Positions 1-64,000 of a DNA stretch of 64,000 nucleotides are shown here, piece by piece. Positions within the stretch are counted from its first letter, which is position 1. Each line of letters starts with the position of its first letter. The notes beneath the pieces were generated by a model. That model was not told the origin of the DNA. It saw nothing but the letters and a program-made list of their open reading frames with translations, and searched no databases. The stretch lies in the NCBI RefSeq assembly GCF_041248615.1, contig NZ_CP158426.1. The stretch is one strand, 5' to 3'. The stretch comes from Escherichia coli (lineage in GTDB: Bacteria; Pseudomonadota; Gammaproteobacteria; Enterobacterales; Enterobacteriaceae). The translations under genes were made by a program, and so were the position numbers.

Positions 1-909
1 TCATTTGCTCTACTTTTTGCCAGCCATAATAGCCTGGCGGTAACTTATCCATTACCTCCAGAGGGTAGCCGTTTAGTGGGACAGTCGCTTACTGTAACTG
101 TTCCTGATCACAATACCCAGCCGCTGGAGACTTTTGCCGCACAATACGGGCAAGGGTTAAGTAACATGCTGGAAGCGAATCCGGGCGCTGATATTTTCTT
201 GCCGAAGTCAGGCTCGCAACTCACCATTCCGCAGCAACTGATTTTGCCCGCCACTATTCGTAAAGGGATTGTGGTTAACGTCGCTGAGATGCGTCTTTAT
301 TACTACCCACCAGACAGTAATTCTGTGGAAGTCTTTCCTATTGGTATCGGCCAGGCTGGGCGAGAAACCCCGCGTAACTGGGTGACTACCGTTGAACGTA
401 AACAAGAAGCACCAACCTGGACGCCAACGCCGAACACCCGGCGCGAATATGCGAAACGAGGGGAGAGTTTGCCCGCATTTGTTCCTGCGGGGCCTGATAA
501 TCCCATGGGGCTGTATGCGATTTATATTGGCAGGCTATATGCCATCCACGGTACCAATGCCAATTTTGGTATTGGGCTCCGGGTAAGTCAGGGCTGTATT
601 CGTCTGCGCAATGACGATATCAAATATCTGTTTGATAATGTTCCTGTAGGTACTCGTGTACAAATTATTGATCAGCCAGTGAAATACACAACGGAACCGG
701 ATGGATCAAAGTGGCTGGAAGTTCATGAGCCGCTGTCGCGCAATCGTGCTGAATATGAGTCTGACCGAAAAGTGCCATTGCCGGTAACCCCATCTTTGCG
801 GGCGTTTATCAACGGGCAAGAAGTTGATGTGAATCGCGCAAATGCTGCGTTGCAACGTCGATCGGGAATGCCTGTGCAAATTAGTTCTGGTTCAAGACAG
901 ATGTTTTAA
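1..909 (+). CDS. ldtA: L,D-transpeptidase ErfK/LdtA, partial (5' end upstream of window)
   Basis: Frame of ORF 76..909 is open back to position 1; YkuD-type catalytic region (HGT...SQGCIRL); matches recalled E. coli ErfK; synteny next to asnV-nac-cbl. Confidence 0.9.
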
Positions 910-935
910 GAGCGTTGGTAATTAGAAAGCAAAAA

Positions 936-960
936 GCCTGCTTGAAAGCAGGCTTTTTTG
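936..960. terminator. Rho-independent terminator hairpin (bidirectional, between erfK and asnV)
   Basis: GC stem gcctgctt/aagcaggc with 3-nt loop, followed by T-run on + strand and A-run (T-run on - strand) on the other side. Confidence 0.5.
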
Positions 961-964
961 AATT

Positions 965-1040
965 TGGCTCCTCTGACTGGACTCGAACCAGTGACATACG
1001 GATTAACAGTCCGCCGTTCTACCGACTGAACTACAGAGGA
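965..1040 (-). tRNA. asnV: tRNA-Asn (GUU anticodon)
   Basis: Reverse complement reads TCCTCTGTAGTTCAGTCGGTAGAACGGCGGACTGTTAATCCGTATGTCACTGGTTCGAGTCCAGTCAGAGGAGCCA, the canonical 76-nt enterobacterial tRNA-Asn; position between erfK and nac. Confidence 0.95.
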
Positions 1041-1366
1041 ATCGTGTGAACGGGGCGCATATTAATGGCAGTACATGGTGATGTCAAAGGGTGAAATGCA
1101 TTTTTTTGTTTGTTTGCTGTCAATTTCAACAAAGTGGTGAGCTTTCAATCTTATTGGGCAATGAACCATCGTGGTGCATACCCTCCTTTTATGGGGCAGG
1201 GGAACGCGACTGCTGATAAAAAGAACCTATGACGAATCTATCATAATCTCTTATTTGACAGTTGGTTAGCTTGTACATCAACGCCAAAATAAAACTGGCA
1301 AGCATCTTGCAGTCTGGTTGTAAGTAATGGCGGCACTTGGGCCGATTCTTAAAAACCGGAGGCAAC

Positions 1367-2284
1367 ATGAACTTCAGACGCCTGAAATACTTCGTAAAAA
1401 TTGTAGATATTGGTAGCCTGACCCAAGCTGCTGAAGTATTGCATATCGCACAACCAGCGCTCAGTCAGCAGGTTGCCACACTGGAAGGTGAGTTAAATCA
1501 ACAACTTTTGATTCGCACAAAACGGGGCGTTACGCCAACTGACGCCGGAAAAATTCTCTATACCCATGCGCGGGCCATTTTACGTCAGTGTGAGCAGGCC
1601 CAACTGGCGGTGCATAACGTTGGTCAGGCATTATCGGGGCAAGTCTCGATTGGCTTTGCGCCAGGAACCGCTGCGTCATCCATCACCATGCCCTTATTAC
1701 AGGCGGTTCGCGCTGAATTCCCGGAGGTCGTTATCTATCTTCATGAAAATAGCGGTGCAGTGCTTAACGAAAAACTGATAAATCACCAACTCGATATGGC
1801 GGTGATTTATGAGCATTCCCCTGTGGCTGGTGTATCCAGTCAGGCTTTACTGAAAGAAGATCTTTTTCTGGTAGGAACCCAAGATTGCCCGGGGCAAAGC
1901 GTTGATGTTAATGCTATTGCGCAAATGAACCTCTTTCTCCCAAGTGATTACAGTGCTATTAGACTTCGTGTTGATGAGGCTTTTTCCCTACGGCGACTCA
2001 CGGCAAAAGTCATTGGTGAAATTGAGTCTATTGCCACGCTTACCGCAGCGATTGCCAGCGGCATGGGCGTTGCAGTATTACCCGAATCGGCCGCGCGTTC
2101 GTTATGTGGCGCAGTAAATGGTTGGATGTCACGCATTACCACTCCTTCCATGAGTCTCTCTTTGTCATTAAATTTACCCGCCAGAGCGAACTTATCGCCA
2201 CAGGCACAGGCAGTGAAAGAGTTGTTAATGTCAGTGATGAGTTCTCCAGTGATGGAAAAAAGGCAGTGGCAATTGGTGAGCTAA
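1367..2284 (+). CDS. nac: LysR-family nitrogen assimilation control regulator Nac
   Basis: ORF 1337..2284; start moved to internal ATG at 1367 giving MNFRRLKYFVKIVDIGSLTQAAEVLHIAQPALSQQV (N-terminal HTH of LysR family); synteny. Confidence 0.9.
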   Translation: MNFRRLKYFVKIVDIGSLTQAAEVLHIAQPALSQQVATLEGELNQQLLIRTKRGVTPTDAGKILYTHARAILRQCEQAQLAVHNVGQALSGQVSIGFAPGTAASSITMPLLQAVRAEFPEVVIYLHENSGAVLNEKLINHQLDMAVIYEHSPVAGVSSQALLKEDLFLVGTQDCPGQSVDVNAIAQMNLFLPSDYSAIRLRVDEAFSLRRLTAKVIGEIESIATLTAAIASGMGVAVLPESAARSLCGAVNGWMSRITTPSMSLSLSLNLPARANLSPQAQAVKELLMSVMSSPVMEKRQWQLVS

Positions 2285-2385
2285 GCGTTATATCGGGATG
2301 GAATAAGATGCGGGTTTTTATTATTTGTTATGCCGGGCATTAGACTTTAACAATAACGGGATATCTGAACTGCCCGGAGTTTACC

Positions 2386-3336
2386 GTGAATTTCCAACAA
2401 CTAAAGATAATCCGCGAGGCTGCACGTCAGGATTACAACCTGACAGAGGTTGCGAATATGCTTTTTACCTCACAGTCAGGCGTCAGCCGTCACATTCGGG
2501 AACTGGAGGATGAACTTGGCATCGAAATATTTGTTCGACGAGGTAAGCGACTGCTGGGCATGACTGAACCGGGCAAAGCATTACTGGTCATTGCAGAACG
2601 CATTCTTAATGAAGCCAGTAATGTTCGTCGGCTTGCAGACCTGTTTACCAACGATACGTCTGGCGTTCTCACTATTGCAACGACGCATACTCAGGCACGT
2701 TATAGCTTGCCTGAGGTCATTAAAGCTTTTCGCGAACTTTTCCCGGAGGTTCGGCTGGAGCTAATCCAGGGTACACCACAGGAAATTGCGACGTTGTTGC
2801 AAAATGGCGAAGCTGATATTGGTATCGCCAGCGAGCGTTTGAGTAATGACCCGCAGCTCGTCGCCTTCCCGTGGTTTCGTTGGCACCATAGTTTGCTTGT
2901 TCCACTCGATCATCCCTTGACGCAAATTACACCGTTGACGCTGGAATCAATAGCGAAGTGGCCGTTAATTACTTACCGACAGGGGATTACGGGGCGCTCA
3001 CGTATTGATGACGCATTTGTCCGCAAAGGTTTGCTGGCAGATATTGTATTAAGTGCGCAGGATTCTGATGTCATTAAAACCTATGTTGCTCTTGGGCTGG
3101 GGATCGGATTAGTTGCCGAACAATCCAGTGGTGAACAAGAGGAAAAGAATTTAATCCGTCTGGATACGAGGCATCTTTTCGATGCTAATACTGTCTGGTT
3201 GGGACTGAAGCGAGGGCAACTTCAACGTAACTATGTCTGGCGCTTTCTGGAACTTTGTAATGCAGGACTGTCAGTTGAGGATATCAAGCGCCAGGTGATG
3301 GAGAATAGTGAAGAGGAAATTGATTATCAGATATAG
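2386..3336 (+). CDS. cbl: LysR-family regulator Cbl (CysB-like)
   Basis: 316-aa ORF with GTG start, LysR HTH (FTSQSGVSRHIRELEDELG) and CysB-like substrate domain; adjacent to nac as in K-12. Confidence 0.9.
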   Translation: MNFQQLKIIREAARQDYNLTEVANMLFTSQSGVSRHIRELEDELGIEIFVRRGKRLLGMTEPGKALLVIAERILNEASNVRRLADLFTNDTSGVLTIATTHTQARYSLPEVIKAFRELFPEVRLELIQGTPQEIATLLQNGEADIGIASERLSNDPQLVAFPWFRWHHSLLVPLDHPLTQITPLTLESIAKWPLITYRQGITGRSRIDDAFVRKGLLADIVLSAQDSDVIKTYVALGLGIGLVAEQSSGEQEEKNLIRLDTRHLFDANTVWLGLKRGQLQRNYVWRFLELCNAGLSVEDIKRQVMENSEEEIDYQI

Positions 3337-3342
3337 CAAAAA

Positions 3343-3366
3343 GCCCGCTATAAAAGCGGGCTTTTC
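3343..3366. terminator. Rho-independent terminator hairpin after cbl (shared with asnU on opposite strand)
   Basis: Stem gcccgct/agcgggc with 5-nt loop followed by TTTT. Confidence 0.5.
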
Positions 3367-3373
3367 AGAAATT

Positions 3374-3449
3374 TGGCTCCTCTGACTGGACTCGAACCAG
3401 TGACATACGGATTAACAGTCCGCCGTTCTACCGACTGAACTACAGAGGA
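3374..3449 (-). tRNA. asnU: tRNA-Asn (GUU anticodon)
   Basis: Identical 76-nt tRNA-Asn sequence on minus strand; located between cbl and yeeO. Confidence 0.95.
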
Positions 3450-3609
3450 ATCGCTGTTGAGGCACATCTTAACGGCGAAAAATCTTTTGTCAAACCCGAT
3501 TTTTAAATTTCCCAACTGTTTGCCGTTTCTATCAACAGTTTGTTGCATTTGCAGACAATTTGTTGGCGAAAATCTTTGCAGCTTTGCTGATTCTCCCTCA
3601 TTATTTGAA

Positions 3610-5097
3610 ATGTGGTTTCACTTTCTGCAATTAAGGTCGGCTTTGAATATCTCCTCTGCTTTACGCCAGGTTGTTCACGGCACTCGCTGGCACGCTAAAC
3701 GCAAGAGCTACAAAGTGTTGTTCTGGCGCGAGATAACCCCGCTTGCTGTTCCTATCTTCATGGAGAACGCCTGTGTCCTGTTGATGGGTGTCCTGAGCAC
3801 TTTTCTGGTCAGCTGGCTGGGAAAAGATGCGATGGCCGGCGTGGGATTGGCGGACAGCTTCAATATGGTCATTATGGCATTTTTTGCGGCTATCGATCTT
3901 GGTACCACTGTCGTTGTGGCATTTAGTCTCGGTAAGCGGGATCGACGACGAGCGAGGGTGGCGACGCGGCAGTCATTGGTGATCATGACGTTGTTTGCCG
4001 TGCTGTTGGCAACGCTTATTCATCATTTTGGCGAACAAATTATTGATTTCGTTGCGGGTGATGCCACGACAGAAGTTAAAGCACTGGCGTTGACTTATCT
4101 GGAGCTGACGGTACTTAGTTATCCAGCAGCTGCCATCACTTTGATTGGTAGCGGGGCACTTCGTGGTGCAGGGAATACGAAAATACCGCTACTGATTAAC
4201 GGTAGCCTGAATATTCTTAATATTATTATTAGCGGCATATTGATTTACGGCCTTTTCTCCTGGCCGGGACTGGGATTTGTCGGGGCTGGGTTGGGGTTAA
4301 CCATTTCTCGTTATATTGGCGCAGTGGCAATTTTGTGGGTGCTGGCGATTGGTTTTAATCCTGCGCTAAGGATTTCGTTAAAGAGCTATTTTAAACCGCT
4401 GAATTTTAGCATTATCTGGGAAGTCATGGGGATTGGTATTCCAGCAAGTGTCGAATCAGTATTATTTACCAGTGGTCGGTTATTAACCCAAATGTTCGTT
4501 GCCGGGATGGGGACCAGTGTTATTGCCGGAAATTTTATCGCGTTTTCAATTGCGGCTCTTATCAACTTACCCGGAAGTGCGCTCGGCTCTGCTTCTACGA
4601 TCATTACAGGCCGAAGGTTGGGAGTAGGGCAGATAGCGCAAGCAGAGATTCAGTTGCGGCATGTGTTCTGGCTGTCCACTCTTGGATTAACGGCCATCGC
4701 CTGGCTAACGGCTCCCTTTGCCGGGGTTATGGCATCGTTTTACACCCAGGATCCACAGGTTAAACATGTCGTTGTGATTCTGATTTGGCTAAATGCTTTA
4801 TTTATGCCTATTTGGTCTGCCTCATGGGTGCTACCCGCTGGATTTAAGGGTGCTCGCGATGCACGTTACGCCATGTGGGTTTCTATGTTGAGCATGTGGG
4901 GTTGCCGGGTTGTAGTCGGTTATGTGCTGGGAATCATGCTTGGCTGGGGTGTGGTTGGTGTCTGGATGGGAATGTTTGCCGACTGGGCTGTGCGGGCCGT
5001 GCTGTTTTACTGGCGAATGGTTACTGGACGTTGGCTGTGGAAATATCCTCGATCTGAGCCGCAAAAGTGTGAAAAAAAGCCAATTGTGTCGGAATAA
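3610..5097 (+). CDS. yeeO: MATE-family efflux transporter YeeO
   Basis: ORF 3457..5097 is highly hydrophobic multi-pass membrane protein; the 5' extension overlaps tRNA asnU, so start placed at ATG 3610 (495 aa, MWFHFLQL...). Confidence 0.85.
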   Translation: MWFHFLQLRSALNISSALRQVVHGTRWHAKRKSYKVLFWREITPLAVPIFMENACVLLMGVLSTFLVSWLGKDAMAGVGLADSFNMVIMAFFAAIDLGTTVVVAFSLGKRDRRRARVATRQSLVIMTLFAVLLATLIHHFGEQIIDFVAGDATTEVKALALTYLELTVLSYPAAAITLIGSGALRGAGNTKIPLLINGSLNILNIIISGILIYGLFSWPGLGFVGAGLGLTISRYIGAVAILWVLAIGFNPALRISLKSYFKPLNFSIIWEVMGIGIPASVESVLFTSGRLLTQMFVAGMGTSVIAGNFIAFSIAALINLPGSALGSASTIITGRRLGVGQIAQAEIQLRHVFWLSTLGLTAIAWLTAPFAGVMASFYTQDPQVKHVVVILIWLNALFMPIWSASWVLPAGFKGARDARYAMWVSMLSMWGCRVVVGYVLGIMLGWGVVGVWMGMFADWAVRAVLFYWRMVTGRWLWKYPRSEPQKCEKKPIVSE

Positions 5098-5197
5098 ACG
5101 ACAAAGTGCAGATTATTTCAGCAAACGATTTCAAATTTAAAAAACAGGCTTTGACATTGTGGATGGGCATCGCTAATATTCGCCTCGTTCTCACGAT

Positions 5198-5273
5198 TCC
5201 TCTGTAGTTCAGTCGGTAGAACGGCGGACTGTTAATCCGTATGTCACTGGTTCGAGTCCAGTCAGAGGAGCCA
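5198..5273 (+). tRNA. asnW: tRNA-Asn (GUU anticodon); integration site of island 1
   Basis: Canonical 76-nt tRNA-Asn sequence on + strand, immediately followed by a P4-type integrase gene. Confidence 0.95.
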
Positions 5274-5434
5274 AATTCAAGTTTTCATGCTTATCTGTAC
5301 GTCTCTATTTGTTTACGATTCAGTAAGTTAGCGTGAAAATCCTTCCCGGTGCGTATCTGGTTTTCTCTCTGTATCGGGATAATTTGGTGGTCAGATCTGG
5401 GGTCAGTTTGGTTCGATTCTGGAGTGACCCCCAA

Positions 5435-6696
5435 ATGTCTTTAAACGATTCTAAAATCCGCAAGTTAAAACCCTCTTCCCGTCTGGTAAAACTCTCCGAC
5501 TCTCACGGTCTGTATCTGCTCGTCAATCCGGGCGGTTCACGCATCTGGTATCTCAAATATCGTTTCAACGGAAAAGAATCCAGAGTCAGTCTTGGCGCAT
5601 ACCCGCTTGTCTCACTGGCAGAAGCCAGGCAACAGCGCGACGGTATCCGTAAGTTACTGGCGCAGAATATCAACCCGGCGCAGCAGCGCATGGCGGAGAA
5701 AGCGGCCTGCTCCCCTGAAAAGTGCTTTAAGGCAGTGGCGCTGGCCTGGCACAAAACCAACAAAAAATGGTCGGCTGATTATGCCGCCCGTATTCTCGCC
5801 AGTATGGAAAACCATATCTTCCCGGCGATTGGTCATCTGCCAGTTGCCACTCTTAAAACGCAGGATTTACTGCTTTGTTGCGGGTTATCGAGGATAAAGG
5901 CTTTCTGGAAGTCGCGTCCCGAACCCGGCAGCAACTCAGCAACATCATGTGCTATGCCGTTCAGCAGGGGCTTACCGAAAGCAATCCGGCGCAGCATCTG
6001 GATGGCGTTGTCGCCTCACCCGTAAAGAATCACTACCCCGCGTTACTGCTGGAGCGGTTGCCCGAACTGCTTGGCCGCATCGGTGACTATCAGCAGGGCC
6101 GGGAGTTAACACGGCTGGCGGTGGTGCTGACGTTGCACCTGTTTATCCGTTCCAGCGAACTGCGTTTCGCCCGCTGGAGCGAGATCGATTTCAGGCACAA
6201 AATCTGGACCATCCCCGCCACCCGCGAGGCAATCGACAAAGTACGGTTTTCGGGGCGTGGCGCAAAAATACGTACCCCGCATATCGTGCCGCTCTCCCGC
6301 CAGGCGATTGCCATTCTGAAACAGATACAGGAGCTTTCCGGCCATCTGGATCTGGTGTTTCCCGGTGATCATAACCCGTACAAGCCAATGAGTGAAAACA
6401 CCACCAACCGGGCGCTACGCCTGATGGGGTATGATACGAAAACTGAAATCTGCGGGCATGGACTCAGGGCGATGGCCTGTAGCGCCCTGGTGGAGTCGGA
6501 GCTGTGGTCACGCGATACGGTGGAGCGGCAAATGAGCCACCAGGAGCGTAACAGCGTGCGGGCAGCCTATGTGCATAAAGCGGAGCATCTGGAGGCCAGA
6601 AAGGCCATGATGCAGTGGTGGTCGGATTATCTGGATGTGTGCCGCGAGGGGTATGTTGCGCCGTACATTTATGCCCGGCAGCATAAGGCAGCCTGA
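5435..6696 (+). pseudogene. P4-family tyrosine integrase, frameshifted near 5872
   Basis: N-terminal part (MSLNDSKIRKLKP...ATLKTQDLL) is in frame 2 (ORF 5333..6025); C-terminal part (LRVIEDKG...HGLRAM...Y) is in frame 1 (ORF 5875..6696); restoring one C at about 5872 (ctgcCtttg) would give a contiguous DLLPLLRVIEDKG integrase of about 420 aa. Confidence 0.8.
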
Positions 6697-6835
6697 ATCA
6701 GAAATAACGGAAATCATTAAAAATGTAAAAGCAGATCCTGATTGACCGGGATCTGCTTATTGTATTGAGAAGTATTACCATTTTTCTGTTATTATCAATC
6801 GGAAAGTATCTAAAAATATTTGGCCCCAAATAATT

Positions 6836-7260
6836 TTGGTGAAAACCAATCAATAAACCATTTATCAATAGGTAAGTACCGGAAATTATTCCAGTAGAAT
6901 ATTTTCAGGCGATTGCCTATTAATAAATACATTATTGATAGATAAGTGCCTTCTGTGATTTGTCCGCAAATCACAGAAGATGAAAACCTATCAATACGGG
7001 ATATTTTCACGGAAATACCAATTAATACTCCAGAATATCTCCTGACCATATACTCTGAAACCTGTAAGAACTGCATCAGATATTGAGAGACCATATAGAT
7101 ATAAGTCTGAAATTATTTTGTTTCCAATGATTTCAGGCGAAAACCTATCAATGCATCTGTTTTCAATAGGCAGCCACCTTCCGTGATTAACATGTTAATC
7201 ACGGAAGGTGAAAAGCTATCAATAATCGATATTTTCACGGAATTACCACTTAATACATCC
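6836..7260. repeat. AT-rich iteron-like array: 4 copies of GAAAA(C/G)C(T/A)ATCAAT plus two long palindromes
   Basis: Motif at 6841, 6981, 7140, 7209; palindrome tctgtgatttgtccgcaaatcacaga (6952..6977) and perfect palindrome ccttccgtgattaacatgttaatcacggaagg (7177..7208); repeated gatattttcacggaa(a/t)tacca blocks. Confidence 0.55.
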
Positions 7261-8033
7261 CAAAAAATGCGCCATAAAATACCGGGCAATCTTTCCTGAT
7301 ACACATTATCACTGCACCAGCTATACAGAGACAAAATAATCTGCACCAGCCCCTGTAAATCGGTTATTTGTGCCAGTGTCCCGCCGCTCTACCTGTTCAG
7401 GGTTGTGCCAGTTTCTGGCCCTTTGGTTTTCGGCCCTTTCCGGTCAGGCGCTGTTACCCTTATTGCCCCTTAACCTTTATGACCCTTTCCCTTTCTGACG
7501 CAACCAGTTTATTTTGAAATGCTCCATGACAGTCTGCACCAGACTGTATTTTCACCACAGGATAACGATCACAAAGTGCAAAAAAATAACATGAAGCACC
7601 GAAGATTGTTAATCTATATGTAGCAGGTAATGATGTCAAAAACTGTCGCAGCATTTTTTATAAAATTATGAGACATTCTGTGGGCATATAATATATGTCA
7701 CAAGATGCAGGAAAACAAAGAGAGAGTTTTCAGATATAATCCCGCGTTAGAATTAATGTGATGCCCCGGTGAATTTACATTTTAAAATTTCCCTGTCCCG
7801 TAATATCGGTAAAAACGATTGAAACACCAACTATTAATCGGGAACGTCTCGAGTGATTACAGGGTAATCACTATAATATCCCGGCAAACTATATTGGTTA
7901 AGCAGGAGAATCTGATCAGTTGATATTTATTCGTCATGCTGTAACGATATTTTCACAATATAAACCCGTTCGCCCCCTGCGCCAGATCCGGTACAGAGGG
8001 TACGATAAATCGCTGTCGTTACGCAGTAACGTA

Positions 8034-8650
8034 CTATTTTGCGACATTCATGAATTCAGTCATTCCTCCCTCCAGCGGTAGCCGTACACCTGTTTCACCC
8101 AGCGACCGCGACCGTCGCCATGACCCAGATCCGTCGCCGTCAGCGCCAGTGACTCCTTTTCGCTGAATCCCTGCGCCAGTATCCAGGACTGTCGTATAAC
8201 GGGGACGCCCGCCTTTGGTGCCAAATACCACTTTTAGCCGGGTTTCACCGCGGGAAATGGCTTTCAGCCACGTTTTCAGCGACTGTGAACTCTGTACCGC
8301 CTCCTGCGAACGCAGCCCCATCAGCCGCGCAATCTCCAGGCTGCTGCCAGCCCTGCGTCCTGAGTACGGGCTTTCTCCATCACCTGCCTGCGTCCAGCCT
8401 GTCTCAGCACGGCCCGCAACGCTGCCATTTCGTTTTGCAACGTTCGTAAACCAATATCCAGCTCCAGCCGTTCCTCAATGTAGCATTCGATATGGCGAAC
8501 CTTGATCTGCTCCACCCGCTGGATCTGGATATTCAGCGCCCGTAAATGTTCACTGAACCGTTTTGTAATATGGATACGGTCATTCACCGTTTTGAAGCTG
8601 CCGCCCGCTTTCTTCGCCAGCGCCTTCATTTCACTGCTTAATTTACTCAT
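8034..8650 (-). pseudogene. Degenerate tyrosine-recombinase (integrase) remnant
   Basis: ORF 8321..8650 resembles an integrase N-terminal SAM-like domain; the adjacent out-of-frame ORF 8034..8321 has a GTKGGRPRYTTVLD segment resembling the TGKGGK.R..P recombinase box; no intact catalytic C-terminus. Confidence 0.4.
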
Positions 8651-9566
8651 GAATCCCTCTGCAACAAAAACAAACAGTCTCCGGCGTGTGCTTTTTGGCT
8701 GCGCCAGAACGATACCTTTACGCCGGAGTGGTAGTTTGTTGAGGTTTAGGGAGTTTCAGGCTGTACGCAGTACAGACTGCCTGCGAAGCAGGAGTGTCTC
8801 CGGGGCTTCTTGCCCCCCTCGGTATCGATCTTTTTCTCCTTTACTCTTAGCTGACAGCGGCCCCAAAGGGCATGTCAGACGGCGGAAATATGGCGCAGGC
8901 CAGAACTGGCGCGGCTTGTGGCGGTGAGTTGTGCGGCGTCACTTTGCTTTTTCGCTGGCGCGACCAAAGTGACGCCTCGTCTGGTGCAGGGGGTAAACGT
9001 TACGTTTCTGGTGCAGGGTGACGGTCACGCGGCAGCAAAGCCTGACGGCAATGCAGGCCGCAGCCCGTCAATGTAAGGCGCTGGTTGTCAGCAGAAGATA
9101 AAACCCGGCAAAGCCAGAGTGTCAGCCCGTAAAGCCGGGTATCTGGTGCAGTGATGGTGTATATGTACGTCAGTCTCAGATGCAGGTATTTTTGCATCCC
9201 CGGCGTTTTCAGAGATCAACGCCGGTAAAGGATGCCATGCTGGCGAAGCCAGGCGCTTCTTTCAGACGTGAAGCGACAAAGGGACTGCCCGGAGGCAGTT
9301 TGTTGCAGGCGGGAGACTGCGCCATTATTTCTGGTGCAGGAAGGAAAAACTGTTTCCGGGTTTAAAAGATTGTTTGCTTACCTGGTGACGGAAAAACTGC
9401 CGCGCTTCGCTTGTCTTCTCCCGGCGCGCTGCCAGCAAAAGCAGGCAGCGCGCCGGGAGAGTCTGGTTTTACTGTAACAATGCGCCTGACGGTTCAGCCA
9501 TCAGGATCGGCGTTTATGCATGAGTCTTCCGGTACGGTTGCCCCGATCATCGATGTATCTGGACGG

Positions 9567-9755
9567 TCAGATAATTTCCGGTGATGTTTCCAGCGCATCC
9601 GCAATCAGTTTTTCGCCGCGCGGCCTGGAGCGGGTCAGCGCATTTGCCAGCGTGGAAGACGCCAGCCCGGCCCTGCGGGAAACCTCAGCCAGCGATGTTC
9701 CCTTTTTTCTCAGGCCCGCGATAATATCGGCGGGGTGCCAGTCGGGTTGCATCAT
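9567..9755 (-). CDS. Ner/Nlp-like small HTH DNA-binding protein
   Basis: 62-aa ORF with WHPADIIAGLRKKGTSLAEVSRRAGLASSTLANAL, closely resembling the Ner/Nlp family. Confidence 0.6.
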   Translation of the reverse strand: MMQPDWHPADIIAGLRKKGTSLAEVSRRAGLASSTLANALTRSRPRGEKLIADALETSPEII

Positions 9756-10213
9756 GCTGGCCTCCCGTCGATAACCTGTATGCCGTCAGCAGTACATATC
9801 CAGCGTGGGGCGTTCAGATTGGCGGCAAAATACCAGACCAGTTCGCACAGCAGCCCGGTCAGCGTGGTTTCGGTTTCCGGCAGCAGCACGTGGCCGTTCA
9901 GTATCTGCGTCAGCGCCAGGCAGTAATCGCAGAGTGATCCTGCATCAGGCTCAAAACCGGGTGAAACATCGGGAAGATCATTCGTAATAAACCCGTCAAT
10001 CAGATGTGGTGGGATCGGCTCGTTCAGCGTGGGCCGCAACAGTGCAAGACAGGTATTAAGCCTGCCACAGAGCGCCGTTTTCAGCGCCGGATCGCAGCAC
10101 TCGATGAGCGTTGTGGCAACGCGATCGCAGTACTCCGCCAGATCGGTGAAATCGGTAGCGGCACTAAAGGGAACAGCAAGTAAATTGCATTCAGAGGTGA
10201 GAGTAGTCGCCAT
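9752..10213 (-). CDS. Hypothetical protein (153 aa), 4-bp overlap with downstream Ner-like gene
   Basis: ORF only; overlapping stop/start with the Ner-like gene suggests an operon; no recognised domain. Confidence 0.35.
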   Translation of the reverse strand: MATTLTSECNLLAVPFSAATDFTDLAEYCDRVATTLIECCDPALKTALCGRLNTCLALLRPTLNEPIPPHLIDGFITNDLPDVSPGFEPDAGSLCDYCLALTQILNGHVLLPETETTLTGLLCELVWYFAANLNAPRWICTADGIQVIDGRPA

Positions 10214-10734
10214 AAGGCCGTCTACAGTGAGTGATAAATATTCCAGCCACTGGAGAGGCTAATCTCACGGGTGGTGGAACCGGACGGGGTTAGCCTTACC
10301 AGCCTCACTGACACTGGCGCGTCTTTCGACGCCCCCGCCCGATCCCGCCATTGAGATGAGACCGTGCGCGACACACAAATATTGTATCGTCAGTGAGGAT
10401 CTTCAGGAGGCTAATCCCGACGCCTGATTTTGCAGGCGCGGCGCAACAATACAATGTTCGGTAATTTTCAGCAAGAGGTTTAGCGGAAGCAGACGCACAG
10501 GAAAATACAATCACGCGATAAATATTAAATACAATTATATTTATATAAAATATATATTGAGCAATATGCAGACACTTTCCAGTAAATATCCTGTCAGTTA
10601 ATTCGTCCCGTTGATATCAGTCAAAAAAATAAATGTAAAAAGAGCGTATTTCGTTTCATACAGTAACGTTATTTATCATTTTGTCCGGTGTCGCCAGCAT
10701 CAGGCCAGATGAACCATAAAAAAGGATATCAGCG

Positions 10735-13700
10735 ATGAGCGGAAAACCGGCAGCACGTCAGGGCGATGCCACAATGAAAGGTGGCCCGATAGTCCAGGGG
10801 TCGGCAGGCGTGAGGATTGGCGCGCCAACCGGCGTGGCCTGTTCAGTGTGCCCCGGCGGATTCACTTCCGGTAACCCGGTGAATCCGCTGCTCGGTGCAA
10901 AAGTACAGCCCGGCGAAACCGATTTCGCGCTGCCCGGCCCGTTACCGTTCGTGCTCTCCCGCACCTACAGCAGCTACCGGACGAAAACCCCTGCGCCCGT
11001 CGGTATCTTCGGTCCTGGCTGGAAAGCACCCTTTGATATCCGCTTACAGATACGCGATAACGAACTGATACTCAATGATAACGGTGGCAGAAGCATTCAT
11101 TTTGAGCACCTGTTTCCCGGTGAGGATGGCTTCAGCCGCAGCGAATTATTCTGGCTGGTGCGCGGCGGCGTGGCGAAACTGAATGAAAGTCACCGTCTTG
11201 CCCCACTCTGGCAGGCTCTGCCGGAAGAACTCCGCATGAGTCCGCATATTTATCTGGCGACGAACAGTCCGCAGGGGCCGTGGTGGATACTCGGCTGGAG
11301 TGAGCGGGTACCGGGTGTGGATGAGGTGCTGCCTGCGCCATTGCCGCCGTACCGGGTGCTGACCGGCCTGGTGGACCGCTTCGGGCGTACCCTGACCTTC
11401 CGGCGTGAGGCAGTTGGCGAATTTACCGGGGAAATCACCGGCGTGACCGATGGCGCAGGCCGTCAGTTCCGCCTGGTGCTGACCACGCAGGCGCAGCGGG
11501 CGGAAGAGGCCCAGCAGCAGGCGGTTGCAGCCGGAGCAAAACGACCAGATATCCCGGTTTCATTGCCGGACTATACAGAATATGGCCGGGATAACGGCAT
11601 CCGCCTGTCAGCGGTGTGGCTGACGCATGACCCGGAATACCCGGAGAATTTACCTGCCGCGCCACTGGTGCGCTACGACTGGACGCCACGCGGTGAACTG
11701 GCGGCGGTGTATGACCGCAGCGGTACGCAGATGCGCCACTTTACTTACGATGATAAATACCGGGGCCGGATGGTGGCGCACCGTTACGCAGGCAGGCCGG
11801 AGATGCGTTACCGCTACGACGACATCGGGCGCGTGACGGAACAACGTAATCCGGCGGGTTTAAGCTACACCTATCAGTATGAGAAAAACCGCATCATCAT
11901 CACCGACAGCCTGAACCGGTGCGAGGTGCTGCATACAGAAGGCGAAGCCGGGCTGAAACGGGTGGTGAAAAAAGAGCACGCTGACGACAGCGTCACACAG
12001 AGTCAGTTCGATTCCATTGGCCGCCTTCAGTCACAGACGGATGCGGCAGGCCGGACGACAGAATACAGTCCGAATGTGGTGACGGGTCTCGTCACACGCA
12101 TCACCACGCCGGACGGCAGGAAATCGGAATTTTACTATAACAACCAGAACCAGTTAACCTCAGCATCCGGGCCTGACGGACTGGAAATGCGCAGGAAATA
12201 TGATGAGTACGGGCGTCTGACGCAGGAAACCGCTCGCAACGGCGATATCACCCGCTACAGTTATGATAATCCGCACAGTGAATTACCCTCTGCAACTGAA
12301 GATGCGACGGGTAGCCGCAAGCAGATGACGTGGAGCCGTTACGGGCAGTTACTGACTTTCACCGACTGCTCAGGCTACCAGACCCGTTATGAATACGACC
12401 GCTTTGGTCAGATGACGGCGGTCCACCGTGAGGAAGGTGTCAGTCTTTACCGCAGCTATGACAGCCGTGGTCAGTTAATCTCGGTGAAAGATACGCAGGG
12501 CCGTGAAACGCAGTATGAGTACAACGGTGCAGGCGACCTGACCGCCATTATCACGCCAGACGACAACAGAAGCGAGACACAGTACGATGCGTGGGGAAAG
12601 GCCGTCAGTACCACGCAGGGCGGGCTGACGCGCAGCATGGAATACGACGTTGCCGGACGTGTCATCAGCCTGACCAACGAGAACGGCTGTCACAGCGACT
12701 TCAGTTACGATGTGCTCGACCGCCTGATACAGCAGAGCGGCTTTGACGGGCGGACGCAACGTTACCGTTACGACCTGACCGGGAAACTCACGCAGAACGA
12801 GGATGAGGGGCTTGTCACCCTCTGGCACTACGACGAATCGGACCGTATCACACACCGCACGGTGAACGGCGAACCGGCAGAGCAGTGGCGGTATAACGCC
12901 CACGGCTGGCTGAAAGAAATCAGCCACCTGAGCGAAGGTCACCGGGTGGCGGTGCATTACGGCTATAACCGTAAGGGACGTCTCACCGGCGAGCGCCAGA
13001 CGGTGCATAACCCGGAGACGGGGGAACTGCTCTGGCTGCATGAGACAAAACACGCCTACAACGAACAGGGTCTGGCAAACCGCGTCACGCCGGACTGCCT
13101 GCCTGCTGTGGAGTGGCTGACCTACGGCAGCGGTTACCTGGCGGGGATGAAGCTGGGCGACACGCCGCTGCTGGAGTACGCGCGCGACCGCCTGCACAGA
13201 GAAACGGTGCGCAGCTTTGGCAGCATGGCAGGCAGTAATGCCGCATACGAACTGACCAGCACATACACCCCCGCAGGCCAGTTACAGAGCCAGCACCTGA
13301 ACAGCCTGGTGTATGACCGTGACTATGGGTGGAATGACAACGGCGACCTGGTGCGCATCAGCGGCCCGCGACAGACGCGGGAATACGGCTACAGCGCCAC
13401 GGGCAGGCTGGCGAGTGTGCGCACCCTCGCACCGGACCTGGACATCCGCATCCCGTATGCCACGGACCCGGCGGGCAACCGGCTGCCGGACCCGGAGCTG
13501 CACCCGGACAGTACACTCACAGTGTGGCCGGATAACCGCATCGCGGAGGATGCGCACTATGTCTACCGCCACGATGAATACGGCAGGCTGACGGAGAAGA
13601 CGGACCGCATCCCGGCGGGTGTGATACGGACGGACGACGAGCGGACCCACCACTACCACTACGACAGCCAGCACCGCCTGGTGTTCTACACGCGGATACA

Positions 13701-14916
13701 GCATGGAGAGCCACTGGTCGAGAGCCGCTACCTCTACGACCCGCTGGGACGGCGAATGGCGAAAAGGGTATGGCGGCGGGAGCGTGACCTGACGGGGTGG
13801 ATGTCGCTGTCGCGTAAACCGGAGGAGACATGGTACGGGTGGGACGGCGACAGGCTGACGACGGTGCAGACTGACACCACGCGTATCCAGACGGTGTACC
13901 AGCCGGGAAGCTTCACGCCGCTCATCAGAATCGAAACAGACGTGACCGAACTGGAGAAAGCGCAGCGGCGAAGCCTGGCGGAGAAGTTACAGCAGGAAGG
14001 GAGTAAAGATGGTCACGGCGTGGTGTTCCCGCCTGAACTGGTGCGGCTGCTGGACAGGCTGGAGGGGGAAATCCGGGCAGACCGTGTGAGTGACGAAAGC
14101 CGGGCGTGGCTTGCGCAGTGCGGGCTGACGGTGGAGCGGCTGGCGGCACAGATCGAGCCAGTTTATTTGCCTGAGCGAAAAATACATCTTTATCACTGCG
14201 ACCACCGGGGACTGCCGCTGGCGCTTATCAGTACTGAAGGTGCAACGGAATGGCGTGGGGAGTATGACGAGTGGGGGAATCAGCTTAATGAGGAGAACCC
14301 GCATCATCTGTTCCAGCCATACCGCCTGCCGGGGCAGCAGTACGATGATGAATCGGGGCTGTGCTATAATCGTTATCGTTACTACGAGCCGTTACAAGGG
14401 AGGTATATTACACAGGACCCGATTGGGTTAAATGGGGGGTGGAATTTATATAAATATCCGCTGAATCCAATAAATTATGCAGATCCTCTTGGCTTAGCCG
14501 TAGATATAAACCACTTCCCAGTCAACGAAGACATACGAAATTATGCAGAGAAAGTTTGGAATAATCCTAATATCATTACAATTGGAACACATGGTGATCC
14601 TCAATCAGTATATGATGAAAATTATAATAAGATAGATGTCAAGACATTAGCTAATGAGGTTCGAAATCATCCTAAATTTAAACCTGGAATGTCAGTAAGA
14701 CTGTTATCCTGTAATACAGGAAAAGGAAATAACTCTTTTGCACAGCAATTGGCAGATGAACTAGGTGTGAGAGTCTATGCTCCTGACCAATATGACTGGT
14801 ACTATTCAAATGGTAAGGTAGAGCCTTGGGGAGGATTCTATGATGCAAACAATCAATTGCAAATGGACACGAATCAGCCTGGACATGAGTTTACATTCAA
14901 GCGAAGGAAACCATAG
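10735..14916 (+). CDS. rhs: Rhs family polymorphic toxin (RHS/YD-repeat core plus variable C-terminal toxin tip)
   Basis: 1393-aa ORF starting [11 protein letters not shown] as in E. coli Rhs proteins; many YD repeats; core ends at ...[13 protein letters not shown]...YADPLGL (about 14497), followed by an AT-rich 139-aa tip. Confidence 0.9.
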
Positions 14917-14972
14917 GTATGAGGTATTTTCTCTTTATATTTATAACAATCCCCCTTATCTCTGGAGGTCAT

Positions 14973-15521
14973 ATGAGTAATGATAGCGAAAAGATAATAT
15001 CAACATATTCGCTCAATTTTTTATCACCAGATGATGTGAGGAAAGAAGAACTTAAGGCATCACAAGGTGATAGTGATGCTGCATTTAAATTGTACAAATA
15101 TTACCTTTTTTGCGAGCCAAAATCATACAGAAAACAGCACGAATGGTTAATAATATCGGCAAATAATGGAAATGCTATAGCTCAATATAACTTATCAAGA
15201 GAACTTGAGTCAGAAGGAAAAGTAGATGAATCAATACAATGGCTGAAAAAATCAGCGGAACATGGTAATAATTATGCACAATATCAGATGTCAAAATATT
15301 TATTAAAAATAGGTGATATTAGAGGATCGGAATATTATCTAAACTTATCTGCGGATAACGGATGTGTATTTGCAATAAAAGATATTATCAAAAATATGAT
15401 GGATAGTGGAAGGTACGATGACGCCCTCATTTGGGTTGAAAAATTGAAAAAATTGTATCCTGACACAAATACCGAACTTTACATACAAAAAATAACGCAG
15501 AAAAAAAAGCAATCCAAATAA
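14973..15521 (+). CDS. Putative Rhs immunity protein with Sel1-like repeats
   Basis: Immediately downstream of the rhs tip, AT-rich like the tip; GGAGG Shine-Dalgarno before ATG 14973; repeats GNAIAQYNL / GNNYAQYQM resemble Sel1/TPR-like motifs. Confidence 0.55.
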   Translation: MSNDSEKIISTYSLNFLSPDDVRKEELKASQGDSDAAFKLYKYYLFCEPKSYRKQHEWLIISANNGNAIAQYNLSRELESEGKVDESIQWLKKSAEHGNNYAQYQMSKYLLKIGDIRGSEYYLNLSADNGCVFAIKDIIKNMMDSGRYDDALIWVEKLKKLYPDTNTELYIQKITQKKKQSK

Positions 15522-15809
15522 TAATTATATATAATTACTCGCACAGAGTTACAGTATTGCAAGAAATATATCTAGCATATAAAGTCGCCGCCAGTAAAGA
15601 TAAAGTACTGTGTAATCCTTCCTCCCATATAGGGGTAAAAACTTAGCATCCAGTGCCCTCGACTTAATTTTTAGTATTTTCTCTGTGAAGTGACACTTCG
15701 TAGGATTCAGTTCATGTTTACCAGAAAAAAGGTGGTCATTCTGGTGGTCTTGACAATCTCGATTTTTTGTTTTAGCTTTCCAATCAGCCAATTAATGGCT
15801 ACGGCGATC

Positions 15810-15825
15810 CCAGTCAGAGGAGCCA
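15810..15825 (+). repeat. 16-bp direct repeat of tRNA-Asn 3' end (distal att boundary of asnW island)
   Basis: ccagtcagaggagcca is identical to the last 16 nt of asnW (5258..5273); preceded by tacggcgatc, which is also found at the asnT-side boundary (revcomp of 30131..30140). Confidence 0.75.
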
Positions 15826-16276
15826 AATTTTAGTTTTGAGACATCTCTATGAGTCTCAAGACAGTTAAAAAATAAAAATTATTTTTACCCGGTTACCTTG
15901 TAAAAAAGTGACCGGGTTTTTTGATTTCTGTGTTTCGTGCGCTTAATCGAGTCTCACGCTTCAGTGAGCAAATTGCCCCCCAACAGACATCACGATTCGC
16001 AAGGTCAAAAACTTCGTTCCGTGAAGTACCGTACAAAGGTATAGAGAAAAATACCTTATGCTGGATGTCGCTGTCGCGTTTTTATCGGGAAACTATGCGT
16101 AATTGCCACTTTGCCTTCTGTAATCAGAAAAAGAAGAACTGGAATTTTAATAAATATTATTTCTCTGGGAATGGGGATTTTTTATAATCAATATGACGAG
16201 TTGAACATTATATTTTTATAATGATTATATGAGATTAAAGAAATCTGCCATAAAGACAGATTTCTTTAAAATATAA

Positions 16277-16993
16277 TTAGAGATTTGCGACGTTATGATA
16301 AACTTTTTGTACATCGTCGTCATCTTCAAGGGCATCAACAAGCCCTTCAAAGATTTCTAAATCTTCTGGGGAAAGCTCAACTTCAGATTGAGCAATCATT
16401 TCTAATTCTGTTGTTGAGAACTCAGTGATTCCAGCTGCTTTTAGAGCCGCGATTCCTTTATGAAGGTCAGTAGGTTCAGTATAAATAACAATATTACCTT
16501 CTTCTTCAGTTACATCACGAACATCAACTTCAGCTTCAAGTAAAATTTCAAAAATATGGTCAGGGTCTGTTCCTTTAAATACAATCACACCCGTATTGTC
16601 AAACATATAGCTGACAGAACCTGCCGCTCCGATATTGCCGCCTTTTTTATTGAAAATTGTGCGAACGTTAGCAATCGTACGGTTAACATTGGAAGTCAAG
16701 GTCTCAGCGATAATCATTGAGCCATTAGGACCAAAGCCTTCATAACGGCCCTGCACGAACGTTTCATCTCCGCCGCCTTTGGCTTTATCAATTGCTTTAT
16801 CAATAACATGCTTTGGAACTTGTGCCTGCTTTGCTCGTTCAATAACGAATTTTAAAGATGTGTTTAATTCTGGATCGGGTTCACCTTGTTTGGCAGCGGC
16901 ATAGATTTCTACACCGAATTTTGCATAAATTTTAGACGTCGCACCGTCTTTAGCCGTTTTTTTAGCAACAATATTGGCCCATTTACGTCCCAC
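16277..16993 (-). CDS. yeeN: YebC/PmpR-family transcriptional regulator YeeN
   Basis: 238-aa [30 protein letters not shown]..., typical YebC family; synteny next to amn. Confidence 0.9.
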
Positions 16994-17335
16994 TGGAATG
17001 ATCTCCTCGAAAATTTATTTACATTACTGGTAAATCGTTAACATGTGTTAATTCGGCATATTATATCATAACAGGAAAAATCTCGTCTATTAGAAATAAA
17101 AATATTCTAAAGTCATAATCTTATATTTAATTTCATAAAAAATTATATTGTTGGCGGGATTTTTTATAATTGTGTTTTGAAAGCATACTTGCTTTTAATA
17201 TGTGGGAATTATTAAGACGATAATAAAACTCGCATCTGTCCAAGAAAGCAAACAGCCCGCGTTTATTGCAGGCTATTTGCCAGATGTCTTACTTACTCCT
17301 TCACATCTATTTCTGATAAGAAGGTTCAGAACTTA

Positions 17336-18790
17336 TTATCGGAACGGCGGCTCATTAAAGGTTCGTAATTTACGTGAATGCAGTCGGTCGCCTTCTGCGC
17401 GCAGCAAATCGATCGCCCGAATGCCAATTTGCAGGTGTTCGGAAATAGCGCCTTCATAAAAACGGTTAGCCTGACCGGGAAGTTTAATCTCACCATGTAA
17501 TGGTTTATCTGAAACACACAGTAGTGTCCCGTATGGCACGCGGAAACGATATCCTTGCGCGGCAATGGTTGCACTTTCCATATCAATTGCTACGGCCCGG
17601 CTTAAGTTAAAACGAAGTGCAGAAGCTGAGTAACGTAATTCCCAGTTCCTGTCATCTGTGGTTACCACAGTACCAGTACGTAGCCGCTGTTTGACTTCCT
17701 CACCGGGCCTGCCGCTGACTAACTTGGTGGCGTCATAAAGCGCACGTTGCACTTCAGCAATACTCGGAATAGGAATATCGGGCGGCAGTACCGCATCAAG
17801 AACGTGGTCATCGCGTAAATAAGCGTGTGCAAGTACATAATCTCCAATGGCCTGGCTTTCACGTAAGCCACCACAGTGACCAATCATCAACCAGACATCC
17901 GGGCGCAGCACCGCCAGATGATCGCAGATGGTTTTAGCATTTGACGGTCCCACGCCAATATTCACCAGAGTAATACCCTGACCATCGGCGGTAATTAAAT
18001 GCCATGCGGGCATCTGGTGTTTTTTCCATGCAAGGTCGGAAATGGCTTCTTCTGGCGCTTCGGTTTCGGCGGTGATCCAGTTCCCGCCAGCACAAGAAAG
18101 GGCAATGTAGGGACTATCAGGATCGAGGATCTGGCTGCATCCCCAACGAACGAATTCATCCACATAACGTGTGTAGTTGGTAAACAAGACGAACGGCTGA
18201 AAATGTTCAACTGGCGTACCGGTATAATGGCGCAACCGCGCAAGGGAAAAATCGACGCGGCGCGCATCAAAATGCGATAGCGGGGAGAATTCCGTTGGAT
18301 GATAAATGCCGTCTGCAGTTTCATCGCCAATTTGCGCCAGTTCTGTTGTCGGGAAATAGCGAGTTAACCCAGCGCTCATTGAGCGATCAAGTGTCAATTC
18401 AGAGCCATCGATGACATAAGGATAAGGGATTTCATGCTGCGAGGGTTGCACCGAGATATGCGCACCATAATCCTGATACAGCAACGTAAGTTGTTCATTG
18501 AGATACGAACGAAAGAGAGTAGGGCGAGTAATCGTGGTGGTGTAGCTGCCTGCGTGGGTAAAACGACCAAATGCGCGCGTTTTGGGGGGATTGGTTGTGC
18601 TACCGTCCCAGGTTACGGTCAGTGATGGATAGACAAAAAGACCTTGTTTGCGGGCGTTTTCATCAGGTAATTCGCCACTTGTAATATATTTGCCAATGGC
18701 GTTGCGTAAAGCGACTACAGATTGCTCATACAGCGCGTCGAGTTTATCCAGTGCCTGAGCTGGGGTCAGACCGGAGCCCTTATTATTCAT
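17336..18790 (-). CDS. amn: AMP nucleosidase
   Basis: ORF 17336..18946; start placed at internal ATG (18790) giving 484 aa MNNKGSGLTPAQALDKL..., matching recalled E. coli Amn. Confidence 0.9.
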   Translation of the reverse strand: MNNKGSGLTPAQALDKLDALYEQSVVALRNAIGKYITSGELPDENARKQGLFVYPSLTVTWDGSTTNPPKTRAFGRFTHAGSYTTTITRPTLFRSYLNEQLTLLYQDYGAHISVQPSQHEIPYPYVIDGSELTLDRSMSAGLTRYFPTTELAQIGDETADGIYHPTEFSPLSHFDARRVDFSLARLRHYTGTPVEHFQPFVLFTNYTRYVDEFVRWGCSQILDPDSPYIALSCAGGNWITAETEAPEEAISDLAWKKHQMPAWHLITADGQGITLVNIGVGPSNAKTICDHLAVLRPDVWLMIGHCGGLRESQAIGDYVLAHAYLRDDHVLDAVLPPDIPIPSIAEVQRALYDATKLVSGRPGEEVKQRLRTGTVVTTDDRNWELRYSASALRFNLSRAVAIDMESATIAAQGYRFRVPYGTLLCVSDKPLHGEIKLPGQANRFYEGAISEHLQIGIRAIDLLRAEGDRLHSRKLRTFNEPPFR

Positions 18791-18891
18791 GTGTGTCTCC
18801 TGTTCCATACAATTACCGCACATCCGATAGTATGTCACAGGAATGTGAAACAAAAGTTTAAGGCGAAGATCGGATGATCTTCGCCAGGCTA

Positions 18892-20208
18892 TTAAGCGCG
18901 TTGATTGTCTTTCATCAACAAAGCGGTCATTGCGGAAATCAGGCATCCAGCCAGCAAATAAATAGCGACGCTATGCCAGTTCCCGGCAAAGTAAGTGATG
19001 AGTGCAGCGGCAATAAAAGGTGTAAATCCACCGCCAACCACACTGGCAACCTGATAACCGACTCCAGCGCCACTATAGCGATAACTGGCACCAAACATTT
19101 CGGTAAACATCGGTTGTTGTACACACACCACCATATCATGCGCAATGTTTGCCAGCATGATGGAGAAGAAAACTATCCAGAAAATAGATTGTGCTTCAAG
19201 CGCCATAAAGAAAGGAAATGCGCTCAACGTTCCGAATAACGCACCTGTGATATAAACCCTGCGGCGACCAAAACGATCGGCAAGCCAGGCAAAACAGGGA
19301 ATTGTCAGGCAGCTTAATCCACCGACCAGCAAACCAATATTAAGGAAAAGTTCGCGCGGTAACCCCATATTCTGGGTTGAATAATTAAGTGCAAAGGCAG
19401 TAACAATGTACATCGTCAGCAACTCGCACAGTCGTAGTGCAATAATCTTCAGGAAAGCACCGGGATGTCGTAACAGAGCTTCGATAACCGGGATGCGTTT
19501 TTTCGCGGCCGCTTGATTATGTTGCTGTTGTTCAAATTCCGCGGACTCCTCCATGCCATTGCGCACCCACAATGCTCCCAGTACCAGTACGATGCTAAAC
19601 AGGAAAGGAATGCGCCAGCCCCAGCTTAAAAACTGTTCGTCAGTCGTCATCATACTGATCAATGAAACCAGTCCGGTTGAAAGCAGTAAACCTACTCCGT
19701 AGCCAACTTGTACACCGCTACTGTAAAAGGCTTTTTTATTTTTCGGCGCACTTTCAACGGAAAGCAACGCTGCGCCTCCCCATTCGCCGCCGACGGCAAA
19801 TCCCTGAATGGCACGCAGTGTCACCAGCAAAATAGGTGCCCACCACCCAATGGTCGAGAATGAAGGAAGAATACCAATCAAGGCTGTCGCGATGCCCATC
19901 ATCCAGACGGTCAGCATTAACATGCGCTTACGTCCCAGTCGGTCGCCAAAGTGACCGAAAATGACACCGCCTAGCGGTCGGAAAAGGAAGCCGACACCAA
20001 AGGTGGCAAATGCGGCGAGCGTTCCCATCGCCGGGCTTACTTGCGGGAAAAACTCGCGATTAAACACCAGTGCGGCGGTAATGCCATAGAGTAAAAAATC
20101 ATACCAGTCGACGACGGCACCAGCGAAACTGCCTAACGCAGCTCGTCGGGCGCGACTTAACGAAAGCGTCCCTTCATCGGGACGAGTGGAGATGAGCGTG
20201 GAGTCCAT
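18892..20208 (-). CDS. shiA: Shikimate transporter (MFS)
   Basis: 438-aa MFS transporter with GxLaDRxGRR-type motif (FGHFGDRLGRKRM); synteny amn-shiA-yeeL. Confidence 0.9.
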   Translation of the reverse strand: MDSTLISTRPDEGTLSLSRARRAALGSFAGAVVDWYDFLLYGITAALVFNREFFPQVSPAMGTLAAFATFGVGFLFRPLGGVIFGHFGDRLGRKRMLMLTVWMMGIATALIGILPSFSTIGWWAPILLVTLRAIQGFAVGGEWGGAALLSVESAPKNKKAFYSSGVQVGYGVGLLLSTGLVSLISMMTTDEQFLSWGWRIPFLFSIVLVLGALWVRNGMEESAEFEQQQHNQAAAKKRIPVIEALLRHPGAFLKIIALRLCELLTMYIVTAFALNYSTQNMGLPRELFLNIGLLVGGLSCLTIPCFAWLADRFGRRRVYITGALFGTLSAFPFFMALEAQSIFWIVFFSIMLANIAHDMVVCVQQPMFTEMFGASYRYSGAGVGYQVASVVGGGFTPFIAAALITYFAGNWHSVAIYLLAGCLISAMTALLMKDNQRA

Positions 20209-20522
20209 AATGATCCTGTTTGTACTGTCTTTTTATAATTAGTATGGAAAAGGTAACTCACATTGCCGTCGATCTATAAACGAACCTTATGAGACTACCT
20301 CGACAGAGCGCATCTGCAAATGATTTTATGGCTGATTAGCGGCAACATGAAAAATTCGATGGAAGATGAAAGCACGGGCGTTGCTGGTGTTGTTTAAGGA
20401 TTAAGCAGAGCACCCACAGGTTCGAGATATGAAACATAAAAGTCCGCATATGTACAAAATAGCACCCTGATGAGTCTGATAGACTGCATTGCATTATAAC
20501 CAGTAGGGAGGCGAGGTTAGGT

Positions 20523-21575
20523 ATGTTTTTAGCATCATTGTTGAGACGTATTGCATTTAGTTACTACGATTATAAAGCTAATAATTTCAATATTGGAAAA
20601 ACAGACTTTGTTGTCATCCATATTCCCGATCAAATTGGCGATGCTATGGCCATCTTTCCAGTTATTCGGGCGATTGAAATGCATAAAATAAAGCATCTTT
20701 TAATTGTTACTTCGACTATTAATTTAGAAGTCTTTAATGCGCTCAAACTTGAACAGACTAAATTAACATTAGTTACAATGACTATGCAGGATCACGCAAC
20801 ATTAAAAGAAATAAAAAATTTAGCGAAGAACATAACACTGCAATACGGTACGCCGGATCTTTGTATAGAGGCGATGCGTAAAAAGAACCTGAAAACGATG
20901 ATATTTATCAGTCAGTTGAAAGCAAAAACGAATTTTCAGGTTGTTGGTTTAACCATGAAGTGCTATTCCCCTTTGTGTAAGGACGCGTCCCGGATGGATC
21001 AGAGTCTCCGGGCTCCCGTACCCATGACATGGGCATTTATGATGCGTGAGGCGGGTTTTCCAGCAGTCAGGCCAATATATGAATTGCCACTAAGTGAGGA
21101 TGTACTCGATGAGGTGCGCGAGGAAATGCGATCGTTAGGAGCTTACATTGCGCTCAATTTAGAAGGTAGTGCACAGGAACGTACATTTTCATTATCGATA
21201 GCAGAAAATCTAATAGCAAAAATTCAAAGTGAAACAGATATGCCAATAGTGATCGTTCATGGACCAAAAGGGGAAGATAAAGCCAGGGTATTAGTGGATT
21301 GTTATAATAATGTCTTCCGTTTATCCTTATCACCCTCGATTAAACGTTCGGCAGCAATCATAAAAGATGCTTATATCGCAATAACTCCTGACACCTCAAT
21401 ATTACATATGGCAAGTGCCTATAATACCCCCGTTGTTGCAATTTATGCTGATTACAAAACGCGATGGCCCGCAATGGCCGATGTTTCGGAGTCAGTCGTC
21501 GTTGGGCAAAAAATTGACAATATAAGTCTGGATGAATTCGCAAAGGCATTAAAAAGTGTTTTGGCGAGAATATGA
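20523..21575 (+). CDS. yeeL: Glycosyltransferase family 9 (heptosyltransferase-like), YeeL, apparently intact
   Basis: 350-aa uninterrupted ORF between shiA and yeeJ; AT-rich; family call from position and C-terminal GT9-like region. Confidence 0.65.
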   Translation: MFLASLLRRIAFSYYDYKANNFNIGKTDFVVIHIPDQIGDAMAIFPVIRAIEMHKIKHLLIVTSTINLEVFNALKLEQTKLTLVTMTMQDHATLKEIKNLAKNITLQYGTPDLCIEAMRKKNLKTMIFISQLKAKTNFQVVGLTMKCYSPLCKDASRMDQSLRAPVPMTWAFMMREAGFPAVRPIYELPLSEDVLDEVREEMRSLGAYIALNLEGSAQERTFSLSIAENLIAKIQSETDMPIVIVHGPKGEDKARVLVDCYNNVFRLSLSPSIKRSAAIIKDAYIAITPDTSILHMASAYNTPVVAIYADYKTRWPAMADVSESVVVGQKIDNISLDEFAKALKSVLARI

Positions 21576-21836
21576 GGCAGTATTTATGCATATTAATGCC
21601 GATCTGTTATGAACGGTGGTGTCATCAATACTCTGTGGCTGGTCAATCATTACAGAAAGCCAGTCTTTGGAGCAAAGCTGTACTCACCGGATACAACCAT
21701 AGTCACACCGAACGCGAATCTGGCGGTATCGCATTTTTATTTATTCATTTTCTGTGAGAGAAGGGCAAGTTCTGTAGAGGGAATGTAAAAAAGAGTGCCC
21801 CGAATGGAGCACTCTTTAAGGAATTATAGCGGAAAA

Positions 21837-29802
<7,966 letters not shown>

Positions 29803-30114
29803 GCTTACCTTCCCTGAACGAGCTAACATAAATGCGCCCTTTCTAGCACAGCGAAAAAAAGTAAATCCTGATAGCAATATGATTGAAAATTAATAACTTT
29901 TCGTTAAGCAGTTTTGGGTGTGAGTTGCAAGAGGGGAGACTACTGAATTACTCAAGTTTTATAATCGAGGGGAAAATGGTGATGGCGTCCATAGCAAAAC
30001 GCCCTCAACCATAAAGGTCGAGGGCGCTTAAGATGTCAAAAACCCGCTATCCGTTAAAAAGCAATGCTCAACTAAGGTCAGTGACATTGCGCTAAAAAGC
30101 GAATTTTTAGAATT

Positions 30115-30130
30115 TGGCTCCTCTGACTGG
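30115..30130 (-). repeat. tRNA-Asn 3'-end remnant (16 bp): att boundary of island 2 at the asnT site
   Basis: tggctcctctgactgg is the reverse complement of the tRNA-Asn 3' end; identity stops after 16 nt; adjacent island sequence is homologous to the island-1 end. Confidence 0.75.
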
Positions 30131-30479
30131 GATCGCCGTAGCCAATAACTGGCTAATAAATAAGCTAAACCTGAATTTCCTTTCTGTCAAGACCACCAAA
30201 CAGACCACCTTAAGTTATACATGTCATTCTGACCTGCTCTCAGTTGATTAGTACACCCTGAAATTAGTAATGTCATTCATATGACCCTGACCCCAAACCC
30301 TGCTCCATTCAGAAACAGAATTCCGGCATGATACATACTCCCCCTGAACCGAGGTGGTACTGATGAAAAAAATCTCGATTCACCGAAGAGCATATTGTGT
30401 TTGCCTTGACGCAGAAGTTACCAGCATGACTCAACTTCAGCCGACTCAACCACTATCCCAAACCTCTAGGATCAGAAAC

Positions 30480-31712
<1,233 letters not shown>

Positions 31713-32389
31713 GTACCACTTGGTCTGGAGCTAGTGAGCAGAATGTATGACAGTGCTGTATGGCATCTATACAGAATTACGGGCAAAACGATGCCGCGAA
31801 ATGCGGATAGACAGGCTGCTTGTCAGTTATCGGAAGGCGCTTGCGAAAGTTACTGCGCCTGCAATTCCCGCTCTGTACAATCTGAAAAAGGGTAGGGCTT
31901 TGAATGTATGTGAGAATTATAACCCATCAATGCAATCTCCTGCGATTACAGCATCAAAATCAGCATCTTTGATAGCCTCAAAGCAAGCCCCTAATACGGG
32001 GCATGGCTATGGATTGATAAATGATATCAAAACGTATCAGCTAGTTTCCACGGTTAGAGAAGATGGCTATTATACTTCAGAAACGGAACAACAGCGTTCC
32101 GTTTCTGACGGACTGATTCTTCCGTAAATTCAGGTGTAAATCGTGGTGTGCCCATACGCTCCTCCTATGCTCAAACTATAGGGCAGGATCGTCTACCGGG
32201 GTGGGGTCAGTCCACCAATGACTGAGAGGTGTCTGTTAAACCCGTGGCGATTCAGACATTACTCTTCCTATGTACACTGGAGTAGATTGAATAATCATAT
32301 AATAATCAATCGGTTGAAATCATTTAGGGCTTTTGTATTAATAGTATTGAGATGGTTTGGTCATGGTTCCAGTTCATAAGGAAATAGTT

Positions 32390-33442
32390 ATGGGAATTAG
32401 TGTTCGAGTCTTGCAAGCAAATCATGGTGATTGTTTCTTAGTTAGTTATAAGAGCTCAGATAGTGTTTACAACTTGCTAATTGATGGTGGTAATAGCGCC
32501 ACATTTATGTTTGGGGCTCAAGGGCGCTACAGTGGTGAGCTTAAATGTGTACTCGATGATTTGAAAAAAGAAGGTCAGAAAATTGACTTGGTTATCTTAA
32601 CCCATATAGATGATGATCATATCGGTGGTTTGCTTAGGGCTTTTGAAACACCAGGTTATCTATGCCAAATGGCTTCTTCTATCTGGTTTAATTCTTCAAG
32701 ATTTATCACCAAACATTTTAAGGTTGATGAAATTTCAGACAATGATGTCTGTCTTCAAAGTAACTCAACGCAGACAAGTGCTAGGCAAGGGAAGAAACTG
32801 GAAAACTTACTTGATGAAATCAATTGCGAACGGCAACCCATAGTTATTGCGGGGCAGAAGTTTACAAGGGGTCCGTTCACATTCACGATCTTATCCCCTG
32901 AAGAAGATAATCTACGTAGCCTTCTTCATAAGTGGCCAGATGAGCCAGATCCGGTTACGACATCCGGTGCTTCAAGGGATTATGGAATGAAATTTGAGGA
33001 TATTTTGTCTAATGATAAATTCCAGAGTGATCAATCTGTTTATAATGGTAGCTCAATTGCTTTCATCCTTGAAGCTGATGGTAAGGCTATGCTCTTTTTG
33101 GGCGATTCACATGATGAAAATATTGTCCGTAATTTACGATCTCTTGGTTTTAATGAAGGTAACAAGCTCAAACTCGACCTCGTGAAAATTTCTCATCATG
33201 GTAGCCAGTATAATACTAGCCCTGAATTTTTGTCGCTCATAGATGCGCAAAACTTCATTATATCCACTAATGGGAGTAAGCACGGACTTCCTGATAAGAG
33301 AACTATTGCACGGATTTTATCTTCAGGAGAAGGCAAAATCGGCTTCAATTATTCGCACATTATCCAGGAGATGCTTCACGAAAATGAGGTTCCATTGTAC
33401 TCTTCTCGCCTGGTAGCATTAAATGGAGAAATTAGGCTATAA
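32390..33442 (+). CDS. MBL-fold metallo-hydrolase (first gene of candidate defence operon)
   Basis: Motifs HGDCFLV...IDGG, LVILTHIDDDHIGG and KISHHGS are typical of the metallo-beta-lactamase fold; AGGAAA RBS before ATG 32390; stop overlaps next gene. Confidence 0.7.
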   Translation: MGISVRVLQANHGDCFLVSYKSSDSVYNLLIDGGNSATFMFGAQGRYSGELKCVLDDLKKEGQKIDLVILTHIDDDHIGGLLRAFETPGYLCQMASSIWFNSSRFITKHFKVDEISDNDVCLQSNSTQTSARQGKKLENLLDEINCERQPIVIAGQKFTRGPFTFTILSPEEDNLRSLLHKWPDEPDPVTTSGASRDYGMKFEDILSNDKFQSDQSVYNGSSIAFILEADGKAMLFLGDSHDENIVRNLRSLGFNEGNKLKLDLVKISHHGSQYNTSPEFLSLIDAQNFIISTNGSKHGLPDKRTIARILSSGEGKIGFNYSHIIQEMLHENEVPLYSSRLVALNGEIRL

Positions 33443-34727
33443 AATGACCGCTTCAAATTTGATGGCTTCTAACGCAGTGATCGTGAACGAGGGCAGTGGT
33501 GTTCTTGTTAATGCGATGACTCAAGATTATTCATACGTACTCACAGCAAAACATGTGTTAGCGAAATCAGGTAGTCAAAATATCGTTACTAATCAATATG
33601 GTAACAGTCTTAGAGTGCTTGATGTATTGGTGGGTCAGGAAGAGCATTGCGACTGTGCTGTAATCAAAATTGAATATGTACCAACTGTTGCTCAGCAGTC
33701 CTTCCCTGCAATAGCATTACCCAATTCGGCTTTGCTAAAGTTTGTTGGTTTTCCGGGAACCGAGAGACTAAGCGCTACCCCGCTGAAAATCTATGATGGG
33801 CATGTAACAGATGTAAGGGAGGGGCTGATTAGCTTCACGATAGAAGGCAGTCCCTCAAAAACCGCAATCGATGGAATGTCTGGCGGTGGAATGTATTACA
33901 TAGTTAATGAACATCCCCTCCTTGTTGGTGTAGAATTTGGGATGGACAGTATTCGTCAAGATCTACAATATGGACGTATACAATGTAAAAGTTTAATTGT
34001 TTTTGAAGAGATAATTAATTTAAACAGTGCTGCTCCAATGGTTCCCGCTTATTTGGAGTGTTTTTCACGCTTAAAAGAATATATCTTCGATTTTAATGTT
34101 GTTGATAAAAATAGAGTTCTGAATCTGAAAAACGCATTAAATATTTTTGCAGATGAACTTATAGACAAAGGTATGCCACCACCATTTGAATTAATGTCCA
34201 AATACAAAACTGATTTGTTAGTAGGTCCATATCAAGTTGACGATGTTAAAAATAAAGAATTATGGGTTGCATATTTTGAATTTCTGATAATTTGCGCAAT
34301 TCTTGATAATGTAAGTATTGCCAATAGTTCTTATATAGAAAGTTTAGAGCGGCGTAGGAGAATTCTTTATACTCCGGATGGAAGTAATTGGGTCGGAAAG
34401 CTTGATGTAATCTTAAAAGTTGCTCGAAAGTTATTAGATAAAGATGGCATAGTAATTGTGGCATCTCCAGAAAATGGAGCCGAATTATTACCGGATGATT
34501 TTGAAGTCGATAGGGTTATAAGGAATATTGCGCGAATCGCTAATTCAGGTCCACTTGCTCCTATCGATCAAGTTGAAAAAGAGATGTATAAGAGTTTTGT
34601 ATTAACGCATCTTGAAGGGCTGAGAAAAAAATGTGTTATAAACAAAGAGAGAATGTATGCAGAAGTTGAAGCTGGCTTAGACCAACTTCAGACGTTTAAG
34701 GAAAGCTTTAATGAATTTATTAAATAA
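33423..34727 (+). CDS. Trypsin-like (S1-type) serine protease with C-terminal domain of unknown function (LmuA-like effector?)
   Basis: Candidate catalytic triad in order His (VLTAKHV), Asp (DCAVIKIE), Ser (DGMSGGGMYY); about 230 further residues without recognised motif; start may be 33423 or 33444; overlaps both neighbours. Confidence 0.7.
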   Translation: MEKLGYKMTASNLMASNAVIVNEGSGVLVNAMTQDYSYVLTAKHVLAKSGSQNIVTNQYGNSLRVLDVLVGQEEHCDCAVIKIEYVPTVAQQSFPAIALPNSALLKFVGFPGTERLSATPLKIYDGHVTDVREGLISFTIEGSPSKTAIDGMSGGGMYYIVNEHPLLVGVEFGMDSIRQDLQYGRIQCKSLIVFEEIINLNSAAPMVPAYLECFSRLKEYIFDFNVVDKNRVLNLKNALNIFADELIDKGMPPPFELMSKYKTDLLVGPYQVDDVKNKELWVAYFEFLIICAILDNVSIANSSYIESLERRRRILYTPDGSNWVGKLDVILKVARKLLDKDGIVIVASPENGAELLPDDFEVDRVIRNIARIANSGPLAPIDQVEKEMYKSFVLTHLEGLRKKCVINKERMYAEVEAGLDQLQTFKESFNEFIK

Positions 34728-35262
34728 AGAATTTGATTTGGAATTTCTTAAATCTAGATTTTCTGATGCAGATTTCTATTTTTTTGTTTCTAATGATGAC
34801 TCATCTTATATTTCATGCGTAGCATGCTATTGTGAGAGCGCTAATTACGTGGTTGCGAATTGGACAGCGATTCAGAATTATTTATCTGCTTACTACCAAC
34901 CGAAGGATGAATTAGCTCTTTGGAATATATATTTAGTTTTCTTTTGTTCCGAAAAATTACCGATTTGGGATAAGTACCTTATAGATAATGATAAGTATTC
35001 TGTCAGAAAATTAATTATTGACGGGTTAACTACTCTGCCAAGTATTTCCGAAACTGTAACTTTTCTGAACAATCATCTGCTAGGCGCAGACCTAGAATTA
35101 ACTGAAATAGAGGAGAAGAAGGAGATAGAGTTATCATTAATTGAGTATATAAGTGGAACTCCTTTAGATTCAAAGGTTGAGTCGAGAGATGAGCGTATGA
35201 GCAGAATTGATAAAATTATTAATCTAGTGAGTTCAAATAAAAATGAAAATAAAAAAAGTTGA
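34711..35262 (+). CDS. Small protein (183 aa) of unknown function, translationally coupled (middle component?)
   Basis: ORF overlaps upstream gene by 17 nt and downstream gene by 20 nt; AT-rich; no recognised motif. Confidence 0.5.
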   Translation: MNLLNKEFDLEFLKSRFSDADFYFFVSNDDSSYISCVACYCESANYVVANWTAIQNYLSAYYQPKDELALWNIYLVFFCSEKLPIWDKYLIDNDKYSVRKLIIDGLTTLPSISETVTFLNNHLLGADLELTEIEEKKEIELSLIEYISGTPLDSKVESRDERMSRIDKIINLVSSNKNENKKS

Positions 35263-38200
35263 AATAGAAGGCTTTCGAGCATACAGATTCAAGGAAGATG
35301 GTACTTTCGATTTTACAAATAAAGATGATACGCCATCCAATTTTGTAGCGATCTATGCACCCAATGGCTTTGGAAAAAGTTCATTCTATGATGCGGTTGA
35401 ATGGGCTATTACTCATAATTTAGATAGATTTGCGGGTGAATATAATAAAAAAAATTATGAGCAAGCTGCCAGGAGCACGAAAGAGGACGGTGTTGCACAA
35501 AAAATACTACGTAATAAAGATGTACCAGACAATATTCCTACTCGTGTAACAGTTTTCACTACTTTACCAACTCCATTCGAACAAAGTTTAGGAACAGTTC
35601 GTTCTGATTCTAGAGATATAAGAATCGGCGAGAATAAAAATAAAATCAATGGCTATTTTAGAAAAGTGGTTCTTAGTCAAGATGAAATAGACCGTTTTTT
35701 AAAAGAAGCAAAGCCGCAAGATCGTTATAAGATGTTTATGGAGAGTTTTGGAGGTGAATGGGAAAAGGCGAGACAAGAGCTAACTATACTATTGAATGAC
35801 AATAAGGCGGTTTTGTTAAATCTCGAAAAAAACAAAAATGAACTTCAGGAACAACTAGATCAGCCTGTTGATGCGTCAACATTCATACAATTTAATAAAA
35901 TAGCATCTGAACTTGTAGCAGAAGGTGAAAGTTTACCATTAGTAGATGAAACAACTATAGTTAATACACAGCATGAGCTTTTGGAAAAAATAATCACAAG
36001 AAGTCACGAAATAAATTTTTCCTTAAACAAGAAAAAAATATTGAGAGATTCGATTTCTGAGTATATTTTAAAATTTCCTGATATCAGTTTTCGTACAACC
36101 CAGATTATCGAGAAAAAGAATAGACTAGAAAAAATAAATAAAGGGATAGAAGATGTCGGTCGTTATAAGACATTTCAGTCTACTCTTGAAAAACTGACTA
36201 TCGAAAAGAAAAAGATAAGTCAGAGCTTAAATTTTATAGAAGAATTAGATGGTTTATCCCAAGAGTTTTTAAGCTTGGAATTTAACTTGGAATCAGCTCG
36301 AAAGAAACATAGAGAGATTTCATATAATTATGAAAATGAAAAAACTCTCCTTGATAATTTATTCCAAACAAGAAACCAAAATGATGCTGATTTATCTTCA
36401 ATTGACAAGCGATGCTTATCTATACGTTCTACGTTAGAAAACGCTACGGTTACTTATTCTAATATATCTAATATACAAAATAAAATTTTAAATATAGTTT
36501 CTACGCAAACAGAATTAGAGCACAAACTTAATCAAGTTAGATCCGAATACCAAAAAAACAAATCCGAATTAAACAAAGTATCAGATTTAACAATAACCGC
36601 CAAATCATTACTTTCATCAGACTTAAGTCTAATTGATTTATCTTCAGATTTATTAAAAGAACTAAACAACTTATCGCAAGAACTAAATATATTGGTCCTA
36701 CATGATCAATCAATTCATAACACACAAGAATCTCTTTCTGCACAAATGGGAGTTCACGAACGTCTAATTGCATCGGGCCTTGAGTACTTAAGTTTATGGC
36801 CGACTAATATATGTCCTTTATGTCACAAGCCGCATGACTCTGAGTCCTCTCTTAGAGAACAAGTAACAAATACTGACGTAATATCCATGCTTAGTAAAGA
36901 GAATGCAGCTAAGCTCGAGATATCCTCAAAACGGCGGTCAGAGTTAAATGGCAAGATAGAATCCATCGTACAGAAAGCCCTTGAAATTAAAATGAGTAAA
37001 CTTGAGGTATTAAGTAAAAAGGTCAATCAACAAGGAAATGAGATACATCGAGAAGAACAGCACTATACAGCTCTTTTAGCAGAAAAACAGTCTGTCCAAA
37101 ATCAGTTAAACGAGTTGCAGAAGGCTGTAGCTGGACTAACTAAAGATGAATTATTAGCTCGCTTAGATGCTGAACTTAAAGAATTAGAGGCCAAGAAAAA
37201 TGAAGTGATAAAAAACAAGCTGACCTTGACGAAAAATATTAACGTTAAAAGAACGTTGATTACAGAGTTAAGTGGGGCGATCAATTTACTTAATACGCAA
37301 ATTCATGAAATGATGTCATCATCTAACTATTTAAAAACAAAAGCTTACTCTGAAGAAAATGGCTTGTCATCGGAGTTTTTGAAAGAACATTATGATGATA
37401 AACGCCATTTTTACCTTAAAAATATAAATGGACTCAATTTTGAGATTAATAATATTACCAGCCAATTAAATGATCTTCAGAAAGCTATGATAGCCGATGA
37501 AATGTGGCTGGATTATGAAGAAATGATTTCTGAAAAAGAGAATTTCGAGGATTATATTTCTAAATCAGAAGCGGTTTTACAATCTTATTCATCATTATTA
37601 AAGCAGCATTTTGAACTACCAAAATATGAATCTTTAGTTGAATTGAAAGATTTCCTGATAAGCTCACTTGATAAAGAAACTAGGCTTTATAATGGTCTAG
37701 AGGAACGGCTTGGAAAATATAATTTATTATCAGAACTTTTGAAAACAGCAGAGTCGTTTGTAAAAAGTATTAAGTTGCAGAATGATATTAATGAAACCTT
37801 AGGTCTTATAGAAATAAGAAAAGAAGTTGATTTAGCTCTGACTAAGGAACGAAATCAAGTAATAGAGGAACTTAGAAACTTGATAAAATCTTTCTTTTAT
37901 GAGGAACTCATTAATTCTATTTATAAGAGAATAGATCCACATCCATCACTTAAGAAAGTGGTGTTTCGCCCAGATTTTGACTCATCAGATAAACCTGGTC
38001 TTAATATAGTTGTCAGTGATGAAAAAGGTGATATGGTATCTCCAATATTATTCTTTAGTGCAGCGCAATTAAATATTCTAAGCCTTAGTGTCTTTTTAGC
38101 AAGTGCTTTGCATGCAAAAGATGATAATGGAAATGTAATTGATGTGATTATGATTGATGATCCAATTCAATCAATGGATTCAATTAATATCCTATCCACA

Positions 38201-38380
38201 ATTGATCTTCTTAGAAGTATTACCGTTAGATTCAACAAACAAATAATAATATCAACACATGACGACAATTTCTTTGGCTTGCTCCAACGTAAAATCCCTT
38301 CGGAAATATTGGGTGCCAAGTTTCTTAAATTGGAGAAATTTGGGGTTGTAGTGCCTGTTGATGATTTAAATAATACATGA
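35243..38380 (+). CDS. Rad50/SbcC/SMC-like ABC ATPase with central CxxC zinc hook (LmuB-like?)
   Basis: N-terminal Walker A (VAIYAPNGFGKSSFYD), Q-loop (VLSQDEI), long coiled-coil middle with CPLC at residues 524-527 of 1045 (nt 36812..36823), C-terminal signature-like FSAAQ, Walker B VIMIDDP, D-loop SMD and H-loop ISTHD. Confidence 0.8.
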   Translation: MKIKKVEIEGFRAYRFKEDGTFDFTNKDDTPSNFVAIYAPNGFGKSSFYDAVEWAITHNLDRFAGEYNKKNYEQAARSTKEDGVAQKILRNKDVPDNIPTRVTVFTTLPTPFEQSLGTVRSDSRDIRIGENKNKINGYFRKVVLSQDEIDRFLKEAKPQDRYKMFMESFGGEWEKARQELTILLNDNKAVLLNLEKNKNELQEQLDQPVDASTFIQFNKIASELVAEGESLPLVDETTIVNTQHELLEKIITRSHEINFSLNKKKILRDSISEYILKFPDISFRTTQIIEKKNRLEKINKGIEDVGRYKTFQSTLEKLTIEKKKISQSLNFIEELDGLSQEFLSLEFNLESARKKHREISYNYENEKTLLDNLFQTRNQNDADLSSIDKRCLSIRSTLENATVTYSNISNIQNKILNIVSTQTELEHKLNQVRSEYQKNKSELNKVSDLTITAKSLLSSDLSLIDLSSDLLKELNNLSQELNILVLHDQSIHNTQESLSAQMGVHERLIASGLEYLSLWPTNICPLCHKPHDSESSLREQVTNTDVISMLSKENAAKLEISSKRRSELNGKIESIVQKALEIKMSKLEVLSKKVNQQGNEIHREEQHYTALLAEKQSVQNQLNELQKAVAGLTKDELLARLDAELKELEAKKNEVIKNKLTLTKNINVKRTLITELSGAINLLNTQIHEMMSSSNYLKTKAYSEENGLSSEFLKEHYDDKRHFYLKNINGLNFEINNITSQLNDLQKAMIADEMWLDYEEMISEKENFEDYISKSEAVLQSYSSLLKQHFELPKYESLVELKDFLISSLDKETRLYNGLEERLGKYNLLSELLKTAESFVKSIKLQNDINETLGLIEIRKEVDLALTKERNQVIEELRNLIKSFFYEELINSIYKRIDPHPSLKKVVFRPDFDSSDKPGLNIVVSDEKGDMVSPILFFSAAQLNILSLSVFLASALHAKDDNGNVIDVIMIDDPIQSMDSINILSTIDLLRSITVRFNKQIIISTHDDNFFGLLQRKIPSEILGAKFLKLEKFGVVVPVDDLNNT

Positions 38381-38406
38381 TTTATTTAGTGTGTTAACCA
38401 TAAAAT

Positions 38407-38440
38407 AAGAACTGGGCCAGTGACGACCCAGTTCTTATTT
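38407..38440 (+). terminator. Rho-independent terminator after the four-gene operon
   Basis: 10-bp perfect stem aagaactggg / cccagttctt with 10-nt loop followed by attt; 27 nt after the stop at 38380. Confidence 0.55.
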
Positions 38441-39696
38441 ATAGGGGAACCTATTTTTATCGCAATAAATTAAGAGCGAAGATATGGTGAAAATTGTTAA
38501 AATATGAATTTTTTTAATTTTTTATCTAAAGCCCCTGTTTTCATTATCGTATAAATCAATCTGGACGATTTGTTCTTCAGGTGCAAGGGTATCCGCAAAC
38601 TAGCGCAGGCTATCACCGCCTATAAGCTCCAGAATATGATCAAGTCCATGCCCTCCTGACAACCCAATCGCCTGTAATGACCATTCAGGAATGATTTGCT
38701 CTTTTGATGACTCAACCACAAATGTATCGAGCTCAGTCTTTGCTTAGAGCAGAATTTGAGCCCAAGACTTCCACTCGTATCATCGTAGGTCAGCGTTTCT
38801 CAGAAAATAACCCATGTAACCACGGCATCCGTCTCCGAATGTTATCCTAGAAACAATATTGAGGGGGGAATGTAGAATCATAACCTCTGAATTAACGTAG
38901 ATTAAATCATTCGATCTAAATCAGAGCATTCATAGTGATGGTACACTCAGCACCAGACAAAGATCTCTAGGGGTTTGTTCTAATAAACATGGCCCTCATT
39001 CCTTCTGGTGAAATTCGGAATCTGATTGCGTAGGATAATTACATCCAGGAATCGGGCTAGCATTACAGCCCCCTAAGGGTGTTGTTTGCAACGGTTCATG
39101 TTTGTCTGAGTAACTATATTCCTGAATGTGTTGCTCCGAATTTACGGATTGCCTTGCAGAAAAGGGCTGTTCTGGCGTTGTGCTTTGAAAGGCGTACACC
39201 TGAGGAGCACAGAGCCACAGGAAGGGCAGTAGGGTGCAGCGGGCGAGTACATTCATATATTCTCCAGACAGAATTCATACCAATTATATGATATGCCAGA
39301 TTGACTCAATAAAGCGTTAACGAAGAACGAAAATATAAGACCAGGTATAGAACTCGACATGCCGATAGTCGCCGGGAAATATCGTGGCCAGATTTTTTGT
39401 TAATGCTCATAGTCAGGCAACAAGGGTCGCTGCAGTAATGACTTCTGAACCTTATAACAAATTTCGGCACGACACTTTTATCATCTTTTTCATAATAAAA
39501 CCTCCGTTTTTGTTTTAATCGTCCTCCGGATGTTTCGGACATTGGATGCCCGTAACATCCGGAGGCTGCGGGTGCGGGCGGCAAAGAGCCCGTGAAGATG
39601 CCCGGAATGAATGGCAAACCCCCTCAGGAATGAAGAAAATACGCAATCAATGCTGGGGTGCTTTGTTGATCACTTTTACTGAAGTACTTTTCTATC

Positions 39697-40416
39697 TCAG
39701 AAGTAGGTTGTCCAGAAAGAGGAAACTGGCATCGCCAGTACCAATGCAGGAAGCATACTGGCTACCGGGAAGACCTTGATACCGGAAATACGCAGGCCGG
39801 TCGCCACCATTAGAACGCCACCCACAGCTGAAAAGTCGGCCTGCATGGCAGGCGTGGTCAGGGGCAATATATATATCGCGCTGTAGGCGAGTGCTAACTG
39901 AATGATAAGCTGGGGGAAAGCGACTAATGCCACGGCGTAACCCAGGGTTGTGGCAAAAATGAGGGCGGTCAGCAAATCCAGGAACGCTTTCGCGATAAGG
40001 ATACTCGAGTCCCCGGTCATGCCTTCGTGCATCGCACCAAAAATACCGGTGCCACTGGCACAAAAAAGGACGATGATCGCCACATAGTTTTGTAAAAACT
40101 GCGCCTGTGAGTCTTTGTCTCCGGGATCGCTTTTCACGACGAGCTCCACCAACCCACGGGCTTGTCCGCCCAGGTGGCTTATCCCTTTTTCCAGATAGCA
40201 GAGCTCGCCCACCAGTGTGCCGAGAAGGACCGATAGAACCATGACGGGCATATGGCTGACACTTGTCACAAGGACGATCCCCATACACAGGGAGGCAGCA
40301 CCAAAAATGAGCGGCATTGAGGTACGTAACCTTTCAGGTAGACGTGAGCTAATGATGGCTCCTGCCATCCCGCCGATCACGACGGCAGAGCCGTTGAACC
40401 ATGGGCCTGTAATCAT
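39697..40416 (-). CDS. Multi-pass inner-membrane protein (DUF554-like?), co-operonic with UbiX/UbiD-like genes
   Basis: 239-aa very hydrophobic ORF; start overlaps stop of upstream UbiX-like gene (40413..40416). Confidence 0.55.
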   Translation of the reverse strand: MITGPWFNGSAVVIGGMAGAIISSRLPERLRTSMPLIFGAASLCMGIVLVTSVSHMPVMVLSVLLGTLVGELCYLEKGISHLGGQARGLVELVVKSDPGDKDSQAQFLQNYVAIIVLFCASGTGIFGAMHEGMTGDSSILIAKAFLDLLTALIFATTLGYAVALVAFPQLIIQLALAYSAIYILPLTTPAMQADFSAVGGVLMVATGLRISGIKVFPVASMLPALVLAMPVSSFWTTYF

Positions 40417-41027
40417 AGCGATTTACTCCTGTTATTCAGGTTGGGAGTTTCACCCCAGCGCGGCAATGTGTCGCAATCAAGGTCGAGTAAACTCAGCGCC
40501 CGCGCAACACTATGAGCGAAGATGTTCTCAGTACTTGCAGGGCGTGCATACCAGGCAGGTACGGGTGGAAAAATGATGCCGCCGGTTTCGGTAACCTGAA
40601 GCATGTTACGAAGGTGCCCGGTATGCAGCGGCGTTTCCCGTACCATCAGAACCAGCCTCCGGCGCTCTTTCAGGGTCACATCGGCTGCCCGCACCAGCAA
40701 ACTGTTGGTTAAGCCCGCCGCAACAGCGGCGAGGGTGTTCATAGAGCAGGGGACAATCAACATCCCGGATGCCCTGAACGAACCGCTGGCGATGTCGGCT
40801 GCAATATCATCAAAGGGATAAATTACATCAGCCAGCTTATGAACGTCGTCTTCTGACAAAGTGGTTTCCAGACTGCGGGTCAGATGAGCGGCAGGAGAAA
40901 TCACAACGTGACTTTCCACGTTAAGTTGTCGCAGATAACGCAGGGCCTGCACTCCATATAAAAAACCGGATGCACCACTGATCCCAATGATGACGCGCTT
41001 GCGAGGAGAACATTCAGATGTCGACAT
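40413..41027 (-). CDS. UbiX/Pad1-family flavin prenyltransferase (prenyl-FMN synthase)
   Basis: 204-aa ORF with flavoprotein signature (VIIGISGASG...PCSMNTLAAVAAGLTNSLLVRAADVTLKERRRLVLMVRETPLH). Confidence 0.85.
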   Translation of the reverse strand: MSTSECSPRKRVIIGISGASGFLYGVQALRYLRQLNVESHVVISPAAHLTRSLETTLSEDDVHKLADVIYPFDDIAADIASGSFRASGMLIVPCSMNTLAAVAAGLTNSLLVRAADVTLKERRRLVLMVRETPLHTGHLRNMLQVTETGGIIFPPVPAWYARPASTENIFAHSVARALSLLDLDCDTLPRWGETPNLNNRSKSL

Positions 41028-41037
41028 TATGGCGTCC

Positions 41038-42522
41038 TCAGTACTTGAAGTTATCCGGGAGGAAACGACTGATCTCGACCTCCATGAATTCGCTGCGGCG
41101 AAACTGGCCTTTCATCGTGAACGGAACGGTACAGTCGAAAATAGTTTTACAGGCGATCCCGTGGTCGCGGACGGAGTAACTAAAAGCCGGGTCAGAGGAC
41201 GGATCGAGGGGATGGCACCTTACGCCGGGTATGAACACCGTGCTGATATCCCCCTGATAGCGTGTCGTCATTGCCCATATCACGTCATTGAGATCGAAAA
41301 TATCCACATCGTCATCAACCAGAATCACATGCTTGAGTTCCGAGAATGCGGAGAAGGCCAGAAGAGCCGCCTGGCGCTGACGACCTTCATCGTTTGGCAG
41401 ACGTTTTTTCACCTGCAATACGGCAAGATATTTTCCGGTCCCGGGTGACGGGCAGTGAACATTTTGCACAAAGCCGGGAAGGGCGCGCTCCACCAGTTGC
41501 AGAATACTGGCCTCGGTGGGGATCCCTGCCATATTGGTATGCTCGTCACTTGGACCAATGCAGGTCTGTAGAATTGGGTGACGGCGGTGGGTGATGGCTT
41601 TCACTTTTATCACTGGCACCATTTGCTGTGCCTGTCCGGTATAGCCGGGGAATTCCGGCATGGCTTTACCACTGTTGGTATTTTGATCCTCCCTGACCCG
41701 ATAGTTAGGAATGAGTTCCCCCTCGATAACGACTTCGGCGTTCGCAATGGCCCGGGCATTCACGGTCAGACACTGGCACAGCTCAACAGGCTGTTTACGC
41801 AAGCTCCCTGCCACTGACAGTTCGTCAAAACCAAGTGGAGTTGTGGGCGGTTCGAAGCAGGCACCGATTTCAATGGCTGGGTCAACACCAATGCTGATCG
41901 AGATGGGAAGTGGGGCCCCATCTTCCTCTGCTTTCTGACGGAACAAATCCAGATGCCGACCGGGAACGAAGTACATGGATATTTCATCCCTGTTTTGCAC
42001 GCACAGTCGGTGAATAGTGATGTCATGCTCGCCGGTATGTGGATCGGCGGCGTAGCACATACCGAGAGTGAAGTAAGGACCGGCATCCTCCGGCGTATTC
42101 GTGGGTGCTGGCAGGATATTGAGGATACTGAAATCCGGATCGGATGCCAGATGGACTACTTCCTGACAGACGGCATTTTCCTGCGGAATAACGACAGGAC
42201 TTATCGGGGTGCTTACCGCGTCTTTCAGTAAAAAGGCCAGCTTATCGGGTGTGGTATCCAGTAGCCGGGCCACGCGTTTTCGCGAGGCGAGAAGACCTAT
42301 CAGCACTCGCATATCGGTATAGCCTTTAATCCGGTTAAAGAGCATGGCTGGACCGATACGAGTCGGACGCATGACCGTACCGTGTGCCCCAATGTAGCGG
42401 TACACCCCTGACAGTTCTGCACTTGGATCAACGGGTTCATCGGTTTCGATAAGCTCATCATCAAACTTGCGCAGTACGGCCAGCGCACTGCGTAGGTCAG
42501 TCACTTTTTGTGTTTGAGACAT
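41038..42522 (-). CDS. UbiD-family (prenyl-FMN-dependent) decarboxylase
   Basis: 494-aa ORF with UbiD-family architecture; immediately upstream of the UbiX-like partner. Confidence 0.85.
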   Translation of the reverse strand: MSQTQKVTDLRSALAVLRKFDDELIETDEPVDPSAELSGVYRYIGAHGTVMRPTRIGPAMLFNRIKGYTDMRVLIGLLASRKRVARLLDTTPDKLAFLLKDAVSTPISPVVIPQENAVCQEVVHLASDPDFSILNILPAPTNTPEDAGPYFTLGMCYAADPHTGEHDITIHRLCVQNRDEISMYFVPGRHLDLFRQKAEEDGAPLPISISIGVDPAIEIGACFEPPTTPLGFDELSVAGSLRKQPVELCQCLTVNARAIANAEVVIEGELIPNYRVREDQNTNSGKAMPEFPGYTGQAQQMVPVIKVKAITHRRHPILQTCIGPSDEHTNMAGIPTEASILQLVERALPGFVQNVHCPSPGTGKYLAVLQVKKRLPNDEGRQRQAALLAFSAFSELKHVILVDDDVDIFDLNDVIWAMTTRYQGDISTVFIPGVRCHPLDPSSDPAFSYSVRDHGIACKTIFDCTVPFTMKGQFRRSEFMEVEISRFLPDNFKY

Positions 42523-42698
42523 TACGTTTTCCTCAGTAAGTCGCCGGGAGACAGCATGCCCGGTGTGCTTTTATCTTCATCCTGCAGGCAATCACAGGAC
42601 GAGCCGTTACATCACTGACAGTATGTGAGGCAACATAAATCCCCGTCTAATCACATTAACGACGTTTTTAATGTGGGATTGTTATCGAAAAATAGTGA

Positions 42699-43592
42699 TT
42701 GGAGGAACGTGTGGACTATCGGTATTTGCATGCATTTGTGGTGCTTGCCAGAGAACTGCATTTTGGAAAAGCCGCACTGCGGCTCAACATCACGCAGCCA
42801 GCCTTAAGCCGTCAGATTAGAGTGCTGGAAGATCAGCTTGGCATGGTGCTATTTACGCGTGATCGTCGTCATGTGGCGCTGACTGTGGAAGGAACTCAGC
42901 TTGCAGCGGAGGCGCGGAGCGCCGTCAGTCATTACGAAAAAATGCTGAGCCGTGCGAGTAGCCTTCGAAAAGGCTATAAAGGACAACTCATACTGGGTTA
43001 TGTCGGATCTTCCATTCTTGATCCCGCCCTGACACGGTTAATCACCTGTTTTCGCGAGACTAAACCGGATGTTGAGATTGTTATTGAGGAGCACAACGTT
43101 GACGAACAGCTCACCCTCCTGCTCGACCATCAACTGGATATGGGGCTGCTCCGATCGCCTGTTCCGCATTTTGCCAACCTGGACTACGTGGATATCGCCA
43201 CCAGGTCACTCATCGCCGCAGTACCGCACACGCATCCGCAGGCAGGAGTCGGTAAAATAGAGCTGGAGACGTTGTCCGGGGATACATTTATGATCCAGAA
43301 AGATCCGCCCGGGGTCGGGCTAGGCTGGTCTGCATTACATGCCTGTGAGATGGCCAGTTTTGTCCCACCCAAAATCTATTTTACTCGCGATGTTGCGGTG
43401 GCTATTGGCATGGTGTCGATGGGAATAGGAGTTACGCTGGTGCCAGAAACCCAGCGTTCTGTAACGTTGCCTAATGTCTGCTACTGCCTGCTGCACGATC
43501 CCGAGGTCACAACGACCTTAACGCTTTGCTGGCCGAAATTCAGGAAAAGCAGGGAATTGATAGAGTTTGTACGCTCTTTAACGCTTGGTTGA
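42699..43592 (+). CDS. LysR-family transcriptional regulator, divergent from the decarboxylase operon
   Basis: N-terminal LysR HTH (FGKAALRLNITQPALSRQIRVLEDQLG) plus substrate-binding domain; divergent arrangement typical of LysR regulators. Confidence 0.8.
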   Translation: MEERVDYRYLHAFVVLARELHFGKAALRLNITQPALSRQIRVLEDQLGMVLFTRDRRHVALTVEGTQLAAEARSAVSHYEKMLSRASSLRKGYKGQLILGYVGSSILDPALTRLITCFRETKPDVEIVIEEHNVDEQLTLLLDHQLDMGLLRSPVPHFANLDYVDIATRSLIAAVPHTHPQAGVGKIELETLSGDTFMIQKDPPGVGLGWSALHACEMASFVPPKIYFTRDVAVAIGMVSMGIGVTLVPETQRSVTLPNVCYCLLHDPEVTTTLTLCWPKFRKSRELIEFVRSLTLG

Positions 43593-44133
43593 ATCTTAAG
43601 AAGCTGCAGTTGAGTCATAGCCAGCGATCAAAATTGAGAAGACAAAACCGGGGAGAGGTGCCCGCAGTTTCTGCCCCAGCTCCCATCTTCAGGAAGATGT
43701 GTTTCAGGAATGCATTCGTGATGCTGGGGATAGCGGCAAGACGATTTTCTCATCGGGTAACTCTGCGGTATCGGAACAGTTGACGACGGCAGGGTGGTGA
43801 ATGGGAACCTCAGGATGAAGCGCTCGGGCAAGAGGGATGGACTGTGCTGAAGAGAACACTGACAGAACGAGCATGATGCTTGCAAAAAGGGGACTCTGGA
43901 TATTCATTGTTTATCTCCTGATGATATTCATCGCTCCAGAGAATACGCTTGCCACTCTTTTTATTTGTTTTCCTGAATTAAAAATGCCCGGTTTTATGTG
44001 GTTCTTCCGTAAACGTTATTACATTAATTAACATCTAGTTTCTATCTCCGAAATGAGGTAAAAAAATAATTGTCGTGGTTTTTATCAAACAAATTTACCG
44101 GCAGCTCAGATCCGAACTAATACCTGGAAATTC

Positions 44134-44182
44134 AAACCCCAAACCCCAAACCCCAAACCCCAAACACCAAACCCCAAACACC
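44134..44182. repeat. Heptanucleotide microsatellite (AAACCCC/AAACACC) x7
   Basis: Direct reading: aaacccc x4, aaacacc, aaacccc, aaacacc; opposite strand is G-rich (GGGGTTT)n. Confidence 0.95.
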
Positions 44183-44412
44183 ATTTCACCGCTGGCGTGT
44201 AAGGGGCTCTATATCTGTTTATTCAGGGATAGTTTTTTCTCCCGTGTGATTTCCGTTCATGTATCTGCTTCCGGTTAATCGTTTCCCAGCACAACCCGTC
44301 CCGCAAGGGTAAATGGCACGCCTGCTGCGCCCTTGCGGGATGGAACGATGCCGGGAAAGCGAACCGTCAGGCGATACGAAGACGAAAATCACACCACTGA
44401 CGGAGAAAAAAA

Positions 44413-45357
44413 ATGACTATGTCCCTGCATACCAAGATAAGTGCCCCTAACACGACAGCGGCGACCAGCGTATCCTCGCTGGATCTGTCAGGCTCCTCAA
44501 AAACGAAATGTTCAACAGCCAGAACCGATATTTATCAGACTGTTACCGACAGCATAATTGCGGCGCTGGAAACCGGAGTAAAACCTTGGGTGTGTCCTTG
44601 GCAGCGAGCTCCCGGTATGTCCGGTTTACCGTCCAATTACGCCACTGGTAAGGCTTACAGCGGAATGAATATCATGTTGCTTTGGTGCAGCGCGTCAAAA
44701 CAGGGATTCTGTGATTCACGCTGGATGACCTACAAACAGGCAAAAGCGGTAGGTGGGCAGGTGCGCAAGGGAGAACACGGCACTACCGCGATTTTCTATA
44801 CCACGCTGGAAAAGGAAAATGATAACGGAGAAACTGACTATATTCCTATGCTGAAAGCATTCACTGTGTTTAATGTTGAACAAATTGACGGTTTACTCCT
44901 GAGTGATGATGCCGTTTTTCCGGCAGAGATCTTTGAGCCATTACCACGTGCAGAAGCACTTTTTCGTAGTAGCGGTGCAACCATTATTGAAAAAGGACAG
45001 AATGCTTTTTTTACACCATCAACCGACGAAATTCGCTTACCTGAACGGTATCTTTTTATTGATGCTGCTAATTTCTACGCAACCGGCCTGCATGAGCTCG
45101 TTCACTGGAGTGGGGCAAAAAGTCGGCTGAACCGTGAAATGAAAGGGAAATTTGGCAGCGAGGGGTATGCGTTTGAAGAGTTGATCGCTGAGCTGGGGAG
45201 CGCATTCCTGATGGCGGATCTGGGGATAGTTGGAGAAGTTCTGCATGACAGTTATATCGCTTCCTGGCTTAAAGCACTGAGGAATGATAAACGCTATATT
45301 TTCAAGGCCGCCAGCGCGGCATCGAAAGCACATCGCTATTTGATGGATAAAAGCTGA
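44413..45357 (+). CDS. ArdC-like anti-restriction protein (N-terminal ssDNA-binding domain plus HExxH metalloprotease-like domain)
   Basis: 314-aa ORF; HELVHW motif in the C-terminal half; architecture and size fit ArdC/DUF1738 proteins of conjugative elements. Confidence 0.6.
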   Translation: MTMSLHTKISAPNTTAATSVSSLDLSGSSKTKCSTARTDIYQTVTDSIIAALETGVKPWVCPWQRAPGMSGLPSNYATGKAYSGMNIMLLWCSASKQGFCDSRWMTYKQAKAVGGQVRKGEHGTTAIFYTTLEKENDNGETDYIPMLKAFTVFNVEQIDGLLLSDDAVFPAEIFEPLPRAEALFRSSGATIIEKGQNAFFTPSTDEIRLPERYLFIDAANFYATGLHELVHWSGAKSRLNREMKGKFGSEGYAFEELIAELGSAFLMADLGIVGEVLHDSYIASWLKALRNDKRYIFKAASAASKAHRYLMDKS

Positions 45358-46200
45358 GTAGCAAAAAGCCGCAAAGGAATGCGGCTTAATGGGCTGGGGG
45401 TACTAAACCAGTAAAGGTTTAGTCAGTAATATTAGTGAAGCAGAGCAAGTATCGAACAGTCATATTCCTGTAGTGGTATTAAGACAACCTTAAGAAGGGA
45501 CTGATGTATAGCTACTCTTGTATACCCATCCATGGAAAATTCGGTTGTATTGCCGGGTTGATATGTGCAGGTTGGTCCCGACCCAAGAAGTTTTTACTGT
45601 GAAAATTGTCAAACTATATCAATGTGGTAACAGCTTCTCTTGTCCCTTTGGTTATTTCAAATTGGACCGGGCTATCTGTTGCAACACGGTTGCTCTGCTT
45701 GAAACAGAGTTAACATATGCAACATCAGATACTTTGAGTTTGATCAGATCATAGCCTCGTAGCTTACTGTCCAAGGTCATATTGAACAGAGTTAAATCGC
45801 GCATTTTACCTTCCATTTCAAGCCTGATTCGGATCCCCCCTGATATGAGATATCTGAAGTGGTCTTTTTGGTCAGTGATACTTACAATACGGTCTTTGTC
45901 CCACGGTGACGTGTTCATACTCAAAGCTCCTGTAATGTTGGAGATTTGAGCATGGTTATCCCTCATGAGCGAGGAACGGACAATGTCCCTTGCGCGATCC
46001 AAGATTGATTTTTCTTATTAAATTAAGCTATGGCTGACCTACGAACGATAGGCAAAATGCTCCTAAAGCTACGGCTTATGACAGTAAAAAACATATTGAT
46101 AAAAATCTGAGCTGGTTTAGAATGCTATAATGGAATAATTATTTATTTTCGGCCTTCAGTTTGATCATTTTTAGAAATCACCCTTTTGAAGGAATCTACA

Positions 46201-46995
46201 ATGGAATCAGAAGAAACGAAAGAAGAGAGTTATCAACAGCGTTCGGAGTTTATCAGAAAAATAATTCAACAGCCTGTTGAGGGTGTCATATCTTCATGCA
46301 CTATACCAAAAAAAATAATTCAATTTTGGGATTCATCCAATACTATCCCTAATGATGTCAGACATTGCATGAAATCATGGCGTATCTTAGAACCTTTTGG
46401 GTATGAGTATTTACTATATGATTTCGTTAGCGCCCAAGAATTTATTAAACATAATTTGGGTGAAACATACAGTGAAGCTTTTGCCAAGTGTACTCATCCT
46501 GCTATGCAATCAGATTATTTCCGATTATGTTATATCTCGGTAAACGGGGGATTTTATGTTGACACTGATGATGTTTATCTGGGTAGTGAGATAAGTAGTT
46601 TTTTCACGGATGATAAGTTAAAAATACAACCTTTATGCTACGATATTTCCACCGATTCTATGATTCCACCAGAAATTTTTACAAAGGAAAATACTTATGA
46701 AGAATCTTGGATTTTTTATTTCAACAACAACCCGTTAATTGCTCCGCCTCATCATGTTATCATTGATAAGGCACTAGAGCAATCCACATACTTACTTAAT
46801 AAATCAAGCTATCCTCTCACAGATATTCAGTCAACAACTGGTCCTGGTAATCTATCTAAATCTATTTTCTCGTGTCGCGAGGAAATAGATTTATTATCCC
46901 AGATTACGGTAGTATCAAACTGGCAAGATATTGCAGAAACTAAGTGGGATTTAGAATACAGAGCTGATTCTAGAAATTGGCGCTTGATGAATTAA
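46201..46995 (+). CDS. DXD-motif glycosyltransferase (Gly_transf_sug-like)
   Basis: QFWDS...AMQSDYFRLCYISVNGGFYVDTDDV motif pattern; GAAGGAA RBS before ATG 46201 (track start 46186 is TTG); AT-rich. Confidence 0.55.
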   Translation: MESEETKEESYQQRSEFIRKIIQQPVEGVISSCTIPKKIIQFWDSSNTIPNDVRHCMKSWRILEPFGYEYLLYDFVSAQEFIKHNLGETYSEAFAKCTHPAMQSDYFRLCYISVNGGFYVDTDDVYLGSEISSFFTDDKLKIQPLCYDISTDSMIPPEIFTKENTYEESWIFYFNNNPLIAPPHHVIIDKALEQSTYLLNKSSYPLTDIQSTTGPGNLSKSIFSCREEIDLLSQITVVSNWQDIAETKWDLEYRADSRNWRLMN

Positions 46996-47010
46996 CATGG
47001 ATTTTTAATA

Positions 47011-49212
47011 ATGAACATTAAAAATAATTTGAAAGGTATTAGCCGTTTTTTTTATTCTTTTTACTTACGCTCTCGGTTACTTCTCCCAGCGCAAAAATCA
47101 TCGACCTTTAATACATTAAATCAGAATGAAGGCGTTATTAGCAGGATTTACGCTATAAACTTAGAACGGGAAGCGATTAGATGGGCAGATTTAAATAAAG
47201 AACTGGGTAAAATACTAGATAAATCTAATAAAAAATTAACGAGCCAATTAACCAGATTCTCTGCTATAAACGCCAAAGAAATGTCAGACATTCTCAATGA
47301 GGAAGAGGTTATTCCTTATTATACTTTAGCAGACCAGTTGTACGTTGACCCTCAACCAAAAATCTTACCCGATAAATTTGATCTCGATGTCCCTATAAAA
47401 ATGAGTAAAGCGGAAATTGCTGTAGCATTATCGCATCTAAATGTTATTAGGCTTGTTGCAGAAGGTTCTGATGCATATGCTTTAGTGCTTGAGGATGACG
47501 TGTATTTTGAAAGAGATTTTGCCAAAACCTTAGATGCTGCTTGGTCTGAAATGATTCAAGCTGACAGATCTTCACCTGGTTTTGATATCTTATATTTGTC
47601 ATTTAAAGAGGTTATGAATGGCGCGAAAAAGAAAATTATTTCGAAAAGCATATTTAAACCAGAGCGAGGGTTATGGTATTTTTCAGGATATGTATTATCT
47701 AAGAAAGGAGCAAATAAAATCCTCTCACTCCTCCCAACTTATGGACCAATTGACTTATGGATAAATCATCAATTTGAGAAACTCGATGTGAGGGCAGTAT
47801 ATAAGTCGATCATTTCTCAGAGGTTGGATTTTAACTCTTCAAATTCCTATTCAATATTACCTACCTTAGTGAAGATTGGTATTATTGACAATGAAAAAGC
47901 TTCCAGTTTTAATGAACTTCCAAATTATTGGCCTGTTTTTGCATTTGGTGTAAGTGGTTCGGGTATTTCTTCTTTGGGTATGGCACTATCAATGCTTGGC
48001 TATAAGTGTTGTAGTGATATTGATAGACTTCCCAATGCAGACTTAAAAAATCTATTAAGTAATTCAGAGCAGAATGAATTCAATGCTTATGTAAATGTTG
48101 GCTGTCTCAGTAAGTATATCGGCATATTAAAAAAACAATATCCAAAAGCAAAATTTATAATTACCACGAGTGAATCAAAAGAAATCGAAGATGTTATTTT
48201 TAATATAATTGAGGAGATCGTTGATACTGACTATGTTGTATTGCATTCAGATGAAAAAAACAAATGGAAGGTTATATGTGAATACCTTCAATGCCCACCA
48301 CCTATTTCAGCGTACCCAGAAATGGCTGACATTATTCCTAGGCAGATTATAGATATCACCAGTGCAGCACAAATCAATAATTCAGAAATTAACATGATAC
48401 ATGACATTTCCCCTTGGATATTAGAAAGAAAGAATTTTTCAGGAAATGGTTTTTTTATAAAAGATAATCCGAAGAGAATTGAAAAAGAGCTTGCTGATTT
48501 CTTCATTAATGATTCACTACAAAATATTAATAATAACTATTGGGAAATTCGCGATGATACTTTCCCTGGAAATCTTGGACTGTTTCGACCTCAAAATGTG
48601 ATTCAAAATGATATTAGTGGTTTAGGTCTTGTAGTTAAGGAGGAACAGTTAGGCGTTAGAGAGTTTAGTGCTGCTGCGATTTCAAGTAGAATGAAGTTCC
48701 TATATGGCCGATTTGAAGTGTCCCTACGAGCGGCAAATGTTGCAGGGATAGTAACCGGCTTCTTTTTACATAGAGATTCGCCTCGTCAAGAAATCGATAT
48801 TGAGTTTGTTGGAAATCGATCTGATCATATGTTGATCAATGTTTTTTATAATCCTGGTGATGAAGGTGCAAAGTTTGATTATGGATATCGTGGTACACCA
48901 ACTCTTATTCCTTTAGGTTTTGATGCTTCTGAAGAGTTTCATGATTACATGATTGAATGGAGTCCTGATGAGATAAAATGGTTTGTGGATGGAGTTATGG
49001 TTTATCGTAGAGGAGTTTGGGGGCCTACACCTATACCTCATTTACCCATGACCCTTCATGCTAACACTTGGCCAACCCGTTCCAAGGAACTGGCGGGACG
49101 TCTCCACACGCGTTCCTTACCCTGTATCACTTATATTAGGAAAATATGTATTGATGCAACAATGGATGTTAATAATCCAAAATTAAATGACCAGACAGTA
49201 GTGGCTGGTTAA
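47011..49212 (+). CDS. Multidomain protein: N-terminal GT25-like glycosyltransferase, central P-loop-like region, C-terminal GH16-like domain
   Basis: N-terminal YAINLEREAIRWADL...LSHLNVIRL resembles family-25 LPS glycosyltransferases; C-terminal EIDIEFVG matches the GH16 ExDxxE catalytic motif; AT-rich. Confidence 0.5.
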   Translation: MNIKNNLKGISRFFYSFYLRSRLLLPAQKSSTFNTLNQNEGVISRIYAINLEREAIRWADLNKELGKILDKSNKKLTSQLTRFSAINAKEMSDILNEEEVIPYYTLADQLYVDPQPKILPDKFDLDVPIKMSKAEIAVALSHLNVIRLVAEGSDAYALVLEDDVYFERDFAKTLDAAWSEMIQADRSSPGFDILYLSFKEVMNGAKKKIISKSIFKPERGLWYFSGYVLSKKGANKILSLLPTYGPIDLWINHQFEKLDVRAVYKSIISQRLDFNSSNSYSILPTLVKIGIIDNEKASSFNELPNYWPVFAFGVSGSGISSLGMALSMLGYKCCSDIDRLPNADLKNLLSNSEQNEFNAYVNVGCLSKYIGILKKQYPKAKFIITTSESKEIEDVIFNIIEEIVDTDYVVLHSDEKNKWKVICEYLQCPPPISAYPEMADIIPRQIIDITSAAQINNSEINMIHDISPWILERKNFSGNGFFIKDNPKRIEKELADFFINDSLQNINNNYWEIRDDTFPGNLGLFRPQNVIQNDISGLGLVVKEEQLGVREFSAAAISSRMKFLYGRFEVSLRAANVAGIVTGFFLHRDSPRQEIDIEFVGNRSDHMLINVFYNPGDEGAKFDYGYRGTPTLIPLGFDASEEFHDYMIEWSPDEIKWFVDGVMVYRRGVWGPTPIPHLPMTLHANTWPTRSKELAGRLHTRSLPCITYIRKICIDATMDVNNPKLNDQTVVAG

Positions 49213-49490
49213 TCATTAGAGTGAAAAGTAAATATTAGTAAGGCACTGGTAAAAATGTAGACACTATCAGTGCCTTAGTAGTTATCCCTCTGGATGGTTT
49301 TTTGACAATAATTTCCGTTTCTGGCACGGAACGGACAGAAAGCAGGGCCACCAAATCTCTCACGAGCCAAAAACCTAAATTATGATCTGACAGATACATG
49401 TATCAATGAAACTGTCGCTGTCAGATCAATTACGCCTTACTATCTGAAAATTATTTGATTTTCTGCATCGTGCATTCAAATTAACAATGT

Positions 49491-50342
49491 TCAGGAGGCA
49501 TAAACTGAAAGGAGTTCTTTAGCTGCCAATTGACCAAGTGCGTTGGCTGCAAAAGGACTGTCACCTGTCAGTACCTTACGATCTTTGTATACGCTTCCTT
49601 TAATATCATCATTAACAATATTCATCCCCATTTGCTTAAGTGCATCGCCAAAATACCATGTGAGATGGCCCGGCATATAACCAATGTCAGGCGTCTGCTT
49701 ATCAGCTGAATCAGGGAAAGCGCAAATAGAATACTCTTTTAGAGGGTTTTCACCATTGCGCAGCGAAAGGAATGCTGCTGGGCCATGGCAAAGGGATATG
49801 ACGAAGCGGTCATTGTCCATGAACCAGCGAAGAGTATCGGCTACTGCGCTGCTTTCTGGCAGCCCAATCAGTGCGCCGTGGCCACCAGGAATAAACACGG
49901 CAGCATATTCACTTTGCTTGTTCAGGCTATTCAATACATCAGACAATTTTTCAGGATTTTGGAACTTGTCTCTATACCGGCTGAAAAATGGCATAACTTT
50001 CTCATCCTTGTGCGGCATGGCCCAGTATTCGAACTTTGTCATGTAACCTGAGATTGTCGCAATGTCAAAATCAAAACCAGCAGCATGCAGGTGATACATT
50101 GGAATAAGCGTTTCAACAGGATGGTTTCCCGTTGAGAACAGAGCCCCGCTATCAGTCATCAGGTAACGCTCATCCGCAGCGATGACCAGCACCTTCTTCC
50201 CTCCCATGCACTGTTTGGGATAGTCGTAGTCACTAAGGTCAGATACGGGGCTGGTAAACTGACTAAGGGAATAGTCAGAGGGGAAAAATGCGTTTTCTTC
50301 AGCATGATCCACTTTCGGATGTTTACTTTTATCATTTGTCAT
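49491..50342 (-). CDS. HchA/Hsp31-like glyoxalase (DJ-1/PfpI family), island-borne paralog
   Basis: ORF 49491..50504; start placed at ATG 50342 (MTNDKSKHPKVDHAEENAFFPSDYSLSQFTSPVSDL...), 283 aa, strongly resembling recalled E. coli HchA including ...SLCHGPAAF...; the longer ORF reads into the IS2 end. Confidence 0.85.
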   Translation of the reverse strand: MTNDKSKHPKVDHAEENAFFPSDYSLSQFTSPVSDLSDYDYPKQCMGGKKVLVIAADERYLMTDSGALFSTGNHPVETLIPMYHLHAAGFDFDIATISGYMTKFEYWAMPHKDEKVMPFFSRYRDKFQNPEKLSDVLNSLNKQSEYAAVFIPGGHGALIGLPESSAVADTLRWFMDNDRFVISLCHGPAAFLSLRNGENPLKEYSICAFPDSADKQTPDIGYMPGHLTWYFGDALKQMGMNIVNDDIKGSVYKDRKVLTGDSPFAANALGQLAAKELLSVYAS

Positions 50343-50514
50343 TACGTATTCCTCGTTGATTGGTGTTAACTCTCTTTCTCGGGCCTGAATTCGCCTGTTA
50401 TATGGGCGACCAGGATAGCCTGATAGACTGGCCCCATGAATCTCCAGACAACCAATATCACTTAAATAAGTGATAGTCTTAATACTAGTTTTTAGACTAG
50501 TCATTGGAGAGCAG

Positions 50515-50880
50515 ATGATTGATGTCTTAGGACCGGAGAAACGCAGACGGCGTACTACACAGGAAAAGATCGCTATTGTTCAGCAGAGTTTTGAACCGGG
50601 AATGAAGGTCTCCCTTGTTGCCCGGCAACACGGTGTGGCAGCCAGCCAGTTATTTCTCTGGCGCAAGCAATACCAGGAGGGAAGTCTTACTGCTGTGGCC
50701 GCAGGAGAGCAGGTCGTTCCTGCCTCTGAACTTGCTGCTGCCATGAAGCAGATTAAAGAACTCCAGCGCCTGCTCGGCAAAAAAACGATGGAAAATGAAC
50801 TCCTTAAAGAAGCCGTTGAATACGGGCGTGCAAAAAAGTGGATAGCGCACGCGCCCTTATTGCCCGGGGATGGGGAGTAA
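50515..50880 (+). CDS. insC: IS2 transposase OrfA (InsC)
   Basis: [53 protein letters not shown]... matches recalled IS2 InsC. Confidence 0.85.
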
Positions 50881-51743
50881 GCTTAGTCAGCCGTTGTCTC
50901 CGGGTGTCGCGTGCGCAGTTGCACGTAATTCTCAGACGAACCGATGACTGGAAAGATGGTCGCCGCAGCCGTCACTCAGATGATACGGATGTGCTTCTCC
51001 GTATACACCATGTTATCGGAGAGCTGCCCACGTATGGTTATCGTCGGGTATGGGCGCTGCTTCGCAGACAGGCCGAACTTGATGGTACGCCTGCGATCAA
51101 TGCCAAACGTGTTTACCGGATCATGCGCCAGAATGCGCTGTTGCTTGAGCGAAAAACCGCTGTACCGCCATCGAAACGGGCACATACTGGCAAAGTGGCC
51201 GTGAAAGAAAGCAATCAACGATGGTGCTCTGACGGGTTCGAGTTCCGCTGTGATAACGGAGAAAAACTGCGAGTCACGTTCGCGCTGGACTGCTGTGACC
51301 GTGAGGCACTGCACTGGGCAGTCACTACGGGCGGCTTCGACAGTGAAACAGTACAGGACGTCATGCTGGGAGCGGTGGAACGCCGCTTCGGCAACGAGCT
51401 TCCGGCGTCTCCAGTAGAGTGGCTGACGGATAATGGTTCATGCTACCGGGCTAATGAAACACGGCAGTTTGCCCGGATATTGGGGCTTGAACCGAAGAAC
51501 ACGGCGGTGCGGAGTCCGGAGAGTAACGGCATAGCAGAGAGCTTCGTGAAAACGATAAAGCGTGACTACATCAGTATCATGCCTAAACCAGACGGGTTAA
51601 CGGCAGCAAAGAACCTTGCAGAGGCGTTCGAGCATTATAACGAATGGCATCCGCATAGTGCACTGGGTTATCGCTCGCCACGGGAATATCTGCGGCAGCA
51701 GGCCAGTAATGGGTTAAGTGATAACAGGTGTCTGGAAATATAG
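50838..51743 (+). CDS. insD: IS2 transposase OrfB (InsD, DDE integrase domain)
   Basis: 301-aa ORF overlapping orfA in another frame, as in IS3-family OrfAB arrangement; DDE-type catalytic region. Confidence 0.85.
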
Positions 51744-52342
51744 GGGCAAATCCACCTGAGTAGTGGTAGTCTCTTCCATACGGTTGCGTACGTATCTCAG
51801 GTGGTTTGCTACAGCATGCGGAGATAGTCCCAGTAAACCAAGAACCACTTTAGCTTTTGATGACTCATACCCCCAATCTGAACACTCCTTTAATACCCAT
51901 ATTGCCGAATACAGGAATCATAATGTCGTGCAAAATACCACTAACAAAATTATGACAATTTAATAACTTTGAACGTGGCTTTGTGTTCCAGTTTTATGCC
52001 AGGAGAAATCATTCGATATCTTTATAAAATATCGTTCTAACTGTAAGTAATTAATATGATTTTTCTCATAAAAAAACTTAAAATCAGTTAACTTCAGCCC
52101 GGAATATGCGTTCACTGAGCGGCCTCTTCATGAACGAAACCGAGAAAAAATAGGCTACAGTCACAACCACACTGTAGAGCAACTTCTCTCACGTGCTGTT
52201 TCAGAGAATAGATCTTCTTGCATCTGAAGAATGGTATCCAGAGCTATCCTGATCACCCCTGAATGCAATAGTTGCGTATACTAGGCGCATGACAGAATCA
52301 TAAAATGAGAGCTATCCCTTATTATCATGACTTCAGTAAAAT

Positions 52343-53098
52343 TTAAATTTGCATTGAGGTAGCGATATCGAGACGTTGCAGTTCGTCAATCGTGTAGATG
52401 CGGAACACATTCCTGTGGCGGGTTTCCAGTGGGATGTGTTGATGATTCACGATGACGTACTGGATGCTGTCAAACAGCCGTTCAAGACCGAGTTTTTTTT
52501 GCGGGTCTGGCACAATATAAAAAACGTAGATCCAGTCTTTACGCGTTCGGGCCAGTAAATGACTGGCTATGATCGACTGGTAACGGGCTTTGGTTTTCAG
52601 ATGGCGCTCGGTCTCGATGGCGATCACCGTGCCGCTGGGGAGGGCAATTAGCCCGTCCGGGCGGTGACTGACCTGATAACGACTCAGGAAAGTTGTGCGA
52701 TCGCCATGTATCCAGCCGCATGCGCCTTTTTTTTCGAGGATGATCCGCGCCATCTGATTATCAAGGTGATGTTCCAGCGTCCAGCCTGTGAGTTTTGAAG
52801 GCTCAAACCGGGCCGGGAAAATTTCATCATCAGGCTGTATTACGACCGCCAGCCCGTCGTTGGTTATTCCCCACAATGAAATTTTCTTCGTACGTGATAC
52901 CAGGACGTGTTTTTGTATTAACCCCATTCCCTCAACTTTTGAAAGCAGGGAATACAGTGATTTATGATCCCTGAAGCCGAACAGCAGCATCAGTGTTGTA
53001 AAATCACTGTACGTTTCTTCTTTCAGGAAATTCAGCAGTCGTATTATCTTCTCGCGATGTCGGGTCTGGCGCTCGCGGTATGCGGTGATAAGCATCAT
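52343..53098 (-). CDS. Hypothetical wHTH-containing protein adjacent to T4CP gene (relaxosome/replication-relaxation-like?)
   Basis: 251-aa ORF immediately downstream of the coupling protein gene; N-terminal segment looks like a winged helix; possible PD-(D/E)xK-like RPDG...IAIETERHLK; family not confidently recognised. Confidence 0.35.
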   Translation of the reverse strand: MMLITAYRERQTRHREKIIRLLNFLKEETYSDFTTLMLLFGFRDHKSLYSLLSKVEGMGLIQKHVLVSRTKKISLWGITNDGLAVVIQPDDEIFPARFEPSKLTGWTLEHHLDNQMARIILEKKGACGWIHGDRTTFLSRYQVSHRPDGLIALPSGTVIAIETERHLKTKARYQSIIASHLLARTRKDWIYVFYIVPDPQKKLGLERLFDSIQYVIVNHQHIPLETRHRNVFRIYTIDELQRLDIATSMQI

Positions 53099-53106
53099 TT
53101 CCCCTT

Positions 53107-55032
53107 CTAAAAGTTCAGTAACGAGGGATGATCCTCTTTACCTGCACCTGCACCTGCACCTGCACCTGCACTTGTTGTTGTGTGTTTCTCGTCCGGCTTG
53201 TCAAAAAAGAGATCGGGTTGTGTTGTCGTGATAACTGATGTTGATGACGGTCCGGATGACATTTCTTCCTCGTCAAAATTCAGGGCAATGTTGACTCTTG
53301 CGGCGGTGGCGGCAACAGCGGGCGATACGGCACAGATCGCCAGTTCCCTTTTTTTAACCCTGATGGGAGAAATTAGTGAAGCAGAGGGGAGGGCTTTGGT
53401 GGTGAATATAAAACTGACAAAATCAGGCAGGTTCAGCACCATATTACTGTCGATAAAGAAACGCTCGGCCTGCCTGATGGTGCGTTCACTATCGATAGTC
53501 TCTGTCAGCACCGCATCTGTTTTGGCTTTGCGGACTTCGTCATCGACTAATATGGTGCCTGACATTCTTGCCACCCAGTCAGCGGTATCAGGGTCCATGA
53601 CACGATAAACCAGCTTGAATTTGGCATTCTCCACAACTGCACCCACCACGGCATCGCTTTTCAAATCCGCCGGGCAATCTTTTAAATCGGCAATGGATTG
53701 GTGGTCCATAATAATGTGTACACCTTTATCCCGTGCCGCACCTAAGCCTTCCAGCGCAGGCTTGGATAAATGGTATTTCAGTTCGGAAAGGTAAATAGCA
53801 ATAGGGCGGGGTGTGTGGTTTACCCGATCGCGCCTTTCTGCCAGCTGGTACAGGCGAACCAGCAGCATGCGCTGAGCGGTAATAATTTTGCTGTTGCGCA
53901 TCGAGCCAATCACATAGCAGCAACCACCGTTATCAAATATTGTATTGAGGGAAAATCCTGCCGGTGCATTGATGGCATTGAGTAAGGCCAGCTCCTCAAT
54001 TTTCCCGAAAAAGGCTTTTATCTTATCAGCGATACTTTGGACGTATTCCCCGTTATACACATCCCGAATGGTTGAGGTCGTATTACGGGCGACAAATTGT
54101 GCAGCTATTCGGGCTGCTTTGCGATCGTCAATGCGATAAAAGTCAGACTCTTGTCCTTTCTCTGCCAGACTGAAACCCGCGACAAAAAGTTCTTCCAGTT
54201 CATCAGCGGTGATATCGTTAATCAGGTTTAGCTGGTATGCCTGTTTCCTCAGGTCAATTAGGGCAAAGGATTTCCCTGCATCCTCGCAGGCTTTCCGGTA
54301 AAGGTGTGGGGCCCACTCATCATCTTTGGGGTCCATAACAAATACGCCTTCACCGGCCAAAATACTCTGATAAAGTAATATCCCGGTGGCCACCCCTTTA
54401 CCGGCCCCCGTGGTCCCGATGATATCGGCATGTTGTTTTTGCCAGTCTTTTAACGGCAGGTACATCGGCTGTTTCATTCTGTTCATGCCGATAAAAATAC
54501 CTTTACTCAGGTTAATATAATCCTCCGGGTTATAGTGCAATGTTTCCGGTAGCAGCGATTTCACCGTTCGGACATCAGTACGTAATTCCCTTTCCAGAGT
54601 GGTTTTTCTGACGAACCGACTTTTTACTTTATCGAGTTCAGGTGTTAACACCCTGCGCAGAAGAATATGGAAAACAAAACCGGCTGCGGTAGAGGTAATC
54701 AGTATCAGCCAGGAGAGGACAGTATTGCTGGTGGCTATCTTTATTCGGTATATCCATTGAAATAATTCGTTCACCACGGGCGCTATTGTGCCAAACAAAA
54801 AGCACAGTATGGAAAAAACTATCACCAGCTTTTTCCATAAAGGGGCTTTGAGTCGTTCATCGCTTTTCATCGACGCGAAGAATGGCATGGTCAGCCCTGA
54901 GAATAGCGCCAAAATAGGTTGATGCTGGTGCATAAAAACGAGCAGTCCCAGCATGCCGTCCACTATCGGTGATAGTGAAACGATCAGCTTATTTAACACC
55001 ATAATGCTTCCTTTATCGGCCATTCGCCCCAC
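53107..55032 (-). CDS. virD4: Type IV coupling protein (VirD4/TraG-like ATPase)
   Basis: N-terminal hydrophobic segments, Walker A IIGTTGAGKGV, DPK motif (VFVMDPKDDEW); C-terminal (Ala-Gly)5 tail. Confidence 0.75.
   Translation of the reverse strand: MGRMADKGSIMVLNKLIVSLSPIVDGMLGLLVFMHQHQPILALFSGLTMPFFASMKSDERLKAPLWKKLVIVFSILCFLFGTIAPVVNELFQWIYRIKIATSNTVLSWLILITSTAAGFVFHILLRRVLTPELDKVKSRFVRKTTLERELRTDVRTVKSLLPETLHYNPEDYINLSKGIFIGMNRMKQPMYLPLKDWQKQHADIIGTTGAGKGVATGILLYQSILAGEGVFVMDPKDDEWAPHLYRKACEDAGKSFALIDLRKQAYQLNLINDITADELEELFVAGFSLAEKGQESDFYRIDDRKAARIAAQFVARNTTSTIRDVYNGEYVQSIADKIKAFFGKIEELALLNAINAPAGFSLNTIFDNGGCCYVIGSMRNSKIITAQRMLLVRLYQLAERRDRVNHTPRPIAIYLSELKYHLSKPALEGLGAARDKGVHIIMDHQSIADLKDCPADLKSDAVVGAVVENAKFKLVYRVMDPDTADWVARMSGTILVDDEVRKAKTDAVLTETIDSERTIRQAERFFIDSNMVLNLPDFVSFIFTTKALPSASLISPIRVKKRELAICAVSPAVAATAARVNIALNFDEEEMSSGPSSTSVITTTQPDLFFDKPDEKHTTTSAGAGAGAGAGKEDHPSLLNF
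53141..53170. repeat. Hexanucleotide repeat (CCTGCA)x5 inside the 3' end of the T4CP gene
   Basis: cctgca repeated 5 times in frame, encoding AGAGAGAGAG at the protein C-terminus. Confidence 0.95.
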
Positions 55033-55552
55033 GACATCGCCCCCTCAATTCGCCCCACGGTGTTGGGCGAAAAGCTGGGGTGAAAGCAGGGGCAAACAGA
55101 GGTGGCTGCGGTGCAGCCATGTGCCGGTAGATAGACTTTCCGGCCCGAAACGACGTGCACCAGTTCATGCGGGCTGGACGCCCTTATTGCCTGGCGCATG
55201 GGGGTAATGGCGTGGCTGTACGCCGCGCCAAAACCCCCAGGGTCAACGGCGGCACACCGTCGCCCGCTACGCGCGACCAACCCCTTTAAGACGCGCGTTT
55301 CGCCTGTTTTTTTCTCGCAAGCTCCAAAAAACGGGAACGCTGCTTTAAAGGGGTTGGTCGCGCCTGATTGGTAATATCCCCGCTGGGGCGGGAAATATTA
55401 CCTGGCTTGACGGTGTGCGGGGCAAGCCCCCCACAAAAAACGGCACGTGGGCGTGCCTTTTTGCTCGCTGGGGCGGCAAAATTTTTGCGGCTCCCCCGGC
55501 CTGCTTAATTCGCTGTGGGCGAATGTGCGCAGATGGATGCGGTACCTGAAAA

Positions 55553-55633
55553 TTAACAATTTCTGCGAAATTGAATTTTCTGTCCGCGTTCCACTGGCTT
55601 ATTTCACGGCTTAACAATTTCTCCGAAATTGAA
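55553..55633. promoter_or_regulatory. Two copies of palindromic operator-like site TTAACAATTTC(T)GCGAAATTGAA upstream of the T4CP gene
   Basis: 55553..55575 and 55611..55633 differ at one base; each contains inverted repeat caatttc-N3-gaaattg; lies in a 680-bp non-coding gap. Confidence 0.4.
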
Positions 55634-55709
55634 GCCAGAAATTAGCCAGCCTCAACCCCGCCGTCTGTCAGTCTGTGGCGCTGTGAGGCATAGTGTAATG
55701 TCCGGTGGT

Positions 55710-56015
55710 TCACACCTGTTCGCGATATATTTCAGCCCGGCATTCCTGTTCAGCCTTTAATACCTCCCGGTAGGTTTCATCATCGACTTTCGTTCCCTGA
55801 TTTTCGGCGTATCGTCTGAGTTTGTCAGCATCCTGTTCATTAAGACGCGAAAGATGATGTCGCAATAAACTGATCAGTCTACTTTCATAGATCTCATAGT
55901 AAAGGCCGCATCCCTGATTCGCTTCCTCAGAGAACTTTCTGTACACGGCTCCGACCGATATTCTGTCATGATGCATTGAGTGGATGTTGGAAATAAAAAG
56001 GTTTTCTTTATCCAT
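55710..56015 (-). CDS. Hypothetical protein (101 aa)
   Basis: ORF only; position between TrbM-like gene and T4CP. Confidence 0.3.
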   Translation of the reverse strand: MDKENLFISNIHSMHHDRISVGAVYRKFSEEANQGCGLYYEIYESRLISLLRHHLSRLNEQDADKLRRYAENQGTKVDDETYREVLKAEQECRAEIYREQV

Positions 56016-56063
56016 ATTTATTTCTCCCCAAAAAAAGGTACTAACATAATGGCCGGGGGGTTA

Positions 56064-56366
56064 TTATCCTCTGAGCCTACCAAATCTGGACAGGATTTTA
56101 TTCACCGCCTCTGGGTCGGCACTGGCACATTCTCCGAGGAAAGCTTTTCTGGCATTCAGTGTATGACCGGGTAAAAATCCGTGTTTATTCTTTTTGACGA
56201 TATTAAAGAAAGTTTTTTCAGCTGAATGGCACTCACTCCCTCCACTGTTTCCGGTCGCTTTCCCGTACATACAAAGCACGACTTCGCATGGGTCAGAGGC
56301 GAAGCAATAAACAGGGAGCACAATGGCAATGCACAGCATTACCGTCGCAATGGAGGCGTATTTCAT
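56064..56366 (-). CDS. Secreted TrbM/KikA-like protein (putative)
   Basis: 100-aa ORF with N-terminal signal peptide and conserved Cys pattern (DPCEVVLC); position after virB11 as in IncN-like transfer regions. Confidence 0.4.
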   Translation of the reverse strand: MKYASIATVMLCIAIVLPVYCFASDPCEVVLCMYGKATGNSGGSECHSAEKTFFNIVKKNKHGFLPGHTLNARKAFLGECASADPEAVNKILSRFGRLRG

Positions 56367-56410
56367 GATGAAGTCCTTACCATAATTTCTGTACCAGGAT
56401 ATCGGTATAT

Positions 56411-56806
56411 TTAATGTGAAAAATAAATATAGGTATCGCTACACGTCAGGCACTGAGTTGCAGGTTGATATTCAATAACACCATTTGCGCCATGCTGGCG
56501 AAGCCAGCTTGTTGCAGTAAAGAATGCTGTGCCTGATGGTGCAGCAACAACAATACGCGTCGAATGCGCAACTGCGTAAAATACGTCGGGGGTCCAAAGT
56601 GTCTCGTTAAACTGCGTTGAGTGAACGGACAATAACCACTTCCCATTAACGATTGGGGAAGGATTAATAACGGGGGTGTCATTCCATTGCGATAAATTGA
56701 TATTCACTGACTCGCCCGATTTATCCCATTCAACAGATACCGGTGGGGGTGGTGACGAACAGCCGGTAAGCACCATTAAAAATAACAGTATATTGATGGT
56801 TTTCAT
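56411..56806 (-). CDS. Lipoprotein of unknown function in T4SS operon
   Basis: Lipobox LTGC after signal peptide (MKTINILLFLMVLTGCSSPP); start overlaps virB11 stop. Confidence 0.5.
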   Translation of the reverse strand: MKTINILLFLMVLTGCSSPPPPVSVEWDKSGESVNINLSQWNDTPVINPSPIVNGKWLLSVHSTQFNETLWTPDVFYAVAHSTRIVVAAPSGTAFFTATSWLRQHGANGVIEYQPATQCLTCSDTYIYFSH

Positions 56807-57849
56807 TATGCTTTCATCTCCTCGAAGAAGGCATTACGGTGCAGTGGCCGGAAATAGATATCATTCATTCGGCGCACGTTGCCGTCTAAATCAATACTGA
56901 CAATAACATCCAGACTGTCCAGCACTTTGCGTAACATAAACGTGTAGGGCAGCCGGGCGCATTGTGGGTTTTCATAACAGCGAGTAATAAAACCGTCTAC
57001 CGCTTCTATTGCTGAACCCGCATGCAGGGAAGTCATACTGCCTTCATGGCCGGAGCCGGTTATTTTGAGAAAATCCCAGGCTTCACCACCGCGCACTTCG
57101 GTTAACAATATACGGTCGGGGTTCATGCGATAATTCCAGCGCAGAAGACTGGCTGGCGTCACAATCGAGCCTTTTTCATCTGCTGATTCGGACGGATAGA
57201 AGAGGTGGACATAGTTTTTATGAACAAAAAAGGTGATTTCCGGATTATCTTCAATGGTCGTAATACGCAAATGGCGAGGAATAAAACCAATCAGCATCTT
57301 CATGTAGGTTGTTTTCCCGGTACCGGTTTCCCCGGCCACCGCGATAGTTTTACCGTACTCCACGCACTTCTCCATAAAGCGCGGGATATCTTTGGCGGTA
57401 TACAGGCTCAACAATTCCTGATCGTGCGTCTGGGTGGTTTCTGAGCCCGTCACCCTGTTATAAAAACCGGCGTCGATATAGCTCTGGTGGGGAATTTGTA
57501 CCTGTGACGGCTTTCGGATAGTAATGGAGACGGTGTTGCGCTCACAGGCCGGAGGGACAATAACCTGACAACGTTCACCGGATTCCAGCGTGGCTGACAG
57601 CCCCGGTTTGATATCTTCAATATTGTCGCAGTGATGCTTTGCCAGGCATCTGGCGAAGTTGTAGCACCCCTCATAATCCAGCGAAACACTGTGCAGCTCC
57701 CAGATACCATTAATTTTGGTAAATAGCTCGCCCGGGCGGTTGACGGCGATTTCTGTTAGTCCAGGATGAGCAATAAAATCGCCAAAAAATCGCTGTGTAT
57801 AGCGATCGAGAGAGATGTTTTTCATGTGATATCCTTGTATCGGATACAT
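56806..57849 (-). CDS. virB11: VirB11-family T4SS ATPase
   Basis: Walker A GETGTGKTT, Walker B-like RILLTEVRG, His box GSMTSLHAG; 347 aa. Confidence 0.85.
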   Translation of the reverse strand: MYPIQGYHMKNISLDRYTQRFFGDFIAHPGLTEIAVNRPGELFTKINGIWELHSVSLDYEGCYNFARCLAKHHCDNIEDIKPGLSATLESGERCQVIVPPACERNTVSITIRKPSQVQIPHQSYIDAGFYNRVTGSETTQTHDQELLSLYTAKDIPRFMEKCVEYGKTIAVAGETGTGKTTYMKMLIGFIPRHLRITTIEDNPEITFFVHKNYVHLFYPSESADEKGSIVTPASLLRWNYRMNPDRILLTEVRGGEAWDFLKITGSGHEGSMTSLHAGSAIEAVDGFITRCYENPQCARLPYTFMLRKVLDSLDVIVSIDLDGNVRRMNDIYFRPLHRNAFFEEMKA

Positions 57850-57862
57850 TTGTGGAGGGAGT

Positions 57863-58870
57863 ATGTCGAAGACGAAAGTACTGTTCGCTTATTGCCATGA
57901 ACTCGGGCGCTGTTTGTCCATTGATGAAGCGCGAATGGAATTTTTTTCCAGAAAGCCGGAAGAAAGGAAGCGGTTCACTTTTTCATGTAGCGATCGCAAC
58001 TGTGATGTCACCATTAGCGGTGTTAACTATCACGTCAAAGCTGAAGATGGTGAGAAATTCAAGGCTGCGCACTTCCGTTCACCTCATCCTCACAAGTTCG
58101 GATGTGAATGGCTCGAATTCACCGAGGATGCGGATCAGGACCGGCGTCCAGACGAGTCAGAGGCTGATTTCACAGAACGAAAAGCAAAGCAAAAGCTGAC
58201 GGACTATATCAACTGCTTTGACCCTTCAATAGATGATCCTGATGGCGAACCATCCGATCCCGTGAAGCTTGTTACGCCTGTTCACACAAGAAAAACTGTC
58301 GGGGATGATGATAAAACGGGTACAAATGAAGAGCCCCGCTGGAGTCGCTACACGCGAACCAACCAGCTTCAGCGACTTATCGACACATGGCAGGAAGCGA
58401 AAGAAACGCTGCCTCAGGATGAGTTCCGGGCGTTGAGACTCAGGATCATGCACCATGATCAGGTCTATCTACATGAATATATAACGCATATACAGCGTGG
58501 ATTGGCTAATCCGTATTCGGGCGTCATCTATGGTGGTGGGACCCTAATGCATCGGTATGGTCGGGGTTTTCTGATTAATTTCTTTGATAAACATGAGGGG
58601 AAGCCTGTTCGCCTGTATGTCAGTAAAGATCTGATGGCGAAAGGACGGTTTGGTCATTATATCGATGAGATTCTGGACACTAAAAACGTCAGATATTTCC
58701 GTATATTTTTACTCAATCCGGTTGTTTCCGAACGGGAAAACAGCACAGGAAAAAGCGTTATCAACCTTGAAATATCAAAGCTGCGTCAACTGGCTATTTA
58801 CTACGAACTGAACTCCAGCAGAGAAGATGAATCTTCATCGGTGGAGACGGAGGGGGAAAGTCCGGCGTAG
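57863..58870 (+). CDS. Hypothetical protein (335 aa) encoded antisense inside the T4SS operon
   Basis: Only long ORF on either strand across 57860..58800; acidic stretches; no recognised domain. Confidence 0.45.
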   Translation: MSKTKVLFAYCHELGRCLSIDEARMEFFSRKPEERKRFTFSCSDRNCDVTISGVNYHVKAEDGEKFKAAHFRSPHPHKFGCEWLEFTEDADQDRRPDESEADFTERKAKQKLTDYINCFDPSIDDPDGEPSDPVKLVTPVHTRKTVGDDDKTGTNEEPRWSRYTRTNQLQRLIDTWQEAKETLPQDEFRALRLRIMHHDQVYLHEYITHIQRGLANPYSGVIYGGGTLMHRYGRGFLINFFDKHEGKPVRLYVSKDLMAKGRFGHYIDEILDTKNVRYFRIFLLNPVVSERENSTGKSVINLEISKLRQLAIYYELNSSREDESSSVETEGESPA

Positions 58871-59187
58871 CGGGCTAATGTTGTCACAAGAATGAGTATA
58901 TCGGTGACGTCAGGCAGCGATATCTGCTTATGTGCCAGCCGGATATCGTCCGGGGAAAAAGGCGGTGCATCCAAAGGGCCTTCACTGATGGTGATACAGA
59001 ACGGTTGCTCTTCTCCTGAGTCAATACTGAGTTCTATCAATGCGCCCCCGGCACGATAGCATGTCATGACTATTCTTCTGATTCCGGTAAGGTGTGACAG
59101 TAAGTCGTTGACGACAGCGTTGCTGAAATCGTCCCTTACGATGACGTCTGTCGCCGTAACACCAAACAAAAACTTTCGATTACTCAC
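58801..59187 (-). CDS. Hypothetical protein (128 aa) downstream of virB10
   Basis: ORF start overlaps virB10 stop by 8 nt, suggesting co-transcription; no recognised motif. Confidence 0.35.
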   Translation of the reverse strand: MSNRKFLFGVTATDVIVRDDFSNAVVNDLLSHLTGIRRIVMTCYRAGGALIELSIDSGEEQPFCITISEGPLDAPPFSPDDIRLAHKQISLPDVTDILILVTTLARYAGLSPSVSTDEDSSSLLEFSS

Positions 59188-60430
59188 TCTTCATCCTCAG
59201 CGTGTAGATGCCTGAAAAATCAATATCCTGCCCTGTGACCAGGTTGATGATTTCACCCTGATTTTTGTAGAGCGTCGGTGGGATATTAATGCTGTTTTCC
59301 AGCGTGGTACGTGCCATATCCGCCATAGCCTGACGGCTGTTTTCTGTATAGTCGGTATTCCGATCTTTCTGACCGGCGCTGTTGGATGCCCATGCCCCAA
59401 TATCAGGGATCATACCGACCAGTAATGCACCTCCAAATCGCTCCCTGAAATGCGAGTCTATCCAGCCATCAACGCCAGCCTCGCCCAGTTCTCCGGCAGC
59501 ATTCGTATCGACCAGCGGAATATCAAGGAAAGGGGGCTGGCGGGTACGCAGTTTCGTGATGATGATGAATGCGCGTCCCTGTCCATGCGTCATTCCTGTT
59601 TCTGCACCAGTCTGGTACATCCCCGTGGCGGTGGTCCCTTTTTCTATCAGCTTTGTATTACCGCTGGCGCTCCAGATGTCTTCGGCGATCGTGCAGCGGA
59701 TTTTTCCAGCCCGATCTGAGACAAAACGGTAATCCAGTGAGCAGGGAATAGCGGTATTTTCCGGCACGTACAGATCGGGATTATAAGGAATTCGCCGGAC
59801 CGCTGTCGGGGACTGTTCCGGCTGTGGCGACGAGGTGTTTAGCGGCTGACCGGTATCAGAATATTGTGTCTCTGACGGCTGTCTGGCTGAGGATGCCTGC
59901 GTCATTTCCTGATACCGGGTCCGTACCGGATTTCGTACCGCTGAACCTGAACCCTCCCGGCGCACCAGAAAACGGGCTTTATCTAAGTCGGGCAGAGCCT
60001 CCGATCCGTTGGGTGTCGTACTACCAGGGTTGTTGTCCGCCGGTTCTGGTGTTTTCGCGTCGATATAGTGCGTACCCAGATCGGTACGCTGTCGAGAATC
60101 GGTCCGATCTGTCGGGGCCACAGTTTCCTGAGGCTTTTCTTTACCTGGCTGCCAAAGAAGATTGTGGTATATCCAGTTACCCCCCCACGCCAGTGCAATC
60201 AGGGCAACGGCAGCGAATGCCAGAAAAGCGGTGGCTTTCCCCTGCTGGCGCTTTTTCAGTTTATTGACAGCCGGCTGTATTGGATCGTTATTGTCATCAT
60301 CCTGCCAGGTGTGAAGCACAGCTTCACGCTTTGCGCGGGCCTCGCGCTCAAGCGCAGCAATATCATCATCCTTCTGTGTCGGACAGGACCTGGATTCATC
60401 TGGCACAGGATGCAGATGTTCGTCATTCAT
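59180..60430 (-). CDS. virB10: VirB10/TrbI-family T4SS protein
   Basis: N-terminal cytoplasmic/TM segment, Pro-rich linker, C-terminal VirB10-type domain (…GAETGMTHGQGRAFIIITKL…VDGWIDSHF…). Confidence 0.8.
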   Translation of the reverse strand: MNDEHLHPVPDESRSCPTQKDDDIAALEREARAKREAVLHTWQDDDNNDPIQPAVNKLKKRQQGKATAFLAFAAVALIALAWGGNWIYHNLLWQPGKEKPQETVAPTDRTDSRQRTDLGTHYIDAKTPEPADNNPGSTTPNGSEALPDLDKARFLVRREGSGSAVRNPVRTRYQEMTQASSARQPSETQYSDTGQPLNTSSPQPEQSPTAVRRIPYNPDLYVPENTAIPCSLDYRFVSDRAGKIRCTIAEDIWSASGNTKLIEKGTTATGMYQTGAETGMTHGQGRAFIIITKLRTRQPPFLDIPLVDTNAAGELGEAGVDGWIDSHFRERFGGALLVGMIPDIGAWASNSAGQKDRNTDYTENSRQAMADMARTTLENSINIPPTLYKNQGEIINLVTGQDIDFSGIYTLRMKSE

Positions 60431-60449
60431 GTGTACAGTTCCTCAGCTG

Positions 60450-61349
60450 TTAATTGGTTGCGGTTTTTACCACTCGCTCAACTTGCGGGGAGACTGTGGC
60501 ACCATCTGCGACCTGAACCCTGCCGAAACCACGATTTTCCAGGCCGACCACAGCGCCACCGGAACGGAGGACCAGACGGGGGGTAACTTCCTGAATAACC
60601 AGTACGGTGAAGTTGCCTTTCCTGCGGACACTGCTGTTAACCACATGCTCCTGGCCGTTTAGCTCTTTTGTCAAAGAGGGAATGGATTTGGCTGGGGAGA
60701 AGCCCACGAACGTAAAGCGACCATCGTCATAGGCGAAGTCCGGAACGATACGTGTGCTATTGCTCCCCGGATATTTGAGATAGTCCCAGTTTCGTGGCGT
60801 CTGCGCGGCGTTAAGAGCCTGCTGGATATCGGCCTGCTGTTGTTTCTGCTCCCGTTCCCGCGCTTTGGTTGTGACTTCACGGCCCGATTTTTCGTGTGCT
60901 TCATCGGGATAGCGATAACTCACCTGAAAAGCAGGCTGCTGCGATGATTTTTCATCGATGACGTTTAGCTCGACGTTATACAGCCGCCGAGTGGTAACGA
61001 TTAGCATGTTGGTATGCCAGTCGTGACTGTTGGGAGGAATGACCACCTGCGCTGTATTACCGTCCACTCCGGGGGCACCCTGAATCAGGGCTACCGGGCG
61101 GATACTGACCCGGTTTGCGTCTGTTGTGGCTTCCCATGCGTCCTCAAAACCTGGTTTAGCACTGATAACCGCTTCGTCATTGTCAAAGATGAGCGTGGTT
61201 ACGAAACCGGGTCGGGTATTGACGACAGTGACGTTAAACGGGTTATAGACAACCTGCTGGAGACGGGCGTCGTAGCGGCTTGCTTGTGGTATTGCAGCAC
61301 CCCAGGCTATACCGCACATCGCCAGTGCGAAAAGGATGATAATTTTCAT
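60450..61349 (-). CDS. virB9: VirB9/TrbG-family T4SS outer-membrane component
   Basis: Signal peptide and VirB9-like domains; position between virB8 and virB10. Confidence 0.75.
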   Translation of the reverse strand: MKIIILFALAMCGIAWGAAIPQASRYDARLQQVVYNPFNVTVVNTRPGFVTTLIFDNDEAVISAKPGFEDAWEATTDANRVSIRPVALIQGAPGVDGNTAQVVIPPNSHDWHTNMLIVTTRRLYNVELNVIDEKSSQQPAFQVSYRYPDEAHEKSGREVTTKAREREQKQQQADIQQALNAAQTPRNWDYLKYPGSNSTRIVPDFAYDDGRFTFVGFSPAKSIPSLTKELNGQEHVVNSSVRRKGNFTVLVIQEVTPRLVLRSGGAVVGLENRGFGRVQVADGATVSPQVERVVKTATN

Positions 61350-62032
61350 TATTCAACTCCTCTGATTTCACGATCTGCCTGCCAACTTGTCACCGTAAAA
61401 CCGAACGGGTTAACTTCCCGCTCTGTATCGCTCATTTCCTTACTTGGGTCGGAGTGGAATGTCAGGTGGGCATCCCAGTATTCTGTACGCGTACTGCTAT
61501 CAGCGAGGCGGCGGATAGTTTTTTTGTAACGGAGGGTGGCGACTTTATCGGGGGCAGTGCCTTCGGTGATCTGATTAGACAGGATGTCGATATGTACGGT
61601 GTGGGCCTCATTCTGGTACACCTTATCCGGGGCGTCTTTTCCTGAATAAAGTGCCAGATAATCATCATTAACCTGAGGGCTGTTATAGACCTGTACCGTT
61701 GAATAATCGTCCTGTAGGGCAGGGTAAATGTAACGTTCACGCACTCTGACGTAACTTGAGGTCATCGCCTTCTGATAAGCTTCTTCCGCTGTCAGACTCG
61801 TTTGTGACGCTCGGGTGACGTGTTCCAACCGTCCGGTATGATTATCAACAGCATACAGCTCAATAACTGTCTGTTTCAGCGGTAATATCAGCACCACAGT
61901 GGTGAGTGCCAGTATGGCAATGAGTAAGCCCGCGCCACCAACCATAAATCCCGCCTTCGTGGCGCGTTTGTCCCGCTCAATCATTTTCTGCTCAAAGGTG
62001 CGGGAATCAGCAATGATTGACTGTTCACTCAT
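61349..62032 (-). CDS. virB8: VirB8-family T4SS protein
   Basis: Single N-terminal TM helix (GFMVGGAGLLIAILALTTVVLIL) followed by a periplasmic domain; position. Confidence 0.75.
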   Translation of the reverse strand: MSEQSIIADSRTFEQKMIERDKRATKAGFMVGGAGLLIAILALTTVVLILPLKQTVIELYAVDNHTGRLEHVTRASQTSLTAEEAYQKAMTSSYVRVRERYIYPALQDDYSTVQVYNSPQVNDDYLALYSGKDAPDKVYQNEAHTVHIDILSNQITEGTAPDKVATLRYKKTIRRLADSSTRTEYWDAHLTFHSDPSKEMSDTEREVNPFGFTVTSWQADREIRGVE

Positions 62033-62162
62033 GATTGTTTAACTCCGCCATCATCTGAGGCGTGTTTACCGGGATGCCATTCCCACTAAAGGCCAGGGGA
62101 TGGGGTGACTGTGCACAGCCGTAAAGCGCGCACAGTAAAATCAGCGCAATCAAGCGTTTCAT
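62025..62162 (-). CDS. virB7: VirB7-like small lipoprotein (45 aa), absent from the ORF track
   Basis: Hand translation of minus strand: MKRLIALILLCALYGCAQSPHPLAFSGNGIPVNTPQMMAELNNHE; lipobox LYGC; stop overlaps virB8 start. Confidence 0.5.
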   Translation of the reverse strand: MKRLIALILLCALYGCAQSPHPLAFSGNGIPVNTPQMMAELNNHE

Positions 62163-62245
62163 GGGATGTTTCCTCAGTGGGTTGGATAGAGGGTAGTGTT
62201 AGCGCCGGGGGGATTGACGGAAATAGTATGCAAGGGATGACAAGT

Positions 62246-63310
62246 TTAACGATGAAATTTCTGAACGGTTGTTTCTCTTGATTTTGCCAGCCGTCGGGCC
62301 TCGTTCCTGGCGATCATTTGCTCAATGGCATACTTACGTGCCTGAGCAGCTCTGTATCCCGGGCCGCTGCCGGGTTTATCTGTACTGGCATCTCTCCATC
62401 CCTGAAGATTGTCCTGAATTGCGCGGTTTGTCTGCTTCCCGGCTCCTGCGGCTAATTTCCCTGCACCAAACGCCGCTGCGCCTATACCCACGGCGGACAG
62501 TCCCTGCATGGAGACAGTCGCTCCCGCCCCGGCTAGTGCTCCGGCCAGTTTTGCGGAAAGGTATACCATTATTGCCGCGCAGACCCCGGCGAGACAGACC
62601 TGAGCGCCTAGCTCCACAATATTAGATTGTGCAGATATTTGTGTGGCAATATCTAAGCGGGAGTTTAAATAATTAACGACCACTCGTAGCGACAATGCAG
62701 AAAACAGAACCGTTAATATGGCTGCGAAAATATTTTGCAGCCAGTTGTTAAACATGGGACGTAAAAAGCCATACATGAGACAAAAGATGAAAACGGGGGC
62801 TGTGATGCTGAGCAGCAAAACCATGACCTCTGCGATCATTGCAACAAAGGCTGTAATAGTCATTAAAACGAATATCCCAAGCCACACATAAAATTGAGCT
62901 GTGATGCCCTCGTCTTTTATGTACGTTGAATTATCCATGTCGTGTAACGTTTTGCCTAATACCTTCGCTTTATCCCATAAGCTATCCAGTAGTTGCCATA
63001 TATTATCGTTGCCGGAAAAGCCGTCTTTTAAGCCATTGATAGCGTCAATGACCCCGTCGAGATAACCGCTGACATTGGCCACAAAGGACAGGATGATGGC
63101 CATTCTTATGATGTCCCACATGACGTCCTCCATGGGTGCGGACAACTTACCTGCCAGGCTCTGGTATCCACGCCACATGATATAAAGTGTCGCTGACGTT
63201 GCCGCCAGTCCCAGCATCATGGCGGAGTATGACATCATCAGTCCCTTTGTTGCGTCGGTGACTCCCCCTATCAGGTGTTTTTCAACACCGATAAATACAC
63301 CACCAGGCAT
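62246..63310 (-). CDS. virB6: VirB6/TrbL-family T4SS inner-membrane protein
   Basis: 354-aa polytopic membrane protein with Gly/Ala-rich C-terminal region; position between eex and virB7. Confidence 0.75.
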   Translation of the reverse strand: MPGGVFIGVEKHLIGGVTDATKGLMMSYSAMMLGLAATSATLYIMWRGYQSLAGKLSAPMEDVMWDIIRMAIILSFVANVSGYLDGVIDAINGLKDGFSGNDNIWQLLDSLWDKAKVLGKTLHDMDNSTYIKDEGITAQFYVWLGIFVLMTITAFVAMIAEVMVLLLSITAPVFIFCLMYGFLRPMFNNWLQNIFAAILTVLFSALSLRVVVNYLNSRLDIATQISAQSNIVELGAQVCLAGVCAAIMVYLSAKLAGALAGAGATVSMQGLSAVGIGAAAFGAGKLAAGAGKQTNRAIQDNLQGWRDASTDKPGSGPGYRAAQARKYAIEQMIARNEARRLAKSRETTVQKFHR

Positions 63311-63320
63311 ATTAACCTCA

Positions 63321-63548
63321 CTATGAATTCAGGTTGGGAGTGGGGGCATTTAACTGTTGAATCTGAAAATGAGCTTCATTGGCATTTTTACAGTTTTCAG
63401 AGGCATCGCCGGTTTTCAGGCATTTTTCATATACTGTTTTCAGCTCATCGGGATGATCTTTGTACCACTGGGTAGTTTTGGTTTCGTCTCTGCAGCCGCA
63501 AATGATGAGGAATAAAATGGACAGGAACGAAAGGGTTAATAAACGCAT
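63321..63548 (-). CDS. eex: Entry-exclusion-like lipoprotein between virB5 and virB6
   Basis: Start placed at MRLLTLSFLSILFLIICGC (lipobox); small lipoprotein at the position where IncN/IncW systems carry eex. Confidence 0.5.
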   Translation of the reverse strand: MRLLTLSFLSILFLIICGCRDETKTTQWYKDHPDELKTVYEKCLKTGDASENCKNANEAHFQIQQLNAPTPNLNS

Positions 63549-63559
63549 GTGAAACTCCT

Positions 63560-64000
63560 TTAACGGTTTAAATCGGAGGTTGGTGCAGTTAACTGCTGCT
63601 GGTTCCACTGTTTGAGACGCTCATCCTCCAGCACTTTCCCGCGTTTTTCTGCCGCCTTCACACTCATTTCCCATTGATCAGTGAGCGTGTTCAGCATCAC
63701 TGATTTCAACTGAATACTGTTGGCAAGGTCCAGCGACTCCTTTGAGTCTTTAGAGAGTGCAATCCGGTTTGAAAGATTATTGATCTCACCCAATGTTTGG
63801 CTGACCTGATCCTGGATCTCGTCAGTCTGCTCAAACTGAATTGCCTTATTGATAACCTGTTGTTTGCAGATATCGGCATAGCTTCCGGACTGCGCCGCGT
63901 TGCACGTATCGAAAACCCGGTACTTTGCGTATAGCGCATCGAACTGCCCGGCGATGCCACCAGAAAGTAGCAGGTCGTTGAGTGTCTGGCCCGGCTTACG
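63560..64000 (-). CDS. virB5: VirB5-like T4SS minor pilin, partial (5' end beyond window)
   Basis: Minus-strand frame is open from window end to stop at 63560 (…GIAGQFDALYAKYRVFDTCNAAQSGSYADICKQQVINKAIQFEQ…); helical, Cys pair; position. Confidence 0.55.
   Translation of the reverse strand, partial: RKPGQTLNDLLLSGGIAGQFDALYAKYRVFDTCNAAQSGSYADICKQQVINKAIQFEQTDEIQDQVSQTLGEINNLSNRIALSKDSKESLDLANSIQLKSVMLNTLTDQWEMSVKAAEKRGKVLEDERLKQWNQQQLTAPTSDLNR

Follow-up and report, generated by a model that had tools for sequence, protein, structure and literature searches.

Operon organization

Four overlapping plus-strand genes form a single operon (32390-38380) within the window, the whole 64,000-nucleotide stretch of Escherichia coli DNA that was analyzed. 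They encode an MBL-fold hydrolase, a serine protease, a small component and an SMC/Rad50-like ATPase (Table 1), a list of parts that had been proposed in a first-pass annotation and with which the profile matches agree. The four overlapping genes of that annotation are borne out by the open reading frame (ORF) list, in which successive ORFs overlap by 20, 17 and 20 nt, and the motifs it quoted (HGDCFLV, THIDDDHIGG, SHHGS and a mid-protein CPLC) are all found in the translations. The AT-richness that it had noticed also holds, as the G+C content of the operon is 34.5%, compared with 46.8% for the whole 64-kb window and ~0.48-0.54 for the adjoining core genes.

Table 1 Features of the operon and its flanks.
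Feature	Position	Strand	Longest ORF	Basis
Leader, non-coding, moves with the cassette	32273..32389	+		Start, at 32273, of the alignment with 90%-identical E. coli variants
MBL-fold hydrolase, predicted gated pro-nuclease, 350 aa	32390..33442	+	32357-33442	PADLOC, Pfam, conservation, AF2 model
LmuA, trypsin-like serine protease with ABC-3C CTD4 docking/oligomerisation domain, 434 aa	33423..34727	+	33423-34727	PADLOC, Pfam
LmuC, ABC-3C middle component 1, 183 aa	34711..35262	+	34711-35262	PADLOC, Pfam MComp1
LmuB, 1045-aa ABC ATPase of the long, SbcC/Rad50-like type; coiled coil, central zinc hook	35243..38380	+	35243-38380	PADLOC, Pfam, motifs
Hairpin 3' of lmuB, plausible transcription terminator	38403..38440	+		Stem fold energy versus shuffles

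Two start codons merit comment. The longest ORF of the MBL gene opens at the TTG that the first-pass annotation had adopted, but the ATG at 32390 is the most likely start because it is the RefSeq start, lies downstream of an AAGGA motif, and is where the PADLOC profile alignment begins. The protease ORF is present as previously annotated; its translation, however, may begin at ATG 33444 (M8), since the second E. coli variant, the Vibrio orthologue and the PADLOC alignment all start at the equivalent position.

Alignment with the 90%-identical E. coli variants spans window positions 32273 (query position 274) to 38587. The segment just 5' of the leader (32072-32254) matches IS3-family elements in ~1000 genomes. 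A promoter scan returned 31 promoter-like sites against a chance expectation of 27.4, and no promoter could be assigned. At the other end, where the operon had been said to finish in a hairpin terminator, the stem-loop is confirmed and a role in termination is plausible. The hairpin starts 23 nt past the lmuB stop codon and combines a 14-bp stem (-25.4 kcal/mol, z = -4.35 versus shuffles) with a weak U-tract, UUAUUUAU. It was not listed by a consensus terminator scan that admits loops of 3-8 nt, probably because its loop exceeds this limit and the U-tract is weak.

The encoded proteins

Full-length models for all four proteins are available in PADLOC-DB v2 (2023). The MBL protein matches the LmuA model PDLC03854 over its full length (7.6e-125) as well as Pfam Lactamase_B, with further PADLOC matches to RTasMBL and Avs1a. 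Across 141 representatives of the family, residues D14, H72xD74xD76H77, N219, D239 and H269H270 show no or almost no variation. The sequence is closest to ComEC nuclease domains, and the top fold matches include phosphorylcholine esterase (Pce/CbpE) and the ComEC nuclease domain. Compared with the ComEC MBL domains (9ic4, 9vc6), ~70 extra residues are inserted between positions ~80 and ~215. The AF2 model (pLDDT 83.9) is confident apart from low-confidence disordered loops at 119-129 and 184-194, and these two insertions, as modelled, are consistent with the gating loops of a pro-nuclease. Of the candidate cut-site isoleucines, I115 is invariant and I205 conserved to at least 90% across 40 close homologues, a clade with identities of 56% or more; neither is column-conserved in the 141 wider Lamassu-type MBL representatives, where the loop alignment is unreliable. 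I205 lies in a confidently modelled helix outside the disordered loop, and the candidate isoleucines could not be matched up with HamM I118/I218 or Avs1a I134/I234.

In RefSeq the product of the MBL gene is misleadingly named 'ComEC/Rec2 family competence protein'. TIGR00361 (ComEC/Rec2) scores 35.4 bits versus a cut-off of 190; the MBL domain alone is matched, by the C-terminal ~80 of the 663 model positions, in a protein of 350 aa.

LmuA is matched along the whole of PDLC03855 (1.2e-122; profile 1-425/425). Its N-terminal Trypsin_2 domain (Pfam, 24-157) is followed by CTD4 (190-406; 8e-52), and the H44, D77, S153 triad is invariant in five orthologues. A Pfam search found no NTPase domain in this protein. 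Matches to Avs2 (E 0.013) and to RT_UG9_large (residues 22-240) are confined to the protease region.

The small protein, described earlier as having no recognisable motif, belongs to Pfam MComp1 and is a full-length match to the PADLOC LmuC model PDLC03873 (1.8e-44). Its gene is always the middle one in the LmuA-LmuC-LmuB order of the five other orthologous loci. For this LmuC, comparison did not clearly recover the structural likeness to the C-terminal domain of SbcD that is reported for long LmuC. The protein also carries a conserved CxxCxC strand.

LmuB matches PDLC03865 nearly end to end (1.6e-269; profile 1-1006/1007) together with Pfam AAA_23, SMC_N and AAA_13. Walker A (APNGFGKS, 39-46), FSAAQ (938-942), Walker B (VIMIDD, 968-973), STHD (1004-1007) and the single zinc hook CPLC (residues 524-527 of 1045) are all invariant in five orthologues. 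The nearest solved structure by sequence is that of Rad50 (3qf7, E ~1e-4), and a PDB sequence search with the four proteins found nothing similar beyond Rad50 and ComEC fragments. Weaker matches of LmuB include Rad50, SMC and an SbcC-like PHROG, and the SMC NCBIfam model scores 32.9 versus a cut-off of 567. The RefSeq product name 'AAA family ATPase' is also misleading.

Genomic context and distribution

In E. coli NRZ14408 (chromosome NZ_LT599825.1), a conjugative island of ~51 kb is inserted at tRNA-Asn, and the cassette lies at its distal end. The island carries a tyrosine integrase beside tRNA-Asn/mtfA, a P-type type IV secretion system, MobC, a coupling protein and ArdC, all of which support the earlier view of the operon as cargo of an integrative element. 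Only 9 of 5426 complete E. coli genomes contain the whole cassette. The order and sizes of the four genes recur across Gammaproteobacteria, in Shewanella halifaxensis, Pseudomonas alliivorans, Vibrio harveyi and a second E. coli lineage, so that the co-occurrence suggested as a check by the first-pass annotation is indeed seen; the non-E. coli copies are 42-61% identical to the window proteins. The Pseudomonas alliivorans copy adjoins CBASS and conjugative-element genes, and part of the cassette was found on an Acinetobacter plasmid. A search of phage genomes for homologues found none. Comparison of two E. coli variants gave dN/dS values of 0.07-0.24 across the four genes, and purifying selection acts on all of them.

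Assignment to the Lamassu family

The operon is very probably an intact Lamassu system of the 'Hydrolase_Protease' subtype in its long, SbcC-like form, an anti-phage/anti-plasmid system carried by a tRNA-Asn integrative conjugative island. This assignment follows from the full-length matches of all four proteins to PADLOC Lamassu models. LmuB retains intact Walker A and B motifs, the LmuA effector carries an ABC-3C domain, and lmuC lies between lmuA and lmuB. A separate MBL gene is situated directly upstream of the protease-type LmuA, overlapping or abutting it, and the resulting layout (MBL hydrolase, protease-LmuA, LmuC, long LmuB) is that of DefenseFinder 'Lamassu-Hydrolase_Protease'. The locus thus shares with Lamassu-Hydrolase_Protease (Lamassu-Fam; PDLC03854/03855/03873/03865) the same four components in the same order, a single CxxC and the hhhhDD motif. 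Long Lamassu is defined by a Walker B hhhhDD motif and exactly one CxxC (Haudiquet et al. 2025); LmuB here has both, in a 1045-aa protein with a long coiled coil. The Lamassu/ABC-3C relationship suspected in the first-pass annotation is thereby upheld, by the PADLOC matches and by Pfam CTD4 and MComp1, and, of the profile searches that it recommended, the one with PADLOC models matched Lamassu models end to end for all four proteins.

Hydrolase and protease LmuA variants were listed by Millman et al., and Lamassu has been named among the carriers of a nuclease-protease pair (Tuck et al. 2025, PMC12799240). Long Lamassu was described by Haudiquet et al. 2025, who also reported experimental validation of a hydrolase-protease system from Bacillus cereus B4077. 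The present copy is a gammaproteobacterial orthologue on an E. coli island, likened to the B4077 system by description rather than by sequence. At 1045 aa, LmuB here exceeds the ~800 aa given as the usual length of the long type; it fits the 1007-position PADLOC model.

Proposed mechanism

The most likely mechanism is drawn from published work on other systems and is inferred for this locus. In the uninfected cell, an LmuB dimer, with its zinc hook and ATPase heads, would hold LmuA together with LmuC through CTD4 as an inactive monomer. On detecting invader DNA ends or replication intermediates, LmuB would let go of LmuA, which would then oligomerise via CTD4, and oligomerisation would activate the trypsin-like protease domain. 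The protease would cleave the MBL pro-nuclease encoded beside it at both gating loops, and the freed nuclease would degrade DNA indiscriminately, so that the infected cell dies or halts growth and spread of the invader is blocked (abortive infection). LmuA has been shown to be sequestered, released and oligomerised only in short, Cap4-type Lamassu; only Hachiman and AVAST have been shown to unmask an MBL pro-nuclease by proteolysis, a step that was proposed for Lamassu as well (Tuck et al. 2025, PMC12799240). The working hypothesis offered previously, of an ATPase sensor that licenses protease and hydrolase to bring about abortive infection, agrees with the profile matches and the literature.

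The short Cap4 systems (V. cholerae DdmABC, Salmonella enterica LmuACB) share with this locus the LmuA-LmuC-LmuB set and the SMC-like sensor. There the C-terminal domain of the effector keeps it restrained; once released and oligomerised, the effector becomes active and leads to abortive infection, steps that are only proposed here. They differ from the present system in that LmuB is ~600 aa long, the nuclease is fused directly to LmuA and an MBL gene of its own is missing, and they are too dissimilar in sequence for any PDB sequence match. HamMAB (the nuclease-protease Hachiman of P. fluorescens) and AVAST type 1 (Avs1a with a protease-STAND protein, E. piriflorinigrans) possess a nuclease with two disordered insertions. 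Cleavage after isoleucine was shown in both, whereas here there are candidate sites only, and their sensors are the helicase HamB and a STAND NTPase, respectively, in place of the SMC-like ATPase. Membership of AVAST type 1 was rejected: although the PADLOC and NCBIfam Avs1a models match the MBL protein, the NCBIfam score is 207 bits versus a cut-off of 420, a STAND NTPase is missing, and the Avs2 match is limited to the protease region of LmuA. DRT with RTasMBL (UG9) was likewise discarded, as none of the four proteins has an RT domain and RT_UG9_large covers only the residues given above.

Alternative interpretations

An unlikely alternative is that the main role of the cassette lies in rivalry between mobile elements, where it would eliminate plasmids in the manner of DdmABC for the benefit of the host island, rather than in phage defence. 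Its presence on this conjugative island, on a Pseudomonas conjugative element and partly on an Acinetobacter plasmid fits such a role, as do the empty phage-genome search and the reported activity of DdmABC, a Lamassu, on plasmids as well as phages. Such competition is, however, compatible with phage defence; the Lamassu systems tested so far, reportedly including a hydrolase-protease one, protect against phages, and sequence features cannot separate a plasmid from a phage target.

A further, unlikely reading is that the long hydrolase-protease form departs from the models that have been extended to it. LmuC, for instance, may have a degenerate restriction-endonuclease fold and not derive from the C-terminal domain of SbcD, its CxxCxC strand may take part in sensing, and the protease may have substrates beyond the MBL pro-nuclease.

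Within the same Lamassu assignment, it is quite unlikely that the protease is itself the killing effector, acting on host or phage proteins, with the MBL protein as an accessory or directed at a non-DNA substrate. MBL-fold enzymes act on many substrates, Pce/CbpE ranks beside the ComEC nuclease domain in the fold comparison, and no confident position could be assigned to the cut-site isoleucines. Against this, the MBL and protease genes co-occur, and reportedly co-evolve, in Hachiman, AVAST, Lamassu and DRT; in both systems tested (Hachiman and AVAST) the MBL protein is a DNase switched on by its partner protease; and the protein here is nearest ComEC nuclease domains, with invariant metal ligands.

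With SbcCD/Rad50-Mre11, the proposed evolutionary source of Lamassu, LmuB shares a long coiled coil, the ABC ATPase type and a central CxxC zinc hook, and it is almost exactly as long as SbcC. The weak Rad50, SMC and PHROG matches and the RefSeq competence name would also suit a paralogue with a housekeeping or DNA-repair role, or a set of competence (ComEC/Rec2) genes. Both identities were rejected and such a reading is extremely unlikely: LmuB lacks the Mre11/SbcD partner, no such phosphoesterase gene being found in the operon, and instead accompanies LmuA and LmuC on a mobile island of low G+C and sparse occurrence in E. coli, while the SMC and ComEC scores fall far under their cut-offs.

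An undescribed defence system, which the first-pass annotation had considered possible from the upstream MBL gene and the SbcC-sized hook ATPase, could in principle arise as a chimera, since the MBL and protease module is common to AVAST type 1 and DRT (PADLOC Avs1a, RTasMBL, RT_UG9_large, Avs2), but is hardly credible given full-length Lamassu-specific matches for all four proteins (1e-44 to 1e-269), a subtype named in DefenseFinder and described in three papers, and the lack of STAND NTPase and reverse transcriptase; the two supposed signs of novelty belong to the known Hydrolase_Protease subtype and to the known long Lamassu, respectively.

Significance of the locus

The system is already catalogued, and the operon is real and not of a new kind. 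Standard defence-finder tools would label it and its subtype is in the literature, which makes it small as a discovery. Among Lamassu forms, however, this one, with a long SbcC-sized LmuB, a protease and a pro-nuclease, has been studied least, and the copy here is intact and native to E. coli. For this form there is no structure and no mechanistic study, and proteolytic activation has never been directly shown in any Lamassu; the native cassette would offer a convenient model. The locus also documents hydrolase-protease Lamassu as cargo of a tRNA-Asn conjugative island, and the two RefSeq product names are corrected.

Identity of the operon

The Lamassu/ABC-3C assignment proposed in the first-pass annotation is borne out by profile searches, in which all four proteins matched PADLOC-DB v2 Lamassu models over their full length (table below). 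Pfam places Lactamase_B on the MBL-fold hydrolase, Trypsin_2 plus ABC-3C CTD4 (8e-52) on the trypsin-like protease LmuA, ABC-3C MComp1 on the 183-aa LmuC, and AAA_23/SMC_N/AAA_13 on the ATPase LmuB. The 183-aa protein had been described as lacking any recognisable motif, a view that its MComp1 and LmuC matches overturn. Two of the four genes already carry RefSeq product names as 'ABC-three component system' proteins, and Lamassu and ABC-3C are handled as one superfamily in the literature. In PDB sequence searches LmuA and LmuC had no match, and LmuB matched nothing but a Rad50 fragment. Judged from its sequence, the operon is best read as an intact copy of an already catalogued Lamassu subtype.

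Features of the operon and of the surrounding window, with PADLOC-DB v2 matches (profile, E-value, profile positions)
Feature	Position	Strand	Evidence	PADLOC-DB match
EFASI sRNA	8706-8833	-	Rfam, above gathering score, 100.8 bits	
C4 antisense RNA	10267-10355	-	Rfam, above gathering score, 62.2 bits	
Ig-like-domain gene	21838-29803	-	annotated as frameshifted pseudogene	
IS3-family transposase, frameshifted	30488-31640			
126-aa 'hypothetical protein' ORF	31747-32127		annotation	
IS3-family fragment, 183 bp	32072-32254			
MBL hydrolase, longest ORF	32357-33442	+	ORF listing	LmuA PDLC03854, 7.6e-125, 2-344 of 345
Protease LmuA ORF	33423-34727	+	ORF listing	LmuA PDLC03855, 1.2e-122, 1-425 of 425
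LmuC, 183 aa	34711-35262	+	ORF listing	LmuC PDLC03873, 1.8e-44, 1-180 of 180
LmuB ORF	35243-38380	+	ORF listing	LmuB PDLC03865, 1.6e-269, 1-1006 of 1007
Hairpin, 23 nt past lmuB stop	38403-38440		folding, -25.4 kcal/mol, z = -4.35 vs shuffles	
UbiD/UbiX decarboxylase pair, LysR regulator, ArdC anti-restriction gene, hchA copy	39697-58700 and beyond			

The upstream MBL gene and the SbcC-sized, hook-bearing ATPase had been taken as signs of a possibly undescribed variant. Both are instead marks of a known form, because the subtype and the long-form criteria have been published. Millman et al. listed LmuA variants of hydrolase and of protease type within the expanded Lamassu family, and the DefenseFinder subtype 'Lamassu-Hydrolase_Protease', to which the MBL gene belongs, turns up in routine surveys. 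Haudiquet et al. split Lamassu into short and long forms; the long LmuB is nearer SbcC, has a Walker B motif of the form hhhhDD and always carries a single CxxC hook. By their account, the only long system validated earlier, that of B. cereus B4077, uses Hydrolase-Protease effectors. The LmuB described here has these defining marks of long Lamassu: a length of 1045 aa, a Walker B reading VIMIDD (968-973) and one CPLC only (524-527), placed almost at the midpoint of the protein. In addition, Tuck et al. (Science 2025; PMC12799240) described an MBL-nuclease/trypsin-protease gene pair acquired by four systems, Lamassu among them. With the layout already covered by PADLOC models, a DefenseFinder subtype and these papers, the proposal of an undescribed variant is wrong.

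Other assignments were rejected. For AVAST type 1 the locus lacks a STAND NTPase, and Avs1a scored 207 bits, below its cut-off of 420. SbcCD repair would involve an Mre11/SbcD partner, which is missing; the mobility and rarity of the cassette also speak against it. DRT-UG9 is dismissed by the absence of a reverse transcriptase gene, and ComEC competence by a score of 35 bits where the cut-off is 190.

Operon organization

The four plus-strand ORFs overlap by 20, 17 and 20 nt, and the motifs HGDCFLV, THIDDDHIGG, SHHGS and CPLC are found in their translations, as first reported. The AT-richness noted at the same time is likewise confirmed: the operon has 34.5% G+C vs 46.8% in the whole window, and a sliding profile gives 0.31-0.41 over 32-39 kb with ~0.48-0.54 in the flanks on both sides. 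RefSeq and the PADLOC profile alignment agree on an MBL start at ATG 32390 rather than 32357. From sequence comparison, ATG 33444 (M8) may be the start of the protease gene instead of 33423; the equivalent start is used in the ~90%-identical second E. coli variant and in the Vibrio orthologue, and the PADLOC alignment likewise begins there. The four genes are tightly coupled whichever starts apply.

Folding supports the hairpin that was said to terminate the operon, while its role as a terminator is plausible, given a weak U-tract and its absence from the output of the consensus terminator scan. The scan probably missed the hairpin on account of a loop longer than the scan allows. Promoter-like sites occurred at chance level in the promoter scan, and therefore no promoter was assigned. 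The ~1.25 kb from the hairpin to the DUF554 gene (38441-39696) holds short ORFs only and no annotated gene; the alignment with the second E. coli variant stops at 38587.

Conservation and selection

Relatives of the MBL protein number 2896 at E ≤ 1e-5 (90%-identity clusters) and 379 at E ≤ 1e-30 (50%-identity representatives). The co-occurrence of the four genes in other genomes was confirmed around three ~60%-identity homologues, in Shewanella halifaxensis, Pseudomonas alliivorans and Vibrio harveyi, with identical order and near-identical sizes. In P. alliivorans (locus L003, 1253-4055) a CBASS-like pair, a SAVED-domain protein and a DncV-like nucleotidyltransferase, lies ~5 kb upstream of the cassette, which adjoins TraI_2/ArdC genes; the locus is thus a defence cluster carried by a conjugative element. 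LmuC and LmuB also occur at 42% identity on an Acinetobacter plasmid, and a search of phage genomes for LmuB gave no homologue.

Among five orthologues, the Walker A, Walker B, signature-like FSAAQ, H-loop and CPLC motifs of LmuB are invariant, as are H44, D77 and S153 of LmuA. Residues D14, H72, D74, D76, H77, N219, D239, H269 and H270 of the MBL protein are invariant or nearly so among 141 diverse representatives. In LmuC, C36 and C39 are invariant and C41 is at least 90% conserved; its sequence has no D...(D/E)xK motif. Comparison of the two E. coli variants (dN/dS of 0.07 for MBL, 0.09 for LmuA, 0.24 for LmuC and 0.19 for LmuB) indicates purifying selection on all four genes.

Proposed mechanism

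The suggestion that the ATPase acts as a sensor licensing the protease and/or hydrolase agrees, by analogy, with the literature on related systems. In short Lamassu, the LmuA oligomerisation domain is sequestered by LmuB2-LmuC, and DNA-end sensing frees LmuA to oligomerise and become active. The MBL protein of Hachiman (HamM) and that of AVAST (Avs1a) is a gated pro-nuclease whose active site is blocked by two disordered insertions; the oligomerisation-activated partner protease cleaves after a conserved isoleucine of each insertion (HamM I118/I218, Avs1a I134/I234), which yields indiscriminate DNase activity, and the authors propose likewise for Lamassu (Tuck et al., PMC12799240). By analogy to short Lamassu, LmuB2-LmuC would hold LmuA until DNA ends trigger its release and oligomerisation. 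As in Hachiman and AVAST, the activated protease would then cut the MBL insertions and free the DNase.

The presence of two disordered insertions in the MBL protein is supported by its AF2 model (pLDDT 83.9), in which exactly two segments, 119-129 and 184-194, fall below pLDDT 50. The ComEC MBL domain 9ic4 is among the nearest folds, and profile alignments place ~70 extra residues between ~80 and ~215 relative to ComEC MBL domains. Within the close MBL clade, I115 (motif PEI-PENN) shows no variation, and the conservation of I205 (EEIW) is 90% or higher. Both are only candidates for the exact cut sites, because neither is conserved in the wider family (141-sequence alignment, whose loop columns are unreliable) and I205 lies within a confident helix of the model. 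An exhaustive representative search gave no Avs1a- or HamM-type anchor for the cut sites; 10 of 150 relatives were classified, all 10 as Lamassu-type.

Genomic setting and other features of the window

The cassette lies in a ~51 kb integrative conjugative island. The E. coli NRZ14408 chromosome (NZ_LT599825.1) matches the window at 100% identity. Upstream of the cassette lie the frameshifted IS3 copy and the presumed yeeJ pseudogene. Downstream follow DUF554, UbiX/UbiD with LysR, ArdC, an integrase fragment and glycosyltransferase/glycosyl-hydrolase genes, then hchA and a further IS3. Beyond these come MobC, a coupling protein and a full P-type type IV secretion system. The island ends in a tyrosine integrase adjoining tRNA-Asn/mtfA, outside the window (NZ_LT599825.1, to 2133602). 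The integrase at tRNA-Asn, MobC, the coupling protein and the secretion system uphold the view of the cassette as cargo of an integrative element. The GT32 and GH16 genes sit in a second AT-rich block of the island, at 46-49 kb.

The whole cassette is present in 9 of 5426 complete E. coli genomes, four copies being ~100% identical and five ~90%. The ~90% variant of strain FDAARGOS_1337 likewise occupies an integrase-bearing tRNA-Asn island, where a mere remnant of the Ig-like-domain gene remains. In strain 2018-06-4CC (NZ_AP021893.1) the cassette adjoins ldtA/cobT, not yeeJ, and is 99.9% identical except that ISApl1 (IS30-family; 5157-6131 of locus L008) interrupts the protease-LmuA gene, leaving 'S1 family peptidase' and 'ABC-three component system protein' fragments. 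This insertion is a natural knockout of the system.

The large Ig-like-domain gene lies at the island's chromosomal edge and is taken to be the adhesin gene yeeJ by its position beside shiA. The IS3-family fragment that follows the frameshifted transposase has matches in ~1000 genomes of E. coli. Its start is overlapped by the annotated 126-aa ORF, which may not be a real gene. Both Rfam matches fall in a small degraded islet with two frameshifted integrase genes, adjoining tRNA-Asn (5198-5273) and just upstream of an RHS core-protein gene.

Follow-up and report, generated by a model that had tools for sequence, protein, structure and literature searches.

The question raised by this locus is what kind of machine is built around an SMC-like ATPase of 1045 amino acids with a single CxxC motif near its middle, and which proteins act with it. 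The window analysed is the whole 64,000-nucleotide stretch of E. coli DNA, and all positions refer to it. Based on PADLOC, Pfam, AlphaFold2 (AF2) and Foldseek data, the ORF (35243..38380, + strand) is very probably LmuB, the long-type SMC/Rad50-like ABC ATPase that serves as sensor in a hydrolase-plus-protease Lamassu (ABC-3C) system of the long type, with the CPLC motif as its zinc hook.

The codons tgt cct tta tgt at 36812..36823 (+ strand) are in frame with the ORF and encode C524-P525-L526-C527, as the preliminary description had read them. LmuB contains three cysteines in total (391, 524, and 527) and only one CxxC. When three cysteines were placed at random, a CxxC motif arose in 0.6% of trials and lay no more than 30 residues from the midpoint in 0.03%. 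All four residues of the motif were unchanged across 43 homologues (41-88% identity). In a family alignment of the query and 142 cluster representatives (24-48% identity to the query, median 27%), Cys524, Pro525, and Cys527 were found in 143 of 143 sequences, and the extended family motif was C-P-[LVI]-C-x3-[YHF]-x-[STD]-x3-L. Motifs of four residues are short enough for a functionless chance occurrence to be considered; both the placement frequencies and the conservation of Cys, Pro, and Cys at such low identity speak against it, so that its probability is next to nil and it was rejected as refuted by conservation.

The ends of the protein carry the elements of an ABC ATPase head. Walker A (A39-PNGF-G44-K45-S46; 35357..35380, + strand) was identified by sequence reading, with K45 present in 143/143 family members. 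The C-terminal part contains the ABC signature-like FSAAQ at residues 938-942 (38054..38068, + strand; also read from the sequence, S939 and Q942 in 143/143), Walker B VIMIDD at 968-973 (38144..38161, + strand), in which Asp replaces the catalytic Glu (D972 and D973 in 143/143), the D-loop SMD at 977-979, and the H-loop His1006 (38258..38260, + strand; 143/143). The CPLC motif thus lies midway, with Walker A on its N-terminal side and Walker B and the H-loop on its C-terminal side, as the preliminary description had stated. The Pfam domains AAA_23, SMC_N, and AAA_13 were detected in LmuB, and the PADLOC LmuB model PDLC03865 matched residues 1-1039 (1.6e-269), that is, the full length.

The AF2 model placed two long helical regions between the half-heads, as seen in its DSSP helices. 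The ascending coiled-coil arm (residues 171-518; 35753..36796, + strand) comprises helices 171-205, 212-226, 239-292, 296-336, 339-447, and 468-518, and the descending arm (residues 534-897; 36842..37933, + strand) comprises helices 534-542, 546-628, 634-691, 694-705, 710-751, 758-789, 798-835, and 837-884. The arms are about 350 residues up and about 360 residues down, and their helix breaks lie at roughly mirror-image distances from CPLC. The motif is located in the turn 519-533, the sole extended non-helical stretch between helices 171-518 and 534-897 (pLDDT near CPLC approximately 66-71). No globular hinge of the Smc, MukB, or JetC type was present at the predicted apex, where the arms are separated only by this 15-residue turn. 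The order of secondary structure elements and the symmetry of the arms support the position of CPLC at the apex of the modelled coiled coil. The structural model had been proposed earlier as a check on the hook, and it set the motif in a turn between the arms, not in a globular domain.

The coiled-coil prediction, suggested at the same time, gave a divided result. In a crude home-made heptad test, the ascending arm scored z=5.3 overall and up to 6 in 56-residue windows, and the descending arm reached local values up to 6.5 (575-630 and 631-728); periodicity was clear at 309-518 and 575-728. Parts of both arms thus carried a heptad signal, but the descending arm as a whole had no coherent one (z=-0.4), for which phase breaks are probably to blame, and the test lends the coiled coil weak support. 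In a Foldseek search with the full LmuB model, matches to SMC/Rad50-type chains were obtained, including C. thermophilum Rad50 (7zr1_D, 2e-12) and Salmonella LmuB (9hqx_B, 3.8e-5).

Thiol-disulfide oxidoreductases also have CxxC, CPxC among its forms, in their active sites, and a redox-active dithiol/disulfide switch in place of a metal site was considered on these grounds. Such a switch is extremely improbable here. The model contains a short turn between very long helices and no thioredoxin-like fold, the conserved residues flanking the cysteines match those of the RAD50 hook, and the family has been described as carrying a zinc hook, the mutation of which abolishes defence in a relative.

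The likeness to RAD50 was obtained by searching the PDB with a profile of the hook region built from 32 sequences. In the human RAD50 hook, whose structure is solved (5gox), the profile aligned CPLC to CPVC at a marginal E=0.0054, and the alignment (sssCPLCskkYdsyeeLldkI against 21 residues of RAD50) paired the CxxC, an aromatic residue, and a Leu. The family-wide motif therefore resembles the eukaryotic RAD50 hook beyond the two cysteines. The position of CPLC in the turn between the arms and this marginal alignment both bear out the earlier assignment of the motif to the Rad50/SbcC hook position and the proposed comparison with Rad50 hooks. Together with its sequence and conservation, they make the motif look like a zinc hook of the Rad50 type at the LmuB coiled-coil tip. 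Other sequence searches of the PDB were less informative. The hook fragment as a single sequence gave nothing significant (2wbt, E=0.19), and with the full-length LmuB profile the sole hits were two coiled-coil matches, both spurious. Sequence searching fails on the divergent head and the coiled coil, which is why the fold was searched. Neither the sequence-profile search of the PDB nor the 50 best Foldseek matches contained a long LmuB.

On the short CPLC core, the C2H2 zinc-finger protein 2wbt slightly outscored the RAD50 hook (profile E=0.00078) and ranked first in the PDB for the short motif. This match and the C-x2-C-x3-aromatic-x5-L spacing, which corresponds to the first half of a C2H2 finger, could point to a zinc knuckle or C2H2-like finger within a single chain, in which Cys524 and Cys527 together with His505 and/or His531 would bind the metal and stabilise the turn. 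Within the close clade, H531 is invariant and H505 nearly so, but only there: among the 143 family members, position 531 is Y in 71, H in 40, and F in 28, and position 505 is occupied by I/L/F/V, so that neither is a conserved ligand. There is also no His three or seven residues past the conserved Leu537, as a C2H2 finger would have. An intramolecular Cys2-His2 site with H505/H531 was rejected on the wider alignment, and the knuckle or finger is regarded as highly unlikely. Because the nearby histidines are not conserved as ligands, the conserved potential zinc ligands per chain are, family-wide, only two (Cys524 and Cys527). Judged from the sequences, this number fits a zinc site common to two chains, as expected of a Rad50-type hook.

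The genes upstream of lmuB answer the question of partners. The first gene of the cassette (32390..33442, + strand) encodes an MBL-fold (ComEC/Rec2-like) hydrolase, an accessory effector, matching the PADLOC LmuA model PDLC03854 over nearly its full length (7.6e-125); an Avs1a-like NCBIfam match was under the curated cutoff. The start at 32390 is that of RefSeq, and the mechanical ORF begins with TTG at 32357. The motifs THIDDDH (71-77), FLGDS (236-240), and SHHGS (268-272) are kept in four loci. The second gene (33423..34727, + strand) encodes LmuA with an N-terminal trypsin-like serine protease and CTD4, a C-terminal domain of ABC-3C systems (PADLOC LmuA PDLC03855, 1.2e-122, full length; Pfam Trypsin_2 at 24-157, 1.2e-7, and CTD4 PF20280 at 190-406, 8e-52). 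Its putative catalytic triad, His44 (TAKH), Asp77, and Ser153 (GMSGG), is likewise kept in four loci. The third gene (34711..35262, + strand) encodes LmuC, an ABC-3C middle component 1 of 183 aa (PADLOC LmuC, 1.8e-44, full length; Pfam MComp1 PF20289, 1.3e-9), for which AF2 predicted an alpha/beta domain (1-125) joined by a disordered linker (127-155) to a C-terminal helix (157-175). It lies directly upstream of lmuB, with an overlap of 20 bases (34711-35262 and 35243-38380), and the gene order is MBL hydrolase, LmuA protease-CTD4, LmuC, and LmuB, with LmuB last. An identical cassette, the MBL gene included, surrounds three distant LmuB relatives (approximately 25% identity). No further defence genes were found in the six neighbouring ORFs scanned. 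RefSeq carries ABC-three-component names at the locus. Its labels "AAA family ATPase" for the ATPase and "ComEC/Rec2 family competence protein" for the hydrolase product understate the identities of these genes.

No Mre11/SbcD-type phosphoesterase was annotated in the 64-kb window or beside the three relatives, in agreement with the earlier remark that none is encoded nearby; the different partners it had foreseen are the MBL hydrolase, LmuA protease-CTD4, and LmuC of the Lamassu cassette. A genuine SbcC/Rad50 DNA-repair paralogue, with its nuclease partner encoded elsewhere in the genome, was also considered. In some databases homologues appear as "exonuclease SbcC" or as "DNA repair protein", the size of 1045 aa and the hook are SbcC-like, and long LmuB adjoins SbcC in the published phylogeny (PMC12663957). 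Against a repair role stand the lack of an annotated SbcD in the window, the tight overlapping operon with LmuC, LmuA-CTD4, and the MBL hydrolase, which is kept at about 25% identity, the full-length PADLOC LmuB match, and the DD, not DE, of Walker B. The distribution also argues against it: the locus has a low GC content, lies in a conjugative-element-like mobile island of the E. coli chromosome, and occurs in 9 of 5426 complete E. coli genomes, four with the exact sequence and five with a variant of about 91% identity. Taken with this evidence, a repair paralogue is most improbable.

Assignment of the ORF to LmuB of a long Lamassu system agrees with the published hallmarks of the type, namely Walker B hhhhDD, a single CxxC, and a "Protease accompanied by a hydrolase" (Haudiquet et al., PNAS 2025; PMC12663957). 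At this locus, a split-head LmuB with hhhhDD and a single CxxC, an adjacent LmuC, an LmuA composed of an effector and a CTD, and a hydrolase beside the protease were all found. The ABC-3C classification is that of Krishnan et al. 2020, as presented in citing papers. A hydrolase-protease system from Bacillus cereus B4077 has been validated in phage defence (Millman et al. 2022, as cited in PMC12663957), and experimentally validated long systems number only one, from Bacillus cereus (PMC12663957). Lamassu defence needs the ATPase, the effector, and LmuC, and shows an abortive-infection phenotype (bioRxiv 10.1101/2022.05.11.491447). In a review, many LmuB proteins are noted to carry a hook, "CPxCG or similar" (PMC10586767), and in a short Salmonella system the zinc hook of LmuB is needed for defence (Li et al. 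2025, bioRxiv 10.1101/2025.03.14.643221). According to one proposal (PMC12663957), long LmuC derives from the C-terminal domain with which SbcD binds SbcC, and for this reason the LmuC partner may be a remnant of SbcD and not an unrelated protein. The hook of long LmuB, the system type, the Rad50/SbcC ancestry, and the lack of an Mre11-type nuclease are all already known from the literature of 2020-2025; the preliminary description missed the Lamassu system and the fact that its hook had been described.

Compared with named systems, the locus is closest to the long Lamassu of the B. cereus type, which has the same cassette (MBL hydrolase, protease-CTD4 LmuA, MComp1 LmuC, and LmuB of about 1040 aa). 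Long Lamassu systems share hhhhDD, the single central CxxC, and a defence or mobile-element context; nothing of kind differs here, and the locus is an enterobacterial representative. Rad50/SbcC has the same layout of an ABC head, a long antiparallel coiled coil, and an apical CPxC, and LmuB is near SbcC in length. In contrast to Rad50/SbcC, which has an SbcD/Mre11 partner and Walker B hhhhDE, LmuB is without this partner, has Asp for Glu in 143/143, and carries the signature FSAAQ; the output is activation of a toxic effector in Lamassu (PMC12663957) and DNA-end processing in Rad50/SbcC. Short LmuB proteins (Salmonella enterica LmuACB, 9hqx; Bacillus cellulasensis LmuAB, 285-CQYC-288) also have SMC-like ABC heads and a coiled coil, with the CxxC at the distal tip where two protomers are juxtaposed. 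They are about 650 aa, and their coiled coils of about 20 nm fold back, with the LmuA CTD and LmuC near the hook, whereas each arm of the E. coli LmuB has about 350 residues and long systems are predicted to hold LmuA and LmuC near the heads (PMC12663957). The hook-mutant result thus comes from a short system with a folded architecture unlike the one predicted for long systems. Where short systems have D[Q/S/T/E] in Walker B (PMC12663957), the E. coli LmuB has DD, and the effector is a nuclease in the short systems compared and a protease with a hydrolase here. Vibrio cholerae DdmABC (Lamassu Vc-Cap4) follows the same LmuA/LmuB/LmuC logic with an SMC-like DNA-end sensor, but its DdmC is of the short type, has wholly lost the hook, and acts with a Cap4 nuclease effector (PMC12663957). 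Since some functional short Lamassu systems, such as that with V. cholerae DdmC, have no hook, defence in the family does not always depend on one.

From the model, the LmuB chain would run from the N-terminal half-head through a helix of about 350 residues to the turn 519-533 and back over about 360 residues to the C-terminal half-head. Because each chain offers just two conserved ligands (Cys524 and Cys527), a single tetrahedral Zn2+ would be coordinated by two LmuB chains, linking their tips in a constitutive dimer, as in Rad50/SbcC; the zinc atom is unresolved even in the solved structures of short LmuB (including bioRxiv 10.1101/2025.03.14.643221). In relatives, according to the literature, the system senses DNA ends, and LmuA is freed and then tetramerises. 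If the solved short systems are a guide, the LmuB dimer and LmuC may keep LmuA inactive via its CTD until the ATP-engaged heads bind DNA ends or intermediates of phage replication; LmuA would then be released, oligomerise, and become active. Activation of the LmuA serine protease, with the MBL-fold hydrolase alongside, would then kill or arrest the infected cell. For the E. coli locus we infer zinc binding, dimerisation, the activation route, and the targets of the protease and hydrolase.

A further role for the hook is conceivable because the arms are of Rad50 length and LmuA and LmuC are predicted at the heads, not at the hook. The hook of long Lamassu might tether over long distances in the manner of Rad50, or open like a gate; it could, for instance, link two DNA-bound complexes or two DNA ends, and perhaps set the threshold for release of the protease and MBL hydrolase, with targets and an activation route unlike the nuclease-tetramer switch of the short systems. 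We consider this role unlikely.

The locus is recognised by current defence-system HMMs, and as a discovery it matters little. Its modest value lies partly in representing the long hydrolase-protease subtype of Lamassu in E. coli by a locus that is intact and has clear limits.

The codons tgt cct tta tgt at 36812-36823 lie in the frame of the 1045-codon ORF 35243..38380 (+), which encodes LmuB, an SMC/Rad50-like ABC ATPase, and specify residues C524-P-L-C527. The Walker A motif (A39PNGFGKS46) is located at the LmuB N-terminus. The signature-like FSAAQ (938-942), the Walker B VIMIDD (968-973), the D-loop SMD (977-979), and the H-loop (His1006) are all C-terminal, and the CPLC motif therefore sits halfway from one half of the head to the other, in agreement with the preliminary description. 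The whole protein contains only three cysteines; when three were placed at random, the frequency of a CxxC was 0.6% at any position and 0.03% at a central one.

An AlphaFold2 model of LmuB was built from a 43-sequence alignment (mean pLDDT 75.7). Its helical arms span residues 171-518 and 534-897, and the sole extended non-helical turn between them, residues 519-533, includes CPLC, so that the predicted structure agrees with the proposed position of the hook. The two arms differ little in length (348 and 364 residues), and several helix breaks in one arm lie about as far from CPLC as breaks in the other (337-338/706-709, 293-295/752-757, and 206-211/836). Both features are expected of an intramolecular antiparallel coiled coil, which the arms probably form, judging from the secondary-structure string of the model. 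Windows in each arm reached z values of up to 6 in a crude heptad-periodicity test, which gave no coherent signal across the whole descending arm. According to the Foldseek search, the whole model matched SMC and Rad50 chains, including condensin (6yvu_B, 1.9e-14), C. thermophilum Rad50 (7zr1_D, 2e-12), and LmuB from Salmonella enterica (9hqx_B, 3.8e-5).

A word-indexed search with LmuB retrieved 576 relatives; among the 120 matches listed, nearly all were full-length, with 41-98% identity, and CPLC was invariant in 43 of the listed relatives. When 1.84 billion cluster representatives were searched exhaustively with a profile, 3032 relatives emerged, with a length of about 1040 aa in nearly all of the best 150. 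A wide alignment was composed of the query and 142 full-length representatives sharing 24-48% identity with it (median 27%). C524, P525, and C527 were present in 143/143 sequences and L537 in 141; position 526 was L, V, or I except for one T, position 531 was aromatic (Y71/H40/F28), and position 533 was mostly S, T, or D. The family motif is thus C-P-[LVI]-C-x3-[YHF]-x-[STD]-x3-L. The close clade had suggested H505 and H531 as possible extra zinc ligands, which the wide alignment ruled out, position 505 being I, L, F, or V. Only two conserved ligands per chain therefore remain, as would be required, on the sequence evidence, if two chains shared a metal site.

The hook-region profile of 32 diverse sequences matched the zinc hook of human RAD50, known from its crystal structure (5gox, E=0.0054, 83 columns), providing the alignment with a Rad50-type hook. 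In it, CPLC pairs with the CPVC of RAD50 and the aromatic residue with Phe; the conserved Leu and Ile each meet an identical residue. The short hook core also bore a weak resemblance to the first half of a C2H2 finger (viral C2H2 protein B-129, 2wbt, E=0.00078), whose spacing is that of C-P-L-C-x3-aromatic-x5-L at 36812-36853. A C2H2 finger was rejected, since both of its His ligands are absent in LmuB. The similarity hints that the Cys knuckle of beta-beta-alpha fingers has a local geometry in common with hooks of the Rad50 type. Conservation, the predicted turn position, and the RAD50 alignment together support the zinc-hook reading.

The four genes at 32390-38380 overlap, have the same direction, and all match PADLOC models: LmuA (MBL-type hydrolase; 7.6e-125, nearly all of the model covered) and, at full length, LmuA (protease; 1.2e-122), LmuC (1.8e-44), and LmuB (1.6e-269). 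Pfam assigned Trypsin_2 and "C-terminal domain 4 of the ABC-three component systems" to the second gene and "ABC-3C Middle Component 1" to the third. An identical cassette was found in three relatives of about 25% identity; the protease residues His44/Asp77/Ser153 and the MBL motifs THIDDDH, FLGDS, and SHHGS are kept in four loci. SbcD was absent from the loci of these relatives, and the annotation of the whole 64-kb window includes no Mre11/SbcD-type phosphoesterase, in line with the earlier proposal that the hook-bearing ATPase has different partners, here the MBL hydrolase, the protease LmuA, and LmuC. A 126-aa hypothetical ORF (31747-32127), directly upstream of the operon on the same strand, had no PADLOC match and no obvious equivalent in the three relatives examined.

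Lamassu systems were split into short and long types by Haudiquet et al. (PMC12663957), with one validated long system, Hydrolase-Protease of B. cereus B4077, and the cassette shows all the long-type features described there. The same study derived Lamassu from SbcCD, placed long LmuB beside SbcC, and proposed that long LmuC is what remains of the SbcD C-terminal domain that binds SbcC.

The E. coli NRZ14408 chromosome matches the window at 100% identity, and the cassette was found in 9/5426 complete E. coli genomes. The GC content is 32-40% across the operon (32001-38000) and about 50% on either side of it, which fits recent acquisition by horizontal transfer. Another low-GC block (46001-50000, 34-38%) carries GT32 glycosyltransferase and GH16 glycosylhydrolase genes. 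Beside the cassette, the island contains IS3 copies/transposases, an integrase remnant, ArdC (44413-45357), MobC, a type IV coupling protein, and a VirB-type secretion system (VirB9/B10/B11-type genes); the region 30488-63310 (NZ_LT599825.1 2.082-2.116 Mb) looks like an integrated conjugative element. Since the locus of one distant relative also adjoins ArdC, an integrase, and a TrwC relaxase, conjugative elements may carry the cassette as cargo. Directly after the operon, at 39697-43592, the island encodes a UbiD-family decarboxylase and a UbiX flavin prenyltransferase and carries a DUF554 gene; a LysR regulator gene there is divergent. Immediately upstream, the island adjoins a frameshifted yeeJ-like pseudogene of an Ig-like-domain adhesin (21837-29877; two large minus-strand ORFs of 818 and 1702 aa). 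A possible toxin and immunity pair in a separate islet (10735-15521) consists of an RHS element core protein (1393 aa, about 60% GC) and, after it, a low-GC tetratricopeptide-repeat gene; a tRNA-Asn gene and a frameshifted integrase (5435-6696) lie upstream of this islet. Three tRNA-Asn (GTT) genes interleaved with nac, cbl, and yeeO (965-5273) represent the E. coli asn-tRNA cluster, a known island-integration hotspot.

The CPLC observation is real and was interpreted correctly; the hook and its interpretation are already established for the LmuB family. Li et al. (bioRxiv 10.1101/2025.03.14.643221) described a "Zinc-hook dimerization domain" in LmuB and found a functional hook to be needed for protection, a 2023 review (PMC10586767) noted "CPxCG or similar" in many LmuB, and a third structural study reported juxtaposed CQYC hooks in Bacillus LmuB. 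The ATPase, effector, and LmuC are each required, with abortive infection as the phenotype (Millman et al., bioRxiv 10.1101/2022.05.11.491447). Most likely, two LmuB chains would be joined tip to tip by a shared zinc, as the sequence and model analysis and analogy suggest. By extrapolation from short nuclease systems, LmuB and LmuC would sequester LmuA via its CTD, and DNA ends or replication intermediates at the ATP-engaged heads would trigger effector release and oligomerisation. These later steps may differ in long systems, because LmuA and LmuC are predicted near the heads there (PMC12663957). The effector released here would be a serine protease that acts together with an MBL-fold hydrolase.

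Follow-up and report, generated by a model that had tools for sequence, protein, structure and literature searches.

The closest described system is AroY of Enterobacter cloacae and Klebsiella pneumoniae (EcAroY and KpAroY; PDB 5NY5, 5O3N and 5O3M), a UbiD-type enzyme without a D subunit encoded alongside. EcAroY decarboxylates protocatechuate and gallate; the reverse reaction, seen in vitro with catechol and pyrogallol, takes very high bicarbonate (3 M) or 30 bar CO2, and simple phenols are not carboxylated (PMC5656893). The accession of E. cloacae aroY (ADF61496) is far from those of the B and D helper genes (ADF63617 and ADF63615), which suggests a separate locus. The Lactobacillus plantarum gallate system comprises LpdC, LpdB, LpdD and lp_2943/GacP, that is, a UbiD-type di-/tri-hydroxybenzoate decarboxylase with a UbiX partner, a chaperone (LpdD) and an adjacent substrate-induced transporter of the ion-transporter superfamily, together with the LysR-type regulator TanR; its genes are spread over two loci. 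The pairing of lpdC with lp_2943/gacP has been proposed to yield proton motive force from gallate (PMC4600210). The VdcBCD, EcdBCD, BsdBCD and ShdBCD systems also apply UbiD and UbiX chemistry to phenolic acids from an operon, but they depend on a small D subunit, and their substrates are 4-hydroxybenzoate or vanillate. UbiD and UbiX of E. coli ubiquinone biosynthesis share the two protein families and the cofactor; they are core genes, and their substrate is a membrane-bound polyprenylated benzoate.

The window, a stretch of 64,000 nucleotides of E. coli DNA, carries at positions 39697-43592 three tightly packed minus-strand genes, encoding a UbiD-family decarboxylase, a UbiX flavin prenyltransferase and a DUF554 membrane protein, with a divergently transcribed LysR gene. 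The features of this cassette are as follows.

39523..39565, minus strand: 12-bp perfect stem with a 19-nt loop, a possible 3' end hairpin without a U-run, read from the sequence
39697..40416, minus strand: DUF554 polytopic membrane protein, tentatively proposed as a hydroxybenzoate/phenol transporter (239 aa)
40413..41027, minus strand: UbiX flavin prenyltransferase, prFMN synthase (204 aa; NCBIfam and PDB matches)
41038..42522, minus strand: UbiD-family, AroY-type decarboxylase, probably of 3,4-dihydroxybenzoate/gallate (494 aa; UbiD_N, UbiD and UbiD_C, AroY match)
42523..42710, no strand assigned: divergent promoter/operator region with an inverted repeat and a T-N11-A motif
42711..43592, plus strand: LysR-type transcriptional regulator with a GTG start (293 aa; HTH_1 and LysR_substrate)

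The four genes that an earlier, sequence-only reading had recognised here were all recovered as open reading frames with very strong Pfam and NCBIfam matches, and the same four are annotated in the RefSeq record of an identical E. coli sequence. That reading had also described the three minus-strand genes as translationally coupled, which holds for UbiX and DUF554, the sole overlapping gene pair (ATGA, 4 nt), but not for UbiD and UbiX, which lie 10 nt apart and where the UbiD stop codon shares sequence with a GAGGA ribosome-binding site. Strict coupling thus applies to one junction, and the rest is tight packing. The 10-nt and -4-nt spacings indicate a single UbiD-UbiX-DUF554 transcript. A promoter and terminator scan of the cassette found nothing beyond shuffle expectation; the hairpin listed above follows the DUF554 stop codon by about 130 nt.

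The decarboxylase belongs to the UbiD superfamily, its UbiD_N, UbiD and UbiD_C domains scoring 55.9, 178.9 and 113.8 bits against Pfam cut-offs of about 24. A phmmer search of the PDB returned AroY of E. cloacae and K. pneumoniae as the best solved relative (682 bits, E 1e-204, residues 6-492 aligned), followed by HmfF with 236 bits and the E. coli UbiD structures with 120 bits. The window protein is 60% identical to both EcAroY and KpAroY along its full length (494 versus 495 aa, with the same three-domain UbiD architecture), and AroY is its closest characterised relative. The protein scores far nearer to AroY (682 bits) than to ubiquinone UbiD (120-130 bits), which supports its assignment as a substrate-specific phenolic-acid decarboxylase of the single-subunit AroY type. 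A neighbour-joining tree places EcAroY and KpAroY outside the group formed by the window protein and its 80 nearest genomic relatives, none of which is more than 64% identical to EcAroY; judged from these sequences, the enzyme is a member of a sister subfamily of AroY proper, outside the Ec/Kp AroY clade. It further differs from AroY in travelling with a UbiX, a membrane protein and a regulator. Named LpdC was not among the best 120 matches of a homologue search seeded with a Sporolactobacillus protein. Homologues were also found in anaerobes, for example Desulfosporosinus and Sedimentibacter.

The partner gene product is a UbiX of the Flavoprotein family, with 241 bits against NCBIfam NF004685 (cut-off 188) and 213.9 bits against TIGR00421 (cut-off 108.9); its PDB matches are PAD1 and UbiX structures.

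Mutagenesis has shown R188, H327, K363, H436 and E289 of AroY, together with an arginine printed as Arg181, to be essential (Payer et al.). Arg181 as printed in Payer et al. was mapped here to AroY R171. The catalytic Arg171 and Glu289 and the catechol-binding Arg188, His327, Lys363 and His436 correspond to R172, E290, R189, H328, K364 and H437 of the window protein, and all are identical. These six AroY positions (R171, E289, R188, H327, K363 and H436) are invariant in 85 sequences, namely the window protein, both AroY and 82 homologues. Positions N140, H170, H189 and E233 of AroY, which we take to be metal or cofactor ligands, are also invariant in the 85. The substrates are likely to be 3,4-dihydroxybenzoate and gallate, with catechol and pyrogallol as the products, and their exact identity is a prediction from sequence.

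The cassette was found in five of 5426 complete E. coli genomes and was absent from the other 5421. Its neighbours are ArdC and type IV secretion genes; Citrobacter gillenii has a version with 96-99% identity, and an Enterobacter plasmid carries the cassette too. Its description as island cargo in the sequence-only reading is borne out by this rarity and these neighbours: the cassette is rare, horizontally acquired and self-contained mobile cargo. The sources of the carriers were human samples, manure and rock-wallaby faeces.

The enzyme type is already well known, and all that is new here is how regularly it is paired with a DUF554 protein. The membrane protein matches DUF554 (PF04474) over its full length (201.7 bits against a gathering score of 25.1, E 1e-59, profile positions 1-219 of 220). 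Of 80 species genomes, 33 have a DUF554 homologue next to the AroY-type gene; these span Enterobacterales, Xanthomonadales, Aeromonadales, Burkholderiales, Neisseriales, one alphaproteobacterium and several orders of Bacillota. The gene order is decarboxylase-UbiX-DUF554 in Proteobacteria and decarboxylase-DUF554-UbiX in Bacillota, and Klebsiella, Phytobacter and Rahnella have decarboxylase-DUF554 without UbiX. Pairing kept across phyla, through rearranged order and UbiX loss, ties DUF554 to the decarboxylase and not to cofactor supply. Among the 47 related loci without DUF554, a few have Na_sulph_symp or CitMHS transporters in its place and nine have LpdD-like PAC_bac genes. The L. plantarum transporter is not a DUF554 protein, and the cassette has no LpdD chaperone; the proton-motive-force generation proposed for that system serves as the working model for the cassette. 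A tentative reading, to which we give somewhat less than even weight, is that the AroY-linked DUF554 proteins make up a family of hydroxybenzoate/phenol carriers that has so far escaped notice and, with the decarboxylase, would form a proton-motive-force-generating cycle of precursor/product exchange. Both the transport role and its direction are predictions.

It is rather unlikely, though worth weighing, that DUF554 is no substrate or product carrier and has an unrelated membrane role, as an ion or other solute channel or in product efflux only, with the acids entering by diffusion or through host transporters. The family is uncharacterised (searches of the literature on DUF554 and yqgA turned up neither a functional study nor an experimental characterisation) and is missing from the 47 loci noted above. 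Its structure model is confident and all-helical, with a ZIP transporter as the sole standout structural neighbour, which speaks for the carrier reading; the fold match is weak, however, and a metal-ion transporter would not point to aromatic acids. A sequence-profile search against solved structures gave no links, and an hhalign comparison of the N- and C-terminal halves gave a probability below 2% for an internal repeat. Representatives of DUF554 at 50% identity number 2216 matches in a library of 1.84 billion proteins; three representatives with 35-43% identity lie on very short contigs of 1-2 kb, on which neither a UbiD nor a UbiX homologue nor any other informative neighbour was present. 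Against this stand the adjacency to the decarboxylase, which survives across phyla, reshuffled order and loss of UbiX, the ATGA overlap, which fixes co-expression, and the established pattern of decarboxylase and carrier pairs (PMC4600210).

For the enzyme, a hydroxyarylic-acid decarboxylase of the VdcBCD/EcdBCD/BsdBCD type, converting 4-hydroxybenzoate or vanillate to phenol or guaiacol, is very improbable. This was the analogy drawn in the sequence-only reading, and VdcC is indeed the top NCBIfam score of the decarboxylase (455 bits; VdcB, 224 bits), but neither score reaches the curated cut-offs of the C and B models NF041204/NF041206 (455 against 650 and 223.8 against 290), and the solved VdcC (7ae4) scores 108 bits versus 682 for AroY. 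No gene for the small D subunit that such enzymes require is present: the spacings of 10 nt and -4 nt offer no space for one, and the small open reading frames at 39306-39617, 38996-39256 and around 43628-43907, tested as candidates, had no Pfam family match. The retained AroY residues, moreover, contact two adjacent hydroxyls, and EcAroY does not carboxylate simple phenols (PMC5656893). The phenolic-acid assignment of that reading stands, with the enzyme refined to the single-subunit AroY type.

It is extremely improbable that the enzyme mainly carboxylates, or serves a biosynthetic or anaerobic catechol pathway, in place of removing dietary phenolic acids. UbiD enzymes are reversible, as in the reactions of EcAroY on catechol and pyrogallol, and the anaerobes mentioned above carry homologues; in vitro carboxylation, however, required 3 M bicarbonate or 30 bar CO2, and neither the cassette nor its conserved flanks hold any downstream catabolic or biosynthetic gene. 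A spare pair for ubiquinone or menaquinone biosynthesis can be dismissed as negligible, since beyond family membership of both proteins there are only 130 bits against the UbiD equivalog NF008175 (cut-off 788), 165 against the menaquinone decarboxylase model (cut-off 496) and 120 against E. coli UbiD structures, a distance that also settles the sequence-only reading's reservation about clustering with ubiquinone UbiD, and the cassette is missing from 5421 of 5426 E. coli genomes.

The preferred explanation, which we hold to be probable as a whole, is a mobile cassette for the non-oxidative decarboxylation of protocatechuate and probably gallate. The analysis establishes the protein families, the retention of the AroY active site, the layout of the operon, its conserved gene neighbourhood and its mobile setting. 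UbiX would make prenylated FMN for the decarboxylase, which with this cofactor would convert protocatechuate to catechol and CO2, and gallate to pyrogallol and CO2, consuming one proton. DUF554 may carry the acid inward, the phenol outward, or both. In the presence of the acid, its presumed effector, the divergent LysR would turn the operon on, bound at the conserved dyad region beside its own start. The cell could benefit through relief of phenolic-acid or acid stress or, as proposed for gallate decarboxylation in L. plantarum, through a gain in proton motive force; detoxification, as suggested earlier, may apply, and an energy or pH gain would account for the decarboxylation just as well.

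Protocatechuate and gallate rank among the main compounds formed when dietary flavonoids and tannins are broken down, and their mobile conversion to catechol and pyrogallol could alter how a rare E. coli lineage tolerates or profits from plant-rich diets. Should the carrier reading prove true, the cassette would serve in polyphenol-rich guts as a transferable module for energy and acid stress, and DUF554, to which E. coli YqgA also belongs, would for the first time be tied to a function. Enzymologists gain from the cassette an AroY homologue that comes with a dedicated prFMN synthase, and for annotators no functional clue found for DUF554 is more specific than its recurrent pairing with AroY. 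Current understanding is not overturned; the locus is an ordinary addition to a known enzyme system with a testable DUF554 lead.

An 86-aa open reading frame flanking the cassette is probably not a gene, as its amino-acid identity between strains is lower than its nucleotide identity. The regulator is LysR-type (HTH_1, 72.2 bits; LysR substrate-binding, 95.9 bits), and none of the NCBIfam equivalogs (AlsR, HcaR, PcaQ, BenM and others) reached its cut-off. Its start is likelier to be GTG 42711 than TTG 42699, the former being the RefSeq start and lying 4 nt after a GGAGGAA Shine-Dalgarno sequence. Enterobacterales versions of the cassette likewise carry a divergent LysR homologue, 49-98% identical. 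The intergenic region holds a perfect inverted repeat, CACATTAA-N8-TTAATGTG, at 42652-42675 and a T-N11-A motif at 42672-42684. Across 10 Enterobacterales loci, this region is well conserved only in the dyad-containing block beside the lysR start, a candidate LysR site.

The four-gene arrangement put forward in the sequence-only reading, a UbiD-family decarboxylase, UbiX, a membrane protein and a divergent LysR regulator, is real, and that reading proved essentially right overall. All four open reading frames are intact within 39697-43592, their family assignments by Pfam and NCBIfam are unambiguous, and together they likely form a substrate-sensing, uptake and decarboxylation cassette for protocatechuate/gallate:

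41038-42522, minus strand, UbiD-family protein, 494 aa (Pfam and NCBIfam)
40413-41027, minus strand, UbiX protein, 204 aa (Pfam and NCBIfam)
39697-40416, minus strand, DUF554 membrane protein, 239 aa (Pfam and NCBIfam)
42711 (GTG) to 43592, plus strand, LysR-type regulator, 293 aa (Pfam; RefSeq start)

Since only 10 nt separate the UbiD stop from the UbiX start and the UbiX and DUF554 genes overlap by ATGA, the three minus-strand genes are almost certainly read as one transcript; a GAGGA ribosome-binding site overlaps the UbiD stop codon, and AGGAG lies upstream of the ATGA. For LysR, GTG 42711 is the best choice of start codon: it comes right behind GGAGGAA and agrees with RefSeq, the mechanical ORF start being TTG 42699. 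A perfect 12-bp inverted repeat (CCTCCGGATGTT ... AACATCCGGAGG, 19-nt loop, 39523-39565) with no T-run lies some 130 nt past the end of the DUF554 gene, just beyond the segment common to Yokenella. An unannotated 86-aa ORF with a start resembling a signal peptide (38996-39256, minus strand) is unbroken in Citrobacter gillenii (91% aa identity) and E. coli A38 (84%), and is probably not a conserved gene because its amino-acid identity is lower than the regional nucleotide identity.

The best matches of the decarboxylase among all solved structures were the protocatechuate (3,4-dihydroxybenzoate) decarboxylases AroY of Enterobacter cloacae (EcAroY, 682 bits) and Klebsiella pneumoniae (KpAroY, 677 bits), each aligned end to end at 60% identity, followed at lower rank by HmfF (236 bits), phthaloyl-CoA decarboxylase (158 bits) and E. 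coli UbiD (120 bits). When the window protein, the two AroY proteins and 82 homologues (80 genomes) are aligned, ten positions show no variation. They are the six residues found essential by AroY mutagenesis and four (Asn, His, His, Glu) that, as in UbiD enzymes, we take to be metal/cofactor ligands; the window protein agrees with AroY at every one. In AroY, activity is lost on mutation of Arg188, His327, Lys363, His436 or Glu289 (Payer et al., PMC5656893), and the first four are the proposed contacts for the substrate's two neighbouring hydroxyls. Also essential is an arginine close to the carboxylate of the substrate, which the paper prints as Arg181 (PMC5656893); it was mapped to R171 because alignment position 181 is not an arginine. 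EcAroY acts as a decarboxylase on protocatechuate and, at a slightly lower rate, on gallate; 2,3,4-trihydroxybenzoate was not decarboxylated, and simple phenols were not carboxylated (PMC5656893). The window enzyme is likely of the AroY type, with protocatechuate/gallate as its substrates.

A ubiquinone-pathway UbiD was rejected, the NCBIfam equivalog scoring 130 bits against a cut-off of 788. The VdcBCD type was also rejected (VdcC 455 against 650, VdcB 224 against 290); a gene for a D subunit would not fit into the operon, and the small flanking ORFs gave no match. Taken with the AroY match and the conserved residues, these scores therefore go against the outcome that would have refuted the sequence-only reading, clustering with ubiquinone UbiD; its general claim of a phenolic-acid decarboxylase stands, narrowed to an AroY-type rather than a VdcBCD-type enzyme.

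The 80 nearest genomic relatives of the decarboxylase (66-99% identical) span many phyla, led by Citrobacter (99%) and Yokenella (97%). Rahnella, Rouxiella, Pantoea, Pluralibacter, Klebsiella grimontii, Erwinia and Tatumella follow at 80-85%, and Xanthomonadales, Aeromonas and many Bacillota, including Sedimentibacter hydroxybenzoicus, at 67-75%. None of them exceeds 64% identity to EcAroY, which falls outside the whole group in a neighbour-joining tree; this places the window enzyme, by sequence, in a sister subfamily of the characterised AroY. Database labels for its members ('3,4-dihydroxybenzoate decarboxylase' or 'gallate decarboxylase subunit C') are names, not assays. In S. hydroxybenzoicus and a related MAG (L040, L043), the AroY-type gene, whose product shares 68% identity with the window protein, has a UbiX gene and another, only distantly related UbiD homologue (28%) at a distance of 3-5 kb; two phenolic-acid decarboxylases are therefore clustered in this anaerobe.

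The enzyme system is known and the cassette is a mobile addition to it; the only, modestly novel element is the conserved partnership of AroY with DUF554, the one cassette part that annotation had not already explained. Of the 80 loci, 33 have a DUF554 homologue (48-99% identity) directly adjoining the decarboxylase gene. The order is UbiD-UbiX-DUF554 in Enterobacterales, Xanthomonadales, Aeromonas, Tolumonas, Aquitalea, an Oxalobacteraceae MAG and an alphaproteobacterial MAG, and UbiD-DUF554-UbiX in Desulfosporosinus, Peptococcaceae, Negativicutes and Paenibacillaceae; K. grimontii, K. spallanzanii, Phytobacter, Rahnella bonaserana and some Bacillota have UbiD-DUF554 and lack UbiX. Adjacency kept through rearrangement, phylum boundaries and UbiX loss links DUF554 with the decarboxylase or the compound it acts on rather than with the making of the cofactor. 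Where DUF554 is absent, the genes most often found nearby were LysR (14), UbiX (12), MerR (10) and LpdD-like PAC_bac (9), and a few loci have a transporter, Na_sulph_symp (3) or CitMHS (2). In Pantoea, Rouxiella and Sodalis cassettes a fifth same-strand gene absent from the window (about 515 aa, NosD/beta-helix domain) lies just past DUF554:

L005 9945-11486, same strand as the cassette, NosD/beta-helix gene
L007 10027-11583, same strand as the cassette, NosD/beta-helix gene
L011 9820-11373, same strand as the cassette, NosD/beta-helix gene

An AlphaFold model of DUF554 built from 86 diverse sequences was confident (pLDDT 95.7, pTM 0.89) and all-helical, with helices broken around a conserved SGTGIFGA...GxTGD segment. 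A Foldseek search of the model against the PDB gave nothing significant (top match BbZIP, E 0.56), a sequence-profile search against solved structures gave no link, and no internal repeat was detectable. The literature search found no functional study of DUF554 or of YqgA, the member of the family in E. coli K-12. The DUF554 protein may well be a small secondary carrier, which would move the acid and/or the phenol. The working analogy is Lactobacillus plantarum, where the gene after lpdC encodes a transporter induced by gallate, lp_2943/gacP (PMC4600210).

The LysR protein has both canonical domains and matched no NCBIfam equivalog. In about 15 Enterobacterales loci the cassette comes with a divergent homologue (49-98% identity); elsewhere the gene is missing or swapped, e.g. 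for MerR or IclR. The 188-bp intergenic region holds a perfect inverted repeat, CACATTAA-N8-TTAATGTG (42652-42675), overlapped by a T-N11-A motif (42672-42684). Comparison of ten Enterobacterales versions shows strong conservation of the intergenic region in this block by the lysR start alone; the block reads GATAA-N7-TTATC in Pantoea and is where the candidate site of the LysR-type regulator itself, with binding and inducer both predicted, would be expected. A consensus promoter scan of the region found nothing, which fits an activator-dependent promoter and proves nothing. Substrate-responsive activation by LysR seems reasonably probable.

In the proposed mechanism, protocatechuate or gallate would be sensed by the LysR protein and the operon activated; DUF554 would import the anion, possibly in exchange for the neutral phenol. 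UbiX would supply prFMN, so that the cassette would be independent of host prFMN levels, and the AroY-type enzyme would release CO2 and use up a cytoplasmic proton. E. coli is not known to degrade catechol or pyrogallol normally, so both products would exit the cell. The benefit is more plausibly weak-acid stress relief or energy conservation than classical detoxification. Once activated, AroY is oxygen-labile and in air has a half-life of 5-8 min (PMC5656893); the gut, where oxygen is low, should therefore suit the system best.

The window is from an E. coli chromosome, and the cassette is 100% identical in strain NRZ14408. It occurs in 5 of 5426 complete E. coli genomes, two of the five being assemblies of one strain. 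The island adjoins yeeJ and shiA and contains IS3 copies; the cassette has about 52% G+C and the flanking segments 32-35%. Island features beyond the LysR gene include:

44413-45357, ArdC anti-restriction protein (ArdcN and zincin-like metallopeptidase domains)
45517-45918, degraded integrase (remnant)

In E. coli A38, from rock-wallaby faeces, cassette and ArdC form one conserved 6.7-kb block (window 38892-45518, 94% identity) inside an island of different make-up adjoining ldtA. C. gillenii has window 38989-44104 at 95.7% DNA identity, in Yokenella regensburgei the shared segment is confined to the four genes (39588-43601, 90%), and the same four are found on an Enterobacter hormaechei plasmid (79%). 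Copies in differing islands, other genera and a plasmid therefore bear out the description as island cargo.

The Yokenella cassette is directly beside a tRNA-Asn and cbl and nac orthologues (L003 5647-5796, 3386-5378), a chromosomal neighbourhood where E. coli also holds islands. Directly left of the window cassette is a Lamassu-type anti-phage locus (32390-38380, about 32-34% G+C) with a ComEC/Rec2-like gene, two 'ABC-three component system' genes and a 1045-aa SMC-like ATPase matching PADLOC LmuB (PDLC03865, 895 bits); A38 has other defence genes at this position. Past the degraded integrase, a glycosyltransferase family 32 gene and a 733-aa family 16 glycosyl hydrolase (46201-49212, 34% G+C) are cargo separate from the cassette. 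A copy of hchA (glyoxalase III) within the island, with an IS3 element alongside (49491-50342), is 95% conserved in the A38 island. The genes for MobC, a type IV coupling protein and VirB-type secretion (VirB9, VirB10, VirB11, TrbM, a Cag12-like protein and EexN; 52343-64000, continuing past the window end) are the conjugative backbone of the element. Three tRNA-Asn genes were also observed (965-1040, 3374-3449 and 5198-5273), the third having behind it a frameshifted integrase and the gene for an Rhs element core protein (10735-14916); the region 965-15521 includes a second, degraded island.

Follow-up and report, generated by a model that had tools for sequence, protein, structure and literature searches.

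The TAAA tract of the Neisseria nadA gene is a simple repeat placed upstream of the core promoter, and it alters the spacing of upstream sites to the promoter. Enterobacterial VNTR loci, which are used for MLVA typing, show slippage-driven copy-number differences among close isolates and have no required function. The pilE G-quadruplex (G4) of Neisseria gonorrhoeae is a bacterial G-quadruplex tied to DNA processing. To our knowledge, Escherichia coli is not known for phase variation based on simple sequence repeats.

In Haemophilus influenzae, the (ATCTTTC)n repeats of hmw1A and hmw2A are transcribed and form the left arm of a 5'-UTR hairpin, which is processed by RNase III (PMC12721329, PMC8262952). 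More repeats mean lower hmw expression, and no fewer than 11 units occur in natural alleles (PMC12721329, PMC8262952). On mobile DNA, TrwB prefers G4 DNA, and a putative G4 in the oriT of pIGRK is needed for transfer, not for nicking (PMC8152469). Frpo-type single-strand promoters have been described in plasmid leading regions, and the anti-defence genes of leading regions are expressed from the T-strand (PMC11541004). The ICEKp1/ICEEc1-type family of asn-tRNA ICEs has been described with MOBC, an oriT-mobB-mobC arrangement, and a VirB-type T4SS (PMC6202445, PMC2262945). The oriT of these elements is located between virB11 and mobB (PMC6761156). Two nic sites in an inverted repeat were reported for the family (PMC2262945), so either strand may transfer.

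The window, i.e., the whole 64-kb stretch of DNA analysed here, matched the E. coli NRZ14408 chromosome (NZ_LT599825.1) at 100% identity. By RefSeq annotation, its heptanucleotide repeat array sits in an integrative conjugative element (ICE) of the ICEKp1/ICEEc1 type at a tRNA-Asn gene. The element starts with the integrase, by the tRNA-Asn gene, and transporter/porin cargo, followed by AlpA and TraR. Its middle part holds virB1-virB11, a 700-bp non-coding gap, the coupling protein (MobB), and MobC. After MobC come a 7-kb insertion, ardC, and then the array, beyond which lies further cargo, i.e., a LysR regulator, UbiD/UbiX, an ABC-three-component defence system, and ComEC. The ardC gene divides the mobilisation module from the cargo, and the array was placed exactly at the boundary between the ardC/mobilisation side and the variable cargo. 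Relatives showed the same gene order as the NRZ14408 element. By these features, the window is part of a putatively conjugative ICEKp1/ICEEc1-type element. The features around the array are as follows.

43704..43907, minus strand: open reading frame of 67 aa with a signal-peptide-like N-terminus (MNIQSPLFASIMLVLSVFSSAQS...), from the ORF list and without RefSeq annotation
43908..44133: AT-rich half of the divergent intergenic region, 34.5% GC, between the small ORF and the array
44134..44182: heptanucleotide microsatellite, (AAACCCC)4 AAACACC AAACCCC AAACACC on the plus strand and (GGGGTTT)-type on the minus strand
44137..44161, minus strand: core G-quadruplex motif, G4-T3-G4-T3-G4-T3-G4, from a regular-expression search and G4Hunter, with putative folding
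44183..44232, plus strand: conserved 5' box of 50 bp (ATTTCACCGCTG...TAAGGGGC...CAGGG), where homology with all relatives starts
44233..44412, plus strand: imperfect hairpin of about 180 nt in the ardC leader, from folding, covariation, and inverted repeats
44413..45357, plus strand: ardC, anti-restriction gene, annotated in RefSeq as 'ArdC family protein' and recognized by Pfam

The gene downstream of the array had been called ArdC-like in the sequence-only reading, and both Pfam domains agreed with this, i.e., ArdcN (PF08401, E=3e-41) and the zincin-like metallopeptidase MPTase-PolyVal (PF18818, E=4e-47). The divergent intergenic setting with a small gene, the conserved hairpin between the array and ardC, and the ICE membership were absent from that reading.

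The 67-aa ORF is transcribed away from the array and is the divergent partner of ardC. It showed no Pfam match. Its homologues were 64-97% identical, including those of Serratia grimesii and Pectobacterium parmentieri, and against E. coli A38 its codon differences were seven synonymous and four non-synonymous. In the contexts of the homologues, the small ORF and ardC formed a conserved divergent pair in several lineages, across which the AT-rich half was 87-99% identical. The array lies midway between the two genes, at 226 bp and 231 bp from their start codons. On the cargo side, the plus-strand lysR-type gene ends at 43592.

The units of the array read PPPPaPa, where P is AAACCCC and a is AAACACC. 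Tandem Repeats Finder reported it at 44133-44183 with period 7, 7.3 copies, 93% matches, and a score of 88, the highest of 17 rows for the 64-kb window. The sequence-only reading had described seven heptamer units, five perfect and two variant, about 230 bp upstream of the ArdC-like start. This description was accurate in every detail, and the array end lies 231 bp upstream of the ardC ATG at 44413. By our own arithmetic, the chance that one 7-mer is followed by three further exact copies is about 4^-21 per position, so the array is not a chance product.

On the minus strand, the array reads TGGTGTTTGGGGTTTGGTGTTTGGGGTTTGGGGTTTGGGGTTTGGGGTTTG and carries five GGGG tracts, of which four follow one another with TTT loops between them; four or more had been proposed. 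The G4Hunter value at 44137-44161 was -2.56, the strongest of the window. The canonical G4 pattern, i.e., four runs of at least three G with loops of 1-7, matched two sites in the 64 kb, at the array and at 4266-4296, compared with a mean of 0.45 and a maximum of 2 in dinucleotide shuffles. The array was the sole site of the window with four G4 runs. Thus, the earlier proposal of a G4-capable tract agrees with the motif and the G4Hunter score, and the tract is unusual, as proposed, at the scale of the 64-kb window. With a folding prediction from an energy model with RNA parameters, we infer that the minus strand would be able to fold as a G-quadruplex. The C-rich strand, with 0% G and 53% C, is putatively i-motif-capable.

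Slipped-strand variation had also been proposed, with a comparison of copy number among related elements as the check. This comparison was run. Copy number was not identical among near-identical elements, and slipped-strand hypervariability was thereby established. Alleles of 3, 5, 7, 8, 9, 12, and 20 units were found in near-identical elements, the flanks of which differ by 0-2 substitutions per 3.6 kb. Besides NRZ14408, four finished E. coli chromosome records carry the region, with 2018-06-4CC represented twice. NRZ14408 has 7 units, 2018-06-4CC has 12, and YF-1 has 20. In A38, all 12 units are pure, and flank identity is about 94%. The 2018-06-4CC and YF-1 alleles are eight units apart, with at most two mismatches and one indel over 7.8 kb of flank, and both mismatches fall in BLAST pieces ending inside the array. 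Alleles of 3, 5, 7, 7, 8, 8, 8, and 9 units came from contigs encoding exactly the same ArdC proteins. The flanks of these contigs showed 0-2 differences per 3.6 kb, besides single indels in three of the loci compared (L002, L134, and L143).

Every length change was of whole units and fell in the pure 5' block; the interrupted units at the 3' end, i.e., aPa, a, or none, were kept or lost as a block. The gain and loss of whole units in the pure block far outpaces substitution in the flanks, and a copy number of 3 to 20 in otherwise identical copies of the element indicates a fast-mutating microsatellite. A short unit repeated head to tail, with whole-unit differences between near-identical genomes, is the sequence pattern of a VNTR. 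Most expanded alleles keep at least four G4 tracts. However, the G4 motif was not retained throughout. The allele PPa (AAACCCC x2 + AAACACC, L139) has fewer than four G-tracts, with no G4 possible, and the 2-unit lineages (L151 and L162) also have fewer than four.

Errors of assembly or sequencing were considered as a source of the copy-number differences. Arrays of this kind are collapsed or broken by short-read assemblers, and at least seven short-read contigs ended within the array, i.e., five of the contigs with the same ArdC and two lineage contigs. Two contigs had error-ridden C-rich ends (L148 and L156). Short-read copy numbers are possibly collapsed and are best taken as lower bounds. 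However, the four finished chromosomes read 7, 12, 20, and 12 units, the two assemblies of 2018-06-4CC have the same match span with 12 units, and the two NRZ14408-type assemblies agree in copy number. By k-mer length, the 3-unit allele is too short for a collapse product. An artefact is practically out of the question, and it was rejected since the finished chromosomes differ in unit number.

The pair of the small ORF and ardC was also compared in more distant lineages, where the array and its two flanks read as follows.

Serratia grimesii, ardC itself decayed: (AAACCCC)13 + AAACCC, AT-rich half 87% and leader 91% identical, the latter aligned over only about half its length
Metagenomic contigs L130 and L165: eight units + AAACCC, AT-rich half 98-99% and leader 98% identical
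P0004 lineage: AAACCCC + three, two, two, or one AACCCCC + AACTCCT, AT-rich half 94% and leader 94% identical
Pectobacterium parmentieri: AAACCCC AAAAACC, AT-rich half 87% and leader 88% identical
P0002 lineage: AAACCCC AAACCCT, AT-rich half 91% and leader 96% identical

In these sequences, expansion, reduction, or a lack of expansion of the array came about independently from lineage to lineage, and this pattern of unit numbers fits microsatellite birth and decay from a short seed. In E. coli and Serratia, the array persists or re-expanded at the same spot with flanks only 87-90% identical.

The wider family keeps the ardC upstream module without the array. Records of this family that match the ardC region number about 280 for E. 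coli and about 430 for plasmids, and a detailed reading covered six relatives. Distant MOBC-type ICEs and plasmids of Klebsiella, Citrobacter, Proteus, and Yersinia had no array; only ...AAACC, AAAACC, or AAAAACCC stands immediately 5' of the conserved ATTTCACC. The left flank of the array had no match in plasmids, and in E. coli it matched only the same five records. A metagenome scan with the right-flank pattern found one contig. Arrays of this unit turn up sporadically among bacteria, and the idea of their general association with ardC was rejected. By tblastn, none of the at least 120 bacterial and archaeal loci with four or more AAACCCC units, among the matches listed, encodes ArdC. Among these matches, the only enterobacterial (AAACCCC)n locus was that of Pantoea sp. 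IMH, between thyA and a prepilin-type gene.

The ardC control module consists of the box starting with ATTTCACC and the hairpin of about 180 nt. Its 5' edge directly abuts the 3' edge of the array, and BLAST matches to relatives start at query positions 571-584, i.e., window 44170-44183. At the predicted hairpin base, TTTTTTCTCC pairs with GGAGAAAAAA, including the ardC Shine-Dalgarno sequence. The folding z-scores were -6.3 and -5.6 as ssDNA and -5.0 as RNA, whereas the minus-strand RNA of the region folded no better than shuffles (z=0.06). Across nine sequences, 94% of cells were paired, nine pairs showed compensatory changes, and the right arm was invariant in 9/9. Nine compensatory pairs were reached by 0/500 shuffles, and slid controls reached 2-5. 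An Rfam scan of 43500-45500 found no family, with only a chance miRNA match (E=0.35).

The counts of G:T and C:A were 27 vs 16, a slight lean to the plus strand that is compatible with RNA or ssDNA. The hairpin would be either an RNA leader masking the ribosome-binding site or an ssDNA element, and the predicted sequestering of the Shine-Dalgarno sequence by its base would fit an RNA leader equally well. A Frpo-type ssDNA promoter was also considered for the hairpin. No acceptable pair of -35/-10 hexamers was found in either arm by inspection and scan, so an ssDNA-promoter reading of the leader was unsupported. Whatever the role of the array, the ardC hairpin leader of MOBC-type elements is structured with good support, belongs to no described family, and merits its own study.

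As judged from the comparison, the ardC control region is a self-contained conserved unit and the array is outside it. The array is outside this control machinery because the box and hairpin begin at the array end and work without the array in most relatives. It is not required for ardC expression, since the leader and an intact gene are also present in relatives that have only two units or lack the array. The comparative evidence says that any function of the array would be dispensable. The sequence-only reading had put forward the tract as a candidate for structure-mediated regulation of ardC. Neither this nor other regulation of ardC was supported, and the idea was weakened by the module conserved without the array, the 2-unit lineages, and the allele without a G4.

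The array is probably a near-neutral, slippage-prone heptanucleotide VNTR, i.e., a hypermutable spacer. Within one sub-family of asn-tRNA ICEs, it would have grown from a seed of one or two AAACC(CC) units at the 5' edge of the ardC control module, in the intergenic region that separates ardC from the small gene for a putative secreted protein. The length changes would come from strands slipping while DNA is copied, either in replication or in conjugative synthesis. MutS-dependent mismatch repair deals poorly with loops as large as 7 nt, and slippage may be promoted if the displaced strand folds into a G4 or i-motif. At most, the array would shift the ardC module relative to the AT-rich half in distance and rotational phase, and such a spacing change would modulate, not determine, the expression of ardC or the small gene. 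Three observations count against the near-neutral reading. The array persists or re-expanded across genera, longer than a neutral repeat might last; it is midway between the genes and directly upstream of the control region of an anti-defence gene; and at least four G4 tracts are kept in most expanded alleles.

The same persistence across genera would also fit a contingency-type repeat, as would the hypervariability among near-identical elements and the intergenic position directly upstream of the ardC module, midway between divergent genes. Here the length would set the distance and helical phase between AT-rich upstream elements and the promoter of ardC or the small gene, one 7-bp unit being about 240 degrees of helical phase, and slippage would yield subpopulations with different levels of the anti-restriction protein. 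Heptamer repeats controlling an adjacent gene are documented (PMC12721329, PMC8262952). However, the scans for sigma-70 promoters and intrinsic terminators in 43600-44600 found none on either strand, and a relaxed hexamer scan of both strands in 43880-44430 gave one irrelevant match only, so no promoter-like site was placed in or beside the array. By unit number mod 3, the alleles are spread over all three rotational classes and favour none of them. An intact ardC with the same leader is also found in lineages that have two units or no array, and the array is predicted to be unpaired and not part of the leader hairpin, unlike in hmw. A contingency function is unlikely, though it deserves some weight. 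It is more doubtful still that the array is a length-tunable structural switch for the anti-defence gene of a conjugative element. In such a switch, G4s of (GGGGTTT)n might conceivably form on the incoming strand or under negative supercoiling between the divergent genes. There is a slim chance that these G4s would delay the duplex conversion of ardC or alter its transcription, with slippage giving subpopulations that vary in early ArdC. This would amount to phase-variable anti-restriction in Enterobacterales, a proposal to which we give little credence.

A role on transferred single-stranded DNA was weighed separately and is improbable. If the mobB/mobC coding strand, i.e., the minus strand of the window, transfers, (GGGGTTT)n would lie just beyond ardC and its hairpin, and a G4 there could stall complementary-strand synthesis from the 3' side, keeping ardC and its leader single-stranded longer. 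Alternatively, it could be a site for coupling-protein binding or ATPase stimulation. The strongest G4 motif of the window is on the minus strand, and the G4 preference of TrwB, the oriT G4 of pIGRK, and the T-strand expression of anti-defence genes all speak for this reading. In canonical relatives, ardC is convergent with mobC (pMET1 gene table, PMC2262945), so that the ardC template strand is the mobBC coding strand. However, oriT and the array are about 11 kb apart in the NRZ14408 element. A perfect 19-bp inverted repeat was found at 55271-55363, and the two nic sites (PMC2262945) would let either strand transfer. Most relatives are without the array, the allele PPa and the 2-unit lineages are unable to form a G4, and the hairpin arms have no -35/-10 hexamers, which leaves the ssDNA-promoter reading of the leader itself unsupported. 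The array and the oriT inverted repeat (GCGCGACCAACCCCTTTAA) have only a C-rich word of 6-7 nt in common, which was judged to be chance. It is just as improbable that the array is a Rho-utilisation (rut) insulator, which would terminate plus-strand RNA from the cargo side before the ardC leader with an efficiency growing with repeat number. The (AAACCCC)n RNA would be an ideal Rho loading site because it is G-free, C-rich, and unstructured. With the 0% G and 53% C given above, it was predicted to be unpaired in a 326-nt plus-strand RNA with the leader folding downstream, and no intrinsic terminator was predicted between the lysR-type gene and ardC. The rut-like RNA, i.e., C-rich, G-poor, and predicted to be unstructured, spans 49 nt in the window's allele. 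This is short for a rut site, the length of which is about 60-80 nt. Plus-strand transcription across the array is hypothetical, the convergent small gene lies in between, and relatives manage without such an element. As for coding, open frames of 17-92 codons span the array, since the heptamer unit has no stop codon in any plus-strand frame, and each 7-bp unit would switch the frame of a small phase-variable coding sequence. These frames were merely stop-to-stop, with flanks that change with every allele. They had no conserved start codon or ribosome-binding context, and the downstream part overlaps the conserved non-coding ardC module. The coding reading is hardly credible and was rejected for its stop-to-stop frames that vary with the allele.

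The variability of the array is striking for E. coli, and its location beside an anti-defence gene invites experiment. If it is only a neutral VNTR, the array is a high-resolution marker for tracking the ICE lineage between E. coli isolates. As a practical warning, short-read assemblies break or may collapse at it. If the array modulates ardC or the small gene, it would be rare repeat-driven variation in Enterobacterales and the first such case tied to the anti-defence gene of a conjugative element. In that case, G-quadruplex biology on transferred DNA would be testable with natural alleles of 2 to 20 units.

Compared with the known systems, the array is like hmw in its 7-bp unit, its intergenic place upstream of one gene, and the long hairpin in the adjacent leader. 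Copy number is variable between strains in both, and within-strain variation is that of hmw. The ardC array differs from hmw in its allele range of 2-20 units and in its predicted lack of pairing; it is no part of the neighbouring hairpin, which relatives conserve even where the array is absent. An hmw-like pairing into the leader was rejected, as the array is unpaired in the predicted plus-strand RNA and the hairpin is formed by 44233-44412 alone. Because the array does not pair into the hairpin, the defining feature of hmw fails; the locus resembles a contingency locus and is not classed as one. The nadA-type tracts of Neisseria have mapped promoters and known binding proteins, whereas the scans placed no promoter at the ardC array.

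With the pIGRK oriT G4, TrwB, and pilE, the array shares at least four G-tracts, a mobile element, nearness to transfer or recombination functions, and a module-exchange boundary. Unlike the pIGRK oriT G4, this predicted G4 lies some 11 kb away from oriT, varies in length, and is absent from part of the family. The likeness to Frpo lies in the hairpin, not the repeat: an anti-defence gene oriented against the transfer genes is immediately preceded by a long, conserved hairpin. Unlike Frpo, the ardC hairpin is without -35/-10 hexamers in either arm, and its base is predicted to sequester the Shine-Dalgarno sequence. Like the MLVA VNTRs, the array is a short tandem repeat with copy number differing among closely related isolates. 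Unlike them, it is on a conjugative element and not on the core chromosome, is G4-capable by its motif, and is beside an anti-defence gene. The array is a slippage-prone bacterial VNTR of a known type, in an unusual host and place.

Two elements lie on either side of the array upstream of ardC:

43704-43907, minus strand: ORF of 67 aa with a signal peptide-like N-terminus, not annotated in the RefSeq record
44233-44412, directly 5' of ardC: ardC leader hairpin of approximately 180 nt, accompanied by a box at 44183-44232

The 67-aa ORF is conserved, and ardC is usually its divergent neighbor. Homologs with 64-97% identity were found in metagenomes as well as in Serratia grimesii and Pectobacterium parmentieri, and no Pfam match was obtained for the ORF. 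One S. grimesii locus (L147, GCA_946226945.1) retained an intact array of 13 units together with an intact AT-rich spacer and small ORF, but ardC was lost and its leader was partly deleted. The repeat, which the sequence-only reading proposed to regulate ardC, therefore outlived the gene in this locus.

In MOBC-type ICEs and plasmids, the ardC leader hairpin is maintained with compensatory changes; the hosts of these elements are E. coli, Klebsiella, Citrobacter, Proteus, and Yersinia. The right arm of the hairpin was unchanged in 9/9 sequences, and the Shine-Dalgarno sequence of ardC is predicted to be paired into its base. No Rfam family was assigned to the hairpin. It may act either as an RNA leader or as an ssDNA element.

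Heptamer-array loci were collected by a scan of bacterial and archaeal genomes, and the following statements cover the matches listed. Many were contigs of 1-4 kb in bacterial MAGs; each of these contigs carried (CCCCAAA)n at one terminus and the reverse complement of this repeat at the opposite terminus (L011, L012, L014, L015, L029, L050, L061, L065, and L066, among others). These MAGs originated from horse feces, cave, and lake samples, and the contigs look like telomere-capped, ciliate-type nanochromosomes, i.e., eukaryotic contamination of the MAGs. Some genomes carried many internal (AAACCCC) arrays of at least four units spread over different contigs, i.e., Hydrogenedentes bin-1056 (L070-L085), Oscillatoriales M59 (L110-L126), and Flavobacterium MAG17 (L088-L092). 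This pattern suggests that a family of heptamer repeats is dispersed through these three genomes. The only other enterobacterial array among the matches listed was found in Pantoea sp. IMH and has no relation to ardC:

L026, 2997-3045: (GGGGTTT)7 array between the thyA 3' end and a prepilin-type gene

Besides the heptamer array, the window holds a sole canonical G4 motif:

4266-4296, plus strand: G4 motif with GGG-type runs, G4Hunter score of 1.96

Further features were located downstream of ardC, toward and within the mobilization region of the ICE:

about 45500-52300: insert of approximately 7 kb between ardC and mobC
53140-53171: perfect hexamer repeat (ACCTGC)5.3 within the coupling-protein (MobB) gene
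55271-55289 / 55345-55363: perfect 19-bp inverted repeat, GCGCGACCAACCCCTTTAA / TTAAAGGGGTTGGTCGCGC

The hexamer repeat encodes (Ala-Gly)5 near the C-terminus of MobB and is absent from the MobB homologs of two other loci (L005 and L006); it may likewise vary in length. The insert, which comprises an integrase remnant, GT32 glycosyltransferase, GH16 hydrolase, hchA, and an IS3 element, separates ardC from mobC, whereas the two genes adjoin in canonical relatives. The oriT of this family lies in the gap between virB11 and mobB (PMC6761156), and an inverted repeat bearing two nic sites has been reported for the family (PMC2262945). The 19-bp inverted repeat, placed in the gap from the coupling-protein gene to the virB side, is compatible with that reported repeat.

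Follow-up and report, generated by a model that had tools for sequence, protein, structure and literature searches.

Genes A and B of an Escherichia coli ICE appear, from comparison of their sequences with relatives, to be the two-gene version of a self-contained and horizontally mobile A-B(-C) cassette, and we tentatively propose that its cytoplasmic products may build and remodel a beta-linked glycan for use in conflict with phages or mobile elements. Gene A and both enzymatic domains of gene B keep intact catalytic motifs, giving three predicted sugar-handling activities. The link to conflict comes from the setting, since a cassette that usually lies among anti-phage defence genes and is spread across phyla may be a conflict system rather than an LPS-modifying module. 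Within such a role, we infer that defence against phages or mobile elements is most likely, and counter-defence less likely.

Setting and borders of the cassette

The window analyzed is a 64,000-nucleotide stretch of E. coli DNA, in which the initial annotation had described an AT-rich pair of adjacent plus-strand genes as cargo of an ICE. The two open reading frames lie where it had placed them (Table 1), the GC content of the cassette is 0.35 against 0.49 in the flanks, and the ICE itself is recognizable from ardC upstream of the pair, from the downstream mobC, coupling-protein and VirB genes, and from an integrase that adjoins a tRNA-Asn gene at the far end. The element occupies the position between this tRNA-Asn gene and yeeJ. 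The cassette stands as a discrete insertion that separates ardC from mobC, and in sister ICEs ardC is followed directly by mobC, with nothing between them; a sister of the host ICE carries a type I restriction-modification system in its cargo zone.

The borders of the cassette are drawn from conserved DNA. On the left, homology to a Yersinia ICE and a Klebsiella plasmid begins with a conserved non-coding leader, while on the right the homology to the Yersinia ICE stops at 49277, at a hairpin just 3′ of gene B. This hairpin was all that the repeat search returned, and no att-like direct or inverted repeats were found at the cassette borders. Abutting the cassette is the remnant of a small tyrosine recombinase gene. 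It is 82% identical to a pair of intact integrase genes, each of 200 aa, between which the cassette lies on the Klebsiella plasmid. A promoter and terminator scan gave counts no higher than in shuffled sequence, and when the cassette and its leader were compared with Rfam, the matches were all at chance level. The RefSeq start of gene A is the ATG at 46201.

Table 1. Coordinates of the cassette, its parts and its immediate context in the window.
Feature	Position	Strand	Basis or remark
ardC (anti-restriction), context	44413..45357	+	Pfam ArdcN + MPTase-PolyVal; same strand as A and B
Small tyrosine recombinase remnant (~200-aa gene), abuts cassette	45517..45980	-	RefSeq pseudogene
Cassette leader, conserved non-coding	45966..46200	+	Left edge of DNA homology to Yersinia ICE (from 45967) and Klebsiella plasmid (from 45966)
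Sigma-70-like site TTGATA-16-TAGAAT in leader	46096-46123	+	Promoter scan; consensus match only
GAAGGA ribosome-binding site	before ATG 46201 of gene A	+	Sequence read
Gene A, 264-aa GT32-like (PF04488) DXD glycosyltransferase, predicted soluble	46201..46995	+	Pfam
YVDTDD (DXD) motif of A, metal and nucleotide-sugar binding by motif	46555..46572	+	Residues 119-124
Gene B, 733 aa, GT25 + degenerate sulfotransferase-like + GH16	47011..49212	+	ORF, Pfam, AlphaFold2 model
GT25 domain of B, residues 45-242	47143..47736	+	PF01755 E 7e-15
LEDDV motif of GT25 domain	47488-47502	+	Residues 160-164
Truncated sulfotransferase-like domain of B (PF17784, Sulfotransfer_4), residues ~305-440	47923..48330	+	
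P-loop remnant GVSGSGISS of middle domain	47947-47973	+	
GH16 domain of B, residues 493-697, lichenase/XTH/Crh type	48487..49101	+	Pfam, NCBIfam, Foldseek
EIDIEF catalytic motif of GH16 domain	48790-48807	+	Residues 594-599
Hairpin, 16-nt arms, 88% complementary, just 3′ of B	49236..49280	+	Marks right edge of conserved cassette

Domain architecture of the two proteins

The initial annotation had called the first protein a DXD-type glycosyltransferase and the second an unusual fusion of a GT25-like N-terminus, a P-loop-like middle and a GH16 region with an EIDIEF motif, both lacking obvious signal peptides, and had proposed domain annotation and structure prediction as a check. Pfam supports the glycosyltransferase and GH16 assignments, and Foldseek the latter. 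Protein A matches PF04488 (Gly_transf_sug, GT32) in Pfam with 36.2 bits against a cut-off of 23, and besides the DXD motif its family keeps a conserved HPxxxSDxxR region, which in A reads HPAMQSDYFR (residues 99-108), and a C-terminal motif of its own, W..(S/E)YR.D.RNWR. Residues D121, D123, H99-P100 and R108 are invariant across 35 aligned homologues. Kyte-Doolittle hydropathy taken over 19 residues peaks at 0.68 for A and at 1.37 for B, values that indicate no membrane segment or signal-peptide core in either protein.

Protein B was modelled by AlphaFold2 with a pLDDT of 86.5 and a pTM of 0.79, and comparison of its E. coli, Yersinia, Klebsiella and Serratia copies gives dN/dS values of 0.13-0.20, which means that B is under purifying selection. 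Its N-terminal domain scores 55.8 bits against PF01755 (cut-off 24), and E161, D162 and D163 of the LEDDV motif are invariant in 60 sequences. A profile of the B family also matches the GT25 domain of human COLGALT1 structures (E 3e-10). B shares PF01755 and an intact DXD with the known GT25 enzymes LgtB, LgtE, Lic2A, LpsA and COLGALT1, and by family it would be expected to be inverting and beta-linking. Those enzymes are single-function and act on LOS core or collagen, whereas in B the domain shares its polypeptide with a sulfotransferase relic and a GH16 domain, and it is found in presumed LPS-less bacteria as well.

Of the three assignments within B, that of the middle region needs revision. 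A P-loop-like region is indeed present and is recognized by PF17784, but it belongs to a degenerate, truncated sulfotransferase fold and is not a working P-loop. On the whole protein the match scores 18.6 bits, below the cut-off, and on the isolated domain 25.3 bits, above it, and PF17784 is matched by 40 of 43 family members. The motifs that bind PAPS are absent: the P-loop is reduced to its remnant (Table 1), with the basic residues missing, and a deletion of about 50 residues covers the 3′-phosphate-binding region. These same elements set B apart from the PF17784 sulfotransferases Schistosoma SULT-OR and Streptomyces Cpz8. P0156, a divergent relative of B, still has both the 5′-PSB loop (Lys/Arg-Thr-Gly-Thr, here RKTGTTS) and the 3′-PB Arg...Ser region. 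In B, the middle domain is probably non-catalytic, and the idea of a working sulfotransferase was rejected because its PAPS-binding motifs are missing.

The C-terminal domain matches PF00722 at residues 544-694 (E 3.6e-31, 108 bits, cut-off 22), and E594, D596 and E598 of its ExDxE motif are invariant in 60 sequences. By Foldseek, this beta-jelly-roll domain matches the lichenase 1mac (E 2.5e-19, TM 0.87) and also Crh5 and XTH-like enzymes. B shares both fold and the invariant EIDIEF with the ExDxE enzymes of GH16, namely Bacillus lichenases, plant XTH/EG16 and fungal Crh. The context QEIDIEFVGN closely resembles DEIDIEFLG of lichenases and the XTH motif DEIDFEFLGN. Lichenases, XTH and Crh are secreted enzymes whose substrates are cell-wall or dietary polysaccharides; in contrast, the GH16 domain of B is predicted to be cytoplasmic, is about 25-30% identical to them and is always attached to an inverting glycosyltransferase. 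A sister family carries the same 'D.(S/Y)PW plus GH16' module fused to membrane GT2 synthases (GT2-TM-GH16). A recurring rule is apparent here, by which GH16 modules of this type are fused to predicted inverting glycosyltransferases; as GT25 and GT2 are both classed as inverting families, beta linkages would be expected from either partner. The repeated fusion points to an uncharacterized cytoplasmic route that builds and remodels a beta-glycan.

Family spread and neighbouring genes

The fusion, which the initial annotation had called unusual, is rare but not unique. Among 100,044 species genomes, 132 from at least 12 phyla, Actinomycetota, Chloroflexota and a Desulfosporosinus included, encode proteins like B at 35-59% identity, and these proteins form a tightly conserved family that nearly always has a GT32 partner and in half of cases a carbamoyltransferase. 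In 66 of 72 loci, gene A immediately precedes B, often with an overlap of 4 bp, and a NodU/CmcH-type carbamoyltransferase, gene C (PF02543 + PF16861), joins them in 33 of 65 loci; C is absent from the E. coli ICE cassette. All-against-all clustering of the neighbours found no fourth conserved gene. Five loci have B with no A within 10 kb and no evident substitute glycosyltransferase. The cassette is present in 4 of 5,426 E. coli genomes, and among 2.9 million IMG/VR contigs there are only five true relatives. We found no literature description of the B architecture or of an A-B operon, including in the DefensePredictor and metagenomic-selection papers, which were searched by term.

Most family members are chromosomal and sit beside defence genes, with no conjugation genes nearby. 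Of 12 contexts annotated individually, 8 have known defence genes no more than 10 kb away, a count read against a background expectation from general knowledge and not a matched random-gene control. The defence neighbours are ABC-3C; OLD; Bil with RES-Xre; Lit with Shedu; DUF262; the TCAD9 ternary system with SIR2 and PIN; and PLD-SNF2 with Eco57I. Three of the 12 contexts offer nothing beyond toxin-antitoxin, helix-turn-helix or ordinary genes. Over 438 proteins from about 71 loci, collected in three independent batches, the commonest neighbouring Pfam families are AAA_15, AAA_21, SMC_N, OLD_TOPRIM, UvrD, integrases and resolvases, and PADLOC identified Old (E 3e-240) and LmuB (E 1e-69) in the first batch. 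OLD-family nucleases are near in roughly 9 of the approximately 71 loci, too few for an obligate partner, and that candidate was rejected. Neither A nor B matches a model in PADLOC 2.0, and a PHROGs search gave weak matches to generic glycosyltransferase families only.

The lack of a PADLOC match and the three contexts without known defence systems speak against a conflict role. In addition, the cassette has no recognizable sensor, nuclease, membrane-disrupting domain or other typical effector domain, and co-location in variable hotspots can also mean hitch-hiking cargo.

Proposed mechanism and competing explanations

In the mechanism that we propose, every step would be cytoplasmic or would occur at the membrane's inner face. 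Protein A, as a retaining GT32-type enzyme, would add an alpha-linked hexose from a nucleotide sugar, and the inverting GT25 domain of B, whose characterized relatives make beta-1,4 linkages, would add a beta-linked hexose. GH16 enzymes of the ExDxE clade cleave or transfer beta-1,4-linked glycans, and the GH16 domain of B would accordingly trim the beta-glycan or transfer it onward, while the sulfotransferase-like middle would serve as a degenerate scaffold. Where present, C would O-carbamoylate a free hydroxyl of the product. The target of this glycan chemistry would be one shared by bacteria that have an outer membrane and bacteria that lack it, and would not be LPS. What the sequences themselves show are the intact motifs, the obligate pairing of A with B, the predicted solubility of both proteins, the purifying selection and the recurrent fusion of GH16 to inverting glycosyltransferases. 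It is hypothesized, as a more doubtful extension, that A-B(-C) represents a new immune or conflict class, one that would work by cytoplasmic glycan chemistry and not by cutting nucleic acids, depleting NAD or nucleotides, or disrupting membranes. Such a system might glycosylate a universal component of host or invader, or make an antiviral glycoside. Prokaryotic viperins, which reside in defence islands with biosynthetic-type enzymes only and no obvious sensor, are a precedent for a defence whose agent is a small molecule or the product of a modification. They have no homology to the cassette, for which an antiviral product would be hypothetical.

The same lack of a sensor or effector among biosynthetic-type enzymes would suit physiological glycan synthesis, in which the cassette is ordinary accessory cargo that has no part in conflict with phages or mobile elements. 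Its product would be a small beta-glycan, soluble or attached to a lipid and in some cases carbamoylated, that serves as a signal, a compatible solute or a precursor of the envelope. We regard this as rather unlikely. It draws on the NodU/CmcH-type carbamoyltransferase, which is typical of glycan and natural-product tailoring, on the GT2-TM-GH16 sister family, which resembles a polysaccharide synthase and lies outside defence contexts, and on P0156, whose intact sulfotransferase, taken as the ancestral form, suggests a decorated glycan product. Cytoplasmic Nod-factor assembly and cyclic-glucan synthesis are the processes to which it can be likened. With Nod-factor tailoring (NodU/NolO, NodH) the family shares the NodU/CmcH-type C, the sulfotransferase in P0156 and oligosaccharide assembly in the cytoplasm; however, the cassette has no NodC-type synthase, acyltransferase or NodIJ exporter and is not confined to rhizobia or symbiosis islands. 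The cyclic beta-1,2-glucan synthase Cgs/NdvB is a functional analogy, in that one polypeptide builds a beta-glycan and processes it. It has no sequence relationship to B, being a very large membrane protein (GT84 + GH94) encoded by a chromosomal housekeeping or virulence gene and not by a mobile cassette. Against physiological synthesis, genes for transport, regulation or precursor supply are missing from the conserved unit, defence and recombinase genes predominate in the neighbourhood, and such extreme rarity with a patchy cross-phylum spread would be unusual for a physiological trait.

The initial annotation had named surface-glycan modification that masks phage receptors as one candidate role. 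A cytoplasmic-face modification of LPS core, O-antigen or capsule that changes phage receptors or serotype has points in its favour: the characterized bacterial GT25 enzymes LgtB, LgtE, Lic2A and LpsA decorate LOS/LPS core, LPS-core glycosyltransferases are soluble or peripheral cytoplasmic enzymes, and the GT25 region of B matches a phage 'glucosyltransferase' family in PHROGs (E 2e-9). At the level of the family, this role finds no support and is improbable. Actinomycetota, Chloroflexota and a Desulfosporosinus, all taken to be without LPS, carry the same cassette with its invariant residues unchanged, which argues, indirectly and on phylogenetic grounds, against the GT25 domain of B acting on LPS/LOS core. 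No flippase, polymerase, Wzx, Wzy, ABC-transporter, Gtr-type or other membrane partner is found in the conserved unit, and polysaccharide-locus genes are neither conserved nor among the top neighbour families in the three batches. Known LPS-modification modules do not, to our knowledge, make use of a GH16 hydrolase or transglycosylase. Modules that convert serotype typically travel on prophages, whereas a tblastn search found the cassette in none of 50,697 phage records. A fragment of an LPS-core or O-antigen cluster was rejected on the phylogenetic spread and the missing partner genes. The alternative that the initial annotation had also raised, glycosylation of another target, is favoured by the defence-island setting.

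The location of the enterobacterial copies fits counter-defence as well as defence. The leading region of a Klebsiella IncFII plasmid carries the pair with ssb/psiB/psiA on one side and a DNA methylase plus an antirestriction gene on the other, all on one strand. In the ICEs of E. coli and Yersinia, where a leading-region position is plausible, the pair comes after ardC, reads in the same direction and points toward mobC, at the junction where sister ICEs have ardC and mobC adjoining. Leading regions are known to be hotspots of anti-defence genes (see PMC11541004). An early leading-region function that helps an incoming conjugative element become established in a new enterobacterial host is nonetheless quite improbable, given that most family members are chromosomal with no conjugation genes nearby, that only 10 of 72,556 plasmids have the cassette and that it is absent from the phage records.

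Finally, a catabolic beta-glucanase for lichenan- or laminarin-type polysaccharides, hinted at by the RefSeq name of B ('family 16 glycosylhydrolase') and by the proximity of its GH16 domain to Bacillus lichenases, is very improbable and was rejected on localization and context, as B has no signal peptide, no transporter or sugar-catabolism genes are linked, the domain is always fused to one glycosyltransferase and paired with another, and the NCBIfam BglS-like match (NF047856, E 1.7e-30) reaches 106 bits, far under the equivalog cut-off of 300. The RefSeq name wrongly implies such a glucanase, and the present analysis corrects it.

Even without a conflict role, the family provides a cross-phylum enzyme architecture in which GT25, a sulfotransferase relic and GH16 are joined in one protein, with a GT32 partner and often a carbamoyltransferase. 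If a role in defence or counter-defence proves true, carbohydrate-active enzymes would join the known immune mechanisms, and the cassette would offer a compact 3.3-kb two-gene unit that is directly testable in E. coli.

Architecture and distribution of the two genes

The initial annotation described two adjacent genes on the + strand, one for a DXD-type glycosyltransferase and one for a 733-aa protein combining GT25-like and GH16-like regions, and the open reading frames, the Pfam matches, the YVDTDD motif and the GH16 fold all bear this out. Gene A scores above the Pfam cut-off for PF04488 (GT32) and contains YVDTDD; its mechanical ORF opens earlier than the ATG, with a TTG at 46186. Across the A family the DXD motif, HP..M..D..R and a C-terminal W...YR.D.RNWR are invariant. 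The product of gene B matches GT25 at residues 45-242 and GH16 at residues 544-694; a Sulfotransfer_4 match, less strong than either, lies between the two. The AlphaFold2 prediction for B used 60 homologues and is confident (pLDDT 86.5, pTM 0.79), and in this model the C-terminal domain superposes on Bacillus lichenases (Foldseek E 2.5e-19, TM 0.87) while also matching Crh5 and XTH-type enzymes. Residues invariant across 60 B sequences include E161-D162-D163 of the GT25 domain and E594, D596 and E598 of the GH16 domain, and dN/dS of B is 0.13-0.20 among the E. coli, Yersinia, Klebsiella and Serratia copies. The lack of signal peptides and the AT-richness noted earlier also hold, there being no hydrophobic segment in A or in B, and a GC content of 35% in the cassette versus 49% in its flanks. 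As for the P-loop-like middle of B, the P-loop is where it was placed (GVSGSGISS), but the domain is best described as a sulfotransferase relic, since the P-loop has this form and about 50 residues, which hold the 3′-phosphate-binding region in canonical enzymes, are missing. P0156, a divergent B-family member of 797 aa, keeps GLRKTGTTS and TTRD..W..S (Pfam sulfotransferase E 1.2e-27), and its sulfotransferase domain is apparently functional. These intact motifs imply descent from a three-enzyme protein, with loss of the sulfotransferase activity in the window lineage.

The fusion, earlier regarded as unusual, is not unique: screening one genome per species turned up 132 B relatives in 100,044 genomes. 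These lie in the Alpha-, Beta-, Gamma- and Deltaproteobacteria, in Campylobacterota, Bacteroidota, Actinomycetota, Chloroflexota, Planctomycetota, Nitrospirota, Nitrospinota, Acidobacteriota, Verrucomicrobiota and Omnitrophota, and in a Desulfosporosinus. A word-indexed search returned more than 1,700 relatives, the best 120 of which are all full-length, share the architecture and are about 50% identical or more, and an exhaustive profile search of 1.84 billion cluster representatives gave 324 with E below 1e-30, and about 32 clusters of full-length proteins when grouped at 50% identity. The cassette is present in 4 of 5,426 complete E. coli genomes (two records being one strain), always in this ICE, and on 10 of 72,556 plasmids, in none of 50,697 phage records and on only 5 of 2.9 million IMG/VR contigs. 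Neither A nor B was matched by PADLOC models, and literature searches found no description of the architecture among the papers of the searchable library.

Composition, borders and carrier of the cassette

Among 80 fetched loci, 72 had enough upstream sequence to score A, and in 66 of these B is immediately preceded, on its own strand, by an A homologue, often with a 4-bp overlap. All-against-all clustering of the neighbours yielded a single additional conserved gene, C, and none beyond A, B and C. Gene C encodes a NodU-type carbamoyltransferase of about 540 aa (PF02543 and PF16861), and occurs in 33 of 65 loci, in most cases just downstream of the pair but sometimes upstream and divergent. 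Three-gene versions include those of the Citrobacter IncC plasmid and of a Flavobacterium locus, whereas the window and the Klebsiella, Yersinia, Serratia, Pseudomonas and Burkholderia versions lack C. The functional unit is thus a cassette of two or three genes. In five loci (L055, L065, L077, L079 and L080), tblastn found B without an A-like gene within 10 kb, L077 keeping C all the same; either these are variants that work without A, or the partner is encoded elsewhere.

Features of the window and defence genes near the cassette in related loci
Feature	Position	Strand	Content
Gene A	46201-46995	+	ATG preceded by GAAGGA ribosome-binding site
Gene B	47011-49212	+	733 aa
Mobile unit (enterobacteria, by DNA comparison)	about 45966-49280		
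Leader	235 bp of mobile unit		promoter-like site
Hairpin	right end of mobile unit		
Recombinase gene remnant	45517-45980		remnant of one bracketing tyrosine recombinase gene
ICE cargo zone	from yeeJ side		ComEC-like gene, ABC-three-component system, UbiD/UbiX/LysR block, ardC
ICE, after cargo zone			A and B, hchA and IS3 element, mobC, coupling protein, VirB-type secretion system
Window ICE	within 10 kb		ABC-three-component system (anti-restriction gene ardC also adjacent)
Yersinia ICE	within 10 kb		OLD-family ATPase-nuclease
Bradyrhizobium	within 10 kb		BilABCD, RES-Xre, large helicase-nucleases
Aliarcobacter plasmid	within 10 kb		Lit-family protein, Shedu nuclease
Citrobacter IncC plasmid	within 10 kb		DUF262 protein
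Metagenome contig L101	within 10 kb		TCAD9-type ternary system, SIR2, PIN
Metagenome contig L102	within 10 kb		PLD-SNF2 helicase, Eco57I-type enzyme
Metagenome contig L103	within 10 kb		OLD nuclease directly upstream, BrnA

On the Klebsiella plasmid (L002), two 200-aa tyrosine recombinase genes bracket the mobile unit. Both of these (10740-11342 and 15399-16001 of L002) encode the catalytic domain only, have the same orientation and are about 82% identical to the window remnant, and similar small integrases adjoin the cassette in L036 and L055. Such recombinases may move the cassette; no att sites for them were found.

The window belongs to the chromosome of E. coli NRZ14408 (NZ_LT599825.1), its position 1 falling at about 2,051,672 of that record. 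The proposal that the genes are ICE cargo proved correct, the cassette lying between ardC and mobC within an ICE of roughly 52 kb. One end of this element is a tyrosine integrase beside a tRNA-Asn gene adjoining mtfA, and the other abuts a frameshifted Ig-like adhesin gene, whose positional counterpart in a sister strain is annotated as yeeJ. In the sister ICE of E. coli ST167 (L106, NZ_CP093919.1 1964665-1983847), which adjoins the same yeeJ gene, mobC follows ardC directly, so the cassette is a discrete insertion. The L106 cargo zone holds a type I restriction-modification system, along with an AAA ATPase and an HNH endonuclease, and throughout this ICE family the zone is a hotspot for defence genes. 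Of 5,426 E. coli genomes, 274 contain ArdC relatives.

Several other features of the window were observed. About 8 kb upstream of the cassette, an AT-rich block of the cargo zone (32390-38380, GC 0.31-0.36) encodes a ComEC/Rec2-family protein followed by the annotated ABC-three-component system (two ABC-3C genes and a 1,045-aa AAA ATPase). Downstream, 49491-51743 holds a second, ICE-borne hchA (glyoxalase III), part of it about 91% identical to hchA of another E. coli strain, and then the IS3 element; this block is a secondary insertion, since the related Yersinia ICE lacks it and has 192-aa and 87-aa genes in its place. At 10735-17000, the gene for an RHS core protein reaches a GC of 0.64 before a sharp fall to 0.35, a pattern typical of an exchanged C-terminal toxin tip and its immunity gene. 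At 965-6700, nac, cbl and yeeO are interspersed with three tRNA-Asn genes, the third directly followed by a frameshifted tyrosine integrase, and a fourth tRNA-Asn gene, beyond the window, forms the boundary of the ICE; the region groups several sites of island integration.

Predicted chemistry

The enzymology, deduced from family membership and intact motifs, is the better-supported part of this account, and we consider it probable. GT32 is a retaining family; GT25 is inverting, and those of its enzymes that have been characterised form beta-1,4 linkages. The GH16 domain of B falls in the ExDxE clade, whose enzymes (lichenase, XTH, Crh) cleave beta-1,4-linked glycans or transfer them. A sister architecture (P0218, P0219, P0222, P0226 and P0239; loci L104 and L105) consists of a single gene in which, by profile search, a membrane GT2 synthase with an RRRRW motif and several membrane segments forms the N-terminal part and the same "D.(S/Y)PW plus GH16" module comes after it; these genes stand alone, without A or C, outside defence contexts. 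Fusion of the module to a glycosyltransferase from a family classed as inverting has thus occurred at least twice, and this repeated joining is the best available evidence that GH16 acts on the beta-glycan of its fused partner. The GH16 domain of B would then trim or transfer a beta-glycan made by the GT25 domain, and C, where present, would O-carbamoylate a hydroxyl of the product. Because all the proteins are soluble and no exporter is linked, the chemistry would be cytoplasmic or located on the inner side of the membrane.

Genomic setting and biological role

Known defence genes lie within 10 kb of the cassette in 8 of 12 individually annotated contexts (Table). In the remaining four, on the Klebsiella plasmid and at the Serratia, Burkholderia and Pseudomonas loci, the neighbourhood is limited to helix-turn-helix genes, toxin-antitoxin pairs or mobile-element genes. 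Scans of the four genes closest to the cassette on either side covered about 71 loci and 438 proteins, divided into three independent batches. AAA_15 and AAA_21 topped batches one and two, which also contained SMC_N, DEAD, UvrD, ResIII, HerA, OLD_TOPRIM, HsdR and Cas1; integrases and resolvases topped batch three, followed by AAA_21, UvrD, DNA methylases, DUF4238 and OLD_TOPRIM. PADLOC identified Old (E 3e-240) and LmuB (E 1e-69) among the batch one neighbours. AAA_15 proteins account for 12 of the 438, presumably tens of times an assumed genomic background. Five loci, including L013, L034, L050 and L051, have a protein of ~1,126 aa near the cassette; the Bradyrhizobium copy has RNase_H_2 and Upf1-like helicase domains (AAA_11, AAA_12, AAA_19, AAA_30) and looks like an uncatalogued defence-type helicase-nuclease.

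With this setting as the main clue, the weighing of readings favours a conflict-related role, within which defence proper is a tentative assignment. Physiological glycan synthesis, the cassette being ordinary biosynthetic cargo, is scarcely less plausible than defence, and it stays a serious rival because no sensor or effector domain is found in the cassette. Modification of LPS or O-antigen, as proposed in the initial annotation, is improbable, and in E. coli would perhaps be a local consequence: the same invariant residues are kept in groups that we take to lack LPS, there are no membrane partners, and the cassette never occurs in polysaccharide loci. Counter-defence is slightly less probable still. 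It is suggested by the enterobacterial elements, as on the Klebsiella IncFII plasmid A and B occupy the leading region and share their strand with ssb, psiB, psiA, a methylase and an antirestriction gene, and on the E. coli and Yersinia ICEs the pair comes after ardC and points toward mobC; most family members, however, are chromosomal and off conjugative elements. Localisation, context and the fused transferases together rule out a catabolic glucanase.

The finding is real, and of more interest than was first supposed. The E. coli pair represents a rare, uncharacterised CAZyme cassette that is spread over many phyla and lives mostly in defence islands.

Follow-up and report, generated by a model that had tools for sequence, protein, structure and literature searches.

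A recent IS2 insertion between mobC and an island-borne hchA gene in Escherichia coli NRZ14408

In a 64,000-nucleotide stretch of Escherichia coli DNA (referred to as the window in the rest of the text), a copy of IS2 separates the mobilization gene mobC from a paralog of hchA carried by an integrative and conjugative element (ICE). Did this IS element reach its present place by a recent and simple transposition, and what would its presence immediately upstream of hchA mean for the transcription of that gene? The explanation that we put forward, and in which we place considerable confidence, is a recent IS2 insertion between mobC and the ICE-borne hchA that most likely lowers hchA transcription.

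Structure and insertion site of the IS2 copy

Alignment with IS2A of E. coli K-12 (NC_000913.3, positions 381260-382590) revealed 60 substitutions over 1331 bp and not a single indel, corresponding to 95.5% identity. By convention an IS2 isoform is ~1331 bp long, colinear with the reference and at least 95% identical to it at the nucleotide level, a line that the present copy clears narrowly. Both imperfect terminal inverted repeats, ending in ...CA-3', are present and have the lengths reported for IS2 (IRL, 42 bp; IRR, 41 bp; PMC3299598), each differing from its K-12 counterpart by one substitution (IS position 13 in IRL and IS position 1305 in IRR). OrfA matches the NCBIfam model NF006928 ("IS2 repressor TnpA") with 273.5 bits (cutoff 229), and OrfB matches NF006918 ("IS2 transposase TnpB") with 700.8 bits (cutoff 597), the Pfam rve match in OrfB spanning profile positions 3-102 of 102. 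Neither reading frame contains a stop codon, and the products differ from those of K-12 by 1 amino acid in OrfA and 13 in OrfB. The heptamer A AAA AAG lies in the X XXY YYZ register relative to orfA, which overlaps orfB in the -1 frame; RefSeq annotates the joined coding sequence (50515-51743) as "IS3 family transposase, programmed frameshift". With its full length, both terminal repeats, orfA, orfB and the A6G site all intact, the element is a complete IS2, as a first-pass annotation of this DNA had stated, and belongs to a common isoform near the 95% naming edge. This copy is probably still active, as an identical second IS2 in the same chromosome and the strain-specific insertion indirectly suggest. 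We found no further copy or fragment of IS2 within the window.

Table 1. Position of the IS2 copy, its insertion site and the neighboring hchA region in the window.
Feature	Coordinates	Strand	Basis or remark
hchA paralog (glyoxalase III / Hsp31 family), 283 aa, intact	49491..50342	-	NF003168 and K-12 comparison
Artefactual 337-aa ORF (hchA plus 54 codons reaching into IRL)	49491..50504	-	Start ATG inside the IS2 left end
Native upstream DNA still joined to hchA, 81 nt: RBS GAGGAA and proximal block	50343..50423	-	
Target-site duplication, left copy CCTGA	50419..50423	.	Occurs once in IS-free alleles
Complete IS2 (IS3 family), 1331 bp	50424..51754	+ (transposase genes)	Indel-free alignment to K-12 IS2A
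IRL of IS2, 42 bp, sequence TAGACTGGCCCCATGAATCTCCAGACAACC...	50424..50465	+	Faces the hchA paralog
orfA (IS2 TnpA/InsC), 121 aa	50515..50880	+	NCBIfam NF006928 and Pfam HTH_Tnp_1
Slippery heptamer A AAA AAG (A6G), -1 programmed frameshifting from orfA to orfAB	50832..50838	+	Register check
orfB (IS2 TnpB/InsD, DDE integrase core), 301 aa	50838..51743	+	NCBIfam NF006918 and Pfam rve, rve_3, HTH_21
IRR of IS2, 41 bp	51714..51754	+	Faces the 3' end of mobC
Target-site duplication, right copy CCTGA	51755..51759	.	Direct sequence reading
Distal part of the conserved block, now parted from hchA by the IS	51760..51866	-	Alignment of relatives
Best promoter-like element, extended -10 TGTCATAAT (predicted)	51949..51957	-	Beyond the IS

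The structural steps of the insertion can be read directly from the junctions and from related alleles. The left junction reads ...GATAG CCTGA followed by TAGACTGGCCCCATGAATC, and the right junction reads GGGGCAAATCCA followed by CCTGA GTAGTGG...; the stretch 50419-51759, which reads CCTGA + TAGACTGGCCCC...GGGGCAAATCCA + CCTGA, is the IS plus both copies of the duplication. The chance of meeting a particular 5-mer again at one defined position is ~1/1024. To look for the empty site, we joined both flanks with one CCTGA and ran this 605-bp query against 5426 complete E. coli genomes. The locus was found in five of them, only one of which, NRZ14408, carries the IS. An empty site identical to the query over all 605 bp (100%, in a single piece) was recovered from 2018-06-4CC (NZ_AP021893/AP027889) and YF-1 (NZ_CP161809), while the match in A38 reaches 94.4%. 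Without the IS, the site has the sequence ...GGATAGCCTGAGTAGTGG..., in which CCTGA occurs once. Once the IS and one CCTGA are removed, the window aligns with 2018-06-4CC as a single 15.6-kb block with 99.87% identity, and the nearest difference lies more than 1 kb away from the insertion site, indicating that no other rearrangement took place at the insertion.

Positions 41120-59426 of the window are 100% identical to positions 2092791-2111097 of the E. coli NRZ14408 chromosome (NZ_LT599825.1), in which we counted 13 IS2 matches in all. A second IS2, 100% identical to that of the window, occupies positions 100990-102320 of this record, inside another disrupted gene. IS2-like sequence is present in 4881 of the 5426 complete genomes, and copies at least 99% identical to the window isoform occur in 1012 records. 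Given the CCTGA duplication, the IS-free alleles, the colinear island and the identical IS2 elsewhere in the chromosome, we conclude from sequence comparison that the insertion reflects a genuine and simple transposition that occurred recently in the NRZ14408 lineage. The first-pass annotation had described a CCTGA target duplication, had called the transposition recent and had proposed a comparison with IS-free alleles of the island. Both claims held: two copies of CCTGA occur here against one in the IS-free alleles, the uninterrupted site is present at 100% in three assemblies, with flanks identical to those of the window, and a perfectly identical IS2 resides elsewhere in the chromosome. 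The occurrence of IS2 at 13 places does raise the question of whether a repeat copy was misplaced in the NRZ14408 assembly, repeats being a classic source of misassembly. However, both junctions are exact and the flanks show no rearrangement. Moreover, the target occurs once in IS-free alleles and is perfectly duplicated here over 5 bp, as is characteristic of real transposition; we give hardly any credence to an assembly artefact.

The hchA paralog and its conjugative island

The gene adjacent to IS2 codes for a protein that matches the HchA equivalog model NF003168 with 484.6 bits (cutoff 365) across residues 2-281 and shares 75% identity with K-12 HchA over its full length. Cys185, His186 and Asp214, which we take to be the catalytic triad in Hsp31 residue numbering, are all aligned identically between the two proteins. 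Substitutions in hchA across five loci number 19, 13 and 79 at the first, second and third codon positions, respectively (p = 2e-16), and this excess at third positions indicates that the paralog is a functional gene under purifying selection. The core hchA gene of NRZ14408 is also intact, beside hprRS (positions 2181901-2182752 of the record), which makes the island gene a redundant xenolog.

From the ATG of the paralog (position 50342, minus strand), 76 nt lead to the duplication and 81 nt to the IS end. The first-pass annotation had placed the insertion 77 bp upstream of an HchA-like gene, a distance that is right within counting convention, and its identification of the neighbor as an HchA paralog agrees with the model match and the K-12 comparison. 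It had also dismissed a 337-aa open reading frame as a read-through into the IS end. Indeed, this frame starts at an ATG at position 50504, in the left (IRL) end of the IS, that has no Shine-Dalgarno sequence before it; it is in frame with the real gene of 283 aa, which RefSeq annotates at 852 nt. The 337-aa "HchA" should stay unannotated.

On the minus strand, the gene for the type IV coupling protein (T4CP) is followed by mobC (52343-53098), a spacer of 664 bp in the intact allele and hchA. These genes are part of an ICE-like island that encodes a type IV secretion system of the VirB type. A tRNA-Asn gene with an adjoining tyrosine integrase gene lies outside the window (NZ_LT599825.1, 2133527-2133602), and at window positions 30109-30130 the 3' end of tRNA-Asn recurs as a 22-bp direct repeat that is probably the left boundary of the island. 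The element between this repeat and the integrase-proximal tRNA-Asn measures ~52 kb and runs past the end of the window. Klebsiella oxytoca assemblies and several metagenome contigs share this backbone, and hchA occupies the corresponding position in them.

Several other features of the island and its surroundings were recorded. Just inside the left end lies a frameshifted IS3-family transposase pseudogene (30488-31640) without DNA similarity to IS2. The cargo at 32390-38380 includes, under their RefSeq names, a ComEC/Rec2-like gene and, after it, a large AAA ATPase gene and genes of an "ABC-three component system", and may be a defence module. A perfect ACCTGC array (53140-53171, 5.3 copies) in the 3'-terminal part of the T4CP gene encodes an Ala-Gly repeat; 2018-06-4CC has exactly one unit fewer, thereby revealing that the array is length-polymorphic. 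Just outside the island boundary, a giant gene of ~8 kb for a protein with Ig-like domains (21837-29802) is annotated as frameshifted (pseudogene). A second islet (5198-15829) lies beside another tRNA-Asn gene (5198-5273), is bounded by a 20-bp tRNA-Asn repeat (15810-15829) and contains frameshifted integrase genes as well as genes for an RHS core protein (10735-14916) and a TPR protein.

The region upstream of hchA and the predicted effect on transcription

IS2 is inserted in a block of ~190 bp directly upstream of hchA, of which the two parts now flank the element (Table 1; positions 9224-9411 in locus L002). Among the E. coli, K. oxytoca and metagenome loci, the block shows 85-98% identity, compared to 72-88% for the DNA further upstream, and the 81-nt leader of hchA is 96-100% identical among relatives. 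Conservation of the block alongside hchA extends to five related loci, including one that is not part of any ICE. The insertion point lies in its most invariant stretch, containing the short inverted repeats CCTGAG...CTCAGG.

In some relatives the block is annotated as a hypothetical open reading frame of 62-86 aa that ends 23 nt before the hchA ATG; in the window the equivalent frame is interrupted by the IS, and a 48-aa fragment is left. We rejected the view that this frame is a remnant of a LuxR/GerE helix-turn-helix protein, the Pfam GerE scores being 12-14 bits (E = 0.036-0.17) for a cutoff of 23.5. GerE is the sole Pfam match for the window fragment and for P0001 and one of two sub-threshold matches for P0002, whereas P0003 and P0004 have none. 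A PDB profile search with the frame returned no significant match, and its homologs number only four, all short. A coding gene was likewise rejected: variable sites in the block are spread over the codon positions as 13, 10 and 9 (p = 0.67), compared to 19, 13 and 79 for hchA, indels shift the frame in the N-terminal parts, and the starts vary. A structured RNA leader or riboswitch found no support either, with a folding z-score of +0.82 and 0 of 48 predicted pairs covarying; a search of the block against Rfam gave no match. Since its identity exceeds that of the DNA further upstream and it accompanies hchA outside the ICE, we regard the block as conserved non-coding DNA that may be a relic or may have a regulatory function.

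The block also occurs with an hchA xenolog (90% nucleotide identity) outside any conjugative element in three Logan contigs (L014-L016, from SRR30347331, SRR30144280 and SRR13837210, positions 2537-4094), where the neighbors are a divergent AraC-type regulator gene and DUF2000/YetF genes. Loci of this type may be the chromosomal source of the hchA cassette.

Scans of the IS-carrying and IS-free alleles for consensus sigma-70 promoters and for terminators gave no match in either, and the top scores of a position weight matrix promoter scan of both alleles were no better than those of shuffled sequence. The promoter mapped for K-12 hchA is not transferable to the island gene, as homology between the two stops at the ribosome-binding site. 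The best promoter-like element is the predicted extended -10 TGTCATAAT, located 270 nt from the hchA ATG in the IS-free allele. No other -10 match of 5/6 or better is accompanied by the extended TG, and the element reads TGTTATAAT, the full consensus, in K. oxytoca and in locus L010. A weak -10-like hexamer, TATCCT, is found 69 nt from the ATG within the retained 81 bp.

The effect on expression is what we infer from this arrangement. A probably active IS2 isoform resident in NRZ14408 has recently transposed, by the usual copy-out/paste-in route of the IS3 family, into the non-coding region between mobC and the horizontally acquired hchA of the ~52-kb tRNA-Asn ICE, duplicating CCTGA and rearranging nothing else. 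It lies 81 bp from the hchA start with IRL toward hchA and the transposase genes pointing away, leaving the hchA coding sequence and ribosome-binding site untouched while severing the gene from most of the conserved block, from the extended -10 candidate and from any read-through from mobC. As a result, transcription of this redundant second hchA copy would most likely be reduced or abolished. The position of the IS inside the conserved block and downstream of the only good promoter-like element favors uncoupling or silencing, and the orientation of the element, with IRL facing hchA and the transposase genes divergent, makes activation the less likely branch of the two that the first-pass annotation had allowed for, silencing of hchA or its transcription from an IS-derived promoter. 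We thus lean towards down-regulation of the island hchA, which is probably uncoupled transcriptionally from its upstream region.

A neutral insertion, with the hchA promoter lying within the retained 81 bp or with the island gene already transcriptionally silent, is possible, if distinctly less probable. The invariance of TATCCT, the high conservation of the retained segment and the want of any statistically supported promoter in the intergenic region would fit this account, as would the presence of the core hchA gene, which leaves little selection on the island copy. On the other hand, the -35 partner of TATCCT matches at just 3/6 positions in both alleles, conservation reaches well past the insertion point, to ~190 nt and more, and the strong purifying selection visible across hosts (19, 13 and 79 substitutions) argues that hchA is expressed in at least some of them.

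Activation or deregulation of hchA by the IS, through a hybrid promoter formed by IRL and the flank, through outward transcription from IS2 or through loss of a repressor or H-NS site in the block, appears improbable. IS2 is known to switch on its neighbors when the outward-facing -35 of its IRR comes to lie next to a -10 already present in the flank (PMC9330008, PMC3299598), and fusion promoters of this kind activate ampC (Jaurin & Normark 1983), acrEF and neoR (PMC9330008). However, it is IRL that faces hchA, so that the documented IRR route is unavailable to this gene. Even beyond IRR, a spacing of 17 bp leads to the hexamer CTGAGT, which fails as a -10. On the hchA side, the sole candidate at that spacing is TTCATG-17-TATCCT, which spans the IRL/flank junction, the -35-like TTCATG (3/6) being supplied by IRL. 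Residual or hybrid transcription could arise from this pair; it nevertheless agrees with the consensus at just 7/12 positions, and the median top score obtained from shuffled sequence is higher than its own. The splitting of an invariant stretch with inverted repeats would fit a lost regulatory site, and a further reading builds on the block itself, which would be a cis-regulatory element (an operator or a long 5' leader) whose disruption by IS2 deregulates rather than silences the ICE-borne glyoxalase III. We regard this last reading as more doubtful still; if true, NRZ14408 would gain constitutive extra protection against methylglyoxal and glycation stress.

Significance and comparison with known systems

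The case is an ordinary strain-specific insertion of a typical IS2, behaving as IS2 is known to, beside a typical HchA homolog. Its value lies mainly in annotation. It is also a clean example of IS2 having jumped recently in NRZ14408, which is a multidrug-resistant clinical E. coli. The three IS-free assemblies, which represent two strains (2018-06-4CC, assembled twice, and YF-1), offer a comparison for the effects of IS2 orientation on a neighboring gene.

The element itself resembles K-12 IS2A (insC1/insD1; IS3 family, IS2 group) in its length of 1331 bp, its 42- and 41-bp terminal repeats, its overlapping orfA and orfB, its A6G site and its 5-bp target duplication, which for K-12 IS2A is ATTAC on both sides. 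It differs from IS2A by the 60 nucleotide substitutions described above, which include one in each terminal repeat and account for one amino acid change in OrfA and 13 in OrfB.

Likewise, the island gene shares with the core E. coli hchA (b1967; Hsp31, glyoxalase III / deglycase 1) a product of 283 aa with 75% identity, the residues Cys185, His186 and Asp214 and the match to the HchA equivalog model. Their settings are different: the island gene adjoins mobC on a conjugative element, whereas the core gene adjoins hprRS, and the DNA upstream of the island gene bears no relation to the corresponding K-12 region except at the ribosome-binding site. The island locus is also rare, with occurrences in just five of the 5426 complete genomes.

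Finally, the present insertion is similar to the IS2 fusion-promoter cases at ampC, acrEF and neoR in that IS2 lies shortly upstream of a start codon. In those cases, however, the -35 of IRR is joined to a resident -10, whereas the island hchA adjoins IRL with the transposase genes divergent, and the flanks in the window provide no suitable -10 at the right spacing on either side.
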